Below are positions 1 to 64,000 of a stretch of 64,000 bases of DNA, piece by piece. The stretch covers positions 124,001 through 188,000 of the forward strand of contig NIVC01001509.1 in assembly GCA_002269645.1 (NCBI GenBank), in the 5' to 3' direction. The stretch is from Macrostomum lignano (taxonomy: Eukaryota). A model generated the notes under the pieces. It worked only from the letters and a program-made list of their open reading frames with translations. It made no database searches and was not told the DNA's origin. The position numbers and the translations under genes are program-made. Numbering within the stretch: the stretch's first letter is position 1; the number at the start of each line of letters is the position of its first letter.

Positions 1-162
1 AATTTCAGCACAACAAAATAAATAATAGTTTAGTTATTTAAAGTAAAAAGTATTGCAAAGCATCTATTGTTAAATTAGGACCTACTTTCTATTTTGCATC
101 TAAATCTAATTTATAATTTAGGCACCAAAAAGACAACTACTGAAATATCAAATACTGAAAAG

Positions 163-559
163 TAGAGGTTGGACGGGATTGAAATCTTTGGGCGGGATCG
201 GGATTGGGAATAATTTTTTTCTCGGGATTGGGATCGGGATTGGGATTTGAGAATTGGGATCAGGTCTTTTAGTGTATTGTCCATGTAAAGTTAAACAAAA
301 TTGAGAAAAGATTGTCAAGATCAAGAAGTAAAACAATGAAATTGATATGAAGTTTTGTAACCAACAAAGTAAATAATGTAACGAGTACAAGTTAAAGCAA
401 AATACCTTCAAGTAATCACTAATTCTATAAATTTTTAATCAAAAAACCTGTTCCCAAATCTTGAGTTTTTTAGGGTCAGGATTCTGGTCCCGCGGGAATT
501 CAATTTTCTTTGGGATCCCGAGATTTCGGGATCAGGATCGGAATCCCGTCCGACCTCTA
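163..559. mobile_element. hAT-type MITE (non-autonomous DNA transposon), 397 bp
   Basis: Terminal inverted repeats TAGAGGTTGGACGGGATT (163-180) and AATCCCGTCCGACCTCTA (542-559), 1 mismatch. Flanking 8-bp direct repeat CTGAAAAG / CTAAAAAG (7/8 match). Clustered CGGGAT/GGGATT subterminal motifs at both ends. 8-bp TSDs and TAG/CAG termini are typical of hAT elements. Confidence 0.8.
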
Positions 560-1169
560 CTAAAAAGCATATGAACCAAAAAGTGTGGATACCATACCAA
601 TTAAATCAGTTAGTCCCTATATAAAGGAACACCACAAGACAAAATGATTATCAAGACTATAGAACAATTTATAAAAGCCAAAACTTTGTCCATATGTCTA
701 TATAAAATTATAGTGCTATTGAAGTCCTAAACTGCTCAACAAAATAGCACCAGATTTTGTATTAACCCTATATTCACTATAGAAAAGGCTGTAGGCTACC
801 ATAAAAGGTTTGCATTTATCTCTTCATTTTCTTAATCTAAAGGTGCAAAAAACATTAAAAAGTTAGTTTTTTAGCATTAGCAAAACATTAAACAACTATC
901 CCAACCCCAGTTCTCTTTCCTTCCATATCTGGTTAACAATATTGCACTTTGCACATCATTTAAATGATAAACTATAGTCAATAAAGGCCTTCAAGGAAGA
1001 GTCCTTGAATGGTATTGTTTTTGTGTTGGGTAGGGTATGGCCCAATAGATGTTACTTATAATAAGTCAATATATAACAACAGTCTGCTATAAATGTGTAC
1101 ATTTAATATTGATTTGCAAGGCAAACAATAAAAATCCACTTCCAATTTGTTATTCCCAACTCTGTTTAG

Positions 1170-4100
1170 CTCGCGAAAAACTCCGCGACCTAACAAAAGA
1201 ATTCGACAAGTCGGAGGACGCACTAAAGGCGCTTCAAAGTGTTGGCCAAATTGTTGGCGAAGTGCTTCGCCAGCTAACCGAGGAGAAATTCATTGTAAAG
1301 GCCACCAATGGGCCGCGTTATGTTGTTGGCTGCCGGCGCAGTATCGACAAGAAACGGCTGAAGTCTGGCACCCGCGTAGCTCTCGACATGACCACCATGA
1401 CTATTATGCGCTGCCTGCCGCGCGAAGTAGATCCTCTAGTTTATAATATGAGCGCCGAGGATCCCGGCGACGTGTCCTACGCTAGCATTGGCGGCCTGTC
1501 CGAGCAGATTCGCGAGCTGCGCGAAGTTATCGAATTGCCGCTGCTTAATCCCGAGCTTTTCCAGCGTGTCGGCATCTCCCCGCCTAAGGGCTGCCTGTTG
1601 TATGGCCCGCCTGGCACAGGTGAGTCTGACTGGCATTATCTATTATCTATCCTTTCGGTCATAGATAAGATATAAGATAAGATATATAGATAAGATAGAT
1701 AAGATAGGACGAAAAATGACACACACAGTGCGAAAAAAATTCACCCTTTCTTTAAAATTTAAATTCGAATAAATATACCATTATTTTGACCGAAACTAGG
1801 TCTTCGCCAGGGTATAATTGAGAAAAAAAGCTGTAATAAGGGGCGGCGCATTAAAAAAAATTGGTAGTATTTGTCGTGAGTATAGAAGTACAAAATGGCC
1901 GTGCGAATTTCGTGAACAACTCGCCCAGAGTGCTCCGTGAAACGAAACACTATTGTGATACAGACGCTTTTTTCAGTGATAACATGTGTTTAAACCTCCC
2001 AGAGTCTGAGTCTGTAGTAGTAAAGCGATGAGATTCTGCTCCATATTCCTCCGCCTGCGCTAGGTTCCCTATTTAGTGGTCAGGCACTCAAGTACTGGGG
2101 AACCACAGACCCATAAAGCGCAAGTACTGAAGATTGCTTGTTGACCGAAAGTGTCTGGAGATTGGGGTGTCCTTAGCCAGTCTGATGTCGCTCTGATATG
2201 CTTAAAGTCGCCTACAGTCTCACGGACGTAGATACAGCAGTCATAGCAAGTCTTGCACATAATGGCATACACCACATTTCTGGAGTCAGCGGAATTTCTG
2301 AAAAATATTTTTATCTCATTTTTGTTGCACTAGATCCTGGACAAACTTAGCCAAAGTGTACGTGCTCTCTGCAAAGACGACAGCTTTAATTACCACAATC
2401 CTCGAAGCCGGAACTCCCACCAACCTTCAATGCAGAAGCCTATATGGATGGGAGGATGAGAGCAGATTTCTTAGCATCCCTGATTAAGCGGACAGAGTAT
2501 CCTTGTTTCTTCAGGATGCTTGTTAGGCTGCTGCTGGCCTCATCAGAGTCTTTTTTAAATGCGCAACGGCGAGCGTATCGGAGAAACAGATTTCACAGAA
2601 TGTTTGCTTTGAGTGAAATGACTCCAGATGCAAGATCTGGCGTGAATCGGTGGGTTTGAAGTAGATAGAGCACGAGTCTCTTTTAGAGCACGAGTCTCTT
2701 TTTTGTTGCCTCCGTCAGTCAGACTAACACAGCAGTCCAGGAAGTAATTAAATATTCTCTCCGCTGTATTGCATAGTGAGTCGGATGTTGCTATCGAATC
2801 CATTCAGATGCCTGTGCATCTCCTTTAGTTCGACTTCAGTGCCGACGAAAACCATTAAAATGTAGCGCTTGAAAAATCAAGGAGTCAGCAAAGCTGCTTT
2901 TGAAGCTTTGGATCCCCCCCCCCCCCGACAAACAAATATGTTGGCGTAGGATGGCGAATGTGAATTAAACGGCGTTTATTATTTACATAATACATTTCAA
3001 CACTTGGCTGCTGGCCGCATTCACGAAACCTAGTTTTTTGCACTTTGCCATAGACAATATTTAGGACTTTCAAGGCGGATTGGCCAGATAGTGTGACCTT
3101 GTCTGACAGATTGAGATTCCCTGTCTGGCGGTTCAATTTGTCCACAGTACTTCGGACGCCGTCTGTTGCCTCGATATCCACCACTGAGTCAAGTGTGTAA
3201 ATTTTGTCTCTAGAAAGGGCTTGCGACAATGATTCACGATTATTGTAAGCTGTTTGTCGATGGCATCTGCAAATCGTCTCGGTAGGTCATGACCACAAGG
3301 AAAGAGAATGACCGCTTTGACAGATGAGCTACAGTTTTTCAACTGCCCACGTATCGCTTCGATTACTATAGGAGGGTCAAACCCAAATTGTACATCTGGA
3401 TTATATAGAGACTTTCGTCGTCGCCGATCGTTATTGTTGACTTTTCAACAGGAGGCAGTTTCCAGTCCTTATGTCTTTTGCGGGCGTTAATCTGGCTAGA
3501 TTGAGAAAGTGCCTATTGAGGTAGCGTCTGTTCATGACTGTCTCCATTGCTATTGTCATGAATGTGTTATTATGAGTACACTATCCTACGCCGGGCCAGT
3601 CTGGCCGTCCGGCGTCCTCCCCCCTCAGATGTTTTCTGACTCACCCACCTTCACTTCTGAGCGTGCGTAGCCCCCAACCCCCCTCTGCCTAGGCATTGTC
3701 TGTTTATTGAACCCCCCTTCTTTGCGTGCGACCCCACCTCATTTTTTAAGTCTAGCTGCCGCCCCTATAGTTTGTGATTGGCTGCCAGACTGCCGTCCCA
3801 GTCTGCCGTGTTGCGCTCTCGGCGATTGGCTGGTACTTCTCATTTTGGTCCCATGTTGTTGTCTAAGCCCCCTGTTGCCGCTTTCATCCCGCGCCCTCGA
3901 CCCCAGTTTGTTGCCTATATATTCAGACCCCGTGAGACCCCATTTCCGTCGTCCGCGTGGCTTCCCGGTGATTTGTGCCAGCGTTGGTTGCTATTACAAT
4001 AAATTGTCCTAATTGTCCTAAATAAATAGAAATACAAATAAAGAATACCAAGAAGACTCTCACTGCTCTGTCGGCGCTGTTTCCGGGTTGAACGACCGGA

Positions 4101-6868
4101 ATCGCAGCTGGTAAGCCTTCCACCTTGCAAGTCATTTGGGGTCTGCATCTGTACTAGGCACCTTAGAGGGATTAAGTGCGTCGTACGCCGGTCCCACCCC
4201 AAGCAGTTCTGCGTCGTACGCTCGAGCAGCCTGGTCTCGACGGACACCGCGTCGTACGTGTGTCAGTGGAGGACCACAGCTAGGGTCAGTACGCGAACCC
4301 GGGTCTGGAAAGGGGCACGAAGGGACCGAGCCCGTGAGCCCCATCACCACACTATTACTGGCAAGCGTTGGAGGCTCAGTGCAGGCAAATCGACTTGCAG
4401 TACTGTATCATTGTCGGTGGGTGTCAAAGAACATGGAAGAGTTAGTCTGGCTGGCATCCTTGTTACTAACAGCAGCAACTGGGCATGTCAGGTCACACAC
4501 AATCCCTGTGTCAAGCCCCTGGCCACGGATGACTTGTCTCTGTTGTTGACAAATCGAGATCAAGATGACAGGCAAAAGACTAACTTTTTTTACCAGGAGC
4601 ATTGGACGGTAAAGTAGATCGTCTAGGTAGTAGAAGAAGGTATAAGAAGGTCAAAATCAACAATTTTTGGAGAGCCGATGCATTTCGACCAAAGCGGTCA
4701 TCGTCAGGGCAATATATTTTATGAACGATAAAAAAAGTTTTTATTTGAACAATCAAAGGAGTTTGGAGGTTGAGGTGTCTGGTCACAGATCATCCCTGTG
4801 TCCAGCCTCTGCTCTGATTACAGGCAACTCGACCCTCCAAATGTGTATCGAGCCCTTAAAGTGGCTATTCTTTCGCATTAATAGACGAGCCAGCTTGGGT
4901 GCTCTCGGTTCCTCGTTAAAACCTCGCCAGTTGGGAGATTCTTCCGTGCCCGCTAGAAGGCTGGAAAGACGACTCCCTGCTGTTGGTTGTTCCCTGTTGT
5001 TGGTGTGAGCTGGTGGTTTGTTTCGTTAAAGTCACGTTTTCAACAGAAAAAATTAATCTAACCTTTCTTAGCAGCACTCGTACGACTCGTACATTCAGGT
5101 ACCTTAGTTTGATGGCAATGCGTTTCAGCCGAGTTTGCAGAAGATCAGGGCTGCAGCTGTATCGTCTGCCAAGGTCTTTCGCCACCGGCTTCTTGCCAGC
5201 CGGTTTCCCAATCAGGAGGATCGACGTCCTTCCTGGCTTCCAGTAATTAGTTACTTGACCTGACGGCGATTCCGGACGCAACGGTCGTCAGTGACCCCAC
5301 TGAATTCCGACGTTGTTAACGGTTGCCGTCCGTCCTGTCCTGTGCAGCGCGGTCTCTTTAACGATCACAAAATTTCTTCGGCTGTCGGCCATGTTGTGGA
5401 AGCTGACACTGCACTGTCGATCACACACTAGGTAGTATTGACGTTATAGACGACTTCCGATTGTTAAGGATCCTTCGCTTAGCGGTTATATGAACTGTAC
5501 AAGCTTCGGCTGGAAAATTTTGAAATTACTGCACTGGTCCCGGGAGAAGTTAAAGCGAAAAACCACAGACACACAGTGCAAGCAGATTCACAATTTCTTT
5601 ATTTAAATACGAAGAAATATAATATATAGATAGATATAATGATAATTCGTATAGATAGGTAAAATAGATAGACTGTTAATATAGATAAAGCTGTATTGAA
5701 CTTATTGAAGAGAGCTAGTTTCGCCAGTCATGTCCCCCATTCTGCACATCAAGGCAAAACTCTGCTGGCCCGCGCCATCGCTTCGTCAATTGACGCCAAA
5801 TTCCTAAAAGTGGTGTCCTCGTCAATCGTTGACAAGTACATCGGCGAGAGCGCCCGCCTGATTCGCGAGATGTTCGGCTACGCCCGAGAGCACGAGCCCT
5901 GCATCATCTTCATGGACGAGATCGACGCCATCGGCGGTCGCCGGTTCAGCGAGGGCACGTCGGCTGATCGAGAGATTCAGCGGACGCTCATGGAGGTGCG
6001 TTTTACTTATAATTTGCAGAGAAGACTATCCGCCCCTTGAGCCTCACAATACGCCCCTTCAGTCTCACAATCCGCCCCGTCAGCCTCACCATCCGCCCCG
6101 TCAGCCTCACCATCCGCCCCGTCAGCCTCACCATCCGCCCCGTCAGCCTCACCATCCGCCCCGTCAGCCTCACCATCCGCCCCGTCAGCCTCACAATCCG
6201 CCCCGTCAGCCTCACCATCCGCCCCGTCAGCCTCACCATCCGCTCCGTCAGCTTCACCATCCGCCCCGTCAGCCTCACCATCCGCTCCGTCAGCCTCACC
6301 ATCCGCTCCGTTAGCCTCACCATCCGCCCCGTCAGCCTCACCATCCTCCCTGTCAGCCTCACCATCCTCCCTGTCAGCCTCACCATCCTCCCCGTCAGCC
6401 TCACGATCTGCCCCGTCAGCCTCGCGATCTGCCCCTCCAATCTTATAATCTGCCCCGCAATCCACCGGTTGGCAGCTCCTAAACCAGATGGACGGTTTCG
6501 ATGCCCTGGGCGCGGTGAAGATCATCATGGCCACTAACCGACCGGACACCCTGGACCCTGCCCTGCTCCGGCCCGGCCGACTCGATCGCAAAGTTGAAAT
6601 CCAGCTGCCAAACGAGCTGGGCAGGCTGGACATTCTCAAGATCCACTCCGGGCCCATAGCCAAGCACGGCGAAGTTGACTGGGAGGCGGTCGTAAAGCTG
6701 TCGGACGGCTTCAATGGTGCCGATCTGCGCAACGTGTGCACGGAGGCCGGCATGTTCGCTATCAGGGCCGAGCGAGACTACGTCATCGAGGAGGACTTTA
6801 TGAAGGCTGTGCGTAAGATTGCCGACACTAAGAAGCTGGAGACCAAGCTGGATTACAAGCCGGTATAA
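1170..6868 (+). CDS. PSMC6: 26S proteasome regulatory AAA-ATPase subunit 10B (Rpt4); exons 1170-1619, 5754-5995, 6476-6868; N-terminal exon lies upstream of the window
   Basis: Translation closely matches Rpt4: [32 protein letters not shown]; Walker A GPPGT|GKT split by a phase-1 intron; Walker B IIFMDEID; [25 protein letters not shown]; C-terminus [12 protein letters not shown]. All junctions are GT-AG and phase-consistent. Confidence 0.97.
1732..3350 (-). mobile_element. Degraded Penelope-like retroelement (RT remnant + GIY-YIG endonuclease) in PSMC6 intron
   Basis: Minus-strand fragments read by eye: IYTLD (RT motif region, ~3200); SPSYANIFV (~2940); [40 protein letters not shown] (thumb/linker, ~2470-2590); [19 protein letters not shown] (GIY-YIG, ~2200-2280); TPISRHF; [18 protein letters not shown] (~1990-2040). 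Many stops and frameshifts. Confidence 0.75.
1774..1816 (-). ncRNA. Decayed minimal hammerhead ribozyme at the 3' end of the Penelope-like element
   Basis: Minus strand reads TATACC-CTGGCGA-A-GACC-tagtttc-GGTC-AAAA-TAAT-GGTATA. Stem I (6 bp) and stem II (4 bp) pair perfectly. The core differs from CTGANGA/GAAA by two transitions. Confidence 0.55.
6030..6440. repeat. 21-bp minisatellite (CCGTCAGCCTCACCATCCGCC) in PSMC6 intron
   Basis: About 19 tandem copies; source of the LTIRPVS / DGEADGA artefact ORFs. Confidence 0.95.
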
Positions 6869-7457
6869 ATAATATCGTTAGCGTGTGCATACTACTACTG
6901 CTACTGGGCTGGTAGTAGACTGAACTGCAAGTTGTAGCTGTAATGTAAACTGCTCTTTTGTCTTAACTTGTGTTTGCCTAATGCTTAGGCTATGAATGCG
7001 GGTCTCAACAACTGGGGGGGGGGTGTTTATTTTCTCGCATAAACAAGTCTAATAAGTTTTTTCTCTTTCGTCTTATTACGCAAATCCAGCAGCGGCTTTG
7101 CCAACCTCTCTCGTACAGCGCATTGAACTATTTACTATAAAGTGCATCGGCAAGGTGTGTCTGAAGTAGACTGAACTTTCGGTTATTCGTACCACTGTGT
7201 AACCCTGCCGTGTTGCTGTGTTTGTCTATCAGAAAAATTAAATTTATAAAGTCCAAGTTAGTAGCCCATTGTTCACTTTATTACATGATTTATGCAATGC
7301 AAACCAACATTTTTCATTTGCACTTTTTCGCTTGCGTTCAATTTCTTTTTAACTTTTAAAGAAATTCATTAGACATCTCATTTCATTTTTCTTATTGTAC
7401 GAGTATTGTTTTATTGTGTATGAAGGGTAACAAGTAGTTGGCCAAAAACAGAGTAAT

Positions 7458-8497
7458 CAAGAAGGGTAGATGATTCACTGCCAGGTGAGGCAGTCAGGTA
7501 TCATCAGGAAGGGTAGATGATTCACTGCCAGGTGAGGCAGTCAGGTATCATCAGGAAGGGTAGATGATTCACTGCCAGGTGAGGCACTTAGGTATCATCA
7601 GGAAGGGTAGATGATTCACTGCCAGGTGAGGCAGTCAGGTATCATCAGGAAGGGTAGATGATTCACTGCCAGGTGAGGCAGTCAGGTATCACCAGGAAGG
7701 GTAGATGATTCACTGTTAGGTGAGGCAGTCAGGTATCACCAGGAAGGGTAGATGATTCACTGTTAGGTGAGGCAGTCAGGTATCATCAGGAAGGGTAGAT
7801 GATTCACTGTTAGGTGAGGCACTTAGGTATCATCAGGAAGGGTAGATGATTCACTGCCAGGTGAGGCAGTCAGGTATCACCAGGAAGGGTAGATGATTCA
7901 CTGCCAGGTGAGGCACTCGGGTATCATCAGGAAGGGTAGATGATTCACTGCCAGGTGAGGCAGTCAGGTATCACCAGGAAGGGTAGATGATTCACTGCCA
8001 GGTGAGGCACTCGGGTATCATCAGGAAGGGTAGATGATTCACTGCCAGGTGAGGCAGTCAGGTATCATCAGGAAGGGTAGATGATTCACTGCCAGGTGAG
8101 GCAGTCAGGTATCATCAGGAAGGGTAGATGATTCACTGCCAGGTGAGGCAGTCAGGTATCACCAGGAAGGGTAGATGATTCACTGCCAGGTGAGGCACTC
8201 GGGTATCATCAGGAAGGGTAGATGATTCACTGCCAGGTGAGGCAGTCAGGTATCACCAGGAAGGGTAGATGATTCACTGCCAGGTGAGGCACTCAGGTAT
8301 CACCAGGAAGGGTAGATGATTCACTGCCAGGTGAGGCACTCGGGTATCATCAGGAAGGGTAGATGATTCACTGCCAGGTGAGGCAGTCAGGTATCACCAG
8401 GAAGGGTAGATGATTCACTGCCAGGTGAGGCAGTCAGGTATCATCAGGAAGGGTAGATGATTCACTGCCAGGTGAGGCAGTCAGATATCATCAGAAG
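7458..8497. repeat. 47-bp minisatellite (ATCAGGAAGGGTAGATGATTCACTGCCAGGTGAGGCAGTCAGGTATC)
   Basis: About 22 near-identical tandem copies. Confidence 0.97.
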
Positions 8498-9047
8498 TTT
8501 ATGCATGTAAACTTGAGGACTTCCATGTGAACTCGAGTTCGTTCATATTTTATCTCGACAGCTCATCGAGCTTGCGTGCGCCTTGGAGCTGTTAAGCAGG
8601 ATTTTTTTATCTGATAAAATGAGAAATCGAAATGAGGGGATCTTCTTAGGTGTTCAAATTGACTTACAGACTGGCACTTAAGCAGGTGAAAATGAAATTC
8701 TGCTGACCGATGCGGTGTTAATTAGTTGCTGGCACGCATCTTGATCGCTCTTCACTGCGAACTCCAATGAACTTTCCAATTAAGTAAGACTCAATTCGTT
8801 GATGCCTCTTTTAATGACTAATTATCTGTTCTGTAGGTTTTTGAGGGCCAGGTGAAGCGGAAACCTTGGGGAGAATTTTTTAGATGATGATTAAAGATCA
8901 GAGTCTCAGCTTGTCTAACGACTACATACAAGCCTTGCTTCTTTTATTGAGGCGTTTATTATATAAGCGACTATTTTAAATCCTGACTTCTTCAAAATCG
9001 CGTTTTCCGTTTTCCCGTTTTTGATCCGGCTTTCAAGTGTACCATAA

Positions 9048-9597
9048 GATTTGTTATACCGGTGTCCGGATGTGAGATTTGTTATACCGGTGTCCGGATG
9101 TGAGATTTGTTATACCGGTGTCCGGATGTGAGATTTGTTATACCGGTGTCCGGATGTGAGATTTGTTATACCGGTGTCCGGATGTGAGTTTTGTTATACC
9201 GGTGTCCGGATGTGAGTTTTGTTATACCAGTGTCCGGATGTGAGTTTTGTTATACCGGTGTCCGAATGTGAGATTTGTTACACCGGTGTCCGGATGTGAG
9301 ATTTGTTATACCAGTGTCCGAATGTGAGATTTGTTATACCGGTGTCCGGATGTGAGATTTGTTATACCGGTGTCCGGATGTGAGATTTGTTATACCGGTG
9401 TCCGGATGTGAGATTTGTTATACCGGTGTCCGGATGTGAGATTTGTTATACCGGTGTCCGGATGTGAGATTTGTTATACCGGTGTCCGGATGTGAGATTT
9501 GTTATACCGGTGTCCGGATGTGAGATTTGTTATACCGGTGTCCGGATGTGAGATTTGTTATACCGGTGTCCGGATGTGAGATATGTTATACCGGCTA
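9048..9597. repeat. 28-bp minisatellite (GATTTGTTATACCGGTGTCCGGATGTGA)
   Basis: About 19 tandem copies. Confidence 0.97.
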
Positions 9598-9789
9598 TAG
9601 TACACCATATTCTCATATTGTACTTTTTAACGTCAAACTCTCCGGTAAGAGATTCGGTACACTCATGTCCAGCTTGCGTTTCCATTCGCTGAGTCCATCC
9701 ATTTCTGCAATTAGCAATCAGTGAATCCTGCAGCACCTCCCACTATTCAATTCTACTTTGCTACCTCAAGTGTCAGGCGGACTTATAAT

Positions 9790-10170
9790 TTACAGTATTT
9801 TTCCCGGCTCCCAGCCCAATGCGCCAGAGGCCATCGTCATTTAGCGCCATAAATAATCAGGCGTTAAAAGCGGACAGCCCTTGCGATCAGGAAACGGCGC
9901 GTGGGTGCCCAGGCAGAGAGTCCAGCGTAACCAACTAGCTAAGTCGTAAATATTATTCCATTTTGTTAAGCGGGGATTTTATCCCCATAAATTCTATAGG
10001 CGTACCCAACGGCGCTCACGCCCCATCTCTCTCTGTAATCGGCACTTAAACAGGGTAATACACGACCATACCCAACACCATTGTGGTGGCCTATGGGCTT
10101 CAGTATGCGGTTTAGGGTCTCGACCGTAGTAGCCAGCCATCTCTCGTGGGAGCGCCTTCCTCTCTGCACC
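9790..10170 (-). mobile_element. Possible LTR-retrotransposon (Gypsy-like) integrase relic
   Basis: Minus-strand ERWLATTVETLNRILKPIGHHNGVGYGRVLPCLSADYRERWGVSAVGYAYRIYGDKIP resembles the rve C-terminal segment (ER.N.TLK..L.K....W...LP..L..YR......G.SP....YG). Judged by eye only. Confidence 0.4.
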
Positions 10171-10544
10171 CCCCCCCCTGTGCATCTTCCTCTAGATTCT
10201 GATGCAGCTATTTATTCTATCGTATCAGTAGCAGATTTATGTACGCCTGCACTGTTGCCAGACTGATTATGAAGCTGCAATACTGTCTAGTAATTCTAGT
10301 ACTGCAGTACTTGTAACAATATAGTAACTTGCTGCTATATGCATATACATCCTAATCGAATATTAAGGTTCACCTGCTAAAGTCAAAAGCCAAGGCCTCC
10401 TAAGTTATTTATCTGGATTAGAAATAAATATCAACACTAAGAGGCCAGTTCTCTTTGGCCTTCAGCCAATTTTAAAATCTGTCTAAACTGCATTTCTAAA
10501 ATGCGGCTGTAGTGTGAACCGGCCTTTAGAGGCTGGCTACAGGC

Positions 10545-12985
10545 CTCGTCTCCCTCTACCTCCCCATCTCCCTTTATCTCCACCTTCCTCTACCTCCTTA
10601 CCTCTCTCCCTCATCTCCCTCTACCTCTCCATCTCACTCTACCTCCTTACCTCTCTCCCTCATCTCCCTCTACCTCTCCACCTCCCTCTACCTCCTTACC
10701 TCTCTCCCTCATCTCCCTCTACCTCTCCATCTCACTCTACCTCCTTACCTCTCTCCCTCATTTCCCTCTACCTCTCCACCTCCCTCTACCTCCTTACCTC
10801 TCTCCCTCATCTCCCTCTACCTCATCTCCCTCTACCTCTTCACCTCCCTCTAACTCCTTACCTCTCTCCCTCATCTCCCTCTACCTCTCCATCTCACTCT
10901 ACCTCCTTACCTCTCTCCCTCATCTCCATCTATCTCTCCATCTCACTCTACCTCCTTACCTCTCTCCCTCATCTCCCTCTACCTCTCCATCTCACTCTAC
11001 CTCCTTACGTCTCTCCCTCATCTCCCTCTACCTCTCCACCTCCCTCTACCTCCTTACCTCTCTCCCTCATCTCCCTCTACCTCTCCATCTCACTCTACCT
11101 CCTTACCTCTCTCCCTCATCTCCCTCTACCTCTCCACCTCCCTCTACCTCCTTACCTCTCTCCCTCATCTCCCTCTACCTCTCCACCTTCCTTTACCTCC
11201 TTACCTCTCTCCCTCATCTCCCTCTACCTCTCCACCTCCCTCTACCTCCTTACCTCTCTCCCTCATCTCCCTCTACCTCTCCACCTCACTCTACCTCCTT
11301 ACCTCTCTCCCTCATTTCCCTCTACCTCTCCACCTCCCTCTACCTCCTTACCTCTCTCCCTCATCTCCCTCTACCTCTTCACCTCCCTCTACCTCCTTAC
11401 CTCTCTCCCTCATCTCCCTCTACCTCTCCACCTCCCTCTACCTCCTTACCTCTCTCCCTCATCTCCCTCTACCTCTCCACCTCACTCTACCTCCTTACCT
11501 CTCTCCCTCATCTCCCTCTACCTCTCCACCTCCCTCTACCTCCTTACCTCTCTCCCTCATCTCCCTCTACCTCTCCACCTCCCTCTACCTCCTTACCTCT
11601 CTCCCTCATCTCCCTCTACCTCTCCATCTCACTCTACCTCCTTACCTCTCTCCCTCATCTCCCTCTACCTCTCCACCTCCCTCTACCTCCTTACCTCTCT
11701 CCCTCATCTCCCTCTACCTCATCTCCCTCTACCTCTTCACCTCCCTCTAACTCCTTACCTCTCTCCCTCATCTCCCTCTACCTCTCCATCTCACTCTACC
11801 TCCTTACCTCTCTCCCTCATCTCCATCTATCTCTCCATCTCACTCTACCTCCTTACCTCTCTCCCTCATCTCCCTCTACCTCTCCATCTCACTCTACCTC
11901 CTTACCTCTCTCCCTCATCTCCCTCTACCTCTCCACCTCACTCTACCTCCTTACCTCTCTCCCTCATCTCCCTCTACCTCTCCATCTCACTCTACCTCCT
12001 TACCTCTCTCCCTCATCTCCCTCTACCTCTCCACCTCCCTCTACCTCCTTACCTCTCTCCCTCATCTCCCTCTACCTCTCCATCTCACTCTACCTCCTTA
12101 TCTCTTTCCCTCATCTCCCTCTACCTCTCCACCTTCCTTTACCTCCTTACCTCTCTCCCTCATCTCCCTCTACCTCTCCACCTTCCTTTACCTCCTTACC
12201 TCTCTCCCCCATCTCCCTCTACCTCTCCACCTCCCTCTACCTCCTTACCTCTCTCCCTCATCTCCCTCTACCTCTCCACCTCCCTCTACCTCCTTACCTC
12301 TCTCCCTCATCTCCCTCTACCTCTCCACCTCACTCTACCTCCTTACCTCTCTCCCTCATCTCCCTCTACCTCTCCACCTCCCTCTACCTCCTTACCTCTC
12401 TCCCTCATCTCCCTCTACCTCTCCACCTCCCTCTACCTCCTTACCTCTCTCCCTCATCTCCCTCTACCTCTCCATCTCACTCTACCTCCTTACCTCTCTC
12501 CCTCATCTCCCTCTACCTCTTTACCTCCCTCTACCTCCTTACCTCTCTCCCTCATCTCCCTCTACCTCATCTCCCTCTACCTCTCCACCTCACTCTACCT
12601 CCTTACCTCTCTCCCTCATCTCCCTCTACCTCTCCACCTCCCTCTACCTCCTTACCTCTCTCCCTCATCTCCCTCTACCTCTCCACCTCCCTCTACCTCC
12701 TTACCTCTCTCCCTCATCTCCCTCTACCTCTCCATCTCACTCTACCTCCTTACCTCTCTCCCTCATCTCCCTCTACCTCTCCACCTCCCTCTACCTCCTT
12801 ACCTCTCTCCCTCATCTCCCTCTACCTCTCCACCTCCCTCTACCTCCTTACCTCTCTCCCTCATCTCCCTCTACCTCTCCATCTCACTCTACCTCTCCAC
12901 CTCCCTCTACCTCCTTACCTCTCTCCCTCATCTCCCTCTACCTCTCCATCTCCCTCTACCTCTCCACCTCACTCTACCTCCTCAT
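10545..12985. repeat. 49-bp pyrimidine-rich, essentially G-free minisatellite
   Basis: Unit CTACCTCCTTACCTCTCTCCCTCATCTCCCTCTACCTCTCCACCTCCCT, about 50 copies; source of the 876-aa artefact ORF. Confidence 0.97.
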
Positions 12986-13084
12986 CTCCTTTTTTCACGT
13001 CTCCCTCTGACTCCCTGTAGGCCCGGTAGGCACTGTCTGCTGGACCGTCGACTATTTTTCTCATTATTATTCACTGGCACTGCC

Positions 13085-13324
13085 CAACCAATCAGAGCCA
13101 AGCTGCAACCCTATTCGCTGGCTAGTGGGTGCAGCAGCTGGTAAAGCAAAATATCATACATTAGCCAACACAGTGAGTCGCCTGGGCCAATATGCTGATA
13201 TTGCCTCCACAAATTCGCATCTAATTCGCAGCAGAACTGGATTTAGCAACCATTGGGAACTTCGTCTCAGCCGAACTGATTTGGAAAGACATTTTTCGGC
13301 ATCAGGTTGCAGATAATTAGCAAG
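13085..13324 (+). promoter_or_regulatory. Putative promoter (CCAAT box) and non-coding first exon of the TRIM9-like gene
   Basis: CCAATCAGAG at ~13088. Strong donor CAAG|GTGAGC at 13324/13325 pairs with acceptor TTTCGCAG|GAC at 14305/14306, 70 nt before the ATG at 14376. Confidence 0.45.
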
Positions 13325-13407
13325 GTGAGCGGATTTTTTATTTGGCTTTCACTTTCTGTGGTATGCAACCTCTTAATTTATTGATAAGGGGAATGACTAC
13401 TAAATGT

Positions 13408-14240
13408 ACACTGTGACTACCACAATCTGACTACCACAATCTGACTATCCACTCTGACTACCACACTTTGACTACCACACACTGACTACCACACTCTGAC
13501 TACCACACTGGGACTACCAAACTCTGACTAACACGCTCTGACTACCACAATCTGACTATCCACTCTGACTACCACACTTTGACTACCACATTATGACTAC
13601 TACATTATGACTAGCACACTGTGACTACCACAATCTGACTACCACAATCTGACTACCACAATCTGAGTATCACAGTCTGACTACCACAATCTGACTACCA
13701 CAATCTGACTATCCACTCTGACTACCACACTGTGACTACCCACTGTGGCTACAACACTGACTACCCCACTGTGACTACCACACTACCGATACTGACTAAC
13801 ACAATCTGACCATCCACTCTGACTACCACATTATGACTACTACATTATGACTAGCACACTGTGACTACCACAATCTGACTACCACAATCTGACTACCACA
13901 ATCTGACCATCCACTCTGACTATCCACTCTGACTACCACATTATAACTACTACATTATGACTAGCACACTGTGACTACCACAATCTGACTACCACAATCT
14001 GACTACCACAATCTGACTACCACAATCTGACCATCCACTCTGACTATCCACTCTGACTACCACATTATGACTACTACATTATGACTAGCACACTCTGACT
14101 ACCACAATCTGACTACCACAATCTGACTACCACAATCTGACTACCACAATCTGACTACCACAATCTGACCATCCACTCTGACTACCACAATCTGACTACC
14201 ACAATCTGACTATCCACTCTGACTACCACAGTGACTACCA
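13408..14240. repeat. 14-bp minisatellite (CTGACTACCACAAT) with variant blocks
   Basis: About 58 tandem copies, inside the inferred 5'UTR intron. Confidence 0.95.
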
Positions 14241-14375
14241 GAGACAAAGTACTCTACGCTTTAATCACCAAAATGCCGGCAAACCAATAAATTAATATTT
14301 CGCAGGACAGCACCCACCCCCTACCTCTGCATCTCCCAGTCTGTCTGCCCATCTGCCTGCCAGTCTCTCTTCGCA

Positions 14376-17300
14376 ATGTCCGGCAGCATCGGCAAAGGCC
14401 TCGAGCAGGAGCTGAAGTGTCCGCTGTGCAGAGCCTGGTTCGTCCGGCCGCTGCTGTTGCCATGCGGACATTCGCTGTGCCGCGACTGCTGGGCCGGCAT
14501 CCAGCAGGCCCCGGCGGACGACCAGATGTCCGTGCTGTCCGAGACCGACTCGGGCGTGTCCCTGCCGGCGTCCAGGCCGGACAGTTTGGTGACCGCTGGT
14601 GAGCGGTTTCTTGGAAACCTCTGCGAGGAAATTGCTTTACAGTTTTCTTCGACCTAGAAAGTTTCTTAGAAATCTTAGCAAGATATAATATTTAACGGAA
14701 TACTACGTTTAAATATGCAATTATGTTTCTTGGAAAACTGGGCACTAGAAATGTTTTTTCGGGCACTTAATAATATAATATAATAATAATTGATTGATTA
14801 CACCTGCCAAAATTGGGCCAGAAGTGCAACCGACAGCTCAGCCGCAGCTATTGCGCGGCGCATCTGAAGGCTGCGTACGGCTGTTCAGTCCAAGGACTGG
14901 GGGGTCGCCACACACACCCTCCATTTCCCAGCTGAACTGAAGCAATGCAGAGTTAAGTGTCTTGCTCAAGGACACAAATTGTTCCAGTGGAATCTGGAAT
15001 CGAACCGCCGACCTTTGAGTCGTGAATCCGACACTCTAATCACTAGGCTACAACCCCATTTTTTGTTTCAGCTTCCAGCGGCTCCGGCAGCAGCGGCGGC
15101 GGCGGCGGCGGCGGCGCAGGAAGTTCCGGCGCTGCTGGCGCCATCGGCGGCTTCCTCTGCCCGGCCTGCCGCAAGCCGGTGGCGCCGCCGCACAGCCAGC
15201 AGCTGCCGGCCAATCGCGCTCTCGAACGGCTTGTCTCCGCCGCTGCCGCCGCCTCTTCTGCTAACAAAGACCACGGCAGCCAGGACTGCGGCAACGACGA
15301 AGATGTCGTCGAGTTGAACGACTGCCGGAGACACCCGGGCGAGCCGGGCGCCTTCTGCCTCTCCTGCCGGGGCAGCTTCGCCTGCGGCCTGTGCGCCGGC
15401 GAGGAACCCTGCGGCGGCGGAGGCGGCGGCGGAGTCGGCGACGGCGGCGAGCGGCACCAGCCTGTACCGCTGCCGGCCGCCTGCAAAGCTCAGAAGGTGC
15501 GTTGGTTGTTTGAGGCTGTGCTGAGATGCCGTAGAGGCTGTTTTATTCTAATGGGAGGACCACTGGGTTCTTTGTTGTGAACTTAGAAATAAGTCACTCT
15601 GAAGACATCTCTAAAGAAGTCACTCTGAGGTGATCTCCGAGGTCATCTCATTCTGAGGAAATTTCTCAAGTTGTCACTCTGAACACATCTTTGAAGAAGT
15701 CACTCTGAGGACACCTCTGAAGTAGTCACCCTGAGGACAGCCCTGAAGAAGTCACTCTGAGGACGTCTCCGAAGAAGTCACTCTGAAGACATTTCGGAAG
15801 TAGTCACCTCGAAGACATCTATCTATGAAGAAGTCACTCTGAGGACGTCTCCGAAGAAGTCACTCTGAAGACATTTCGGAAGTAGTCACCTCGAAGACAT
15901 CTATCTATGAAGAAGTCACTCTGAGGACCCCCCTGAAGTAGTCACTCTGAGGACATCTCCGAAGAAGTCACTCTGAAGACATTTCCGAAGTAGTCACCTC
16001 GAAGACATCTATCTCCGAAGAAGTCACTCTGAAGTCATATTTAAAGAAGGCACTCGGATGTCTAACTGTAGTCTGCCACAGCTGACAGTAATATCTAAAA
16101 CCCTACACACTTTTCCTAACAAGACTCTGAGTCACCAACAGCAAAGAAATTCCTAAAATATTCTACCTGCATCTTTATTTAAAAGTCGCCAGGGCCTTCC
16201 AACAGCTTCTTGAGGTTCTGCCTGACGTAACCGGGCAAACAATTTGTCCATTACTGTTGGAATTCTGGGCGCGGGCAGCATTAATTTCCTGGGAAAATTC
16301 CCGCATTGGTTAGACATTGGTTTCTTTTCCCAGATTGCCATCCCAGGCCAGAAATTTTAGAGATCCGGGAGGTCCAAGACTTACTTAAAGCACCACGTGG
16401 GTGATCGAATGCATTAGTCTGGTGGTAGTTAAAAAAGTAAAGTTTGAATATCAATAGAGTATCAATAGAGCTATAAGAAAGGCACAACATATCAAAAGAT
16501 GAGCATTGGGTCTGCCTCCTATCAAAAGCAATAACAATTTTAGTATGAAAAAAAGTGAAAGCTTCTATCTCCGTAGTGTATTTTTCGTCGAAAACCAGCC
16601 TCTTTAACATTTTCTAAGAAATTTACGAGATAGTTTTCCGTCCTAATTTAGTTGTCCTTGGAATTCTAATAATGGAGCTCAATTGCATTGTCTATGGTTC
16701 AAGCCTATTAGTTCAGCTCCAGTTTGACCCCTAGTTGCATATTCTTCACCTCACTTTGAGGTCACCATCACCGACTCTGATTGCACTCACCATCAATATA
16801 TTTCCTTTGTAAGATCGTACAGTTTACCGCCAGAGAGCTATTCGATGTGCAAAGTTTGTTTGCTAGCAGATTTTTATCACACAAACTCGTTGAGGTGCAC
16901 TGGCCGGCTGGACTGATTTGACCTCAAATGCGAGTCAAACAGAGAGCAGGAGCTACCAGCGTTTGGGGAGCGGTGGGAGCAGATTTCGGCACCTGGGAGT
17001 TCGCAGATAAGACTGCAACGGGCCCCGCTTCAATGCGGCTTCGATAAGCTCTTGCGGGATGCCAGCAGATGCGGATTACAGAGAATCCCTTCTCAGAGCC
17101 CCCCCTCCCCACTGGAGCAGTGGCAATCGCGCGTTACGAAGGCAGGGACACCTACAGTCACAACCTGGAGTGGCCTCATCAAACACTTGTCATTTTCAGA
17201 CAACTATAGGCCGACTGCGGTTCTTCAGTTTACAAAGGAAGGACAAGTCTGTCTAATGTCACCGCAATCAGCCTACAGTTGTCTGAAAGTGCAAGGCTTT

Positions 17301-20300
17301 GTCGAGCCGCAATCAGCCTACAGTAGTCTGAAAATGCAAGGCTTTGTCGAGCCGCAATCAGCCTACAGTAGTCTGAAAATGCAAGGCTTTGTCGAGCCGC
17401 AATCAGCCTACAGTAGTCTGAAAATGCAAGGCTTTGTCGAGCCGCAATCAGCCTACAGTAGTCTGAAAATGCAAGGCTTTGTCGAGCCGCAATCAGCCTA
17501 CAGTAGTCTGAAAATGCAAGGCTTTGTCGAGCCGCAATCAGCCTACAGTAGTCTGAAAATGCAAGGCTTTGTCGAGCCGCAATCAGCCTACAGTTGTCTG
17601 AAAATGTGGAGTTCAGTAAGGAGTTGGCTCTCCAGCTTCTGACTCTAGATCTCCTTGGTTGAGGACAAAGTTCCGGGAGAAAAGAAATCCCACTAGACAA
17701 CTACGGGGGGTTTCATTCCACCTGAGGTGTCCCGAAAAGCTCTCCGGTTCGCATAAGCCCCAGCCCAGGTGAAGCACTGCCAGTCCATTTCCCATGGCCG
17801 TTGTCATCTTCATTCGGCCTTGAAGAGATGGTCCCGGCTCTTCTGTCCGGTTTTCCTGCTTGACTGCGCTTGGCTAAAAGGGCGAATTCGTTCGGGCAGA
17901 ACTGACGCTCCTGAGTGGCAACTTGCACGCTTCCACTTGGTTTTAGTTACTGCTAATATTCTGTTAGACAGTAGCTATATTCTGTTAGACAGTAGCTATA
18001 TTCTGTTAGACAGTAGCTATATTCTGTTAGACAGTAGCTATATTCTGTTAGACAGTAGCTATATCCGGTTAGACAGTAGCTATATTCTGTTAGACAGTAG
18101 CTATATTCTGTTAGACAGTGGCTATATTCTGTTAGACATTAGCTATATTCTGTTAGACAGTAGCTATATTCTGTTAGACAGTAGCTATATTCTGTTAGAC
18201 AGTAGCTATATTCTGTTAGACAGTAGCTATATTCTGTTAGACAGTAGCTATATCCGGTTAGACAGTAGCTATATTCTGTTAGACAGTAGCTATATTCTGT
18301 TAGACAGTGGCTATATTCTGTTAGACATTAGCTATATTCTGTTAGACAGTAGCTATATTCTGTTAGACAGTAGCTATATTCTGTTAGACAGTAGCTATAT
18401 TCTGTTAGACAGTAGCTATATTCTGTTAGACAGTAGCTATATTCTGTTAGACAGTAGCTATTTTCTGTTAGACAGTAGCTATATTCTGTTAGACAGCAGC
18501 CATATTCTGTTAAACAGTAGCTATATCCTGTTAGACAGTGGCTATATTCTGTTAGACATTAGCTATATTCTGTTAGACAGTAGCTATATTCTGTTAGACA
18601 GTAGCTATATTCTGTTAGACAGTAGCTATATTCTGTTAGACAGTAGCTATATCCGGTTAGACAGTAGCTATATCCTGTTAGACAGTAGCTATATCCGGTT
18701 AGACAGTAGCTATATCCTGTTAGACAGTAGCTATATCCGGTTAGACAGTAGCTATATCCTGTTAGACAGTAGCTATATTCTGTTCGACAGTAGCTATTAT
18801 CTGTTAGACAGTAGCTATATTCTGTTAGACAGTAGCTATATTCTGCTAGACAGTAGCTATATTCTGTTCGACAGTAGCTATTATCTGTTAGACAGTAGCT
18901 ATATCCTGTTAGACAGTAGCTATATCCGGTTAGACAGTAGCTATATCCTGTTAGACAGTAGCTATATTCTGTGCGACAGTAGCTATTATTCTGTTAGACA
19001 GCAGCTATATTCTGTTAGACAGTAGCTATATTCTGTTAGACAGTAGCTATATCCGGTTAGACAGTAGCTATATTCTGTTAGACAGTAGCCATATTCTGTT
19101 AGACAGCAGCTATATTCTGTTAGACAGTAGCTATATTCTGTTAGACAGTAGCTATATCCGGTTAGACAGTAGCCATATCCTGTTAGACAGCAGCTATATT
19201 CTGTTAGACAGTAGCTATATTCTGTTAGACAGTAGCTATATTCTGCTAGACAGCAGCCATATCCTGTTAGACAGCAGCCATATTCTTTGACAGTCCCCAT
19301 GCACTGCAGTATCTGCACCGGCCCCAGCATACGCACAGAGGCTGACCGGCAATTCAAGCCAATTTAATATTTAATGCAACAATCCCAAATTGATGGGAGC
19401 GCATTCCTCTCTCTGTCCCACCCGTTCCCGTATCCCGCTGCAACCTTCAGCAAAGAAAATGCCGCGGGTGGGAATTAACGGGATCACAGGGCACCGTCCC
19501 CAACACCAATGCTTCCCAATATGAATTGCGGCGGGCCATCTGTCTGGCGGCTCAGCCAAGGAGCTCTAGCTAGAACGCTTGTCTGGAGCGTCCTTCTTCT
19601 ATTCTGGTACTTCAGCTGTCCATACTAGGAGTCCTTGGACAAGGGAAAGTATTAATGTATAATTCAAGTTCTTAGCTTCCATTAGGTAGATGAAAAAATA
19701 TTGTTCGACGGTCTAGCGATTGGTCAGTTTCCAATCCAGATAACTTTATTTAGAAGTCCTTGTTCTGCTGAGCATCCCTGACCGCCAGTTACCCCCCCTC
19801 TGCCCCAAATTTTGCTCAGTCAGTCATTCTCATCACGGCTGGGATCAAAGAGGGTAGAAATCTCCCCTAAACTCCCAAAACCTCATCAAGAATGAGCGGG
19901 AGAGCTCAACGGCTTGCGGGTTATCCTCTAAGCAGCAGAGGTTAGCACTGTTGTAAGAAGAAATCAGTGAGAACTTTATCAGTTTGAATTAATTCCCTCA
20001 TATATTCAAAGTGTTACGTTTTGGAGCAGGGGATTTTCTGGCTTCCTCATTCTGATGCTGTGTCTTCTGCATGCGGCAACCAGCTAGCGATGTTCGGCAA
20101 TAAATAATATATCAATAAAAATAGAAACTTTATTTTCCACCCACTGTAAAGCCATAAACATCAGGCAACACAGCGGAGAGCTGGTGGCGATAGAAGACAA
20201 GTGGGAGGCTGGGAGCGAGCAGCGCGAAAGTCTTCATTAGGCTCCTTCCCGCCCCCGCCTCCCTACCCTCCGCATGCGTTCGCCTGTTGCTTTTTCGTTT

Positions 20301-23300
20301 CTCTTCTTTTGCAGTTTCTGCTTCTTCTTTTAGTTGTTCGAGAGGCGACGAAGTGGCCTCGGAATTCTTTCAGTCCCAATTATGCAGCGCAGCCAGCAGG
20401 CGGGAGGAAACGCATGAGGGAGAGCAAATGAAAAAGCAACACAATGCACAGGCCGTAGGTGCCAAGTGCGGCGCCCACCCTCCCCCTTAGTCCCACTGCG
20501 CCAGGGCGAAAGCGCGCGTAACACAACGCAGATCGGATGAAGAAAAAATGGTCCCTGCCCCTACCTGTAGCTTCCCAGCTTCCTCTCTGGCCATCGTCTG
20601 TCTTCACTTCCCCCCCTCCCCGAGGGAGAGACGGGGAGACGGTCCAGTTGGCGCCGAGAAGTCTCGCTGCCGCTCGCGATGCCGCTAGCTGATAAAATGT
20701 CAGCGGCCCTCCTCTTGGCCCCGCGACCCCCATCCTGGAAACTCCTTTTGCAGATTTGGCCGCTTAACCCTTGAAGGAAGACACCTGCATTTATCCCCCC
20801 CCCCTACTGCAGTTCTATCCGACTCTGCGATGCCACCTGCAGTTGACTTTCGCGCGCCTATGGCTGTGCGAGCTTACGAATTCCCCAAGGAGAGGCGCAC
20901 CACTCAATCACTTGGCTACCCGGCCTCACCCTCTCCGTAGAGACAAGGCATGCAAAGCGTGTTCATTACAGTCCAGGGAGTTCAGCTGGGGCAGCTCCTC
21001 CCGGTAGTTTGAGGTATGCGGGGCAGGCAAGTGCTTTGATAAGTATAGATAAGTATTACCAGTATGTTGGATTGCCAGTTGTTTTCCTCGATCCGATCAA
21101 ATTAGTTTAACCTTTGATTGTACTTTTACTGCTTGCCGTTGCCCGAGTCAGATATCAGTCATCAAGCCCTGTCTGTATAGGAGGTCATCAGGCCCTGTCT
21201 GTATAGGAGGTCATTAGCCTCTGTCTGTATAGGAGGTCATCAGGCCCTGTCTGTATAGGTCATTAGCCTCTGTCTGTATAGGAGGTCATCAGGCCCTGTC
21301 TGTATAGGTCATTAGCCTCTGTCTGTATAGGAGGTCATCAGGCCCTGTCTGTATAGGTCATTAGCCTCTGTCTGTATAGGAGGTCATCAGGCCCTGTCTG
21401 TATAGGAGGTCATAAGGCCCTGTCTGTATAGGAGGTCATCAGGCCCTGTCTGTATAGGAGGTCATCAGGCCCTGTCTGTATAGGAGGTCATCAGGCCCTG
21501 TCTGTATAGGAGGTCATCAGGCCCTGTCTGTATAGGAGGTCATCAGGCCTTGTCTGTATAGGAGGTCATCAGGCCCTGTCTGTATAGGAGGTCATCAGGC
21601 CCTGTCTGTATAGGAGGTCATCAGGCCCTGTCTGTATAGGAGGTCATCAGGCCCTGTCTGTATAGGAGGTCATCAGGCCCTGTCTGTATAGGAGGTCATA
21701 AGGCCCTGTCTTCATTAAAAAGCAAGTCCTGTCTTTACAGGTCAATAAACGCTTATTTTTATTCACATTTATTGATAATCATTCGTATTCATTCATATTC
21801 ATATTTGTACTTACCCACAAATTTTATTCCTCAAAACAACAATCCAGACTGAGCTGTCCCAGGCCCTGCAGAGTCTGTCAGAGCAAGCAAAATCCGGTTC
21901 GGAATTCCTGCAGCGGCTGAAATCCAGTTCAGAGCGAATCAAGGTGAGAAGGAAAGTGAATTTATTGCTGGTATTGAAAATATTGTGCCTAATTTGCGTC
22001 AAATCTATGAATTTATATAACTTATCCCAGTCCAACCGGGAGGTCATGGCTGCAGCGGTCACAGAGCAGTTTGACTCGCTGGTGTCTGCTCTGCAGTCAA
22101 AGAAGCAGGTGATGCTGAGCCAGCTGGCATCTGAGCAGGAGCACAAGCTCAGGCTCACCAGAGACCAGGCGGCCCAGTGCGCCTCCTCGCTGGCCAAGGC
22201 AACTGGATTGCTGCAGCTGTGCGTTGAGCTGCTCAAGGAGACTGAACCGGCCGCCTTCATCGCGGTGAGAAAGCTGAAGGCTTGTTGAGGCCAAACTTTA
22301 ATCTACAGTCTTTATCCACTCCAATCTGCATAAACTACAGTCTTTATCCATTCCAATCTGCATAAACTACAGTCTTTATCCATTCCAATCTGCATAAACT
22401 ACAGTCTTTATCCACTCAAATCTGCATAAACTACAGTCTTTATCCACTCCAATCTGCATAAACTACAGTCTTTATCCATTCCAATCTGCATAAACTACAG
22501 TCTTTATCCATTCCAATCTGCATAAACTACAGTCTTTATCCACTCCAATCTGCATAAACTACAGTCTTTATCCACTCCAATCTGCATAAACTACAGTCTT
22601 TATCCATTCCAATCTGCATAAACTACAGTCTTTATCCACTCCTATCTACAGTCTTTATCCACTCCAATCTGCATAAACTACAGTCTTTATCCATTCCAAT
22701 CTGCATAAACTACAGTCTTTATCCACTCCTATCTACAGTCTTTATCCACTCCAATCTGCATAAACTACAGTCTTTATCCATTCCAATCTGCATAAACTAC
22801 AGTCTTTATCCACTCCAATCTGCATAAACTACAGTCTTTATCCACTCCTATCTACAGTCTTTATCCACTCCAATCTGCATAAACTACAGTTTTTATCCAC
22901 TCCAATCTGCATAAACTACAGTCTTTATCCACTCTTATCTACAGTCTTTATCCACTCCAAACTAGTCTTTATCCACTCCAGACTAATCTTTATCCAATCC
23001 AATCTACATAAACTACAGTCTTTATCTACTCCAATCTGCAGTCTTTATCCACTCCAAACTACAGTCTGCTCCACACTCGAGCTTAGAACGGAACCTCCCA
23101 CCCCCCATCCTCACGCAGGTGTCGGCCGCGATGCAGGACCGGGCGGCCGGCATGCAGCGGAGTCTGCAGCGCCAGACGGAATCCGGGCCGAGGGTGAGCG
23201 AGCAGTTCGAGATCCGCCTGGACCCGGAACCGGTCCTGGTGGCCATCAACAGTCTGGCGTTCTCCGAGCACAAAAGTGAGTTATTGAGCTGTTTCTTAGA

Positions 23301-26300
23301 CTGATGTTGGGATTAGTCTTTGATTGGCAGGTGAGCTAGTCAGTTGATGATTGACAGTGCCTGAGGCTAGTCAGTTGATGATTGATAGGTGTAGTCAGCT
23401 GATGATTGACAGGTGAGCTAGTCAGTTGATGATTGACAGGTGAGCTAGTCAGCTGATGATTGACAGGTGAGCTAGTCAGTTGATGATTGACAGGTGAGCT
23501 AGTCAGTTGATGATTGACAGGTGAGCTAGTCAGCTGATGATTGACAGGTGAGCTAGTCAGTTGATGATTGACAGGTGAGCTAGTCAGCCGATGATTGACA
23601 GGTGAGCTAGTCAGTTGATGATTGACAGGTGAGCTAGTCAGTTGATGATTGATAGGTGTAGTCAGCTGATGATTGACAGGTGAGCTAGTCAGTTGATGAT
23701 TGACAGGTGAGCTAGTCAGCTGATGATTGACAGGTGAGCTAGTCAGTTGATGATTGACAGGTGAGCTAGTCAGTTGATGATTGACAGGTGAGCTAGTCAG
23801 CCGATGATTGACAGGTGAGCTAGTCAGTTGATGATTGACAGGTGAGCTAGTCAGCCGATGATTGACAGGTGAGCTAGTCAGTTGATGATTGACAGGTGAG
23901 CTAGTCAGTTGATGATTGATAGGTGTAGTCAGCTGATAATTGACAGGTGAGGTAGTCAGTTGATGATTGACAGGTGAGCTAGTCAGTTGATGATTGACAG
24001 GTGAGCTAGTCAGCTGATGATTGATAGGTGAGGTAGTCAGTTGATGATTGGACAGTTGAGCTAGTCAGTTGATTATTGACAGGTGAGCTAGTCAGTTGAT
24101 GATTGACAGGTGAGCTAGTCAGTTGATTATTGACAGGTGAGCTAGTCAGCTGATGGTTGACAGATGAGCTAATCAGCTGATAATTGACAGGTGAGCAAGG
24201 TGCTTGAAAATCCTTTTGATAAAGAAAAATGCAGCTGAAACCCTGACTGAACCCACACACACAGACGGGCCAGACCTACCGGCTGTCTATCACCAGGCCT
24301 CAGCCTGCAGCCAGAAAGGTGTTTATCTCAAAGCACTTTGTCATAATAGAGGGTTTTGTTGTGCCCCCATTTAGTTAGCATATAAATAATGCGAACCCGT
24401 CTGCGGTGCTGTGATCCCAGATAATATTTATTAAGTGGCTTAATGCCTGTTCTACCTGAGCTGGCTTATCTGTCTCAACTGCTGTGAGCTGCTTTCATTT
24501 TCGTTTTTGCGGTTGTGTGAATTTACGTTATTAAATATTATTTTCATTTCATTTTCACCAGCGGCAAATAATTATTTTCATTTGCCGCTGCATCTGTGCA
24601 TTGTTGGCCTTTTTTCAGTGTATATCGATACTGTCGTTATGTTGTGATCCTCATTGTTAGTAACGTAAATTTTAACACATTCTTTTGCTTTTGCTATTCT
24701 TTTCTTGTCCAATATGCATCTCAGAAAATTAGTTAGTAATTCTGATCAGTTTGGAAAGTGGAGTTCTCACTCTGAACTTCGAATATTTTCGATTCAGCAA
24801 TAATCAGCAACGTCCGAACCATCAACAAGCAACGAAACTCACTCCCTGCCCCTCCAAACCGCACTCCGACAGCCACCTCACTCCCTGCCCCTCCAAACCG
24901 CACTCCGAAAGCCACCTCACTCCCTGCCCCTCCAAACCGCTCTCCGACAGCCACCTCACTCCCTGCCCCTCCAAACCGCACTCCGACAGCCACCTCACTC
25001 CCTGCCCTCCAAACCGCTCTCCGACAGCCACCTCACTCCCTGCCCCTCCAAACCGCTCTCCGACAGCCACCTCACTCCCTGCCCCTCCAAACCGCTCTCC
25101 GACAGCCACCTCACTCCCTGCCCCTCCAAACCGCACTCGGACAACCACCTCACTCCCTGCCCCTCCAAACCGCACTCGGACAACCACCTCACTCCCTGTC
25201 CCTCCAAACCGCACTCGGACAACCATCTCACTCCCTGCCCCTCCAAACCACACTCTGACAGTCACTTCACTCCCTGCCCCTACTGCACACTCCGACAGCC
25301 ACCCCCTGCCACTCTAAATTTAATGCTCTAGATGGAAAAGGTATATCCACTATATACTAAATTTTTTCCATCGTCTCATCTCTTCGATAGATACAACAGT
25401 AATAAATTGAATTTCTTACAACCTGCCCATTTCGCCAGCTCCCTCCCAGCCGGTCATTCTGAAAGGCGAGTGCAAGTCGGAGAACAACACTCTTACAATC
25501 GCTTGGTCGGCTGGTCGCTCTGGCCCGACGCCCGAAGCTTTTAGTCTGGAAATTGACGACGGAAGAGGTAGTGGATTCAAGGTGAGATACGCTTTGGAAG
25601 TTTAGAAGACGGAGAGGGGCTGATTCCAGGGGATTCCTATGGTTGGGGTTCGCTTATAGTCAGGAAAATCTTCAAAATCCACCACAGCGCTGCTACCGCG
25701 GCCCAGATTCGGCCTGCTGCGTGCAGTCGCTTCGATTTGACGCCGTCTACCAGGCCCGGGTTCGAGCTCACGGCCCTACAGGTGACTCAGCCTACAGCGA
25801 CTTTGTCCGGCTGCGCACTGCCGCCCGGGCTAGCTTCCAGTTCTGCCCGGATGCCTCTCACCGCGACCTGGTGTTCACCAACCGCGGCTGCACCGCCACC
25901 GCCTCAGTCCTGGACGATCGGGTCGCGCTCTGCTCGGCGGGGCTGTCCCGCGGCCAGCACTACTGGGAGTTTTCCGTGGACCGCTACGACGACAAAGGCG
26001 ATCCGGCGTTCGGCGTTGCTAGGATCGACTGTCGCAAGGACGAGAAGCTCGGTGGGTCTTGGACAGCATCCTCTTCTCTCCCAGCCCGACGGAGTCATGT
26101 ACATTGCAGGAAACACCAGTTATGCTTTTTAACTACTCTTATGCCCTTCACACTGCTACTACTGCACTGCACACTCCGACAGCCACCTCACTCCCTGCCC
26201 CCCCAGGTTCCATACCGCACACTCCGACAGCCACCTCACTCCCTGCCCCCCAGGTTCCAAACCGCACACTCCGACAGCCACCTCACTCCCTGCCCCCCCC

Positions 26301-26860
26301 AGGTTCCAAACAGCACACTCCGACAGCCACCTCACTCCCTGCTGCCCCCAGGTTCCAAACCGCACACTCCGACAGCCATCTCACTCCCTGCCCCCAGGTT
26401 CCAAACCGCACACTCCGACAGCCACCTCACTCCCTGCCCCCTAAACTAAAAACTCCGACTTTTGCCTTCCTTTGTAATCTAAGGCATACATGTACATCAT
26501 ACTCCCAATCAGTGTTAAAACTAACTACGCTGGTACGCTGTCCCCCCCTGGACAGGCCGCGACCACAAAGCCTGGTGCATGTACATAGACTTCAAGCGCA
26601 GCTGGTTCCTACACAGCGGCGAACACTTCGAGCGCACTGACGGCGGAATCGCACGCGGTGCGACCGTCGGCGTCCGTCTGGACTGCGACAGGGGCACGCT
26701 GAGCTACTATCTGAACGGGGCGCCGCACGGCCCAGTGGCTTTCACCAACCTGACTGGCACTCTCTACCCGGCCGTCAGCCTCAGTCGCAGCACGCAGGTG
26801 ACGCTCAACGCTGGCCTTGAGGTGCCGCACGACCTGTCTGAGGATGAAAGTGACGAGTGA
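14376..26860 (+). CDS. TRIM9: TRIM9/TRIM67-like E3 ubiquitin ligase (RING, B-box, coiled coil, COS, FN3, SPRY), 648 aa; exons 14376-14598, 15072-15496, 21848-21943, 22031-22264, 23119-23275, 25439-25581, 25688-26051, 26556-26860
   Basis: [23 protein letters not shown] with the family insert [12 protein letters not shown]; coiled coil [15 protein letters not shown] / [11 protein letters not shown]; FN3 [14 protein letters not shown]; [28 protein letters not shown] and [15 protein letters not shown]. All splice phases are consistent, and the total of 1947 nt is divisible by 3. Confidence 0.92.
14768..15057 (-). mobile_element. tRNA-derived CORE-type SINE, antisense in TRIM9 intron 1
   Basis: Minus strand shows A box TAGCCTAGTGATTAG, B box GGTTCGATTCC, then GTGTCCTTGAGCAAGACACTTAACTCTG (resembles the MIR/AFC CORE motif GTGACCTTGGGCAAGTCACTTAAC) and a (TTA)/(TA)-rich tail. 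Confidence 0.75.
15590..16045. repeat. ~26-bp minisatellite (GAAGAAGTCACTCTGAGGACATCTCC) with an 82-bp higher-order unit
   Basis: About 17 diverged copies; a 26+26+30 triplet recurs at 15781 and 15863. Confidence 0.85.
17265..17605. repeat. 45-bp minisatellite (GCAAGGCTTTGTCGAGCCGCAATCAGCCTACAGTAGTCTGAAAAT)
   Basis: About 7.5 near-identical copies in TRIM9 intron 2. Confidence 0.95.
17955..19285. repeat. 21-bp minisatellite (TATTCTGTTAGACAGTAGCTA)
   Basis: About 63 copies; source of the LLDSSYI artefact ORF. Confidence 0.97.
19560..19860 (-). mobile_element. Possible highly decayed LINE 3' fragment
   Basis: Minus-strand pieces [12 protein letters not shown] / [22 protein letters not shown] loosely resemble the post-RT region of CR1/L2-group LINEs. 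The match is weak and needs frameshifts. Confidence 0.2.
21165..21710. repeat. 26-bp minisatellite (GGAGGTCATCAGGCCCTGTCTGTATA)
   Basis: About 21 copies. Confidence 0.96.
22300..23070. repeat. 32-bp minisatellite (CTACAGTCTTTATCCACTCCAATCTGCATAAA)
   Basis: About 24 copies filling TRIM9 intron 4. Confidence 0.96.
23325..24195. repeat. 27-bp minisatellite (GACAGGTGAGCTAGTCAGTTGATGATT)
   Basis: About 32 copies in TRIM9 intron 5. Confidence 0.96.
24835..25310. repeat. 39-bp C-rich minisatellite (CTCACTCCCTGCCCCTCCAAACCGCACTCCGACAGCCAC)
   Basis: About 12 copies in TRIM9 intron 5. Confidence 0.95.
26165..26445. repeat. ~45-bp relative of the 39-bp minisatellite, in TRIM9 intron 7
   Basis: About 6 copies sharing CACTCCGACAGCCACCTCACTCCCTGCCCC, with an added CAGGTT. 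Confidence 0.9.
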
Positions 26861-28391
26861 TAGGATTTCCCGATATCAAATTGTAAGGCTTTTGCACAGT
26901 CTGCATGTGCAGCGCGGGGGTTCACCAATCAGAGATGAAAAAATTGAACGGCTGACGGGATTGTTGTTGACGTCACTAAAACGGAAAAGTCATAAGATTT
27001 ACTCGCTCCAAGTCTAGTTTAAATTAGGCTCAGTGCTTGTACGTTTTGAGTAACCCAGAAGACAGACTGCTCATATCTGCCCATTATTTTCTATGGATTC
27101 TGTACAATTCAGTACCGTCACGTCTTCTGTTGCCTGTCATGTTACTGATTGCTGTTATAAATATTTTCATTGAGCTCTCGCCAAAATCTCCATAGACGAC
27201 CGGAGCGATCAAAAAGGGGATTTCGCTCCCAGTTGACAGACAGCAGTTGCGCTGCTGAATGTAAATACATTCAATGCACAATATATAATCACTTGCAATG
27301 AAATCCCTTCCCAGAAATGGGAATAAAATGCCTTTGTTTGTGTTTTATTCCTGCCACCGACCACCTACCTGTGCGCAGGCTGAGGGGAACGGGCAAGCTA
27401 TATCGACGCGGTTACCTGGGAGGAAAATGAAATCGGGATAATCGGGGCCAGCATGGCAAAGGGGTTATTGGGAGTATTTTATTACCTGGGCTATTCGCAA
27501 TATCATCGCATTTTAGCCTTGGGTTGCCTTGGCGACGAGGCCCATGCAGCAGCGCTGCGCCATCAATGCTTCATTGCTTGGGCACAGGAGAAAGCTGCAT
27601 TGGAAAGTGCAGAGACGCTGCATCAAGGCTGGCCCAATTTAAGGTAGAAGCTGATCGACAGAAAAAGCTACCGGCTCTGTATGAATGCACAGAGATTAGA
27701 CAGTCAGGGCCGGTGTACACTCTTGGTGCGCTTGTATTGTGCTTGTGTCAGCGGAATTGGCACAATTGCCTCAGCGCAGGTTTTTTGGGATGATATCGCC
27801 GAAGTTCTAAAGTTCCCATATGCATGCAAGTTTAGTTGCATAAATAATTCCAAGTGTTGTTATGCATCAGATCAAAATTTAGGTCAAGCTAACCACAGAA
27901 CGTGAAGCTCACACGAGCGATAGTCACTGAATGGAGAATTGGGAGCTCGGCGGCGGCTTTTTCCGATGCAAATTTCATTTGGATGACTCAGTGTCCGGGA
28001 CTCACAGCACGCTGCGCACATGACTTGCGCAATCCGGGCGGATCATCCCGTCAGACATTCGGCTTGCGTGAATGGAGATTTGAACTCGAGTTATCCTCAA
28101 CAGCCTGTATCCTCAACAGACTATCGTTTTACCAACGATTAGCTATGGTTTGCCCCCGAGAATTATCCCCCATGTGTACAATGACGTGAGCAGCTATACA
28201 GCAAGCTTTGCGACTCAAAGTAATGTTTTGTAGATAATTTTTAGATTGCAAAATTAATTGTGGTAGAGCTTTGGGAAGATAACTATTTTATTATCTTACA
28301 AGCTACTTGCAGTAGCAAGTAGTGTCTTTTGATTCTGTTATAATAGCTCAGATGAAACCTATTGCTAGCGAGATGCAGTTCGAATTTACTG

Positions 28392-29182
28392 CGGATGGGA
28401 AGGGAGCCGATGGGATGGGAAGGGAGCCGATGGGATGGGAAGGGAGCCGATGGGATGGGAAGGGAGCCGATGGGATGGGAAGGGAGCCGATGGGATGGGA
28501 AGGGAGCCGATGGGATGGGAAGGGAGCCGATGGGATAGAAAGGGAGCGGATGGGATGGGAAGGGAGCCGATGGGATGGGAAGGGAGCGGATGGGATGGGA
28601 AGAGAGCGGATGGGATAGAAAGGGAGCGGATGGGATGGGAAGGGAGCCGATGGGATAGAAAGGGAGCGGATGGGATGAAAAGGGAGCGGATGGGATGGGA
28701 AGGGAGCGGATGGGATGGGAAGGGAGCCGATGGGATAGAAAGGGAGCGGATGGGATGAAAAGGGAGCGGATGGGATGGGATGGAGCCGATGGGATGGAAT
28801 GGAGCCGATGGGATGGGAAGGGAGCGGATGGGATAGAAAGGGAGTGGATGGGGTGGAATGGAACCGATGGGATGGGAAGGGAGCGGATAGGATGGGAAGG
28901 GAGTGGATGGGATGGAATGGAGATGTGAAGGGAGCGGATGGGATGGGAAGGGAGCCAATGGGATTGGATGGAGCCGATGGGATGGGAAGGGAGCGGATGG
29001 GATGGAAAGGGAGCGGATGGGATGGTGGGGGCGGTGGGAGCGGATGGGATGGTGGGAGCGGGTGGGATGGTGGGAGCGGGTGGGATGGTGGGAGCGGGTG
29101 GGGTGGTGGGAGCGGGTGGGATGGTGGGAGCGGATGGGATGGTGGGAGCGGGTGGGATGGTGGGAGCGGATGGAATGGATTG
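28392..29182. repeat. G-rich 20-bp (GATGGGATGGGAAGGGAGCC) array grading into an 18-bp (GGTGGGATGGTGGGAGCG) array
   Basis: About 40 copies with dense GGG runs. Confidence 0.95.
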
Positions 29183-29941
29183 AAGGCCCAAGAGTTGCTC
29201 AACTCAAACAGCCCGAACTCCCTAAAATGTTGGTGAACCAGCTGAGAGGCAGGAGAAAAAGGCCACGCTAGTACAAAAAATACCGGTACATGTAACTAAT
29301 TCTGTTCTATCAGTGTGTCCGGTGTTTAACTTTGGTCAAGGCAGTGGGATTTTAGTCCCAAACCAAACGATTGATCTGCTGGACAGCGTTGCCTGGGGCA
29401 ACCAACTTCCCGAGTGCAGCTGCAGAGTAATTTTTGTGAACTCATAATCGGTGAGCCATGGGCACAAAGCGTAGAGTGTTTGACTTTATTAGCAAACATA
29501 GCTGGTAGTTGGGTAGCTGCAGCAGAGCCTCTCAGTGCTGGCAATTAGTCAGTCAGTGCGGCGGCCCAGTTCGCCACACGATACTGTACGATCCACTGAT
29601 TCCACTCTGTTGCGGAGCACGCATACACTTTATGCAAGTATCGCGTTTTCTTTCTAAATAAAACAGAAATCGTTTTAAGCTGAAGCTATGCAAACAAAGA
29701 AACGCTGTCTGGTTTTTTTGTGTTTTTTTGGGGGGGATTATTTTTCCTGGGGAAATTAATTTGCTAATTTACGTTTTCTGTACGCCCTCGCCTCCGGTCT
29801 TCCAATTGGCGACTGGGAGAATCTCCTTCCCTGTCCTTCCTTCCTTCCTTTATGACCAGAGAGCAGCCTTGCTATATGTAAGCATCCGGCCTACTGCAGG
29901 GGAGCCAACTCAGGCCATTTGGCGTTTTCGACAGCTCGACA

Positions 29942-32356
29942 ATGCAGCCGTCCAGCCCAGGCAAGTCGCGCCAGTCGCGCCTGGACCTGCTGTGCCTGGC
30001 CGCTGAGGAGACAACAGCTCACGGACTCAGCCGCACAGTGGGCAACCGGCACCCTGTGGTTCGGGTGCTCTGGGGCCTGGCCTTCCTCTGCATGCTAGGC
30101 GTCTTTCTCAAGCAATTCGTGGACTCCTGCAACCGCCTCTACTCAAGCCGGTGTCAACCTCAATCGAGCCGAACACTGTGGATTTCCAGTTCCCGGATGT
30201 GCACATCTGCTCCGTGCCCATTGTGTCGGCCAGTTACGCCTCGCTGATGAGCCCGGCAGACCTGAATTTCACTGTCGAGCTCATGAAGCAGATTGAAAAC
30301 CGGCTGAAGGCCGCCAATCTCCCAGTGCTGTACCTCGGCGGTCAGCTGTTCACCGGCAGCCTGCCGTACAACTTTCTGAGCAGAAACTTCGGCACTCGCA
30401 AGGAGCAGTCGGTCATCGGGGCGCTGGTGATGCCAGTGAACACGAATCTGCAGCTCGATGTTGACATTATCGACCTGCGGCATCACAAGTACCTGAACTG
30501 CTTCACCATGCGGCTGAGGGATCCTTCACTGCACAGCCTGCTGAACAATGTACTGGGCTACCTGGATCTCAACCTGTACGCCGATGCCAGCTTCAACCAA
30601 GCGAGATTCTGCGCTACTTCAACAACATCATGGACGTCCGCGGACTAAACTTTGACGTCTACGAGGCCCTGATAGGCTCCGGGTTTCGCATATTTTTCAC
30701 TCCGCGGGGCTACTACCCAGACGATTACAGCCCGTCAGTGACTGTGAGCCCGGGATTCCAGCATCGGATCAGTCTGAGCATGCTCTACACAGAGTTGACT
30801 CCGGACAAGGGCCAGTGCGTTCGCGACAGTCCAGATGTTGTGTACCTGGACCAGTTCACCGGACAGCCCGTCACTTACCACTACGATCTGTCTTGTACGT
30901 GTGCAGAGTCACATTGGTGTCTCAAGTCACAATTTATTTATTTGGACTTTGCAATTTTGGCTTTACAGTTTTGGTACAGATTGGTCACTGTGGGATTCAG
31001 AGTTTGGTACGGATTGGACACTAGGATTCTGAGTTTGGTACGGATTGGTCACTGGGATTCAGAGTTTGGTACGGATTAGACACTAGGATTCTGAGTTTGG
31101 TACGGATTGGACACTGGTATTCTGAGTTTGGTACGGATTGGACACTGGTATTCTGAGTTTGGTACGGATTGGACACTGGTATTCAGAGTTTGGTACGGAT
31201 TGGACACTGGTATTCAGAGTTTGGTACGGATTGGACACTGGTATTCAGAGTTTGGTACGGATTGGACACTGGTATTCAGAGTTTGGTACGGATTGGACAC
31301 TAGGATTCAGAGTTTGGTACGGATTGGACACTAGGATTCAGAGTTTGGTACGGATTGGTCAATGGGATTCAGAGTTTGGTACGGATTGGTCACTGGGATT
31401 CAGAGTTTGGTACGGATTGGCACTAGGATTCAGAGTTTGGTACGGATTGGTCAATGGGATTCAGAGTTTGGTACGGATTGGTCACTGGGATTCAGAGTTT
31501 GGTACGGATTGGACACTGGTATTTAGAGTTTGGTACGGATTGGTCACTGATATTCACTTTAACTTTCGCTTTCACTCAGCTTGCTACGCCCAGTTTATGA
31601 ACGAGATGTTCAAGAATGAATTTGGCTGCTTCCTGCCCGGCTACTCGCCCATCCTGTACGAACACCGGGACCTGCGCTTGTGCAGCAACCTGGCCTACAT
31701 TGACTCCAACGCCACCGGTCAGTCATGGAGTGGAAAGCTGAATTTCCTCTACGGCTTCACCAACGGCACCTTCACGGAGCAGCTGGTTGGCAGCATGCAC
31801 AAGATGATGGAGCGCTGCCGGCAGAGGCAGTCCTGCCAGGAGGCCAAGTACGTGTCCAGCCTGAGCTCATTCGATTCCCGCTGAGTCAGGCCGTCAACAA
31901 TGAGCTGATCAACACTTTCCGTGCGCTGAACGGCCACCGAATCGCGAACAACTACTCCATCCCCGGCCGGATGTGGATGCAGCGCCTGTTTGAGTCTGGC
32001 GTCAATTCACAGCGTCCAGCGCCACTTCGCTTGAGTACGTGCAGGCGGTGGAGGAGAACATTGTCCGGGTGCAGATCCACGCGGGCGAGCTCACGTCCAC
32101 CTTGTACAGGCAGCAGATATCCTACCTGCCCAGCGACCTGTTAGCCGGAGTTGGCGGTCTCATGGGTCTCTACATGGGCTGCAGTGTGCTCACCCTGATG
32201 GAGCTTCTCGAACTGCTAGCCGTGCTCATCTACGGGCGTCGTCTTGTCGCCGAACCGTCAGCCGTGACCGATCAGAGTCAGCAGCAGTCGCAGCAGCAGC
32301 TCAGTGGGCAGTCGGGCAGTAAAAGCGACCGTAAGATTGAGCTGGTCACCTTTTAA
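29942..32356 (+). CDS. DEG/ENaC (amiloride-sensitive sodium channel family) subunit 1; exons 29942-30894, 31580-32356; four single-base -1 frameshifts (pseudogene or consensus errors); about 577 aa if repaired
   Basis: N-terminal TTAHGL + TM1; post-TM1 FQFPDVHIC; YLNCFT; GFRIFF; TVSPG; Cys-rich CYAQF..GCFLPG..CSN..C; TM2 DLLAGVGGLMGLYMGCSVLTLMELLE with GxS filter. Frame switches occur near 30145, 30599, 31868 and 32006. Intron GTACGT(30895)..TTCACTCAG(31579). Confidence 0.85.
30965..31550. repeat. 31-bp minisatellite (TTCAGAGTTTGGTACGGATTGGACACTGGTA) in the ENaC-1 intron
   Basis: About 19 copies. Confidence 0.95.
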
Positions 32357-32669
32357 CTACCAGAAGCGAGCAAGAATGCAAGCTCAAACGCTCTTTGATT
32401 TTTTTTTCAAAACAGAAAATTTAAGCATTGAGAAAGTAGAAATTCAGGTCTTACCAAAGGAATTGTTCAATAAAGTTTTGTCGCCACAAATCAGGCTTTG
32501 AAGCTACTTAGTAAGTAGATATTGAAGCACAGGACTTTTGACTGTTAAGTTATCAGTAATGCCATTAGCAGGGCGGAATTCAGTGGTAAACTTTTTGTTT
32601 TTTTGCATTCAATATTGACCGTTTCTATGTTTAACTTGTAGTCTAAATTTTTCGATTCTTTACTTAGCT

Positions 32670-34000
32670 GTGTTTCACTCTACTCTGCTCTGTTTTACTC
32701 TGTTCCACTCTACTCTACTCTGTTCAACTCTACTCTGTTCCACTCTACTCTACTCTTTTCAACTCTACTCTACTCTGTTCCACTCTACTCTACTCTGTTT
32801 CACTCTACTCTGTTCCACTCTACTCTACTCTTTTCAACTCTACTCTACTCTGTTCCACTCTACTCTACTCTGTTCCACTCTACTCTACTCTTTTCAACTC
32901 TACTCTACTCTGTTCTACTCTACTCTGTTCCACTCTACTCTACTCTTTTCAACTCTACTCTACTCTGTTCCACTCTACTCTACTCTGTTTCACTCTACTC
33001 TGTTCCACTCTACTCTACTCTTTTCAACTCTACTCTACTCTGTTCCACTCTACTCTACTCTGTTCCACTCTACTCTACTCTTTTCAACTCTACTCTACTC
33101 TGTTCTACTCTACTCTACTCTGTTCCACTCTACTCTACTCTGTTTCACTCTGTTCCACTCTACTTTACTCTGTTTCACTCTGTTCCACTCTACTTTACTC
33201 TGTTCCACTCTACTCTACTCTGTTCTACTCTACTCTGTTCCACTCTACTCTACTCTGTTTCACTCTGTTCCAGTCTACTCTACTCTGTTCAACTCTACTC
33301 TGTTCCACTCTACTCTACTCTGTTCCACTCTATTCTACTCTATTCTACTCTACTCTACTCTGTTTCACTCTACTCTGTTCCACTCTACTCTACTCTTTTC
33401 AACTCTACTCTACTCTGTTCCACTCTACTCTACTCTGTTTCACTCTACTCTGTTCCACTCTACTCTACTCTTTTCAACTCTACTCTACTCTGTTCTACTC
33501 TACTCTACTCTGTTCCACTCTACTCTACTCTTTTCAACTCTACTCTACTCTGTTCTACTCTACTCTACTCTGTTCCACTCTACTCTACTCTGTTTCACTC
33601 TGTTCCACTCTACTTTACTCTGTTTCACTCTGTTCCACTCTACTTTACTCTGTTCCACTCTACTCCACTCTGTTCTACTCTACTCTGTTCCACTCTACTC
33701 TACTCTGTTTCACTCTGTTCCAGTCTACTCTACTCTGTTCAACTCTACTCTGTTCCACTCTACTCTACTCTGTTCCACTCTATTCTACTCTATTCTACTC
33801 TAGTCTACTCTAGTCTACTCTACTCTGTTCCACTCTACTTTACTCTGTTCCACTCTACTCCACTCTGTTCAACTCTACTCTGTTCCACTCTACTCTACTT
33901 TGTTCCACTCTACTCTACTCTGTTCCACTCTACTCTACTCTACTCTACTCTGTTCTACTCTGTTATACTATGCTATACTCTACTCTACTTTAATCTACTC
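32670..34000 (+). repeat. (CTCTA)n-based pentamer satellite, left arm
   Basis: ACTCT/CTGTT/CCACT pentamers with larger duplicated blocks. Confidence 0.95.
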
Positions 34001-34221
34001 CACTTAGCACATGCTTAAACGAAGACGGGCAGAAAAAAGTGTGTTTTTTTCTAATAGTTCGTTTGTTATAGTTTCACTCGTGGCATAAAATGTTGACACA
34101 GTCCAATGTGAGTACTGTGGACTTTTCCTCGTAAAGCAAAACAAATATTTTAAATTTGTAATTCTGGCAATGACTGCTCTTGCAAGCTTTTCTTGCTGAT
34201 CGCTTAAGTACTGAATAAAAT

Positions 34222-34390
34222 ATTGACTAAATAAACGTAATTGACTAAATGACTAAATAAACGTAATTGACTAAATGACTAAATAAACGTAATTGACTAA
34301 ATGACTAAATAAACGTAATTGACTAAATGACTAAATAAACGTAATTGACTAAATGACTAAATAAACGTAATTGACTAAATGACTAAATAA
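34222..34390. repeat. 26-bp repeat (TTGACTAAATGACTAAATAAACGTAA)
   Basis: About 6 copies, lying between the two inverted pentamer arrays. Confidence 0.9.
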
Positions 34391-34479
34391 CATAAAAGCC
34401 TTAAACAGTATCAGATGTTACTGGATCTTACTGAGATTATATGACAGATAGTAAAACTGTGTAGAGAACAACGTAGAAC

Positions 34480-34995
34480 TTAGTAGACACGCGTAGAACA
34501 GGGCAGAACAGAGTAGTAGTAGACTAGAGTAGACTAGAGTAGAATAGAGTAAATAGAGTAGAACAGAGTAGAGTAGACTAGAGTAGAATAGAGTTAGAAC
34601 AGAGTAGAGTAGACTAGAGTAGACTAGAGTAGAATAGAGTAGAATAGAGTAGAACAGAGTAGAGTAGACTAGTAGTAGACTAGAGTAGAATAGAGTAGAA
34701 TAGAGAGTAGAACAGAGTAGAGTAGACTAGAGTAGACTAGAGTATAATTAGAGTAGAATAGAGTAGAACAGAGTAGAGTAGACTAGAGTAGAATAGAGTA
34801 GAACAGAGTAGAGTAGACTAGAGAGTAGAATAGAGTAGAATAGAGTAGAACAGAGTAGAGTAGACTAGAGTAGAATAGAGTTAGAATAGAGTAGAACAAG
34901 TAGAGTAGACTAGAGTAGAATAGAGTAGAATGTTACGGTAGTAGAAAAGCGTAGAACTGTGAAGAATAGAATAGAGTAGAACAGAATTCAGAGTA
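34480..34995 (-). repeat. (TAGAG)n pentamer satellite, right arm, inverted relative to 32670-34000
   Basis: TAGAGTAGAACAGAGTAGAGTAGACTAGAG is the reverse complement of the left-arm variants near 33780-33830. Confidence 0.9.
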
Positions 34996-35177
34996 ATATA
35001 GCAGTAAAACACAGATTAGTTCCCGACTGGACTGATTAGTCACTGCCAGCGCAAATCCATGTGCAAACACTCCTGACAGGACTTCCTTGATGAGGTAATT
35101 GGATTACGAATAAGCGTTAAGCGATGAATTGGCGATCATATTGCTGGTCTGCTGATTGCCTGAGCGGAACGCTGCAC

Positions 35178-35365
35178 AAATCTATGCCTGCTCCGTGAAT
35201 CTATGCCTGCTCCGTGAATCTATGCCTGCTCCGTGAATCTATGCCTGCTCCGTGAATCTATGCCTGCTCCGTGAATATATGCCTGCTCCGTGAATCTATG
35301 CCTGCTCCGTGAATCTATGCCTGCTCCGTGAATCTATGCCTGCTCCGTGAATCTATGCCTACTCC
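35178..35365. repeat. 19-bp minisatellite (GAATCTATGCCTGCTCCGT)
   Basis: About 9 copies. Confidence 0.93.
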
Positions 35366-35856
35366 ACACTTCGCACTAAGTGAATCTACATTCTACACGT
35401 ATGCCATTCCAGCTCAAAATTCTACTCGAATTGTTATTATCGTTGACAGAAATCTGTGGAACAGCCGAGTACTGAACACAGTCCGCACTTCCCTCCCCTC
35501 TCCCCCTCGCTCTCCACTGCTGAAGTTACCCAACAGTCAGAGCACAGCCGAGTCCTTAGCACTAATCCCCAGCAGTTCGCCAGCTGTTGCACCAGGGTTC
35601 GCAGCGGCAGGCAGCTCACAGCTTTGCCAAACTTGGAAGTCAAAAATTGTTCTGTCCCTTGAAGAGGCAGCCAGCACAGAGGGGAAAAATAGGCTAGTGG
35701 ACGATACGCAGATCCCCAAGCCAACAAGTCAGAACCCAACTCTCTGCCAAAGCGTTTTTAGTCCTGGCGACAACTGGCCTCCTACTGATCGTTAAACCCG
35801 CGCTCTCTCTCTGTTACACTTCCAATTCGACTCGCTAACTAAATTATCGAACAAGA

Positions 35857-38800
35857 ATGAATCTAACAGCCTTGACAACTGTCTGCATACTTTTTCTGAT
35901 AGCTGTGCATCACACAGGTATGTAGCTGAATCAGCATCAATACTTGTACATTAGTTGCAAGAATATTTATATCATATATTATGCCATAGACAAAACCAAT
36001 CCTGCACACCCGGAGAGATCTGTGCCATAGACACAACCAATCCTGCACACCCGGAGAGATCTGTGCCATAGACACAACCAATCCTGCACACCCGGAGAGA
36101 TCTGTGCCATAGACACAACCAATCCTGCACACCCGGAGAGATCTATGCCATAGACACAACCAATCCTGCACACCCGGAGAGATCTGTGCCATAGACACAA
36201 CCAATCCTGCACACCCGGAGAGATCTGTGCCATAGACACAACCAATCCTGCACACCCGGAGAGATCTATGCCATAGACACAACCAATCCTGCACACCCGG
36301 AGAGATCTGTGCCATAGACACAACCAATCCTGCACACCCGGAGAGATCTATGCCATAGACACAACCAATCCTGCACACCCGGAGAGATCTATGTCATAGA
36401 CACAACCAATCCTGCACACCCGGAGAGATCTGTGCCATAGACACAACCAATCCTGCACACCCGGAGAGATCTGTGCCATAGACACAACCAATCCTGCACA
36501 CTCGGAGAGATCTATGCCATAGACACAACCAATTCTGCACACTCGGAGAGATCTATGCCATAGACACAACCAATCCTGCACACCCGGAGAGATCTGTGCC
36601 ATAGACACAACCAATCCTGCACACCCGGAGAGATCTGTGCCATAGACACAACCAATCCTGCACACCCGGAGAGATCTGTGCCATAGACACAACCAATTCT
36701 GCACACCCGGAGAGATCTGTGCCATAGACACAACCAATCCTGCACACCCGGAGAGATCTTTGCCATAGACACAACCAATCCTGCACACCCGGAGAGATCT
36801 GTGCCATAGACACAACCAATCCTGCACACCCGGAGAGATATGTACCATAGACACAACCAATCCTGCACACCCGGAGAGATCTGTGCCATAGACACAACCA
36901 ATCCTGCACACCTGGAGAGATCTATGCCATAGACACAACCAATCCTGCACACCCGGAGAGATCTGTGCCATAGACACAACCAATCCTGCACACCCGGAGA
37001 GATCTGTGCCATAGACACAACCAATCCTGCACACCCGGAGAGATCTGTGCCATAGACACAATCAATCCTGCACACCTGGAGAGATCTATGCCATAGACAC
37101 AACCAATCCTGCACACCCGGAGAGATCTGTGCCATAGACACAACCAATCCTGCACACCCGGAGAGATCTATGCCATAGACACAACCAATCCTGCACACCC
37201 GGAGAGATCTATGCCATAGACACAACCAATCCTGCACACCCGGAGAGATCTGTGCCATAGACACAACCAATCCTGCACACCCGGAGAGATCTATGCCATA
37301 GACACAACCAATCCTGCACACCCGGAGAGATCTATGCCATAGACACAACCAATCCTGCACATCCGGAGAGATCTATGCCATAGACACAACCAATCCTGCA
37401 CACCCGGAGAGATCTGTGCCATAGACACAACCAATCCTGCACACCCGGAGAGATCTATGCCATAGACACAACCAATCCTGCACACCCGGAGAGATCTATG
37501 CCATAGACGCAACCAATCCTGCACACCCGGAGAGATCTGTGCCATAGACACAACCAATCCTGCACACCCGGAGAGATCTATGCCATAGACACAACCAATC
37601 CTGCACACCCGGAGAGATCTATGCCATAGACACAACCAATCCTGCACACCCGGAGAGATCTATGCCATAGACACAACCAATCCTGCACACCCGGAGAGAT
37701 CTATGCCATAGACACAACCAATTCTGCACACCCGGAGAGATCTGTGCCATAGACACAACCAATCGTGCACACCCGGAGAGATCTGTGCCATAGACACAAC
37801 CAATCCTGCACACCCGGAGAGATCTGTGCCATAGACACAACCAATCCTGCACACCCGGAGAGATCTGTGCCATAGACACAACCAATCCTGCACACCCGGA
37901 GAGATCTGTGCCATAGACACAACCAATCCTGCACACCCGGAGAGATCTGTGCCATAGACACAACCAATCCTGAACACAGAAAAAAACTTACATCTTCGGT
38001 TGCAAAATCTAATTCAGCAGTTTAAATTTCTGCCTCAACAGAACAGCTCACAGCTAATGGGACCATGACTGCTCCGCCGCCGACGACTGCCCATACGACT
38101 ACGACCGCCCCACCGCCAACGACATCGACAAATTCGACGACAGCGGCCAGCACGGCCAGCCCGGCCACAACTCGCACCTCAGCAGCCACAACCGCCCAGT
38201 CTACCAGTGCATCCACCACCAGTGCATCCACCACCAGCGCATCCACCACCAGTGCATCCACCACCAGTGCATCCACCACTGCCAAGCCCAGCCCGACAAC
38301 AACTACTTCTACTACTAGTACTACAACTACTACGTCTACGACTACAACTACAACTACCACGGCGGCCACAACTACAGCTAAGAAGAAGCCAAAGCGACTG
38401 TGCAAGTTTCCGTTCTGGCATCGGAACGAGTGGCAGCACGAGTGCATGCCATACGGCTCCAAGGGCGCGCACTGGTGCTCGCTGACTCGGAACTTCACTA
38501 GGGATGAGGAGTGGCGAGACTGCGCTAGTGAGCTGGGATTGAGAGCTGGGATTATTAGGATTGAGAACTGGGATTATTAGGATTGGGAACTGGGATTATT
38601 AGGATTGGGAACTGGGATTACTAGGATTGGGAACTGGGATTTCCGGGATTGGGAACTGGATGACTGGGATTGGGAAGTGGGATTACTGGGATTGGGAAGT
38701 GGGATTACTGGGATAACTGGGATTGGGAAGTGGGATTACTGGGATTGGGAAGTGGGATTACTGGGATTACTGGGATTGGGAAGTGGGATTACTGAGATTG

Positions 38801-40471
38801 GGAAGTGGGATTACTGAGATTGGGAAGGGGGATTACTGGGATTGGGAAGTGGGATTACTGGGATTACTGGGATTGGGAAGTGGGATTACTGAGATTGGGA
38901 AGTGGGATTACTGAGATTGGGAAGGGGGATTACTGGGATTGGGAAGTGGGATTACTGGGATTGGGAAGTGGGATGACTGGGATTGGGAGTGGGATTACTG
39001 GGATTACTGGGATTGGGAAGTGGGATTACTGGGATTACTGAGATTGGGAAGTGGGATTACTGGGATTGGGAAGTGGAATTACTGGGATTGGGAAGTGGGA
39101 TTACTGGGATTGGGAAGTGGGATTACTGGGATTGGGAAGTGGGATTATTATGATTAGGAATGTGACTGAGAAGTTTGATTTCTGAAGTCCGGAGCTATTA
39201 AAGCGCCATCAGAAATATTTCAAACCTGCAGGATACGACCTGATGCGGTACAAGTGCTCTGTGCCATTCCACCACGCGGGCAAGACGCACACCGAGTGCC
39301 AGCCGCTGCAGCTGGAGCCACTGGCCCGGCGAATCTTCTGGTGCTCCCTGGTGCCCAGCATCTCCAGCGTCACCTGGGCGAACCTCGGCACCGACTGGAC
39401 CTTCTGCGAGGCGGCCAACGCCACCGGCCCCGACTACCTGAAATCCGTGGCCGGCTATCGTAGCCAGGCCGACGCCCAGATTCACGGTAACCATGGCAAC
39501 AAGAATGACACAACTATGGCGAAACTTATTGAGCACGCTGTGCAGCAGGCGGGCGACTCAAAATCGGCGAATTCCGATGGCGACTCCACCGGAAGTGGCG
39601 GAGCCGCAGCCGCCACGCCGAGCTCCGTGCTGGGCGTCGCTCTGGGCATCGTTGGTCTGATCTTGGCCGCTGTGGCCGTGGCGGCCGCCTTTGCCGTGCA
39701 CAGGAGGTAATTCAGGGGGGTGCGAAACTACCTCTGATGTGATAAGCGCCTTGAGATTTTCTAACTCTTCACTTCAGTGATTAGAGGTCCGCATTTCATG
39801 CTTCACCATTCACAATTCACGATTCACGTTTCACGCTTTACCATTCACAATTCACGAATCACGATTCACGAATCAAGATTCACGAATCAAGATTCCCGAT
39901 TCACGATTCATAATTCACGGTTCACGATTCATGATTCACGATTCACGCTTTACCATTCGCGATTCACGATTCACGCTTCATGATTTATTATTCACAATTC
40001 ACGCTTTATTATTCGCGATTCACGATTCACGCTTCATGATTTGTGACTCACAATTCCCGCTTTACTATTCGCGATTCACGATTCACGCTTTATAATTCAC
40101 GACTCACGATTCATGGTTCACGATTCATGATTCACGATTCACGCTTTACCATTCGCGATTCGTGATTCGTGCTTTAAGATTCACGATTCATAATTCACAA
40201 CTCAAGATTCTCGATTCACGCTTCGTATTCTTAAATTATTGCACGATCTCAGTTCGCCACTTCACACGCTTTTTAAACTACTGTCGAGCTTCATAGTAGT
40301 CTGAAAGGGTTTTTAATTGAAGAATCAAGCTGGGTAAGAATAATTGCTATTAAACGAACAATCCACCGGGCCCATTCCAGAAATCAGTACAAGCGGATCG
40401 ATCCGCTGCTCTCGTCTGAGCAGGGAGCCGACAAAAGCAGCTACGGTGGAATGCAGGCCTATCACGACTGA
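35857..40471 (+). CDS. Type I membrane protein, 370 aa: signal peptide, Thr/Ser mucin stalk, two fibronectin type II-like domains, TM, short tail; exons 35857-35917, 38042-38527, 39232-39706, 40381-40471
   Basis: Signal peptide MNLTALTTVCILFLIAVHHT; about 110 aa of T/S/A; FN2-like CKFPFWHRNEWQHEC..HWCSLTRNFTRDEEWRDC and CSVPFHHAGKTHTEC..FWCSL..WTFC; TM VLGVALGIVGLILAAVAVAAAFAV; tail HRRNQYKRIDPLLSSEQGADKSSYGGMQAYHD*. Splice phases 1/1/2 are consistent; 1113 nt in total. Confidence 0.8.
35985..37975. repeat. 41-bp minisatellite (GCCATAGACACAACCAATCCTGCACACCCGGAGAGATCTGT)
   Basis: About 48 copies filling intron 1 of the FN2 gene. Confidence 0.97.
38535..39155. repeat. G-rich 22-bp/9-bp composite repeat (CTGGGATTGGGAAGTGGGATTA)
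   Basis: Fills intron 2 of the FN2 gene; three GGG runs per unit. Confidence 0.93.
39805..40225. repeat. 7-bp repeat (ATTCACG)n, diverged
   Basis: About 60 copies in intron 3 of the FN2 gene. Confidence 0.9.
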
Positions 40472-40774
40472 CCGCGGCTCTGTCGCTTCCTCATCTTGCT
40501 TGCAATTTGTTCCTTATTAAACGTTTACTAATCATTGAAAATTCATGCTTATAATTATGATCAAACAATACAATTTAAACAGCTCATGCTGCCGTGTACG
40601 GCATTAACTTAAAATCTGATCGCTTGTGAGCTTGCCGATCACCATCCAGGGCGCGGGTTTTATTGTTTGATTTTTGAAGTGATTTCATTCCAAGAAAGAA
40701 TTATTCTGCGTCTGCCCATTCAGTGATAAAAATTAGAGAACTCCTTGTGCTTTTCTGTGAATGGATCATCTCAG

Positions 40775-41090
40775 TGTATTCTCCCTAGATCTTAGTCCAG
40801 TCTCACTAGATTTCAGTCCAATTCTCACTAGATTTCAGTCTAGTCTCACTAGATTTCAGTCCAGTCTCACTAAATCTCAGTCTAGTCTCACTAGATCTCA
40901 TTTCAGTCTCACTAGATCTCAGTCCAGTCTCACACTTAGATCTTAGTCCAGTCTCACTCGATCTCAGTAATCTCATTCCAGTCTCACTAGATCTCAGTCC
41001 AGTCTCACACTTAGATCTTAGTCCAGTCTCACTAGATCTCAGTAATCTCAGTCCAGTATCACTAGATCTCAGTACAGTCTCGCTAGATCT
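40775..41090. repeat. ~21-bp repeat (CTCACTAGATCTCAGTCCAGT)
   Basis: About 14 diverged copies, intergenic. Confidence 0.88.
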
Positions 41091-41876
41091 CTGGGCTCTG
41101 AGTGTCTGTGATGACGAATGTCACTCAATTGTGATCAGGCGATATTTCGGTTGCTTGCATAATTTCAATGTACTTCAGTCAAGTTATAAGAAACTTTTAT
41201 GTATTACTCTACTAATAGTAGAAAGGAAATACGTTACCAATAAAATCATTAAAATGTTTATTACATCTGCTGCCCTGGAAAAATTAGCAGGTCTTAATCA
41301 CTTCACTACATAAGGGTTGCAACTTTCTTAGTCATTTCTTATAGTTCATCTGCACTCGTCTCTGTTTACTGTTTTCTCTCCCTCTCTGTCCAGTTCAATC
41401 TTGTCATTCTTATCTCTCCCATTGCTGCCTTCTGATTGGCTGTTCAATCTCGCCTCTTTCCTTAGTCGCGCACTTCACTCCACCCCTCCTTTTCCTATTT
41501 GCACTCAACCCCCCAGTTAATGTCTTTTAAATGTACCTGTTTAAGTTCATCGCCCTACTTACTGTTTGGTTTCAACTCTAATCGAAAAGTTTTCCTAAAT
41601 AAAATTTCATTACACAGAGCTGTCAGTTGAAGCAAAAACTTTCGGGAAGCAGCTCGAAAACTCGATGAAAGTGTAGCGTTTACTAAAGGTTATTTTGTTT
41701 GTGGAGTTAAATTGCCGCGATATTTCTGAACCATAGGACTGCATCGTGACAGCCAACATCCGGTTACCGGAAAGACCAAACGAAAAATGATTCCAGCGAT
41801 CAACCTCTCTATTCTGACAGTATAAAATCAACAGTATTCACAATTGCAGCCAGTTCCCGGACAAACATCTCCAATT

Positions 41877-42911
41877 ATGCTGCTAGTAGTTCAACTGTTT
41901 CTGCTGTTGCTGCTGAATCTGCAGGTGGAAGCAGCAGACTCGTCCAACAACCAAGAGCGATGCGAACCAATCGCAGTTCCAATGTGTCAGGGGCTTGGCT
42001 ACAATTTTACTACCAAGACGCATAGCCTGATGGGCAGTGACCAAGAAGAGATTGGCCTTAATCTGCACTCATTCAGGCCGCTGGTCCAGGTTGGATGCTC
42101 AAAGGACCTGAAATTCTTTCTCTGCTCTGCCGCACTTCCGATGTGCGCACCGAGTTACGCGCGGCCAATTGGTCCGTGCCGTCATCTGTGTAAGAGAGCT
42201 CGGCGAGGCTGCCGACCCTTGATGCGGCAGTACGGATTCGACTGGCCAAGTGTGCTCAGGTGCAGTCGCTTCCCGGATGTTGGAGGAAACAGACCGTGTT
42301 TGGGGGACCTGAATAGCGGTGGCGGTAGCTTCGGAAGCGGAAGCGCCGACCGAGATGGGAGCGGAAGCGCCGACCGAGATGGGAGCGGAAGCGCCGACCG
42401 AGATGGGAGCGGAAGCGCCGACCGAGATGGGAGCGGAAGCGCCGACCGAGATGGGAGCGGAAGCGCCGACCGAGATGGGAGCGGAAGCGCCGACCGAGAT
42501 GGAAGCGGAAGCGGCGACCGAGATGGAAGCGGAAGCGGCGACCGAGACGGAAGCGGAAGCGGCGACCGAGACGGAAGCGGAAGCGCCGACCGAGATGGGA
42601 GCGGAAGCGCCGACCGAGATGGAAGCGGAAGCGGCGACCGAGATGGGAGCGGAAGCGTCGACCGAGACGGAAGCGGAAGCGCCGACCGAGATGGGAGCGG
42701 AAGCGGCGACCGAGACGGAAGCGGAAGCGCCGACCGAGATGGGAGCGGAAGCGCCGACCGAGATGGGAGCGGAAGCGCCGACCGAGATGGGAGCGGAAGC
42801 GTCGACCGAGACGGAAGCGGAAGCGCCGACCGAGATGGGAGCGGAAGCGCCGACCGAGACGGAAGCGGAAGAGCCAACGACGGCGATAGAAGCGAAACCT
42901 GCGAATGTTAA
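41877..42911 (+). CDS. Secreted Frizzled cysteine-rich-domain protein with ~22 GSGSADRD tandem repeats (no 7TM, no netrin domain)
   Basis: Signal peptide MLLVVQLFLLLLLNLQVEA; complete 10-Cys CRD (CEPIAVPMCQGLGYNFT..GCSKDLKFFLCSAALPMC..GPCRHLCKRARRGC..YGFDWPSVLRCSRFP..PC); in-frame 24-bp repeat; ends ETCEC*. TATAAAA at 41821. Confidence 0.82.
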   Translation: MLLVVQLFLLLLLNLQVEAADSSNNQERCEPIAVPMCQGLGYNFTTKTHSLMGSDQEEIGLNLHSFRPLVQVGCSKDLKFFLCSAALPMCAPSYARPIGPCRHLCKRARRGCRPLMRQYGFDWPSVLRCSRFPDVGGNRPCLGDLNSGGGSFGSGSADRDGSGSADRDGSGSADRDGSGSADRDGSGSADRDGSGSADRDGSGSADRDGSGSGDRDGSGSGDRDGSGSGDRDGSGSADRDGSGSADRDGSGSGDRDGSGSVDRDGSGSADRDGSGSGDRDGSGSADRDGSGSADRDGSGSADRDGSGSVDRDGSGSADRDGSGSADRDGSGRANDGDRSETCEC

Positions 42912-43285
42912 ATAGGCAGCAGAGGCGGCAGCGGCATTGACGATTGACTCAACTATTCTTCTTCCGGTTGACGAAACTTTATGATGAATTTTACTCATAT
43001 TAAGATGTATGAAATATTTAATAATACAGACAACTACTTTAGGCTTCTGCAAGTGATCTCATTCTATGTGTAGTTTGGGTTTGACTTTGTGTTGTGTCAC
43101 TATGTTTCCTCAGTCAAGCGGCGCTTAGGGCTAGCGCTTTTTCATGCTTTTTTAACTCCTGCTGATAATCAAAAACACACACCGGCATTGTACGTCTACT
43201 TGCACCCTGGCACAATAGCAATTATTGCATAAAACATAGATATAAATATTTTCCTGGACATATTTGCGTTCTCCGGGATTTTATT

Positions 43286-43471
43286 CTGACTGACTGACTG
43301 ACTGACTGACTGACTGACTGACTGACTGACTGACTGACTGACTGACTGACTGACTGACTGACTGACTGACTGACTGACTGACTGACTGACTGACTGACTG
43401 ACTGACTGACTGACTGACTGACTGACTGACTGACTGACTGACTGACTGACTGACTGACTGACTGACTGACT
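43286..43471. repeat. (GACT)n microsatellite
   Basis: About 46 perfect copies. Confidence 0.98.
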
Positions 43472-44409
43472 AGTTTGACTAGTTTATCAACTAGTTTGAC
43501 TCATCTGCTTGGCTCCCCCACCCACCCACGAACAGCCACTACGATTCCGACAGAGTCTGTCGATCGGTGAGCTGCTAAAAAATTCAGAGACAGAGGCGAG
43601 GCAGCCCCTGCTTCAACCAAAAGACCGCAGTGGCCGTCTCAGCGCACCATACAAGGAATATCTGTTGGAAGTGCTGAGTTGAGGCAGTGGGAGGCCACAG
43701 CACAGCAGGCTGCACAGCGCATAGCGACTCTCCCCAATAACAATCCTCCCACAGTGGCAGACTGCGCAGTGGCTGCTGCTCCGCATGCAACCAGCAGTTT
43801 TTTTTTCACGCTCGCAGCCCAGCTCTGCAGCTGAAAATTTCGCATCCACGCGAATGGAACTTCGATTATCGATTCGAGTTTTCTTTTGGAAGGAGGCGGG
43901 TGTAGAGAGGGTGGTGGGGGGGGGTTACTGCGCAGAGAGAAGGAGCAAAAGCATTGAAGGCGAACTGGAGGCAGCAATGTCTTTGGGAGGAAAACCTTGA
44001 GCTTGCTGACTGACTGAGTCTCCGGTCTGGTGGGTGGGTGAGGTTGGTTTTTTTTCCTGCTGGTAGCAAAGCGAGATCGGGCTGTGGTGGCTCGGATGGC
44101 CCGGTAGCGCCCTCCCTCCTCGCCTGCCTGCCCCCCGGAGCCGCAGCGCTGCAACGCCAACCAGTGGCGACGGCGTTCGCTGACTGTTCGGTTCTTCAGG
44201 CCGGCCCCACTCTGGCCTTGGCGCATTGAAAGCAGCAAAATAAGCTGACACTGAGAAGGGAGCGAACACGCAGAGACAGAGAGAGAGAGAGGACAGGAGG
44301 ATATCGCAAGCGGCTACTTCCCGATCTCTCCAGCCTCCCTGTTCCAGGTAAATTTTTCCCGAGCGACAACAGCAACCGGGGGAGACTGTCAGGAAGTCAC
44401 GGCTCGCTA

Positions 44410-47400
44410 ATGGCCTGTCGATTCCGGATTTTTGCAGCCTCGCTGCTGCTAATCGGTGAGTTCAACCTGGTGCCGTGTGCAGTTCCGCTTCTGAGGCTCT
44501 GTTGACGTCCGTTGGGGATTTTTTATACCTTTTGACATTACATGCACTCCTAAAGACCAGTGCGGACCATTTGCGACTCTTGGAGGACAGGAGATTTTTT
44601 GAGACATTAGATGACCATTAAATAACTATCTGTGACCTCTGGGAATCATTGAGAATCATAGAAGATCATTGGGACCATTGGGGAAAATTTGGGACCATTG
44701 GGCACCATGGGAGACCATTGGAGACCATTGGGCACTGTGGGAGACCATTGGGGACCTTTGGGGACCATTGGGGCCCATTGGGGACCATTGGGAACCATTG
44801 GAGACCATTGGGGACCATTGGAGACCATTGGGCACCGCGGGAGACCATTGGGGACCTTTGGGGACCATTGGAGACCATTGGGGACCATTGGAGACCATTG
44901 GGCACCGCGGGAGACCTTTGGGGACCATTGGGAACCATTGGAGACCATTGGGGACCTTTGGGGGACCATTGGGGACCATTGGGGACCATTGGAGACCATT
45001 GGGGACCATTGGAGACCATTGGGCACCGCGGGAGACCATGAGAGACCATTAAAGTAGTCCGTTAAAGCGATCTACTTTACCACCAGAGAGACCAGTTTTG
45101 TAAAAAAAACTTTCGCCTAATCATTTTGTTCAGTCATTTTCGAGTCTCTAAGCTGCCATGCCAGCGATGAGCCGACTCTGCGCGAGTTGATGGAGCAGGA
45201 CCTGAAGGCCAAGCAGCAGGCCGAGCTGGGACTGTCACCCACGCCTACAGCCGAGTCGTCTGGCAAGAAGGCGGCCACGACGGCTGCCAGCTCATCGGAT
45301 GACAAGTGAGAGACTGCAGCATCCGCTTGCTGGGATTATTTGGGCAGCAACTGCTTGCAGTAATGCTCACGCAATGTTCCATAGCAGGGGCAGGCAAACT
45401 CCGGCTCGCGGGGCGAAGCTTCTTTATTGGGCCCTCGGATCCGTGAAACCTCACGGATTGAATAGCAATCCGGCCCGCTTAAAGTTTCTGTCTCTTATCA
45501 GCCCCCTATTCTTTTTTTCTCCTCTCTCCTCTCTCCTCTCATCTCCCCTCTCCTCTCTCCCTCCTCTCTCCTCTCTGCTTCCTCTCTCTTCTTTCCCTCC
45601 TCTCTCATCTCGTCTCTCCTCTCCTCTCCTCTCTCCCCTTTTCTCTCTCCCCTCCTTTCCCCTTCCTCTCCTCTTTCCTCTCTCCCCTAGTTGTTCCTTG
45701 TTCCTTGAGTTCCCCTAGTGCTTGTTCCTTCCATGATTAAAACAAAATACCGCGCTCCCTTACCATCCAACTCGCCTCGAGTCAGAGTGCTCACTCCAAC
45801 TGGTCTCGAATCAGAGTGCTCACTCCAACTGGTCTCGAATCAGAGTGCTCACTCCAACTGGTCTCGAATCAGAGTGCTCACTCCAACTGGTCTCGAATCA
45901 GAGTGCTCACTCCAACTGGTCTCGAATCAGAGTGCTCACTCCAACTGGTCTCGAATCAGAGTGCTCACTCCAACTGGTCTCGAATCAGAGTGCTCACTTC
46001 AACTGGTCTCGAATCAGAGTGCTCACTCCAACTCACTCGTCTCAAATCAGAGTGCTCACTCCAACTCGTCTCGAATCAGAGTGCTCACTCCAACTCGTCT
46101 CGAATCAGAGTGTTCACTCCAACTCACTTGTCTCGAATCAGAGTGTTCACTCTAACTCACTCGTCTCGAATCAGACTGCTCACTCTAACTCACTCGTCTC
46201 GAATCAGAGTACTCACTCTAACTCACTCGTCTCGAATCAGAGTGCTCACTCCAACTCGTCTCGAATCAGAGTGTTCACTCCAACTCACTCGTCTCGAATC
46301 AGAGTGCTCACTCCAACTCGTCTCGAATCAGAGTGCTCACTCCAACTCGTCTCGAATCATAGTGCTCACTCTAACTCACTCGTCTCGAATCATAGTGCTC
46401 ACTCCAACTCGTCTCAAATCAGAGTGCTCACTCCAACTCACTCGTCTCGAATCAGAGTGCTCACTCCAACTCACTCGTCTCGAATCAGAGTGGTCACTCC
46501 AACTCACTCGTCTCGAATCAGAGTGCTCACTCCAACTCACTCGTCTCGAATCAGAGTGGTCACTCCAACTCACTCGTCTCGAATCAGAGTGCTCACTCCA
46601 ACTGGCCTCGAATCAGAGTGCTCACTCCAACTCGTCTCGAATCATAGTGCTCACTCCAACTCACTCGTCTCGAATCAGAGTGCTCACTCCAACTCACAGT
46701 AAAGCTGAGTAGCTGCTCCAACCCATCTCTAAGCAGGGTTACGGCTTACTGCTCAACTTCACTTGGACTCAGAATGTCTGCTTTAACTCACCTCAATGCT
46801 GAGTCTTTGTTTCAACTCTCCGGTCGTGCCAGCTACACCAACTATCACTGTGGCTTCGCTTTTCAGGAAAGGCAAAAAAAGACAAGAGTAAAAAGGGCAA
46901 GAAAGATGCAAAGAAGGATAAGAAGGACAAGAAAGATGACAAGAAGGACAAGAAGGACAAGAAGGACAAGAAAGACAAGAAGGACAAGAAAGATGACAAG
47001 AAGGACAAGAAAGATGACAAGAAGGACAAGAAAGATGACAAGGACAAGAAAGATGACAAGAAGGACAAGAAGAAGAAAAAGAAGGCTGCCGCAGCTGTGG
47101 CCAGCCACCAAGAGATGTCGGCCCAGGCGCAGCACCAGGCGCCGGTTAAGCAGAGCGGCGGCTCGGCTCCCAGCGGTGCCACCCTCGGCACCTCCGCCAT
47201 GATCGGCATCGGCGTTGGCGTCGGCGTCGCCTGCCTGGTGGCCGTCGGCTCAGTTATCGGTGTGCTGGTGCACCTCAGGTGAGACTATTTGGTGCCAGTT
47301 GGCAGGGGAGCATTTGGCAAACCTTCTGGTGAAGCTTCGTGCACGAGGTAAAAATGAATGCGGACGCTCATGGAATCGAACCCCGGGTAACTTTGATTCG

Positions 47401-49830
47401 AGAGTTGACCGCAGAGCTGCTCTGACGTCTTGTGCAGGGTTTCAGATGTAATTATCCGACTGAGGGACTTATGACAATTAGTAGAGAATTTTAACGCATC
47501 GGTGATACTCTACATATTTGGTGAGCCGTGTGGTTATTTTGGAGCGATTAGGGACACTTAGGCAAATCCTCAGACACAGTTTGATACTTCAGCATGCAGA
47601 CAGGCAGTGCTAGTGGCGGGAATGCCCGAAACGCCCGACAACTGCAACCGACTCCCCAGTTCGGTGCAGCAATCGATCGATTCTTCTCTCGCAAGAAGTT
47701 GCTGCTTGCAACCATGCAGGGACAGCAAAGTAGCCCAAGTTGCTTCTTCTAGAAATGCCTTCTCAATTCTGCCTGTTGTTTAACTTGCTGCCGAAGCCAA
47801 CTGGGGTGGGGAGTCGGTGTGGTTTTGTTAGCAGATAGCAGCTTGACTCGGCAAGACAGGGAATGCCTTTTTTGCTGCTGCGTAAAGTCTTTTTGAAGAC
47901 AACAATGCTTTACAAGATTGCTGCAAGATGACCAAAGCAGGAACGGTTCGGTTGAGTTGGAGACACTCCTATCTGTTGCAGAAACGGTTTAGCCAGAGTT
48001 GGTCACACTCGTATCTGTTGCAGAAACGGTTTAGCCAGAGTTGGTCACACTCGTATCTGCTGCAGGAACGGTTTGGTTAAAGTTGGTCACACTCGTATCT
48101 GTTGCAGAAACGGTTTAGCCAGAGTTGGTCACACTCGTATCTGCTGCAGGAACGGTTTGGTTAAAGTTGGTCACACTCGTATCTGTTGCAGAAACGGTTT
48201 AGCCAGAGTTGGTCACACTCATATCTGATGCAGGAACGGTTTGGTTAGAGTTGGTCACACTCCTATCTGTTGCAGGAACGGTTTGGTTAGAGTTGGTCAC
48301 ACTCGTATCTGTTGCAGGAACGGTTTGGTTAGAGTTGGTCACACTCGTATCTGTTGCAGAAACGGTTTAGCCAGAGTTGGTCACACTCATATCTGATGCA
48401 GGAACGGTTTGGTTAGAGTTGGTCACACTCCTATCTGTTGCAGGAACGGTTTGGTTAGAGTTGGTCACACTCGTATCTGTTGCAGGAACGGTTTGGTTAA
48501 AGTTGGTCACACTCGTATCTGTTGCAGGAACGGTTTGGTTAGAGTTGGTCACACTCGTATCTGTTGCAGAAACGGTTTAGCCAGAGTTGGTCACACTCGT
48601 ATCTGTTGCAGGAACGGTTTGGTTAGAGTTGGTGACACTCGTATCTGTTGCAGGAATGGTTTGGTAGAGTTGGTGACACTCGTATCTGCTGCAGGAACGG
48701 TTTGGTTAGAGTTGGTCACACTCGTATCTGCTGCAGGAACGGTTTGGTTAGAGTTGGTCACACTCGTATCTGTTGCAGGAACGGTTTGGTTAGAGTTGGT
48801 CACACTCGTATCTGTTGCAGGAACGGTTTGGTTAGAGTTGGTGACACTCGTATCTGTTGCAGGAATGGTTTGGTAGAGTTGGTCACACTCGTATCTGCTG
48901 CAGGAACGGTTTGGTTAGAGTTGGTCACACTCGTATCTGCTGCAGGAACGGTTTGGTTAGAGTTGGTCACACTCGTATCTGTTGCAGAAACGGTTTAGCC
49001 AGAGTTGGTCACACTCGTATCTGTTGCAGGAACGGTTTGGTTAGAGTTGGTGACACTCGTATCTGTTGCAGGAATGGTTTGGTAGAGTTGGTGACACTCG
49101 TATCTGCTGCAGGAACGGTTTGGTTAGAGTTGGTCACACTCGTATCTGTTGCAGGAACGGTTTGGTTAAAGTTGGTCACACTCGTATCTGTTGCAGGAAC
49201 GGTTTGGTTAGAGTTGGTCACACTCGTATCTGTTGCAGAAACGGTTTAGCCAGAGTTGGTCACACTCGTATCTGTTGCAGGAACGGTTTGGTTAGAGTTG
49301 GTGACACTCGTATCTGTTGCAGGAATGGTTTGGTAGAGTTGGTGACACTCGTATCTGCTGCAGGAACGGTTTGGTTAGAGTTGGTCACACTCGTATCTGC
49401 TGCAGGAACGGTTTGGTTAGAGTTGGTCACACTCGTATCTGTTGCAGGAATGGTTTGGTTAGAGTTGGTCACACTCGTATGTTGCAGGAATGGTTTGGTT
49501 AGAGTTGGTGACACTCGTATCTGTTGCAGGAATGGTTTGGTAGAGTTGGTGACACTCGTATCTGTTGCAGGAATGGTTTGGTAGAGTTGGTGACACTCGT
49601 ATCTGTTGCAGGAATGGTTTGGTAGAGTTGGTGACACTCGTATCTGTTGCAGGAATGGTTTGGTAGAGTTGGTGACACCCAGACAGAAAAATACCAATAG
49701 GTTCATATCGCTCATCCCGAACTAGTCTTCGTTCAGTTCAAGCGCCCAAACCGAACCACCCCATCGCAGAAGGCGCAAGGGCAAAGCGTCCCAGCTAGAG
49801 AAGCAGAAGACCTACGGCGGCACCGAGTAA
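44410..49830 (+). CDS. Lys/Asp-rich type I membrane protein, about 240 aa; exons 44410-44455, 45134-45305, 46867-47278, 49737-49830 (exon 2/3 junction is out of phase by 1 nt)
   Basis: Signal peptide MACRFRIFAASLLLI|VIFESLSCHA; SDEPTLRELMEQDLKAKQQ..; about 65 aa of (KKD/KKDD)n; TM AMIGIGVGVGVACLVAVGSVIGVLV; tail SSSAQTEPPHRRRRKGKASQLEKQKTYGGTE*. Requires one A fewer in the A7 run at 46874-46880, or an unseen exon. Confidence 0.6.
44655..45050. repeat. 10/11-bp repeat (GGGACCATTG / GGAGACCATTG)
   Basis: About 38 copies in intron 1 of the K/D gene. Confidence 0.93.
45500..45715. repeat. CT-rich low-complexity tract
   Basis: Imperfect (CCTCT)/(CT) runs. Confidence 0.85.
45775..46700. repeat. 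29/33-bp minisatellite (GTCTCGAATCAGAGTGCTCACTCCAACTG, +ACTC variant)
   Basis: About 30 copies; the 29-bp form is on the left and the 33-bp form on the right. Confidence 0.95.
47352..47430 (-). pseudogene. tRNA-like relic or SINE head
   Basis: Minus strand GACGTCA...CTCTCGAATCAAAGTTACCCGGGGTTCGATTCCATGAGCGTCCGCATTCATTTTT has a perfect B box, imperfect acceptor-like pairing and an oligo-T run. No clear A box or D arm. Confidence 0.3.
47960..49680. repeat. 42/41-bp minisatellite (GAGTTGGTCACACTCGTATCTGTTGCAGGAACGGTTTGGTTA)
   Basis: About 41 copies; 209-bp higher-order period (blocks at 48648, 48857, 49066). Confidence 0.97.
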
Positions 49831-51444
49831 GAGCATATTGTCGGCAGCCGATCGGCGGTTGAAGCTTCCAGCAGAACACTGAATCAATTAAGAATGCTTG
49901 GTGTAGTGGTCCTATAATTTTGCTCTCTGTTTTAATCCTCTTTTTTTCAAATATTATTACTTTTCGCTGTAGTTCTAGTGCACGGGGTACCAAAGTGTGC
50001 AGAAGTGTTTGATGTTGCCCTTTTTGCATGTGTACCAGTACGATATGTATGACTCTAATCTTCCTAAACCTGACAAGCTGTTCGATAGTTTCCGATGGAG
50101 AATCGGTTTCTCAAACTTCTACATTTTTTCAACATTAGACTGTCTTGTAAAATCGCTTTTTTGGAGGGGGGAGCATGCAGCGCACAGCTGTTGGAGAGGA
50201 CTGGGAACTTCCCAGATCGGTCGAGTGCGTGCTACATATCGGCAATAGCAATGAGCAGTGCGAGAACCGGCGCCAAGAGATCGAATTAACCCAACTGATC
50301 AACTGACCTCTTTTTTTCTTGGTTTTCGTCACTACTGTTTCTTCAGTTTTCCTTTAGTCGCACCGACAAACTGATGATGTTTATCAATAGAGTATCGCTA
50401 ACGCCATCGCCTCATCCTACAGTACAGCGTCCCAAGCGAAACTACGTACGGTTCATCGAGTTCACTTTTGTTTTGAAAAAAAACAGTTTCTTTTATTTAT
50501 TTGTTTATCTAACCGATTTGAGCTGTCAAAGTTTAACGTGTATATTGCGCTTACCGACTGTTCTGCGTTCCCCAGAGAGACTGCATAAGCTGAGTGCCTT
50601 AGGACCAACTTTTTTAACTTTATTTTCTGTTGTAATTTTTATTTCTGCTGCTATATATTAATCTGCTTTTAACCTGGTGGCTGGAAAGACTGACAGACTT
50701 TTGCTTCCCCCCCCCCCCAAAAAAACACACTTTCCTTGCGTTAATTCAACCGTTAGTAAGTGCGCCTGCAATGAAGCAGTTAGCAGAGTCTGCGCTATTG
50801 CCGTGTTTAGCCTGGCAGAGACGTCGGATAGCCAACCTGCAATTGGTTTGCGCTGCAGTGTCCCCTCCCCTATGCGAGACTTAAAACACTTTAAATGGCC
50901 GCAAAGTATACTTTGGTGTCGGGTTGACGGGGTGGTAAGTATAGTAAAATTACCAATTATAAAATGACACTATTACGCGGGGCTTCCAAGAGCTGCTGCG
51001 AATGTTTGTCAATCAAATTGAAACTGGCACTCTTTTGTCGGAGCAGTTTTTTAAACAATACATTTTTTGGGGGAAGTAAAATCCAAATAGTCTACTGATG
51101 ATAGCCGTATCAGTAGTTTAGCTTGCGTTTTGTTTTGATTTCACCGAGTTCTCATGGAGATTGTTCTGGCACTGTGGCTAATTAATGATAGCTTTATAAC
51201 GATGCAAGCGCTGATCGACAAACTACCCAGCTGTTCTTTCATGAATTCCAGCTCTACAACAGGGAAAGAGAGACGAGCAGACGTTTCAAACGTAGCTATT
51301 CTTCATCATTTTTGATAACCGGGCTCCTGTTTCGAGTTGGACCCAAGCAAATAAATTGAGAAGTTAGTCAATTTTTAATGGGTTGTATTTATTAGTATGT
51401 AACAAAAAGTGATCTTCAGAAATGTCATCAACACTTGGCCTTAG

Positions 51445-51700
51445 ACACCAGACACTAGACACTAGACACTAGACACTAAACACTAGACACTAGACACTAA
51501 ACACTAGAACACTAGACACTAGACACTAGACACTAGACACTAGACAATAGACAATAGACACTAGACACTAGACAATAGACAATAGACAATAGACACTAGA
51601 GACTAGACACTAGACAATAGACACTAGACACTAGACACTAAACACTAGACACTAGACAATAGACAATAGACAATAGACACTAGACACTAGACACTAGACA
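51445..51700. repeat. 7-bp repeat (ACACTAG/ACAATAG)n
   Basis: About 36 copies. Confidence 0.95.
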
Positions 51701-51749
51701 CTCGCCCATAGATACTTCACTATTGAAACATCATAGCCCCATCCAGCAG

Positions 51750-52722
<973 letters not shown>

Positions 52723-53169
52723 CTTTGGCTGCCTACAATAAAGAGTTCTCAGAACGAATTCTCAGACTCCTTGGTATTATATCCCCAGTCCAGCAGCGTC
52801 TCACCGTCACCATAAGATTCTCTGTCGTAACAATAAATAATTTAACCGTTGCATTTCTTAGAAAAACCCTTGGTTTGCTTGAGTTTGAGTTTGAGACATG
52901 AATTATGCAATACTTGAGATCCATTCCTTTGTATGCGGAGACGCCCACTCTCTCTCTGGTACTGCGATGCTGCTGAGAAGATATTGGAGGCTGAGCTGGG
53001 TCAAAACTGCCTACGAGACTTGCCTCACCAAGCACTTGGTTTATAACTCAAAATCATCGCTTCTGTTTTCACCTTCTCTATGGGGGTTTAGGGCTTAAAT
53101 ACTGACACTAGCGCTCTGGACTCTGCTGCACCTCACATGCCAGGATAAAACAGATGTAGAACGCAGTTT

Positions 53170-53935
53170 GCCATTCCCCATGAGCCTTGAGCATCTCTCA
53201 GCCATTCCCCATGAGCCTTGAACATCTCAAAGCAATTCCCCATGAGCCTTGAGCATCTCTCAGCCAATCCCCATGAGCCTTGAACATCTCAAAGCAATTC
53301 CCCATGAGCCTTGAGCATCTCTCAGCAATTCCCCATGAGCTTTGAGCATCTCACAGCCATTCCCAATGAGCCTTGAGCATCTCTCAGCCATTCCCCATGA
53401 GCCTTGAGCATCTCTCAGCCATTCCCCATGAGCCTTGAGCATCCCACAGCAATTCCTTATGAGCCTTGAGCATCTCTCAGCCATTCCCCATGAGCCCTGA
53501 GCATCTCTCAGCCATTCACGATGAGCCTTGAGCATCTCTCAGCCATTCCCCATGAGCCTTGAGCATCTCTCAGCCATTCCCCATGAGCCTTGAGCATCTC
53601 TCAGCCATTCCCCATGAGCCTTGAGCATCTCACAGCCATTCCCCATGAGCCTTGAGCATCTCTCAGCCATTCCCCATGAGTCTTGAGCATCTCTCAGCAA
53701 TTCCCCATGAGCCTTAAGCATCTCTCAGCCATTCCCCATGAGCCTTGAGCATCTCTCAGCCATTCCCCATGAGCCTTGAGCATCTCTCAGCCATTCCCCA
53801 TGAGTCTTGAGCATCTCTCAGCAATTCCCCATGAGCCTTGAGCATCTCTCAGCCATTCCCCATGAGCCTTGAGCATCTCTCAGCCATTCCCCAAGAGCCT
53901 TGAGCATCTCTCAGCCAATCCCCATGAGCCTTGCC
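53170..53935. repeat. 31-bp minisatellite (CCATTCCCCATGAGCCTTGAGCATCTCTCAG)
   Basis: About 24 copies. Confidence 0.96.
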
Positions 53936-54749
53936 ATTTTAAGGCTTTCTACTGCTTCATTAGGAATTGAAAAGTTCATTTCTCGAATATCAAATAATAT
54001 GAAGATGGAGCTCCCCATTCCAGCATGAGGGAGAAAAAAATCGATATTGGAAAGTTCCAATATAATAATCATATTTGCCAGCAAATACCCTATAAAAATT
54101 CTGGCATTTTGGTTATTTTTCTCCAATCCAAATCAACTCCGGTCGCATCAATCACGCAGCTGCGGCTGTCTGTCCTTGAGAACTTTTTCCCAGAATCTTT
54201 TGGGCAAGAGGGGCACGAAAATCAGGACGCTGGTGTCTGCCGGCCTTCCCTGCTGCCCTCCAAGCTCCATACTTTTATCATGCTGCTCAGCCAGACTGAC
54301 CCTGGATTTGTCTGGCGGAGGCCCAGCCTGAGCAATTTGTCACCTTCACTCTGAAGTATATGCAGTTATCCAGCTGTGCCCATTTGCCCCCAATGGGAGT
54401 TTCGCATCAGAATTATGTTCGAGTCATTTCGAGCTTCACTTGCTGCGTTTCCATTCCCAGCACCTCATTCAGAGAATTCCTTGTCAAACTTTTTAAATAC
54501 GCATTGCATTTCGTGCTTGAGTCCTCTGATTTTCGGTTTGAAGTCGGCTAATTTAAAAAAATGAACCAAACATCAATCAGAAATCCGTTGGTTAGATAAC
54601 ATGAAAATTTGTGTTCCCCCCCAAACTGGGACACTGCAGCTGGCTTTGAACTGCTGGACTGTGAAATTAGCAATTCACTTGCTAAATTATTCGTTTCCAA
54701 GTTGCCAGTTAATCACAAGTTGCGAGCTGACCCAGTCTGCTTTAGTAAG

Positions 54750-56125
54750 CCTATGTCACCAATCCTACTGTCACTAATCCTGCTGTCACTAATCCTGCTG
54801 TCACTAATCCTGCTGTCACTAATCCTACTGTCACCAATCCTACTGTCACTAATCCTACTGTCACCAATCCTACTGTCACCAATCCTACTGTCACCAATCC
54901 TACTGTCACCAACCCTACTGTCACGAATCCTACTGTCACCAATCCTACTGTCACCAATCCTACTGTCACTAATCCTGCTGTCACTAATCCTACTGTCACC
55001 AATCCTACTGTCACCAATCTTACTGTCACCAATCCTACTGTCACCAATCCTACTGTCACCAACCCTACTGTCACCAATCCTACTGTCACCAATCCTACTG
55101 TCACTAATCTTGCTGGCACTAATCCCATTGTCACCAATCCTACTGTCACCAATCCTACTGTCACCAATCCTACTGTCACCAATCCTACTGTCACCAACCC
55201 TACTGTCACGAATCCTACTGTCACCAATCCTACTGTCACCAATCCTACTGTCACTAATCCTGCTGTCACTAATCCTACTGTCACCAATCCTACTGTCACC
55301 AATCTTACTGTCACCAATCCTACTGTCACCAATCCTACTGTCACCAACCCTACTGTCACCAATCCTACTGTCACCAATCCTACTGTCACTAATCTTGCTG
55401 GCACTAATCCCATTGTCACCAATCCTACTGTCACCAATCCTACTGTAACTAATCCTACTGTCACTAATCCTACTGTCACCAATCCTACTGTCACCAATCC
55501 TACTGTCACTAATCCTGCTGTCACTAATCCTGCTGTCACTAATCCTGCTGTCACTAATCCTACTGTCACCAATCCTACTGTCACCAATCTTACTGTCACC
55601 AATCCTACTGTCACCAATCTTGCTGGCACTAATCCCATTGTCACCAATCCTACTGTCACCAATCCTACTGTAACTAATCCTACTGTCACTAATCCTACTG
55701 TCACCAATCCTACTGTCACCAATCCTACTGTCACCAATCCTACTGTAACTAATCCTACTGTCACCAATCCTACTGTCACCAATCCTACTGTCACCAATCC
55801 TACTGTCACCAATCCTACTGTCACTAATCCTACTGTCACCAATCCTACTGTCACCAATCCTACTGTCACCAATCCTACTGTCACCAATCCTACTGTCACC
55901 AATCCTACTGTCACCAATCCTACTGTCACCAATCCTACTGTCACCAATCCTACTGTCACCAATCCTACTGTCACTAATCCTACTGTCACCAATCTTTCTG
56001 TCACTAATCCTGCTGGCACCAAATCCCATTGTCACTAATCCTACTGTTACTAATCCTAATGTCACTAATCCTGCTGGCACTAATCCCATTGTCACCAATC
56101 CTACTGTCACTAATCCTACTGTCAC
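54750..56125. repeat. 15-bp minisatellite (CTGTCACCAATCCTA)
   Basis: About 90 copies; a variant block recurs at ~55110, 55395 and 55620. Source of the 279/423/479-aa artefact ORFs. Confidence 0.97.
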
Positions 56126-56619
56126 CATTTTCGTTGTGATGAATCCTGTCATGAACCAATCTAATTGTCATTAGATATACGCACTATTAATCTGTAAAAC
56201 CACCGACGTCTAAGCATTTAAAGAGCACCAATATAAATTTGACAGAAAAGCAACGGGTTAACATGTAGCTTCCAAGTATATTTTAAATTATGGAGAGGTG
56301 TCAGAGCTTAACTCTCTTTGACAGGTATCGTGGCGCAAGATAGCCATCTTTTATATTCATAAGGTTGCTAGCGACTGCGAAGTTTCCTTAGAAATGGGGA
56401 AAAGTCAGGTGAGCATGGACCTCCGTTATATAAAAGTTTAGTAGTACTTAATCTTAAGTAGTCTGTGCATTTCCTTAATATTTTAGTATGTTAAATTACA
56501 ACTTTTAGGGTACACTGAAATTTTACAAAAATATCAATTAAACTGATAAAAAGTATTTTATTATGTTACAATGAGATAGCTATATACGAGCGTGTGTGTC
56601 CCGCTTGAACTTCATTTAT

Positions 56620-56750
56620 TCTGGAATCTCGATTGGGTATCTGGAATCTTGATTGAGTATCTGGAATCTCGATTGGGTATGTGGAATCTCGGTTTGATAT
56701 CTACAATATCAGTAGGTATGAGGAATCTCGATTAGATATCTGGAGTCTTG
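56620..56750. repeat. 20-bp repeat (CTGGAATCTCGATTGGGTAT), diverged
   Basis: About 6 copies just past the ENaC-2 stop codon. Confidence 0.75.
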
Positions 56751-56767
56751 ACTGGATCTTCGAGTTT

Positions 56768-59448
56768 TCAAGTGTCAGCCCTTTCTGCATTCTCAGCCTT
56801 CTTCTTCAGCCGCCTGACGGCCAGCAGACGGACGAACAGCTCGACAAATTCGAATGTGCTGATGATGGACACGCCCAGCCAGAGGCCCAGAATGCCGCCA
56901 ATGTCCGAGGCCAGGTTCCTGGCTAGGTAGGCCGGGGTCTCCAGCACGCGGTTGCCACGCGTGGAATGGCTGTATATATTTAGTCTGGCGAACGATTTGA
57001 TGGCCTCCAGCGACTGGTTCTCCAGGCTGCGCCGAATCTCAGCCAGGGTGACGAGGTCGTCACCGCGCTGTCTGGCCAGCTCCGTTGTGGCGTCGACACG
57101 ACGCAGCAGCGCCTCCTGGGTCTCCTCCGCGTCGCTGGGCCAGCGGTTCTGGGTCACGCGCATCTCGTACCTGGTGTTGCGGCACCGCAGGGGGCAGCTG
57201 TGCCCCGAGCCGGACGTGCGCTTATGAATCTCTTCAACAGCGTCGTCGTGACATCGGCGACGATTTTGGGCGGCTCTGTGCGCCTCAGCGTCGGTGCTGT
57301 CGTCTTCCGATGGCGCTACGTTGGCGCCACCTTTAGCGCTGTCGGCGCCGGCTTGCAGCAGGGTGTCCCGGTCGATGTTGTGGCAGTAGTGGACCACTTT
57401 GCCGCTGCCGGAGTCGATGCCAACGGTGCCAAAGGTCGCCGGCAGGGGCAACGTCTCGGACAAGCAGGTACAGTTTTTGTGCAGGAAATCCTGGTACGTT
57501 TTCACCAGACAGTCGCGAAGAGTGTATCTGAGAATTTGTTTGTTTAATGATGTGTATAAAAGATAGTCTTCTACTTAGCAATTAAGATCACCTGACGAAG
57601 AGAACGAACTCTGTAACCGGTTCTGGTTTATTGAAGTTTGAATCTCACGTTTGGACACACGTAGGTACAATTATAAAACCCCACAATGGTTCCCTGATTG
57701 GGAGTTCATTTATTCGAATGTGAATTTCTGACACCTTGTGTCACTGCTCTGTAGACCTGACAATGTGCTTTTTAACTTGTTGTTTCTTTGGTTTCGTTGT
57801 ACGTAGAATTTCCGGAACTTTCAAGCATGACTTGCGAGGGGTTCAATGAACTTGTAGCTGTCAACGTTGGCAAACTTTTGAAGAGGAACACGCAATGACA
57901 GAGAGTGGTCGCAGTTATTTCCATCGAAGCCTGACGCTCCGAAAAGCGGAATAAAAATTCGCCTTGAGGGCTGCTCAAAATTGATTCGCCCCGACCAGAC
58001 TAAGTAATGAATATTTTCTCCCCAGCACATTGCTCTCCTAAAAGCGGAATTGGAATTTCTGGATTTCAAATCCGATAGGAAATTTTATTTCCACCCTTCG
58101 TGCAGCCGGTCTGTTGCCATCGGATCATTAGGATATTGGGATTGGATGTGGATGAGACGCGTTGGAATTGATTCTGTTAGTTGTTTGATGGGACAGTCGA
58201 CTCAAGAAGCTTACAAGTTAAGCTAGCTTTATCAGTCTGAGCTATAAGAGAAAACAAATCGTACTCGTACTCAACATCTTCAACAATTTTTTTAGACTAG
58301 AATCTAGATAATTGTTTAGATAATTGTAGAAAATTATGGCTTAAGAAATCCGCGATTGCAGACTTCAGAAATTCTCCAATTGAAACTGCAATCTGATCAA
58401 CTGGCGGAGTTTCACTTGGAGAATTAGTTGAAATTCACCTGTACTCTCGTGTGTGGCCGTGTCGATCAAGGAATTGGATTGGCTGCAGCTGCAGCTCCTC
58501 CTCGGTCTTGCAGTTGCGCAGCACTGTCTCTTCCGTGTAGCCCAGCTGCACGTAGGTGCTGGTTGTTTCCTGGACGTAGAATCCCTCAAGCAGGTCGGGT
58601 CGCGTCCCCTGTTCGTGGATGACGACGCGGAATCCCCGGGTGTAGCTCAGCGACTCCTCTTCCGTGAGAAGGTTCATCGTGTCCCCGACGTACAGGATCA
58701 CGCGCAATCCTCCGTCGCGCTCTCCGCCAACGAGGAGATGCCGCTCAGTGGGCGAGAAGGTAAAGCAGCTGAAGAAGTTCGGGTCAACGTATGCCGCGAA
58801 GCTTTCATAGCTGCAGTCATTCCCGGCAAAGTCGCAGTGAATGAACATCTCCTGTCGCTGCTTGGTCACATTAATTTCCTGTAGGTATGTTTTAAGCGAG
58901 TTCAACAGATCCGCGTTGATATCTCCGTCATCGAGTTGGTTTGCCGGATCCCAGACTCGCCTGATGCTAGCCACCAGGTCGGACATGGTCATGTTGTCCA
59001 GACTGGGCACCTTTGGGTTTGTCATGAACCGCAATCGGCTGAAGTGACTAGTGGCGCAAATAGTCACATCTGGAAACACGAACGGTGTGCTGTAAACGCT
59101 TGTCTCCGTGTTTACTGGGCCCTCGATAAACCTGCTGAACAGGGAGACCAGGTGAGCGCTAAATCCAGAAAAGGCCGTGACGATAATGCAAATCCAGGCA
59201 AGCTTGTGCCACGTACTGCCGCTCTGAAACACCTTGTGAAATCCGTGCGCCGAGGTGCACGTGCAAAACTCCTTTATCAGCTTCTCCGAGGGACTATCAC
59301 CGAACTTTTCTCTGCGAAGCTGGCGAACCATCTTCATCAGACGGTTAGGACGAAAGTTGCCGGCGCGCTCATTTTCCAGTCCAACCCCCAGGCGGGTCAG
59401 GGGCACCGTCACCTCCTCTGGGACCTCGCCCTCTATTGCTGGCTCCAT
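56768..59448 (-). CDS. DEG/ENaC channel subunit 2, intact, 589 aa; exons 59448-58439, 57527-56768
   Basis: CTSAHGF + TM1 (LAWICIIVTAFSGFSAHL); FVFPDVTIC; FIHCDFAGNDC; NFFSCFTF; GLRVILYV; GFRVVIHEQG; CPLRC..Y..RWP; TM2 ASDIGGILGLWLGVSIISTFEFVEL. Phase-2 intron; 1770 nt in total. Confidence 0.93.
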
Positions 59449-62144
59449 TCTGCAATAGAATTCCAACTATTTGGGGTTGTATCCAGAACAGATCGATAGC
59501 TAGATGACAGGCAGTAAATATACGACTGTCGAAATGTCGCGTTTTGACAAGATTTTTTTCACAGTGTCTTTATCCCCATGCCAGGCTCTTCGCCCTAACT
59601 GGCTAGATCTGCCCCCGGCGGTCTGACCCAATAGCAACTGGGCGAGCTCGCGTGCTGTCTGACTCCTTGAGCCACAGATGCGCGAGTTCGAGCTGAGGTC
59701 TGGTCACGTCGTGTGTACTTCAGTTGATAGATTTGAATTGCTATTCATACTCGTACATTTATACATGCTTGGCTTTGAATAATGTTATACATGTACATGT
59801 AGTTAACATTTTATTTATGACTGCACATAGTTTCTCTTGGGATAGGTTGAAGATAGTCAGGCATGCATATAGATTACGGTTAGCTGTCATACGCTCGTAA
59901 AATAAGTAAAAACTTTAAAATTAATGCTTTAAATGGCTTTAGCAATTTCTATAGTTGGTAAACTCCAACAGACTGTCTGAAGCATCGCGATAACCAGACT
60001 TGACTCGTAGTAGCCTCTACGAGCGTGAGGCTGTATGCGTCCCCGACAGAATCAGCCGCGTGTTAAGTGCATGCATTATTTCAGTGCTTGTGTATATTTA
60101 ACGTCATTGATATTGTACGTCATTCTGCTCTTTTAGAATCGTAAATTAAAAATTTACAAAGCGCTAATTTTGCATTTTACTTCAACTTTGACTTTGGTTT
60201 AACCTTGTAGCTATAGTCGATACAGTTGAATCCTGCAGCTATAATCCCCTGAATGTGCCTGAAAATTAGCTACATATACTATAACCTTTGTACTGTGCCG
60301 GCCCGGGTATGTTTCGTTGCATTTCTAAGAAGCAACGAAGGCTATTATGGCAAGTCAGAGATAATCTGTTGTGATGGTTCGTCAATATTAATTAGCATTC
60401 GCATTCGTTTCACAGCCTCTAACATTGTTCTTTTAATGATGTTAGTGGCGAGCTGGTGTTGGTGCTGTATGCTCTTGAATTTATTTTCTCAAGTAATCTC
60501 GACTATTATTGCTACCATGATCAGCGCATTTGCTGCCTATCTGTTGAAATTCGTGCAGCTTCCGATGTGGCTACATAGTACACAAATTTAAGACAAGTAT
60601 AATTCTCAACCTTTTCTGATCGCTAACACATTATCAGTTGTACTAGATGGTCGATGGATCACACAATTGACTTTTTAAAAGGCGTTTACACTATAAAGGC
60701 TCTATAACATACACAAATGCAGACTACATGTACCACACAATATTATTTTAAATTGTTTCAAGTCAAATCACAGTTTTATTTTAAATACTTGCAAAGCGAT
60801 CAACTATTTTTAATCTTCCAGTAACCAAGAGCAAAGCATATTGGACTGGGTTAGGGTTATAAGACTGACTTAATGGTCCGATGTAGTTTTGACTGTTAAC
60901 ATAATATATGATTCTATTTTAGACTTATTCTTTCTAATTACAGTTAGTCCTTCTTCCATAGTGGAGATCAGGCTAAGTAAACACCTGATTGAAAAGCAAA
61001 AAAAACATAATTTCATGGGAATGTACGCCAAACTTCTATACTTTGTTATACTTTTAACATTGCAACGGTAAACGTATTGAATTAAAATACGCCAAACGAT
61101 ACATTAAATATATATACCAAATTTATGACCGGATTTTCGGTTCCCCATTCAGTTCCACGAAACTAAATCAACAAAAAATCAAATGCACACTACAGCAAAT
61201 GCAAGGAAAAGCTTTCTAAAATTAAACTAAAAGCATTTTTGCAATATAACATCTGAGTAGACTTTACACAAAAAAATATATTTTCAATTGAACATCTGTG
61301 AGCTTCATGGCATACCCCGAATGCTGAAATGGAGAGATTTCTTCGTGCTTTTTTATCTGTTGTGGAGACGCATCGTTCGCCACAGCGGCAAAAAACACCT
61401 GGGCTTGTTTGGCAACGCTATGGCAACCTCGACATCTTTTCTTCGTCTGTTGAAAGCACAGAGAAGTGAATTCAAGCGTTGTCGGCATAATGGAAGACCG
61501 AGATGCTGATTGTGTCTGCTGACGTCACAGCGGACCTAAAACACGCCACGGTGCAGACGCACGCTGCCAGCAGTGGTTCATCACACCAGCGGTCTGGTGC
61601 TCCATGTGGAGGAGAACCTTTCATATGAGGGGGCCAGGCCCGAACCCATTGATCAATCCTACGTGTTCTCTATACACTAATCTTTGCAATCTGAACCGTA
61701 TGTCATCACAGCCTTAAAAGGATCCCCTGATAAAAATCCTTCAGTAATGATCCTGGAGTTCCCGATTTGTGCCCAAGCAGAGTCCCATTATTCGGCTGCA
61801 TGCTGCTCCCTGCTAGCTCAAACCCTTGATACCCATCCCAGGCGGGGCTCTGGCACCAGGTCACACAGAGTGGTGACAGCCGTGGGTCATGCAATAACCC
61901 GATTACCAAATTTTCACCTTAAATTAGCTATCGATGGGGCACATGTGGGTCCTTACCCCTCAGGTCTCTATAATAACACCACCAAAAAGCTATCAATAAT
62001 GGGCGGGACAACCTGAAGGCGATCTGTCGGTCATAGCCTGGTCAATAGACGGCTGGCAGCCATCCCTATAGTCATACGATCTGATCCTTCCTCCATGAAA
62101 AGACGGTTCACTGGGGCGATTACATACATGTAAATTATCATATC

Positions 62145-63102
62145 AGTTCGACACTTCATCAGGAGTTCTGCAGGGCGACACTTTAGCGCCGTTTCTCTTC
62201 GTGCTGCTGCTGGACTGGGTGCTTCGGATCGCAGTCCCCTCGGCTAACGACGGCTTCCTGCTGCGCAGACGCATCGGTCGCCGCCACGGCGAAAAGCGCC
62301 TTATATATACGTGCAGCGTGCTCGGCTACGCCGACGACCTCGCCCTCCTGTCCTCGTCCGTTGAAGGCCCAGCGCCAAATCGACAGGTTGGTCGAGGTGG
62401 CATCGAGCGTCGGACTGGTTGTCAACACGCTGAAAACTGAGGTGCTGACTGTGCCGACCGACATCCCAGCGGACCTGACATGTCCTTCGCAGACGGGCAG
62501 ACGACCACGCTCGCACGCTGCCAGCGCGCGGTTCACCTACCTCGGCGGTCTGGTGCCTCACGTGGAGGAAGACCTCCGGAGGCGCCGAGGTCTTGCCTGG
62601 ACAGCCTTCCGTTCAATCCAGGCCGACGTCCAGTCCGAAGCGCTGCCCGACCGCCAGAGGGCACGGCTGTGGCAGGCGGTGGTCGAAGCCGTTACTGCTC
62701 TACAACGCCGAGACGTGGACACTGACGGCTACGCTAGAGCGGCAGCTGGACTCTCGGCGCACTCAGGGCTGCTCTGTGCGGCCTTTCGAGCTGACGAGAG
62801 CGTCAGGACTGAGGCCCTGTACGATCGGGCCAAGCTGCAGCGCCCGTCCACCATCCTGCGCCGGCGGCGACTTCAACTGATGGGTCACACGTACGTGATC
62901 CGGGCAGGCGGGGTCAGGCCCAAACCCGTCGATACGTGAACTGCCTCCTACACGACGTGAGGGCGCCCGACACTGCATGCCAAATGCAACGGGGCGGACT
63001 TCGTCCGCTCTCAGGCGCTGCGGCGCGCCATCTGACGCACCCTGCTCTGTGACTTTGCTTGCGGGGCTGCGTAATTTGTTGTTGTTGTTGTTGTTGTTGT
63101 TA
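62145..63102 (+). mobile_element. 5'-truncated, frameshifted RTE-clade non-LTR retrotransposon with a (TTG)n tail
   Basis: GVLQGDTLAPFLFVLLLDWVLR; LGYADDLALLS; GLVVNTLKTEVL; FTYLGG; LLYNAETWTLT; LQLMGH. Ends in about 8 TTG repeats at 63075-63102. Confidence 0.88.
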
Positions 63103-63734
63103 TGAGCTAACTTTAACACTGTATATATTTTTTATTCATTTAAGTAAACCAATTAGTTAAAACAAGTTATACTTCATATAGTCCCCAGGTAAAATTGTTT
63201 TTGTAGATCTTAATAAGAGTAAAAATTAAAATAAACTTCATCTACGCGTATTCAAATATTTAATACCATCATTATAGAGTGATAGTTTGGCTCAGAAAAA
63301 GACTGGCGACCTTAATGCTTATATTTTTATTCTTACTGTATGAAGTTACATGTACATTTCAAAGAAAGCGATAAATTAAATCTTATATTTTATTTAATAT
63401 AATATAAAATTAATATAATATAAATTTATATTAAAAAGAGGTGTGTAAGGAAACTTTCTTTGCCCTAGTGTCTTTTCAACAGGACTTCGAAAGCATGTGC
63501 TTTTGAATTTCATATTCGTGCATAATTCCATAATTCCATATGCACGCTAAAGTGACTGATACAAAAAGTACAAAGAAATGTAAAATTATTTATCAAAAAG
63601 TATAATTCAATATAAGACAACACTTTTTATTTTAATTTTTTTGGTGCAATTGTAGCACAAAAGTTTTTACTTTGTTTATACACATACTATTTAGAGGAAA
63701 TCCGGAATAAAATAATTTAAATTTCGGAACTGAA

Positions 63735-64000
63735 CGTACTGGATAAAGAATACGTCCCTAGACATCACACTCATTCGCAGACTATTTGACGCGCTTGTTA
63801 CCCCCGTTATCACTTACGGTTGTGAGCTCTGGGGCCCTCTGGCTACCATGTCTGATACAAAAGCTATTGATAATATTCAGCTGAAATTCTACAAATATCT
63901 CCTCAATCTACCAAAATTTGCTAGCAACAGTGTGATATCATCAGAACTTGAGCTTACTCCAATCTCTCAACGAATCGCTAAAACCTACCTCATCTACTGG
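63735..64000 (+). mobile_element. Fragment of a second non-LTR retrotransposon (RTE-X/L2-like post-RT region), running off the window end
   Basis: Open frame IRRLFDALVTPVITYGCELWG..IDNIQLKFYKYLLNLPKFASNSVISSELELTPI..IYW, typical of the LINE thumb/C-terminal region. Confidence 0.75.

Follow-up and report, generated by a model that had tools for sequence, protein, structure and literature searches.

The single open exon at positions 41877-42911 (+) of a 64-kb stretch of Macrostomum lignano contig NIVC01001509.1, called the window here, begins with an ATG at 41877, ends with a TAA at 42909-42911, and specifies a protein of 344 aa. On balance, we favor the interpretation that this exon encodes a secreted Wnt modulator in which a Frizzled cysteine-rich domain (CRD) of the Fz5/8 type is followed by a disordered Ser/Gly tail, the array within the tail having come from the linker of an ancestral Fz5/8. 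The gene structure, the identity of the domain, the absence of a 7TM region, the existence of a transcript-derived model, and the variation in repeat length are directly supported. Because it combines a secretory-type Fz5/8 CRD with a variable tail and has no membrane part, the protein may represent a new kind of extracellular Wnt regulator.

The locus is already annotated in GenBank as Mlig012237.g1 under the name "hypothetical protein" (gene BOX15_Mlig012237g1, PAA67090.1, 308 aa, '5' partial'), with one coding exon at 41865..42911 (+); its coordinates are 10001-11047 in locus sequence L003, which corresponds to window positions 31865-52911. The GenBank models of the M. lignano assembly were built only from RNA-seq-derived transcripts, with StringTie/TACO and de novo transcripts as sources and ORFs called by TransDecoder (PMC5730564). 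The model protein (P0151) matches the genomic ORF but contains 17 rather than 22 repeat units, and it has the same SETCEC* end. Since the Mlig012237.g1 model is transcript-derived and keeps 17 units together with the same stop, the repeat is present in the mRNA model. An earlier note, made from the DNA alone, had asked for confirmation of the stop at 42911 and of the repeat in the mRNA, and both are retained in the transcript-derived gene models; these models end at CEC, and they speak against the splicing-out of the repeat that the note had named as a possible refutation. We conclude that Mlig012237.g1 is a real, expressed, uncharacterised gene, as its transcript-derived model attests. A TATAAAA box at 41821..41827 (+), read directly from the sequence, lies 50 nt 5' of the ATG and 38 nt 5' of the annotated CDS start (41865); it is unchanged across all three genomic copies of the gene and may function as a promoter element. 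A literature search for Mlig010918 found no mention of it.

The N-terminus, MLLVVQLFLLLLLNLQVEA, is a predicted signal peptide (aa 1-19; 41877..41933, +), as judged by hydropathy, with cleavage probably occurring after VEA. This segment, which is followed by AD, is the sole strongly hydrophobic stretch of the protein: 19-aa hydropathy peaks at 2.07 at residue 1 and does not exceed 1.1 in the rest of the protein. The sequence reads as a hydrophobic h-region with a cleavage-type site between VEA and the following A, and signal-peptide residues 2-20 form a helix in the AF2 model. The signal peptide proposed previously is matched by this signal-peptide-like N-terminus. A hydropathy scan of the whole protein detected no C-terminal hydrophobic segment. 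The Mlig012237.g1 product is predicted to be a soluble, secretory-type CRD protein and not a receptor.

The CRD spans C29 to C141, contains ten Cys, and is encoded at 41961..42299 (+); it was assigned to the Fz5/8 type by Pfam, a PDB sequence search, and Foldseek. The complete 10-cysteine Frizzled CRD that had been recognized by eye is matched by Pfam Fz (PF01392) over aa 29-134 with E=1.4e-29, and no other family, the netrin (NTR) module included, was matched at E<=1. The best solved relatives are the FZD8/FZD5 CRDs (E=2.5e-40, ∼50% identity), and bit scores in the solved-structure sequence search were 141 for FZD8/5, 126 for FZD7, ∼119 for FZD4, 84 for sFRP3, and 57 for sizzled. In the AlphaFold2 model the pLDDT of the CRD is mostly ∼90, and Foldseek searches with this model returned target-normalised TM-scores of 0.83-0.89 against the FZD8/FZD5 CRDs. 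An N43-F-T sequon aligns with the mouse Fz8 N49 sequon. All 10 Cys and 39 of 47 strongly conserved columns (those at least 85% conserved in 26 relatives) are retained; eight near-invariant positions are altered, including the equivalents of Fz8 Q71, P54/N55, and Y92. Mouse Fz8 uses nine residues to line its lipid channel or to hold the lipid in place (Q71, F72, P74, I78, M122, Y125, F127, W129, and P130; PMC6873803). By ungapped alignment, seven of these are identical here (F66, P68, M116, Y119, F121, W123, and P124), and at the remaining two positions Fz8 I78 is replaced by V and Q71 by S. Conservation of these groove residues suggests that the CRD could bind Wnt. The nearest non-self protein among 1.84 billion cluster representatives, a wasp frizzled-5-like protein, is just 54% identical. 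That the CRD is intact though there is no close parent gene argues for long-term constraint.

Searches for the rest of a receptor were performed by tblastn with 18 Frizzleds, four of which were confirmed with PF01534. Only the CRD was matched in the 64-kb window and in two further genomic copies (L001 and L002), with no hit to a Frizzled 7TM region or linker; an HMM built on CxCxC-linker-TM1 likewise found no match in six-frame translations. The tblastn and Pfam results together bear out the earlier reading that neither a 7TM region nor a netrin module is present. That reading had also suggested that the gene arose from a truncated Frizzled, on the strength of the likeness of the terminal CEC to the Cys motif beyond the Fz5/8 linker. 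The CRD scores (141 bits for FZD8/5) speak for an Fz5/8 origin; the CEC is ambiguous as a linker relic. A CxCxC[RK]xP motif stands after the linker in invertebrate Fz5/8 proteins, and the terminal CEC could possibly be a remnant of it; it could equally possibly be a decayed repeat unit. The last 24 nt (42888-42911) share 14/24 positions with the repeat unit, decayed units run on beyond the stop, and no other linker or TM1 relic was found.

The CRD is joined to the array by a Ser/Gly-rich junction, LGDLNSGGGSF (42300..42332, +), that is the probable array seed: positions 42318-42341 are 13/24 identical to the repeat unit and in frame with it. Invertebrate Fz5/8 linkers are likewise S/G/T-rich, and the array most probably grew from a Ser/Gly-rich linker in an ancestral gene of the Fz5/8 type. 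A combination of TRF and in-frame counting defined a coding minisatellite of 22 x 24 nt, GSGS[A/G/V]DRD, at 42333..42860 (+), the product of which is predicted to be disordered; TRF itself reported 42336-42875 with period 24, 22.5 copies, 94% matches, and a score of 919. The fifth residue over the 22 units is A 15 times, G five times, and V twice, and only three nucleotide positions of the unit vary, two of them synonymous third positions. Comparison with the repeat unit identified degenerate units and the C-terminus, GSGRANDGDRSETCEC, followed by TAA at 42861..42911 (+). The 23rd unit (42861-42884) shares 17/24 nt with the repeat unit and is followed by DRSETCEC*. Decayed in-frame Ser/Gly-like units (IGSRGGSGIDD*) extend past the stop into the 3' UTR at 42912..42950 (+), where several in-frame offsets are 12-14/24 identical to the unit. 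Residues 145-344 have pLDDT <50 (AlphaFold2) and consist of low-complexity repeat. The net charge of the tail is -24, and 44 of its 48 serines have Gly or Ala as the next residue.

These counts refine what had been noted from inspection. The estimate of about 22 in-frame GSGS(A/G/V)DRD units ending in CEC* becomes exactly 22 units, one degenerate unit, and a terminus of ...SETCEC*. The array had been called perfect but is 94% regular by TRF; nor is it the sole such array inside a CDS, since a 15-bp array at 38203-38279 also lies in an ORF, one with Pfam fn2. The 24-bp unit length was correct, but its being stop-free carries no weight, as no stop interrupts the array in at least four of the six frames. 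Tandem arrays make up 38% of the window bases, and the period of one array in three would be expected to be divisible by 3; against this background, an in-frame expansion by neutral processes is a priori not improbable. Two motif candidates were also rejected. An EF-hand-like calcium site in DRDGSGSADRDG fails PROSITE PS00018, compared by eye with the pattern, at positions 8 and 12, the latter of which we take to be an essential acidic position. The C-terminal CXC, considered as a Rab-type prenylation motif, would be irrelevant to a luminal or secreted protein.

Repeat number differs among copies of the gene. L001 contains 15 units and L002 at least 22, as compared with 17 in the transcript model and 22 in the window, which agrees with the earlier proposal that repeat number can change. 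Outside the array the three copies are 98-99% identical, which leaves too few substitutions for dN/dS. Between the window and L001, all five substitutions in the non-repeat CDS alter an amino acid, and the C-terminal tail of L001 equals that of the window copy save for R/S at one position. As assembled, L001 contains a 1-nt deletion in the CTG run of the signal peptide that causes a frameshift, and L002 contains five small deletions within its non-repeat coding sequence, which put most of the CRD in the wrong frame. Single-base gaps in L002 number 11 in the last 2.3 kb of the contig and 0 in the preceding 4.2 kb, which suggests that the L002 frameshifts may stem from assembly error at the contig end.

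The combination of domains was not found elsewhere. In word-indexed searches, both the CRD and the full-length protein retrieved only the M. lignano copies. An exhaustive search gave 2711 CRD relatives, and among the best 150 of these at least four acidic Ser-Gly motifs occurred in just two others, proteins of 3573 and 6305 aa. No orthologue was found in other species in the databases searched, from which other Macrostomum genomes or transcriptomes may be absent. The available part of a 2026 flatworm Frizzled/sFRP survey, which covered other Macrostomum species and not M. lignano, does not mention such a protein, nor do the words 'CRD' and 'truncated' appear in it (bioRxiv 10.64898/2026.07.29.741434). 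The earlier note had not recognized this architecture from known families, and it was indeed absent from the other database proteins. By its sequence, Mlig012237.g1 would be a novel form among secreted Frizzled-CRD proteins.

Several other interpretations were weighed. That the exon is the first exon or a short isoform of a true Frizzled receptor, with 7TM exons outside the window or reached by alternative splicing, is barely credible and is largely refuted. The Fz5/8 type of the CRD would fit such a receptor, and a GT at 42325 together with an AG at 42916-42917 could in principle excise the array; this hypothetical splice (42325/42917), however, would append just GSRGGSGIDD before a TGA, and no 7TM, linker, or TM1 sequence was found in 21 kb downstream, 42 kb upstream, or 10 kb downstream in L001. 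In the transcript-derived models the array is present and CEC forms the C-terminus; the average M. lignano intron is reported as 1.1-1.4 kb (PMC5730564). An unlikely alternative is that the gene is a transcribed but functionless relic, a truncated Fz5/8 duplicate with a neutral minisatellite in its former linker that is heading to decay. The frameshifts in two of three copies as assembled, the exclusively non-synonymous differences from L001, the eight changed near-invariant CRD positions, the failure to find an orthologue in the databases searched, the 38% of the window in tandem arrays, and the extension of decayed units through the stop codon are all consistent with a relic. Against it, the L002 frameshifts fall in an indel-rich contig end, a transcript-derived model exists, and the signal peptide, ATG, and TATA box of the window copy are intact. 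The ten Cys, 39/47 conserved columns, and 7/9 lipid-channel residues also persist, and two of the three variable array positions are, when read in the CRD frame, third positions with synonymous changes. Because the nearest relative is only 54% identical, the sequence lacks a recent parent, and decay would be expected of an old pseudogene.

The remaining alternatives concern what a functional protein would do. The CRD might have been repurposed for a non-Wnt ligand (another lipid, a sterol, or a matrix partner), with the tail acting as a spacer or as a carrier of mucin-type O-glycans or phospho-acidic groups. CRDs elsewhere do bind other ligands, the Smoothened CRD binding sterols and the FZD4 CRD binding Norrin, and the altered near-invariant positions include the equivalents of Fz8 Q71, P54/N55, and Y92; nevertheless, seven of nine lipid-channel residues are the same as in Fz8, and we regard this repurposing as improbable. 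A stronger version of the favored interpretation, nested within it and put forward in the earlier note, is that the protein is a full proteoglycan in which many of the ∼44 permissive serines are xylosylated and extended with heparan or chondroitin sulfate, with repeat number tuning the length of the brush; this is possible but doubtful. The one hard rule for human XT1 is Gly or Ala right after Ser, with acidic surroundings preferred (PMC5992326), and the array supplies G-S-G and G-S-A cores with Asp at -2, -4, +4, and +6, such that 44/48 tail serines are acceptor-type in an acidic context. EXTL3 initiation of heparan sulfate is favored where Ser-Gly is repeated and acidic residues follow C-terminally (PMC10570366); the predicted disorder would make the tail accessible; and heparan sulfate proteoglycan cores are present in flatworms, with perlecan, agrin, and glypican homologues in planarians (PMC6453901). 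On the other side, GAG sites have no predictive consensus, and in peptide scans human XT1 was less active when an Arg or Lys stood at any acceptor position (PMC13038410), which makes the single Arg in every unit (at -3 or +3/+5) a negative factor; these rules are, moreover, those of human XT1 and not of the flatworm enzyme. The tail is compatible with human xylosyltransferase rules, and GAG attachment is an unproven candidate modification.

For the favored Wnt-modulating protein, the mechanism would be as follows. The CRD would bind the lipid-modified Wnt thumb extracellularly, in the manner of sFRPs or a soluble Fz8 CRD, and thereby alter the amount of Wnt that reaches receptors. The tail would form an extended polyanionic stalk, probably O-glycosylated, the foremost specific candidate being glycosaminoglycan chains primed with xylose, and array length would shift fast through unequal exchange or slippage. 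At this stage, the protein is predicted from sequence to be secreted and to bind Wnt, and it may be glycosylated and act in patterning. The most ambitious form of this prediction, a lineage-specific Wnt carrier or trap that presents an Fz5/8 lipid-binding domain on a heavily GAG-substituted stalk with chain number set by a hypermutable minisatellite, is decidedly speculative; if true, morphogen range or retention could differ among alleles and subgenome copies of a regenerating flatworm. A protein that both bound Wnt and bore GAG would unite a lipid-binding trap with a proteoglycan in one compact natural fusion, and would also be a case of a coding minisatellite changing a signalling modulator; a drifting relic would be merely another example of a minisatellite-rich genome. 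M. lignano is amenable to RNAi, in situ hybridisation, and transgenesis, and the idea is directly testable with these tools.

Wnt-binding CRD proteins (sFRPs) and Wnt-binding proteoglycans (glypicans and collagen XVIII) are already known; new here, within the databases searched, is an Fz5/8-derived CRD joined directly to a long, length-variable Ser-Gly array. The sFRPs, which are thought to bind Wnts in the extracellular space, share with the Mlig012237.g1 product an N-terminal Fz-type CRD and a signal peptide, the latter predicted in the flatworm protein. They differ in that the Mlig012237.g1 product lacks an NTR module, has a minisatellite-encoded Ser/Gly tail as its C-terminal half, and contains a CRD that scores far higher with FZD8/5 (141 bits) than with sFRP3 (84) or sizzled (57) and by these scores falls outside the sFRP lineage. 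The only sFRP family reported in flatworms, in the part of the survey available, is sFRP1/2/5 (bioRxiv 10.64898/2026.07.29.741434). Likeness to Frizzled-5/8 is closer, with a CRD that is 50-54% identical, 10 Cys, and 7/9 lipid-channel residues, and the order of CRD, S/G/T-rich linker, and CxCxC in invertebrate Fz5/8 resembles the tail here ending in CEC; unlike Frizzled-5/8, however, the window contains no 7TM (PF01534), KTxxxW tail, linker, or TM1 relic. The long ('frizzled') isoform of collagen XVIII also places an Fz CRD on a core protein, which carries heparan sulfate at Ser-Gly sites (PMC4859157), GAG attachment being putative in the flatworm protein. Collagen XVIII has only three GAG sites and contains collagenous, TSP-1, and endostatin domains, none of which was found here by Pfam. 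Glypicans have a Cys-rich ectodomain resembling the Frizzled CRD and C-terminal Ser-Gly GAG sites, and they modulate Wnt (PMC4859157). They are GPI-anchored with few GAG sites, whereas the Mlig012237.g1 product has ∼44 candidate serines, no C-terminal hydrophobic signal, and no Pfam match to a glypican domain. The attachment clusters of serglycin and syndecans are tandem Ser-Gly with acidic flanks, like the putatively modified tail, and mucin coding VNTRs are in-frame minisatellites of variable copy number, like the array; unlike the Mlig012237.g1 product, none of these has a Frizzled CRD. The array itself has the properties of a coding minisatellite (VNTR), being head-to-tail, in frame, of a period divisible by 3, and variable in copy number.

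A single unbroken reading frame of 344 codons spans window positions 41877-42911 on the + strand. Its product opens with MLLVVQLFLLLLLNLQVEA, followed by ADSS; this is the sole strongly hydrophobic segment in the protein by hydropathy and has the shape of a putative cleavable signal peptide, with V at -3 and A at -1. No C-terminal hydrophobic segment that might act as a membrane anchor or GPI signal was found in the protein. Searching with the cysteine-rich domain (CRD) recovered two Macrostomum lignano proteins, and the third member of their cluster is P0151 (PAA67090.1, BOX15_Mlig012237g1, 'partial'). Its contig, NIVC01001509.1, contains a 21-kb stretch identical to window 31865-52911, which places the window in M. 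lignano assembly Mlig_3_7. For this assembly, GenBank annotation was built from RNA-seq-derived transcripts only (StringTie/TACO plus de novo assembly); trans-splicing and poly(A) reads set the boundaries, and TransDecoder supplied the ORFs (PMC5730564), so that a model at this locus indicates that the gene is transcribed. From 41865 onward, P0151 departs from the genomic ORF only in the repeat number (17 units vs 22; Ala/Gly/Val unit pattern AAAAAGGGAAGAAAVAA vs a 22-letter genomic pattern), and both proteins end in GSGRANDGDRSETCEC. The 120-nt shortfall (two units plus three) is as expected from repeat collapse or from reads of another copy. Because P0151 keeps both the units and the C-terminal end, the mRNA model includes the repeat as well as the 42911 stop, as the earlier note had anticipated. 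The splice that it feared might remove the array (G/GT at 42325 to AG/ at 42917) is unused by the transcript models, and would add merely GSRGGSGIDD before a TGA. A TATAAAA box lies at 41821-41827, 38 nt upstream of the model's first base. The current annotation of the gene reads only hypothetical, FZ domain-containing protein.

Ten cysteines are located within residues 29-141, a region matched by Pfam Fz (PF01392, E=1.4e-29) and by no other family even at E<=1. When the CRD was searched against all solved structures, the FZD8 and FZD5 CRDs ranked highest (E=2.5e-40, 141 bits, ~50% identity, ungapped over 103 residues), followed in order by FZD7 (126 bits), FZD4 (~119), FZD10, FZD3, sFRP3 (84), FZD6, and sizzled (57). 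AlphaFold2, supplied with an alignment of 26 relatives, modeled most of the CRD at pLDDT ~90, and Foldseek with this model returned the FZD8/FZD5 CRDs at target-normalised TM-scores of 0.83-0.89. From residue 145 to the C-terminus pLDDT is <50, and this segment is predicted to be disordered.

Nine residues of mouse Fz8 either line the channel for the fatty acid or hold the lipid in place in structure 4F0A: Q71, F72, P74, I78, M122, Y125, F127, W129, and P130 (PMC6873803). Their equivalents in the ungapped alignment are S65, F66, P68, V72, M116, Y119, F121, W123, and P124; of these, seven are unchanged, one differs conservatively, and one substitution is substantive (Q to S). Columns at least 85% conserved in the 26 relatives are kept at 39 of 47 positions, the departures being T48, H49, G53, I59, N62, S65, A86, and H103. 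In a search of 1.84 billion cluster representatives, which may hide closer relatives, the closest non-self protein is a wasp frizzled-5-like protein at only 54% identity, and the CRD is thus no recent piece of a closely similar parent. In an old fragment free of constraint, lost cysteines or new stops would be expected. Given the lack of a close parent and the intact domain, we read the CRD, with moderate confidence, as functional and probably lipid/Wnt-binding.

The region following the CRD enters the repeat through a Ser/Gly junction, NSGGGSF. TRF delimits the array at 42336-42875 (period 24, 22.5 copies, 94% matches), and the CRD frame contains exactly 22 units at 42333-42860, each encoding GSGS-X-DRD, where X is Ala in 15, Gly in five, and Val in two. 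The array had been described as perfect and in frame; the frame holds, but the repeats match at only 94%, and the emphasis on a stop-free unit carries no weight since the array can be read without a stop in four or more of the six frames. After the 22 units, a 23rd (42861-42884) matches the repeat unit at 17/24 positions, decayed Ser/Gly-like units run on in frame 3' of the stop up to ~42950, and no further occurrence of the unit was found elsewhere in the window.

Two near-identical M. lignano copies, L001 (NIVC01002684.1, Mlig010918.g1) and L002 (NIVC01004677.1, g2, at a contig end), align collinearly with the window for many kb, as would be predicted given how much of the DV1 genome is duplicated (PMC5730564). 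Identity is 92-98% in long collinear stretches, lower within tandem arrays, and 98-99% around the CRD. The array contains 15 units in L001 and at least 22 in L002, and the Ala/Gly/Val patterns differ; together with the 17 units of P0151 and 22 of the window, these differences bear out the suggestion that the repeat changes in length and imply fast turnover of its length and content. Between the window and L001, all five substitutions in non-repeat coding sequence are non-synonymous (M116L, V135A, P140L, N146D, S154R), with three substitutions in ~570 nt upstream, too few for selection to be tested. In L001 the signal-peptide CTG run has lost 1 nt, because of which its model begins at Met36. 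L002 has five small deletions; its single-base gaps number 11 in the terminal 2.3 kb of its contig vs 0 in the preceding 4.2 kb, a clustering that points to consensus error, although some of these deletions could be real pseudogenisation. The GenBank models of L001 (10001-10762) and L002 (10001-10441) are distorted by small indels, reflecting either contig consensus errors or decaying copies: the Mlig010918.g1 model, with its internal Met start, is without signal peptide and first Cys, and the g2 model translates frame-shifted ends.

The earlier note proposed that the tail would be a glycosaminoglycan (GAG) brush. Human xylosyltransferase XT1 strictly requires Gly or Ala after the acceptor Ser, is otherwise 'surprisingly unspecific', and prefers acidic surroundings (PMC5992326); 44 of the 48 tail serines satisfy this +1 rule, which is the human enzyme's and not the flatworm's, and the tail has a net charge of -24. 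Where Ser-Gly occurs in tandem and acidic residues lie C-terminal to it, initiation of heparan sulfate by EXTL3 is favoured (PMC10570366), and planarians have homologues of perlecan, agrin, and glypican (PMC6453901). However, GAG sites are without a predictive consensus and basic residues at any acceptor position reduced XT1 activity (PMC13038410), and all 22 units contain one Arg. On these sequence features the full proteoglycan reading, with the tail as GAG carrier, appears possible but doubtful. The tail may instead be phosphorylated, carry mucin-type O-glycans, or serve as a bare acidic spacer. It is also a serious possibility that the tail arose neutrally in a genome so rich in minisatellites: tandem arrays cover 38% of the window (~44 distinct arrays in 64 kb, periods 4-147 bp, many of 0.5-2.4 kb) and 15% of this assembly genome-wide (PMC5730564). 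Only three of the 24 nucleotide positions in the unit vary, two of them synonymous third-codon positions (GGA/GGG, GAT/GAC) and one the second position of the Ala/Gly/Val codon, a pattern that mildly favours constraint in the CRD frame; the variants are spread by unequal exchange and hence are not independent events.

The absence of 7TM and netrin modules noted previously was confirmed. Eighteen Frizzleds, complete or partial, taken from the exhaustive search (PF01534, the 7TM family, confirmed in four) matched the CRD only in tblastn across the entire window and the sister loci, an HMM of ten relatives detected no CxCxC[RK]xP-linker-TM1 region near the gene in six-frame translation, and a Pfam search of the protein gave Fz only. 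The CRD scores group with Fz5/8 and not with sFRPs, in agreement with the proposed origin from a Frizzled gene. Invertebrate Fz5/8 relatives have an S/G/T-rich linker C-terminal to the CRD (e.g., EKEGSGSTKP, SSGTGSGRGRT) and then CxCxC[RK]xP. In the simplest history, an Fz5/8-type gene would have lost everything beyond the linker, and the minisatellite would have grown from the linker's Ser/Gly seed. The terminal CEC, previously regarded as a relic of this region, fits the motif of the relatives, but the closing 24 nt, stop included (42888-42911, RSETCEC*), also match the repeat unit at 14/24 positions, a level reached by only 0.06% of random 24-mers from the window. CEC may thus be the start of CxCxC or a decayed unit, with comparable chance probabilities.

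Functionally, sFRPs and soluble Fz8 CRD decoys are nearest to this protein, or, if it is GAG-modified, glypicans and the frizzled isoform of collagen XVIII (PMC4859157). It differs from Frizzled receptors in lacking their defining 7TM, from sFRPs in having neither an NTR module nor an sFRP-lineage CRD, and from glypicans in lacking their defining features. A full-length search (8000 scored candidates from 5.8 billion clusters) returned its own cluster only. Among the best 150 CRD relatives, only two others, of 3573 and 6305 aa, contain at least four acidic Ser-Gly motifs, and the accessible part of the text of a recent flatworm Wnt-component survey (M. cliftonense, M. hystrix) describes no such protein. 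The case for the gene, so far one of sequence, is easily testable in a tractable model. Top-scoring relatives in the exhaustive CRD search (P0003, P0004, and others) are uncharacterised proteins of many tandem Frizzled CRDs, for example with 13 matched stretches in the 1834-aa Penaeus chinensis XP_047484369.1 and nine in Montipora coral proteins; the two-CRD protein P0040 has the CRD-end motif FPD-GGNR-C in common with the window protein.

The upstream neighbour (38065-38580 and 39243-39710, +; annotated gene span 35857-40471) resembles a mucin-like membrane protein: a Thr/Ser-rich run with an in-frame 15-bp array (38203-38279, TSAST x5) is followed by a fibronectin type II domain (PF00040, E=6.5e-12), and the protein also shows another, weak fn2 match and a transmembrane segment at its C-terminus. 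Contrary to what had been claimed, the 24-nt array is consequently not the only coding tandem array in the window. Long ORFs such as those at 6007-6753 (-), 17769-19025 (+), and 54713-56152 (-) consist mostly of in-frame arrays with periods of 21, 21, and 15. A DEG/ENaC gene (amiloride-sensitive sodium channel, PF00858) is represented by two exons at 56768-57505 and 58435-59466 (-; E=5.8e-22 and 1.1e-34), and a weak ASC-like fragment lies at 30630-31079 (+, E=0.0028). A proteasomal ATPase OB C-terminal domain (PF16450, E=1.3e-12) marks the ORF at 1049-1675 (+) as a probable exon of a gene for a 26S proteasome regulatory subunit. At 43286-43471, 375 nt 3' of the stop codon, there is a perfect (CTGA)46 microsatellite, and the counterpart of this interval in L001 is ~950 nt longer.
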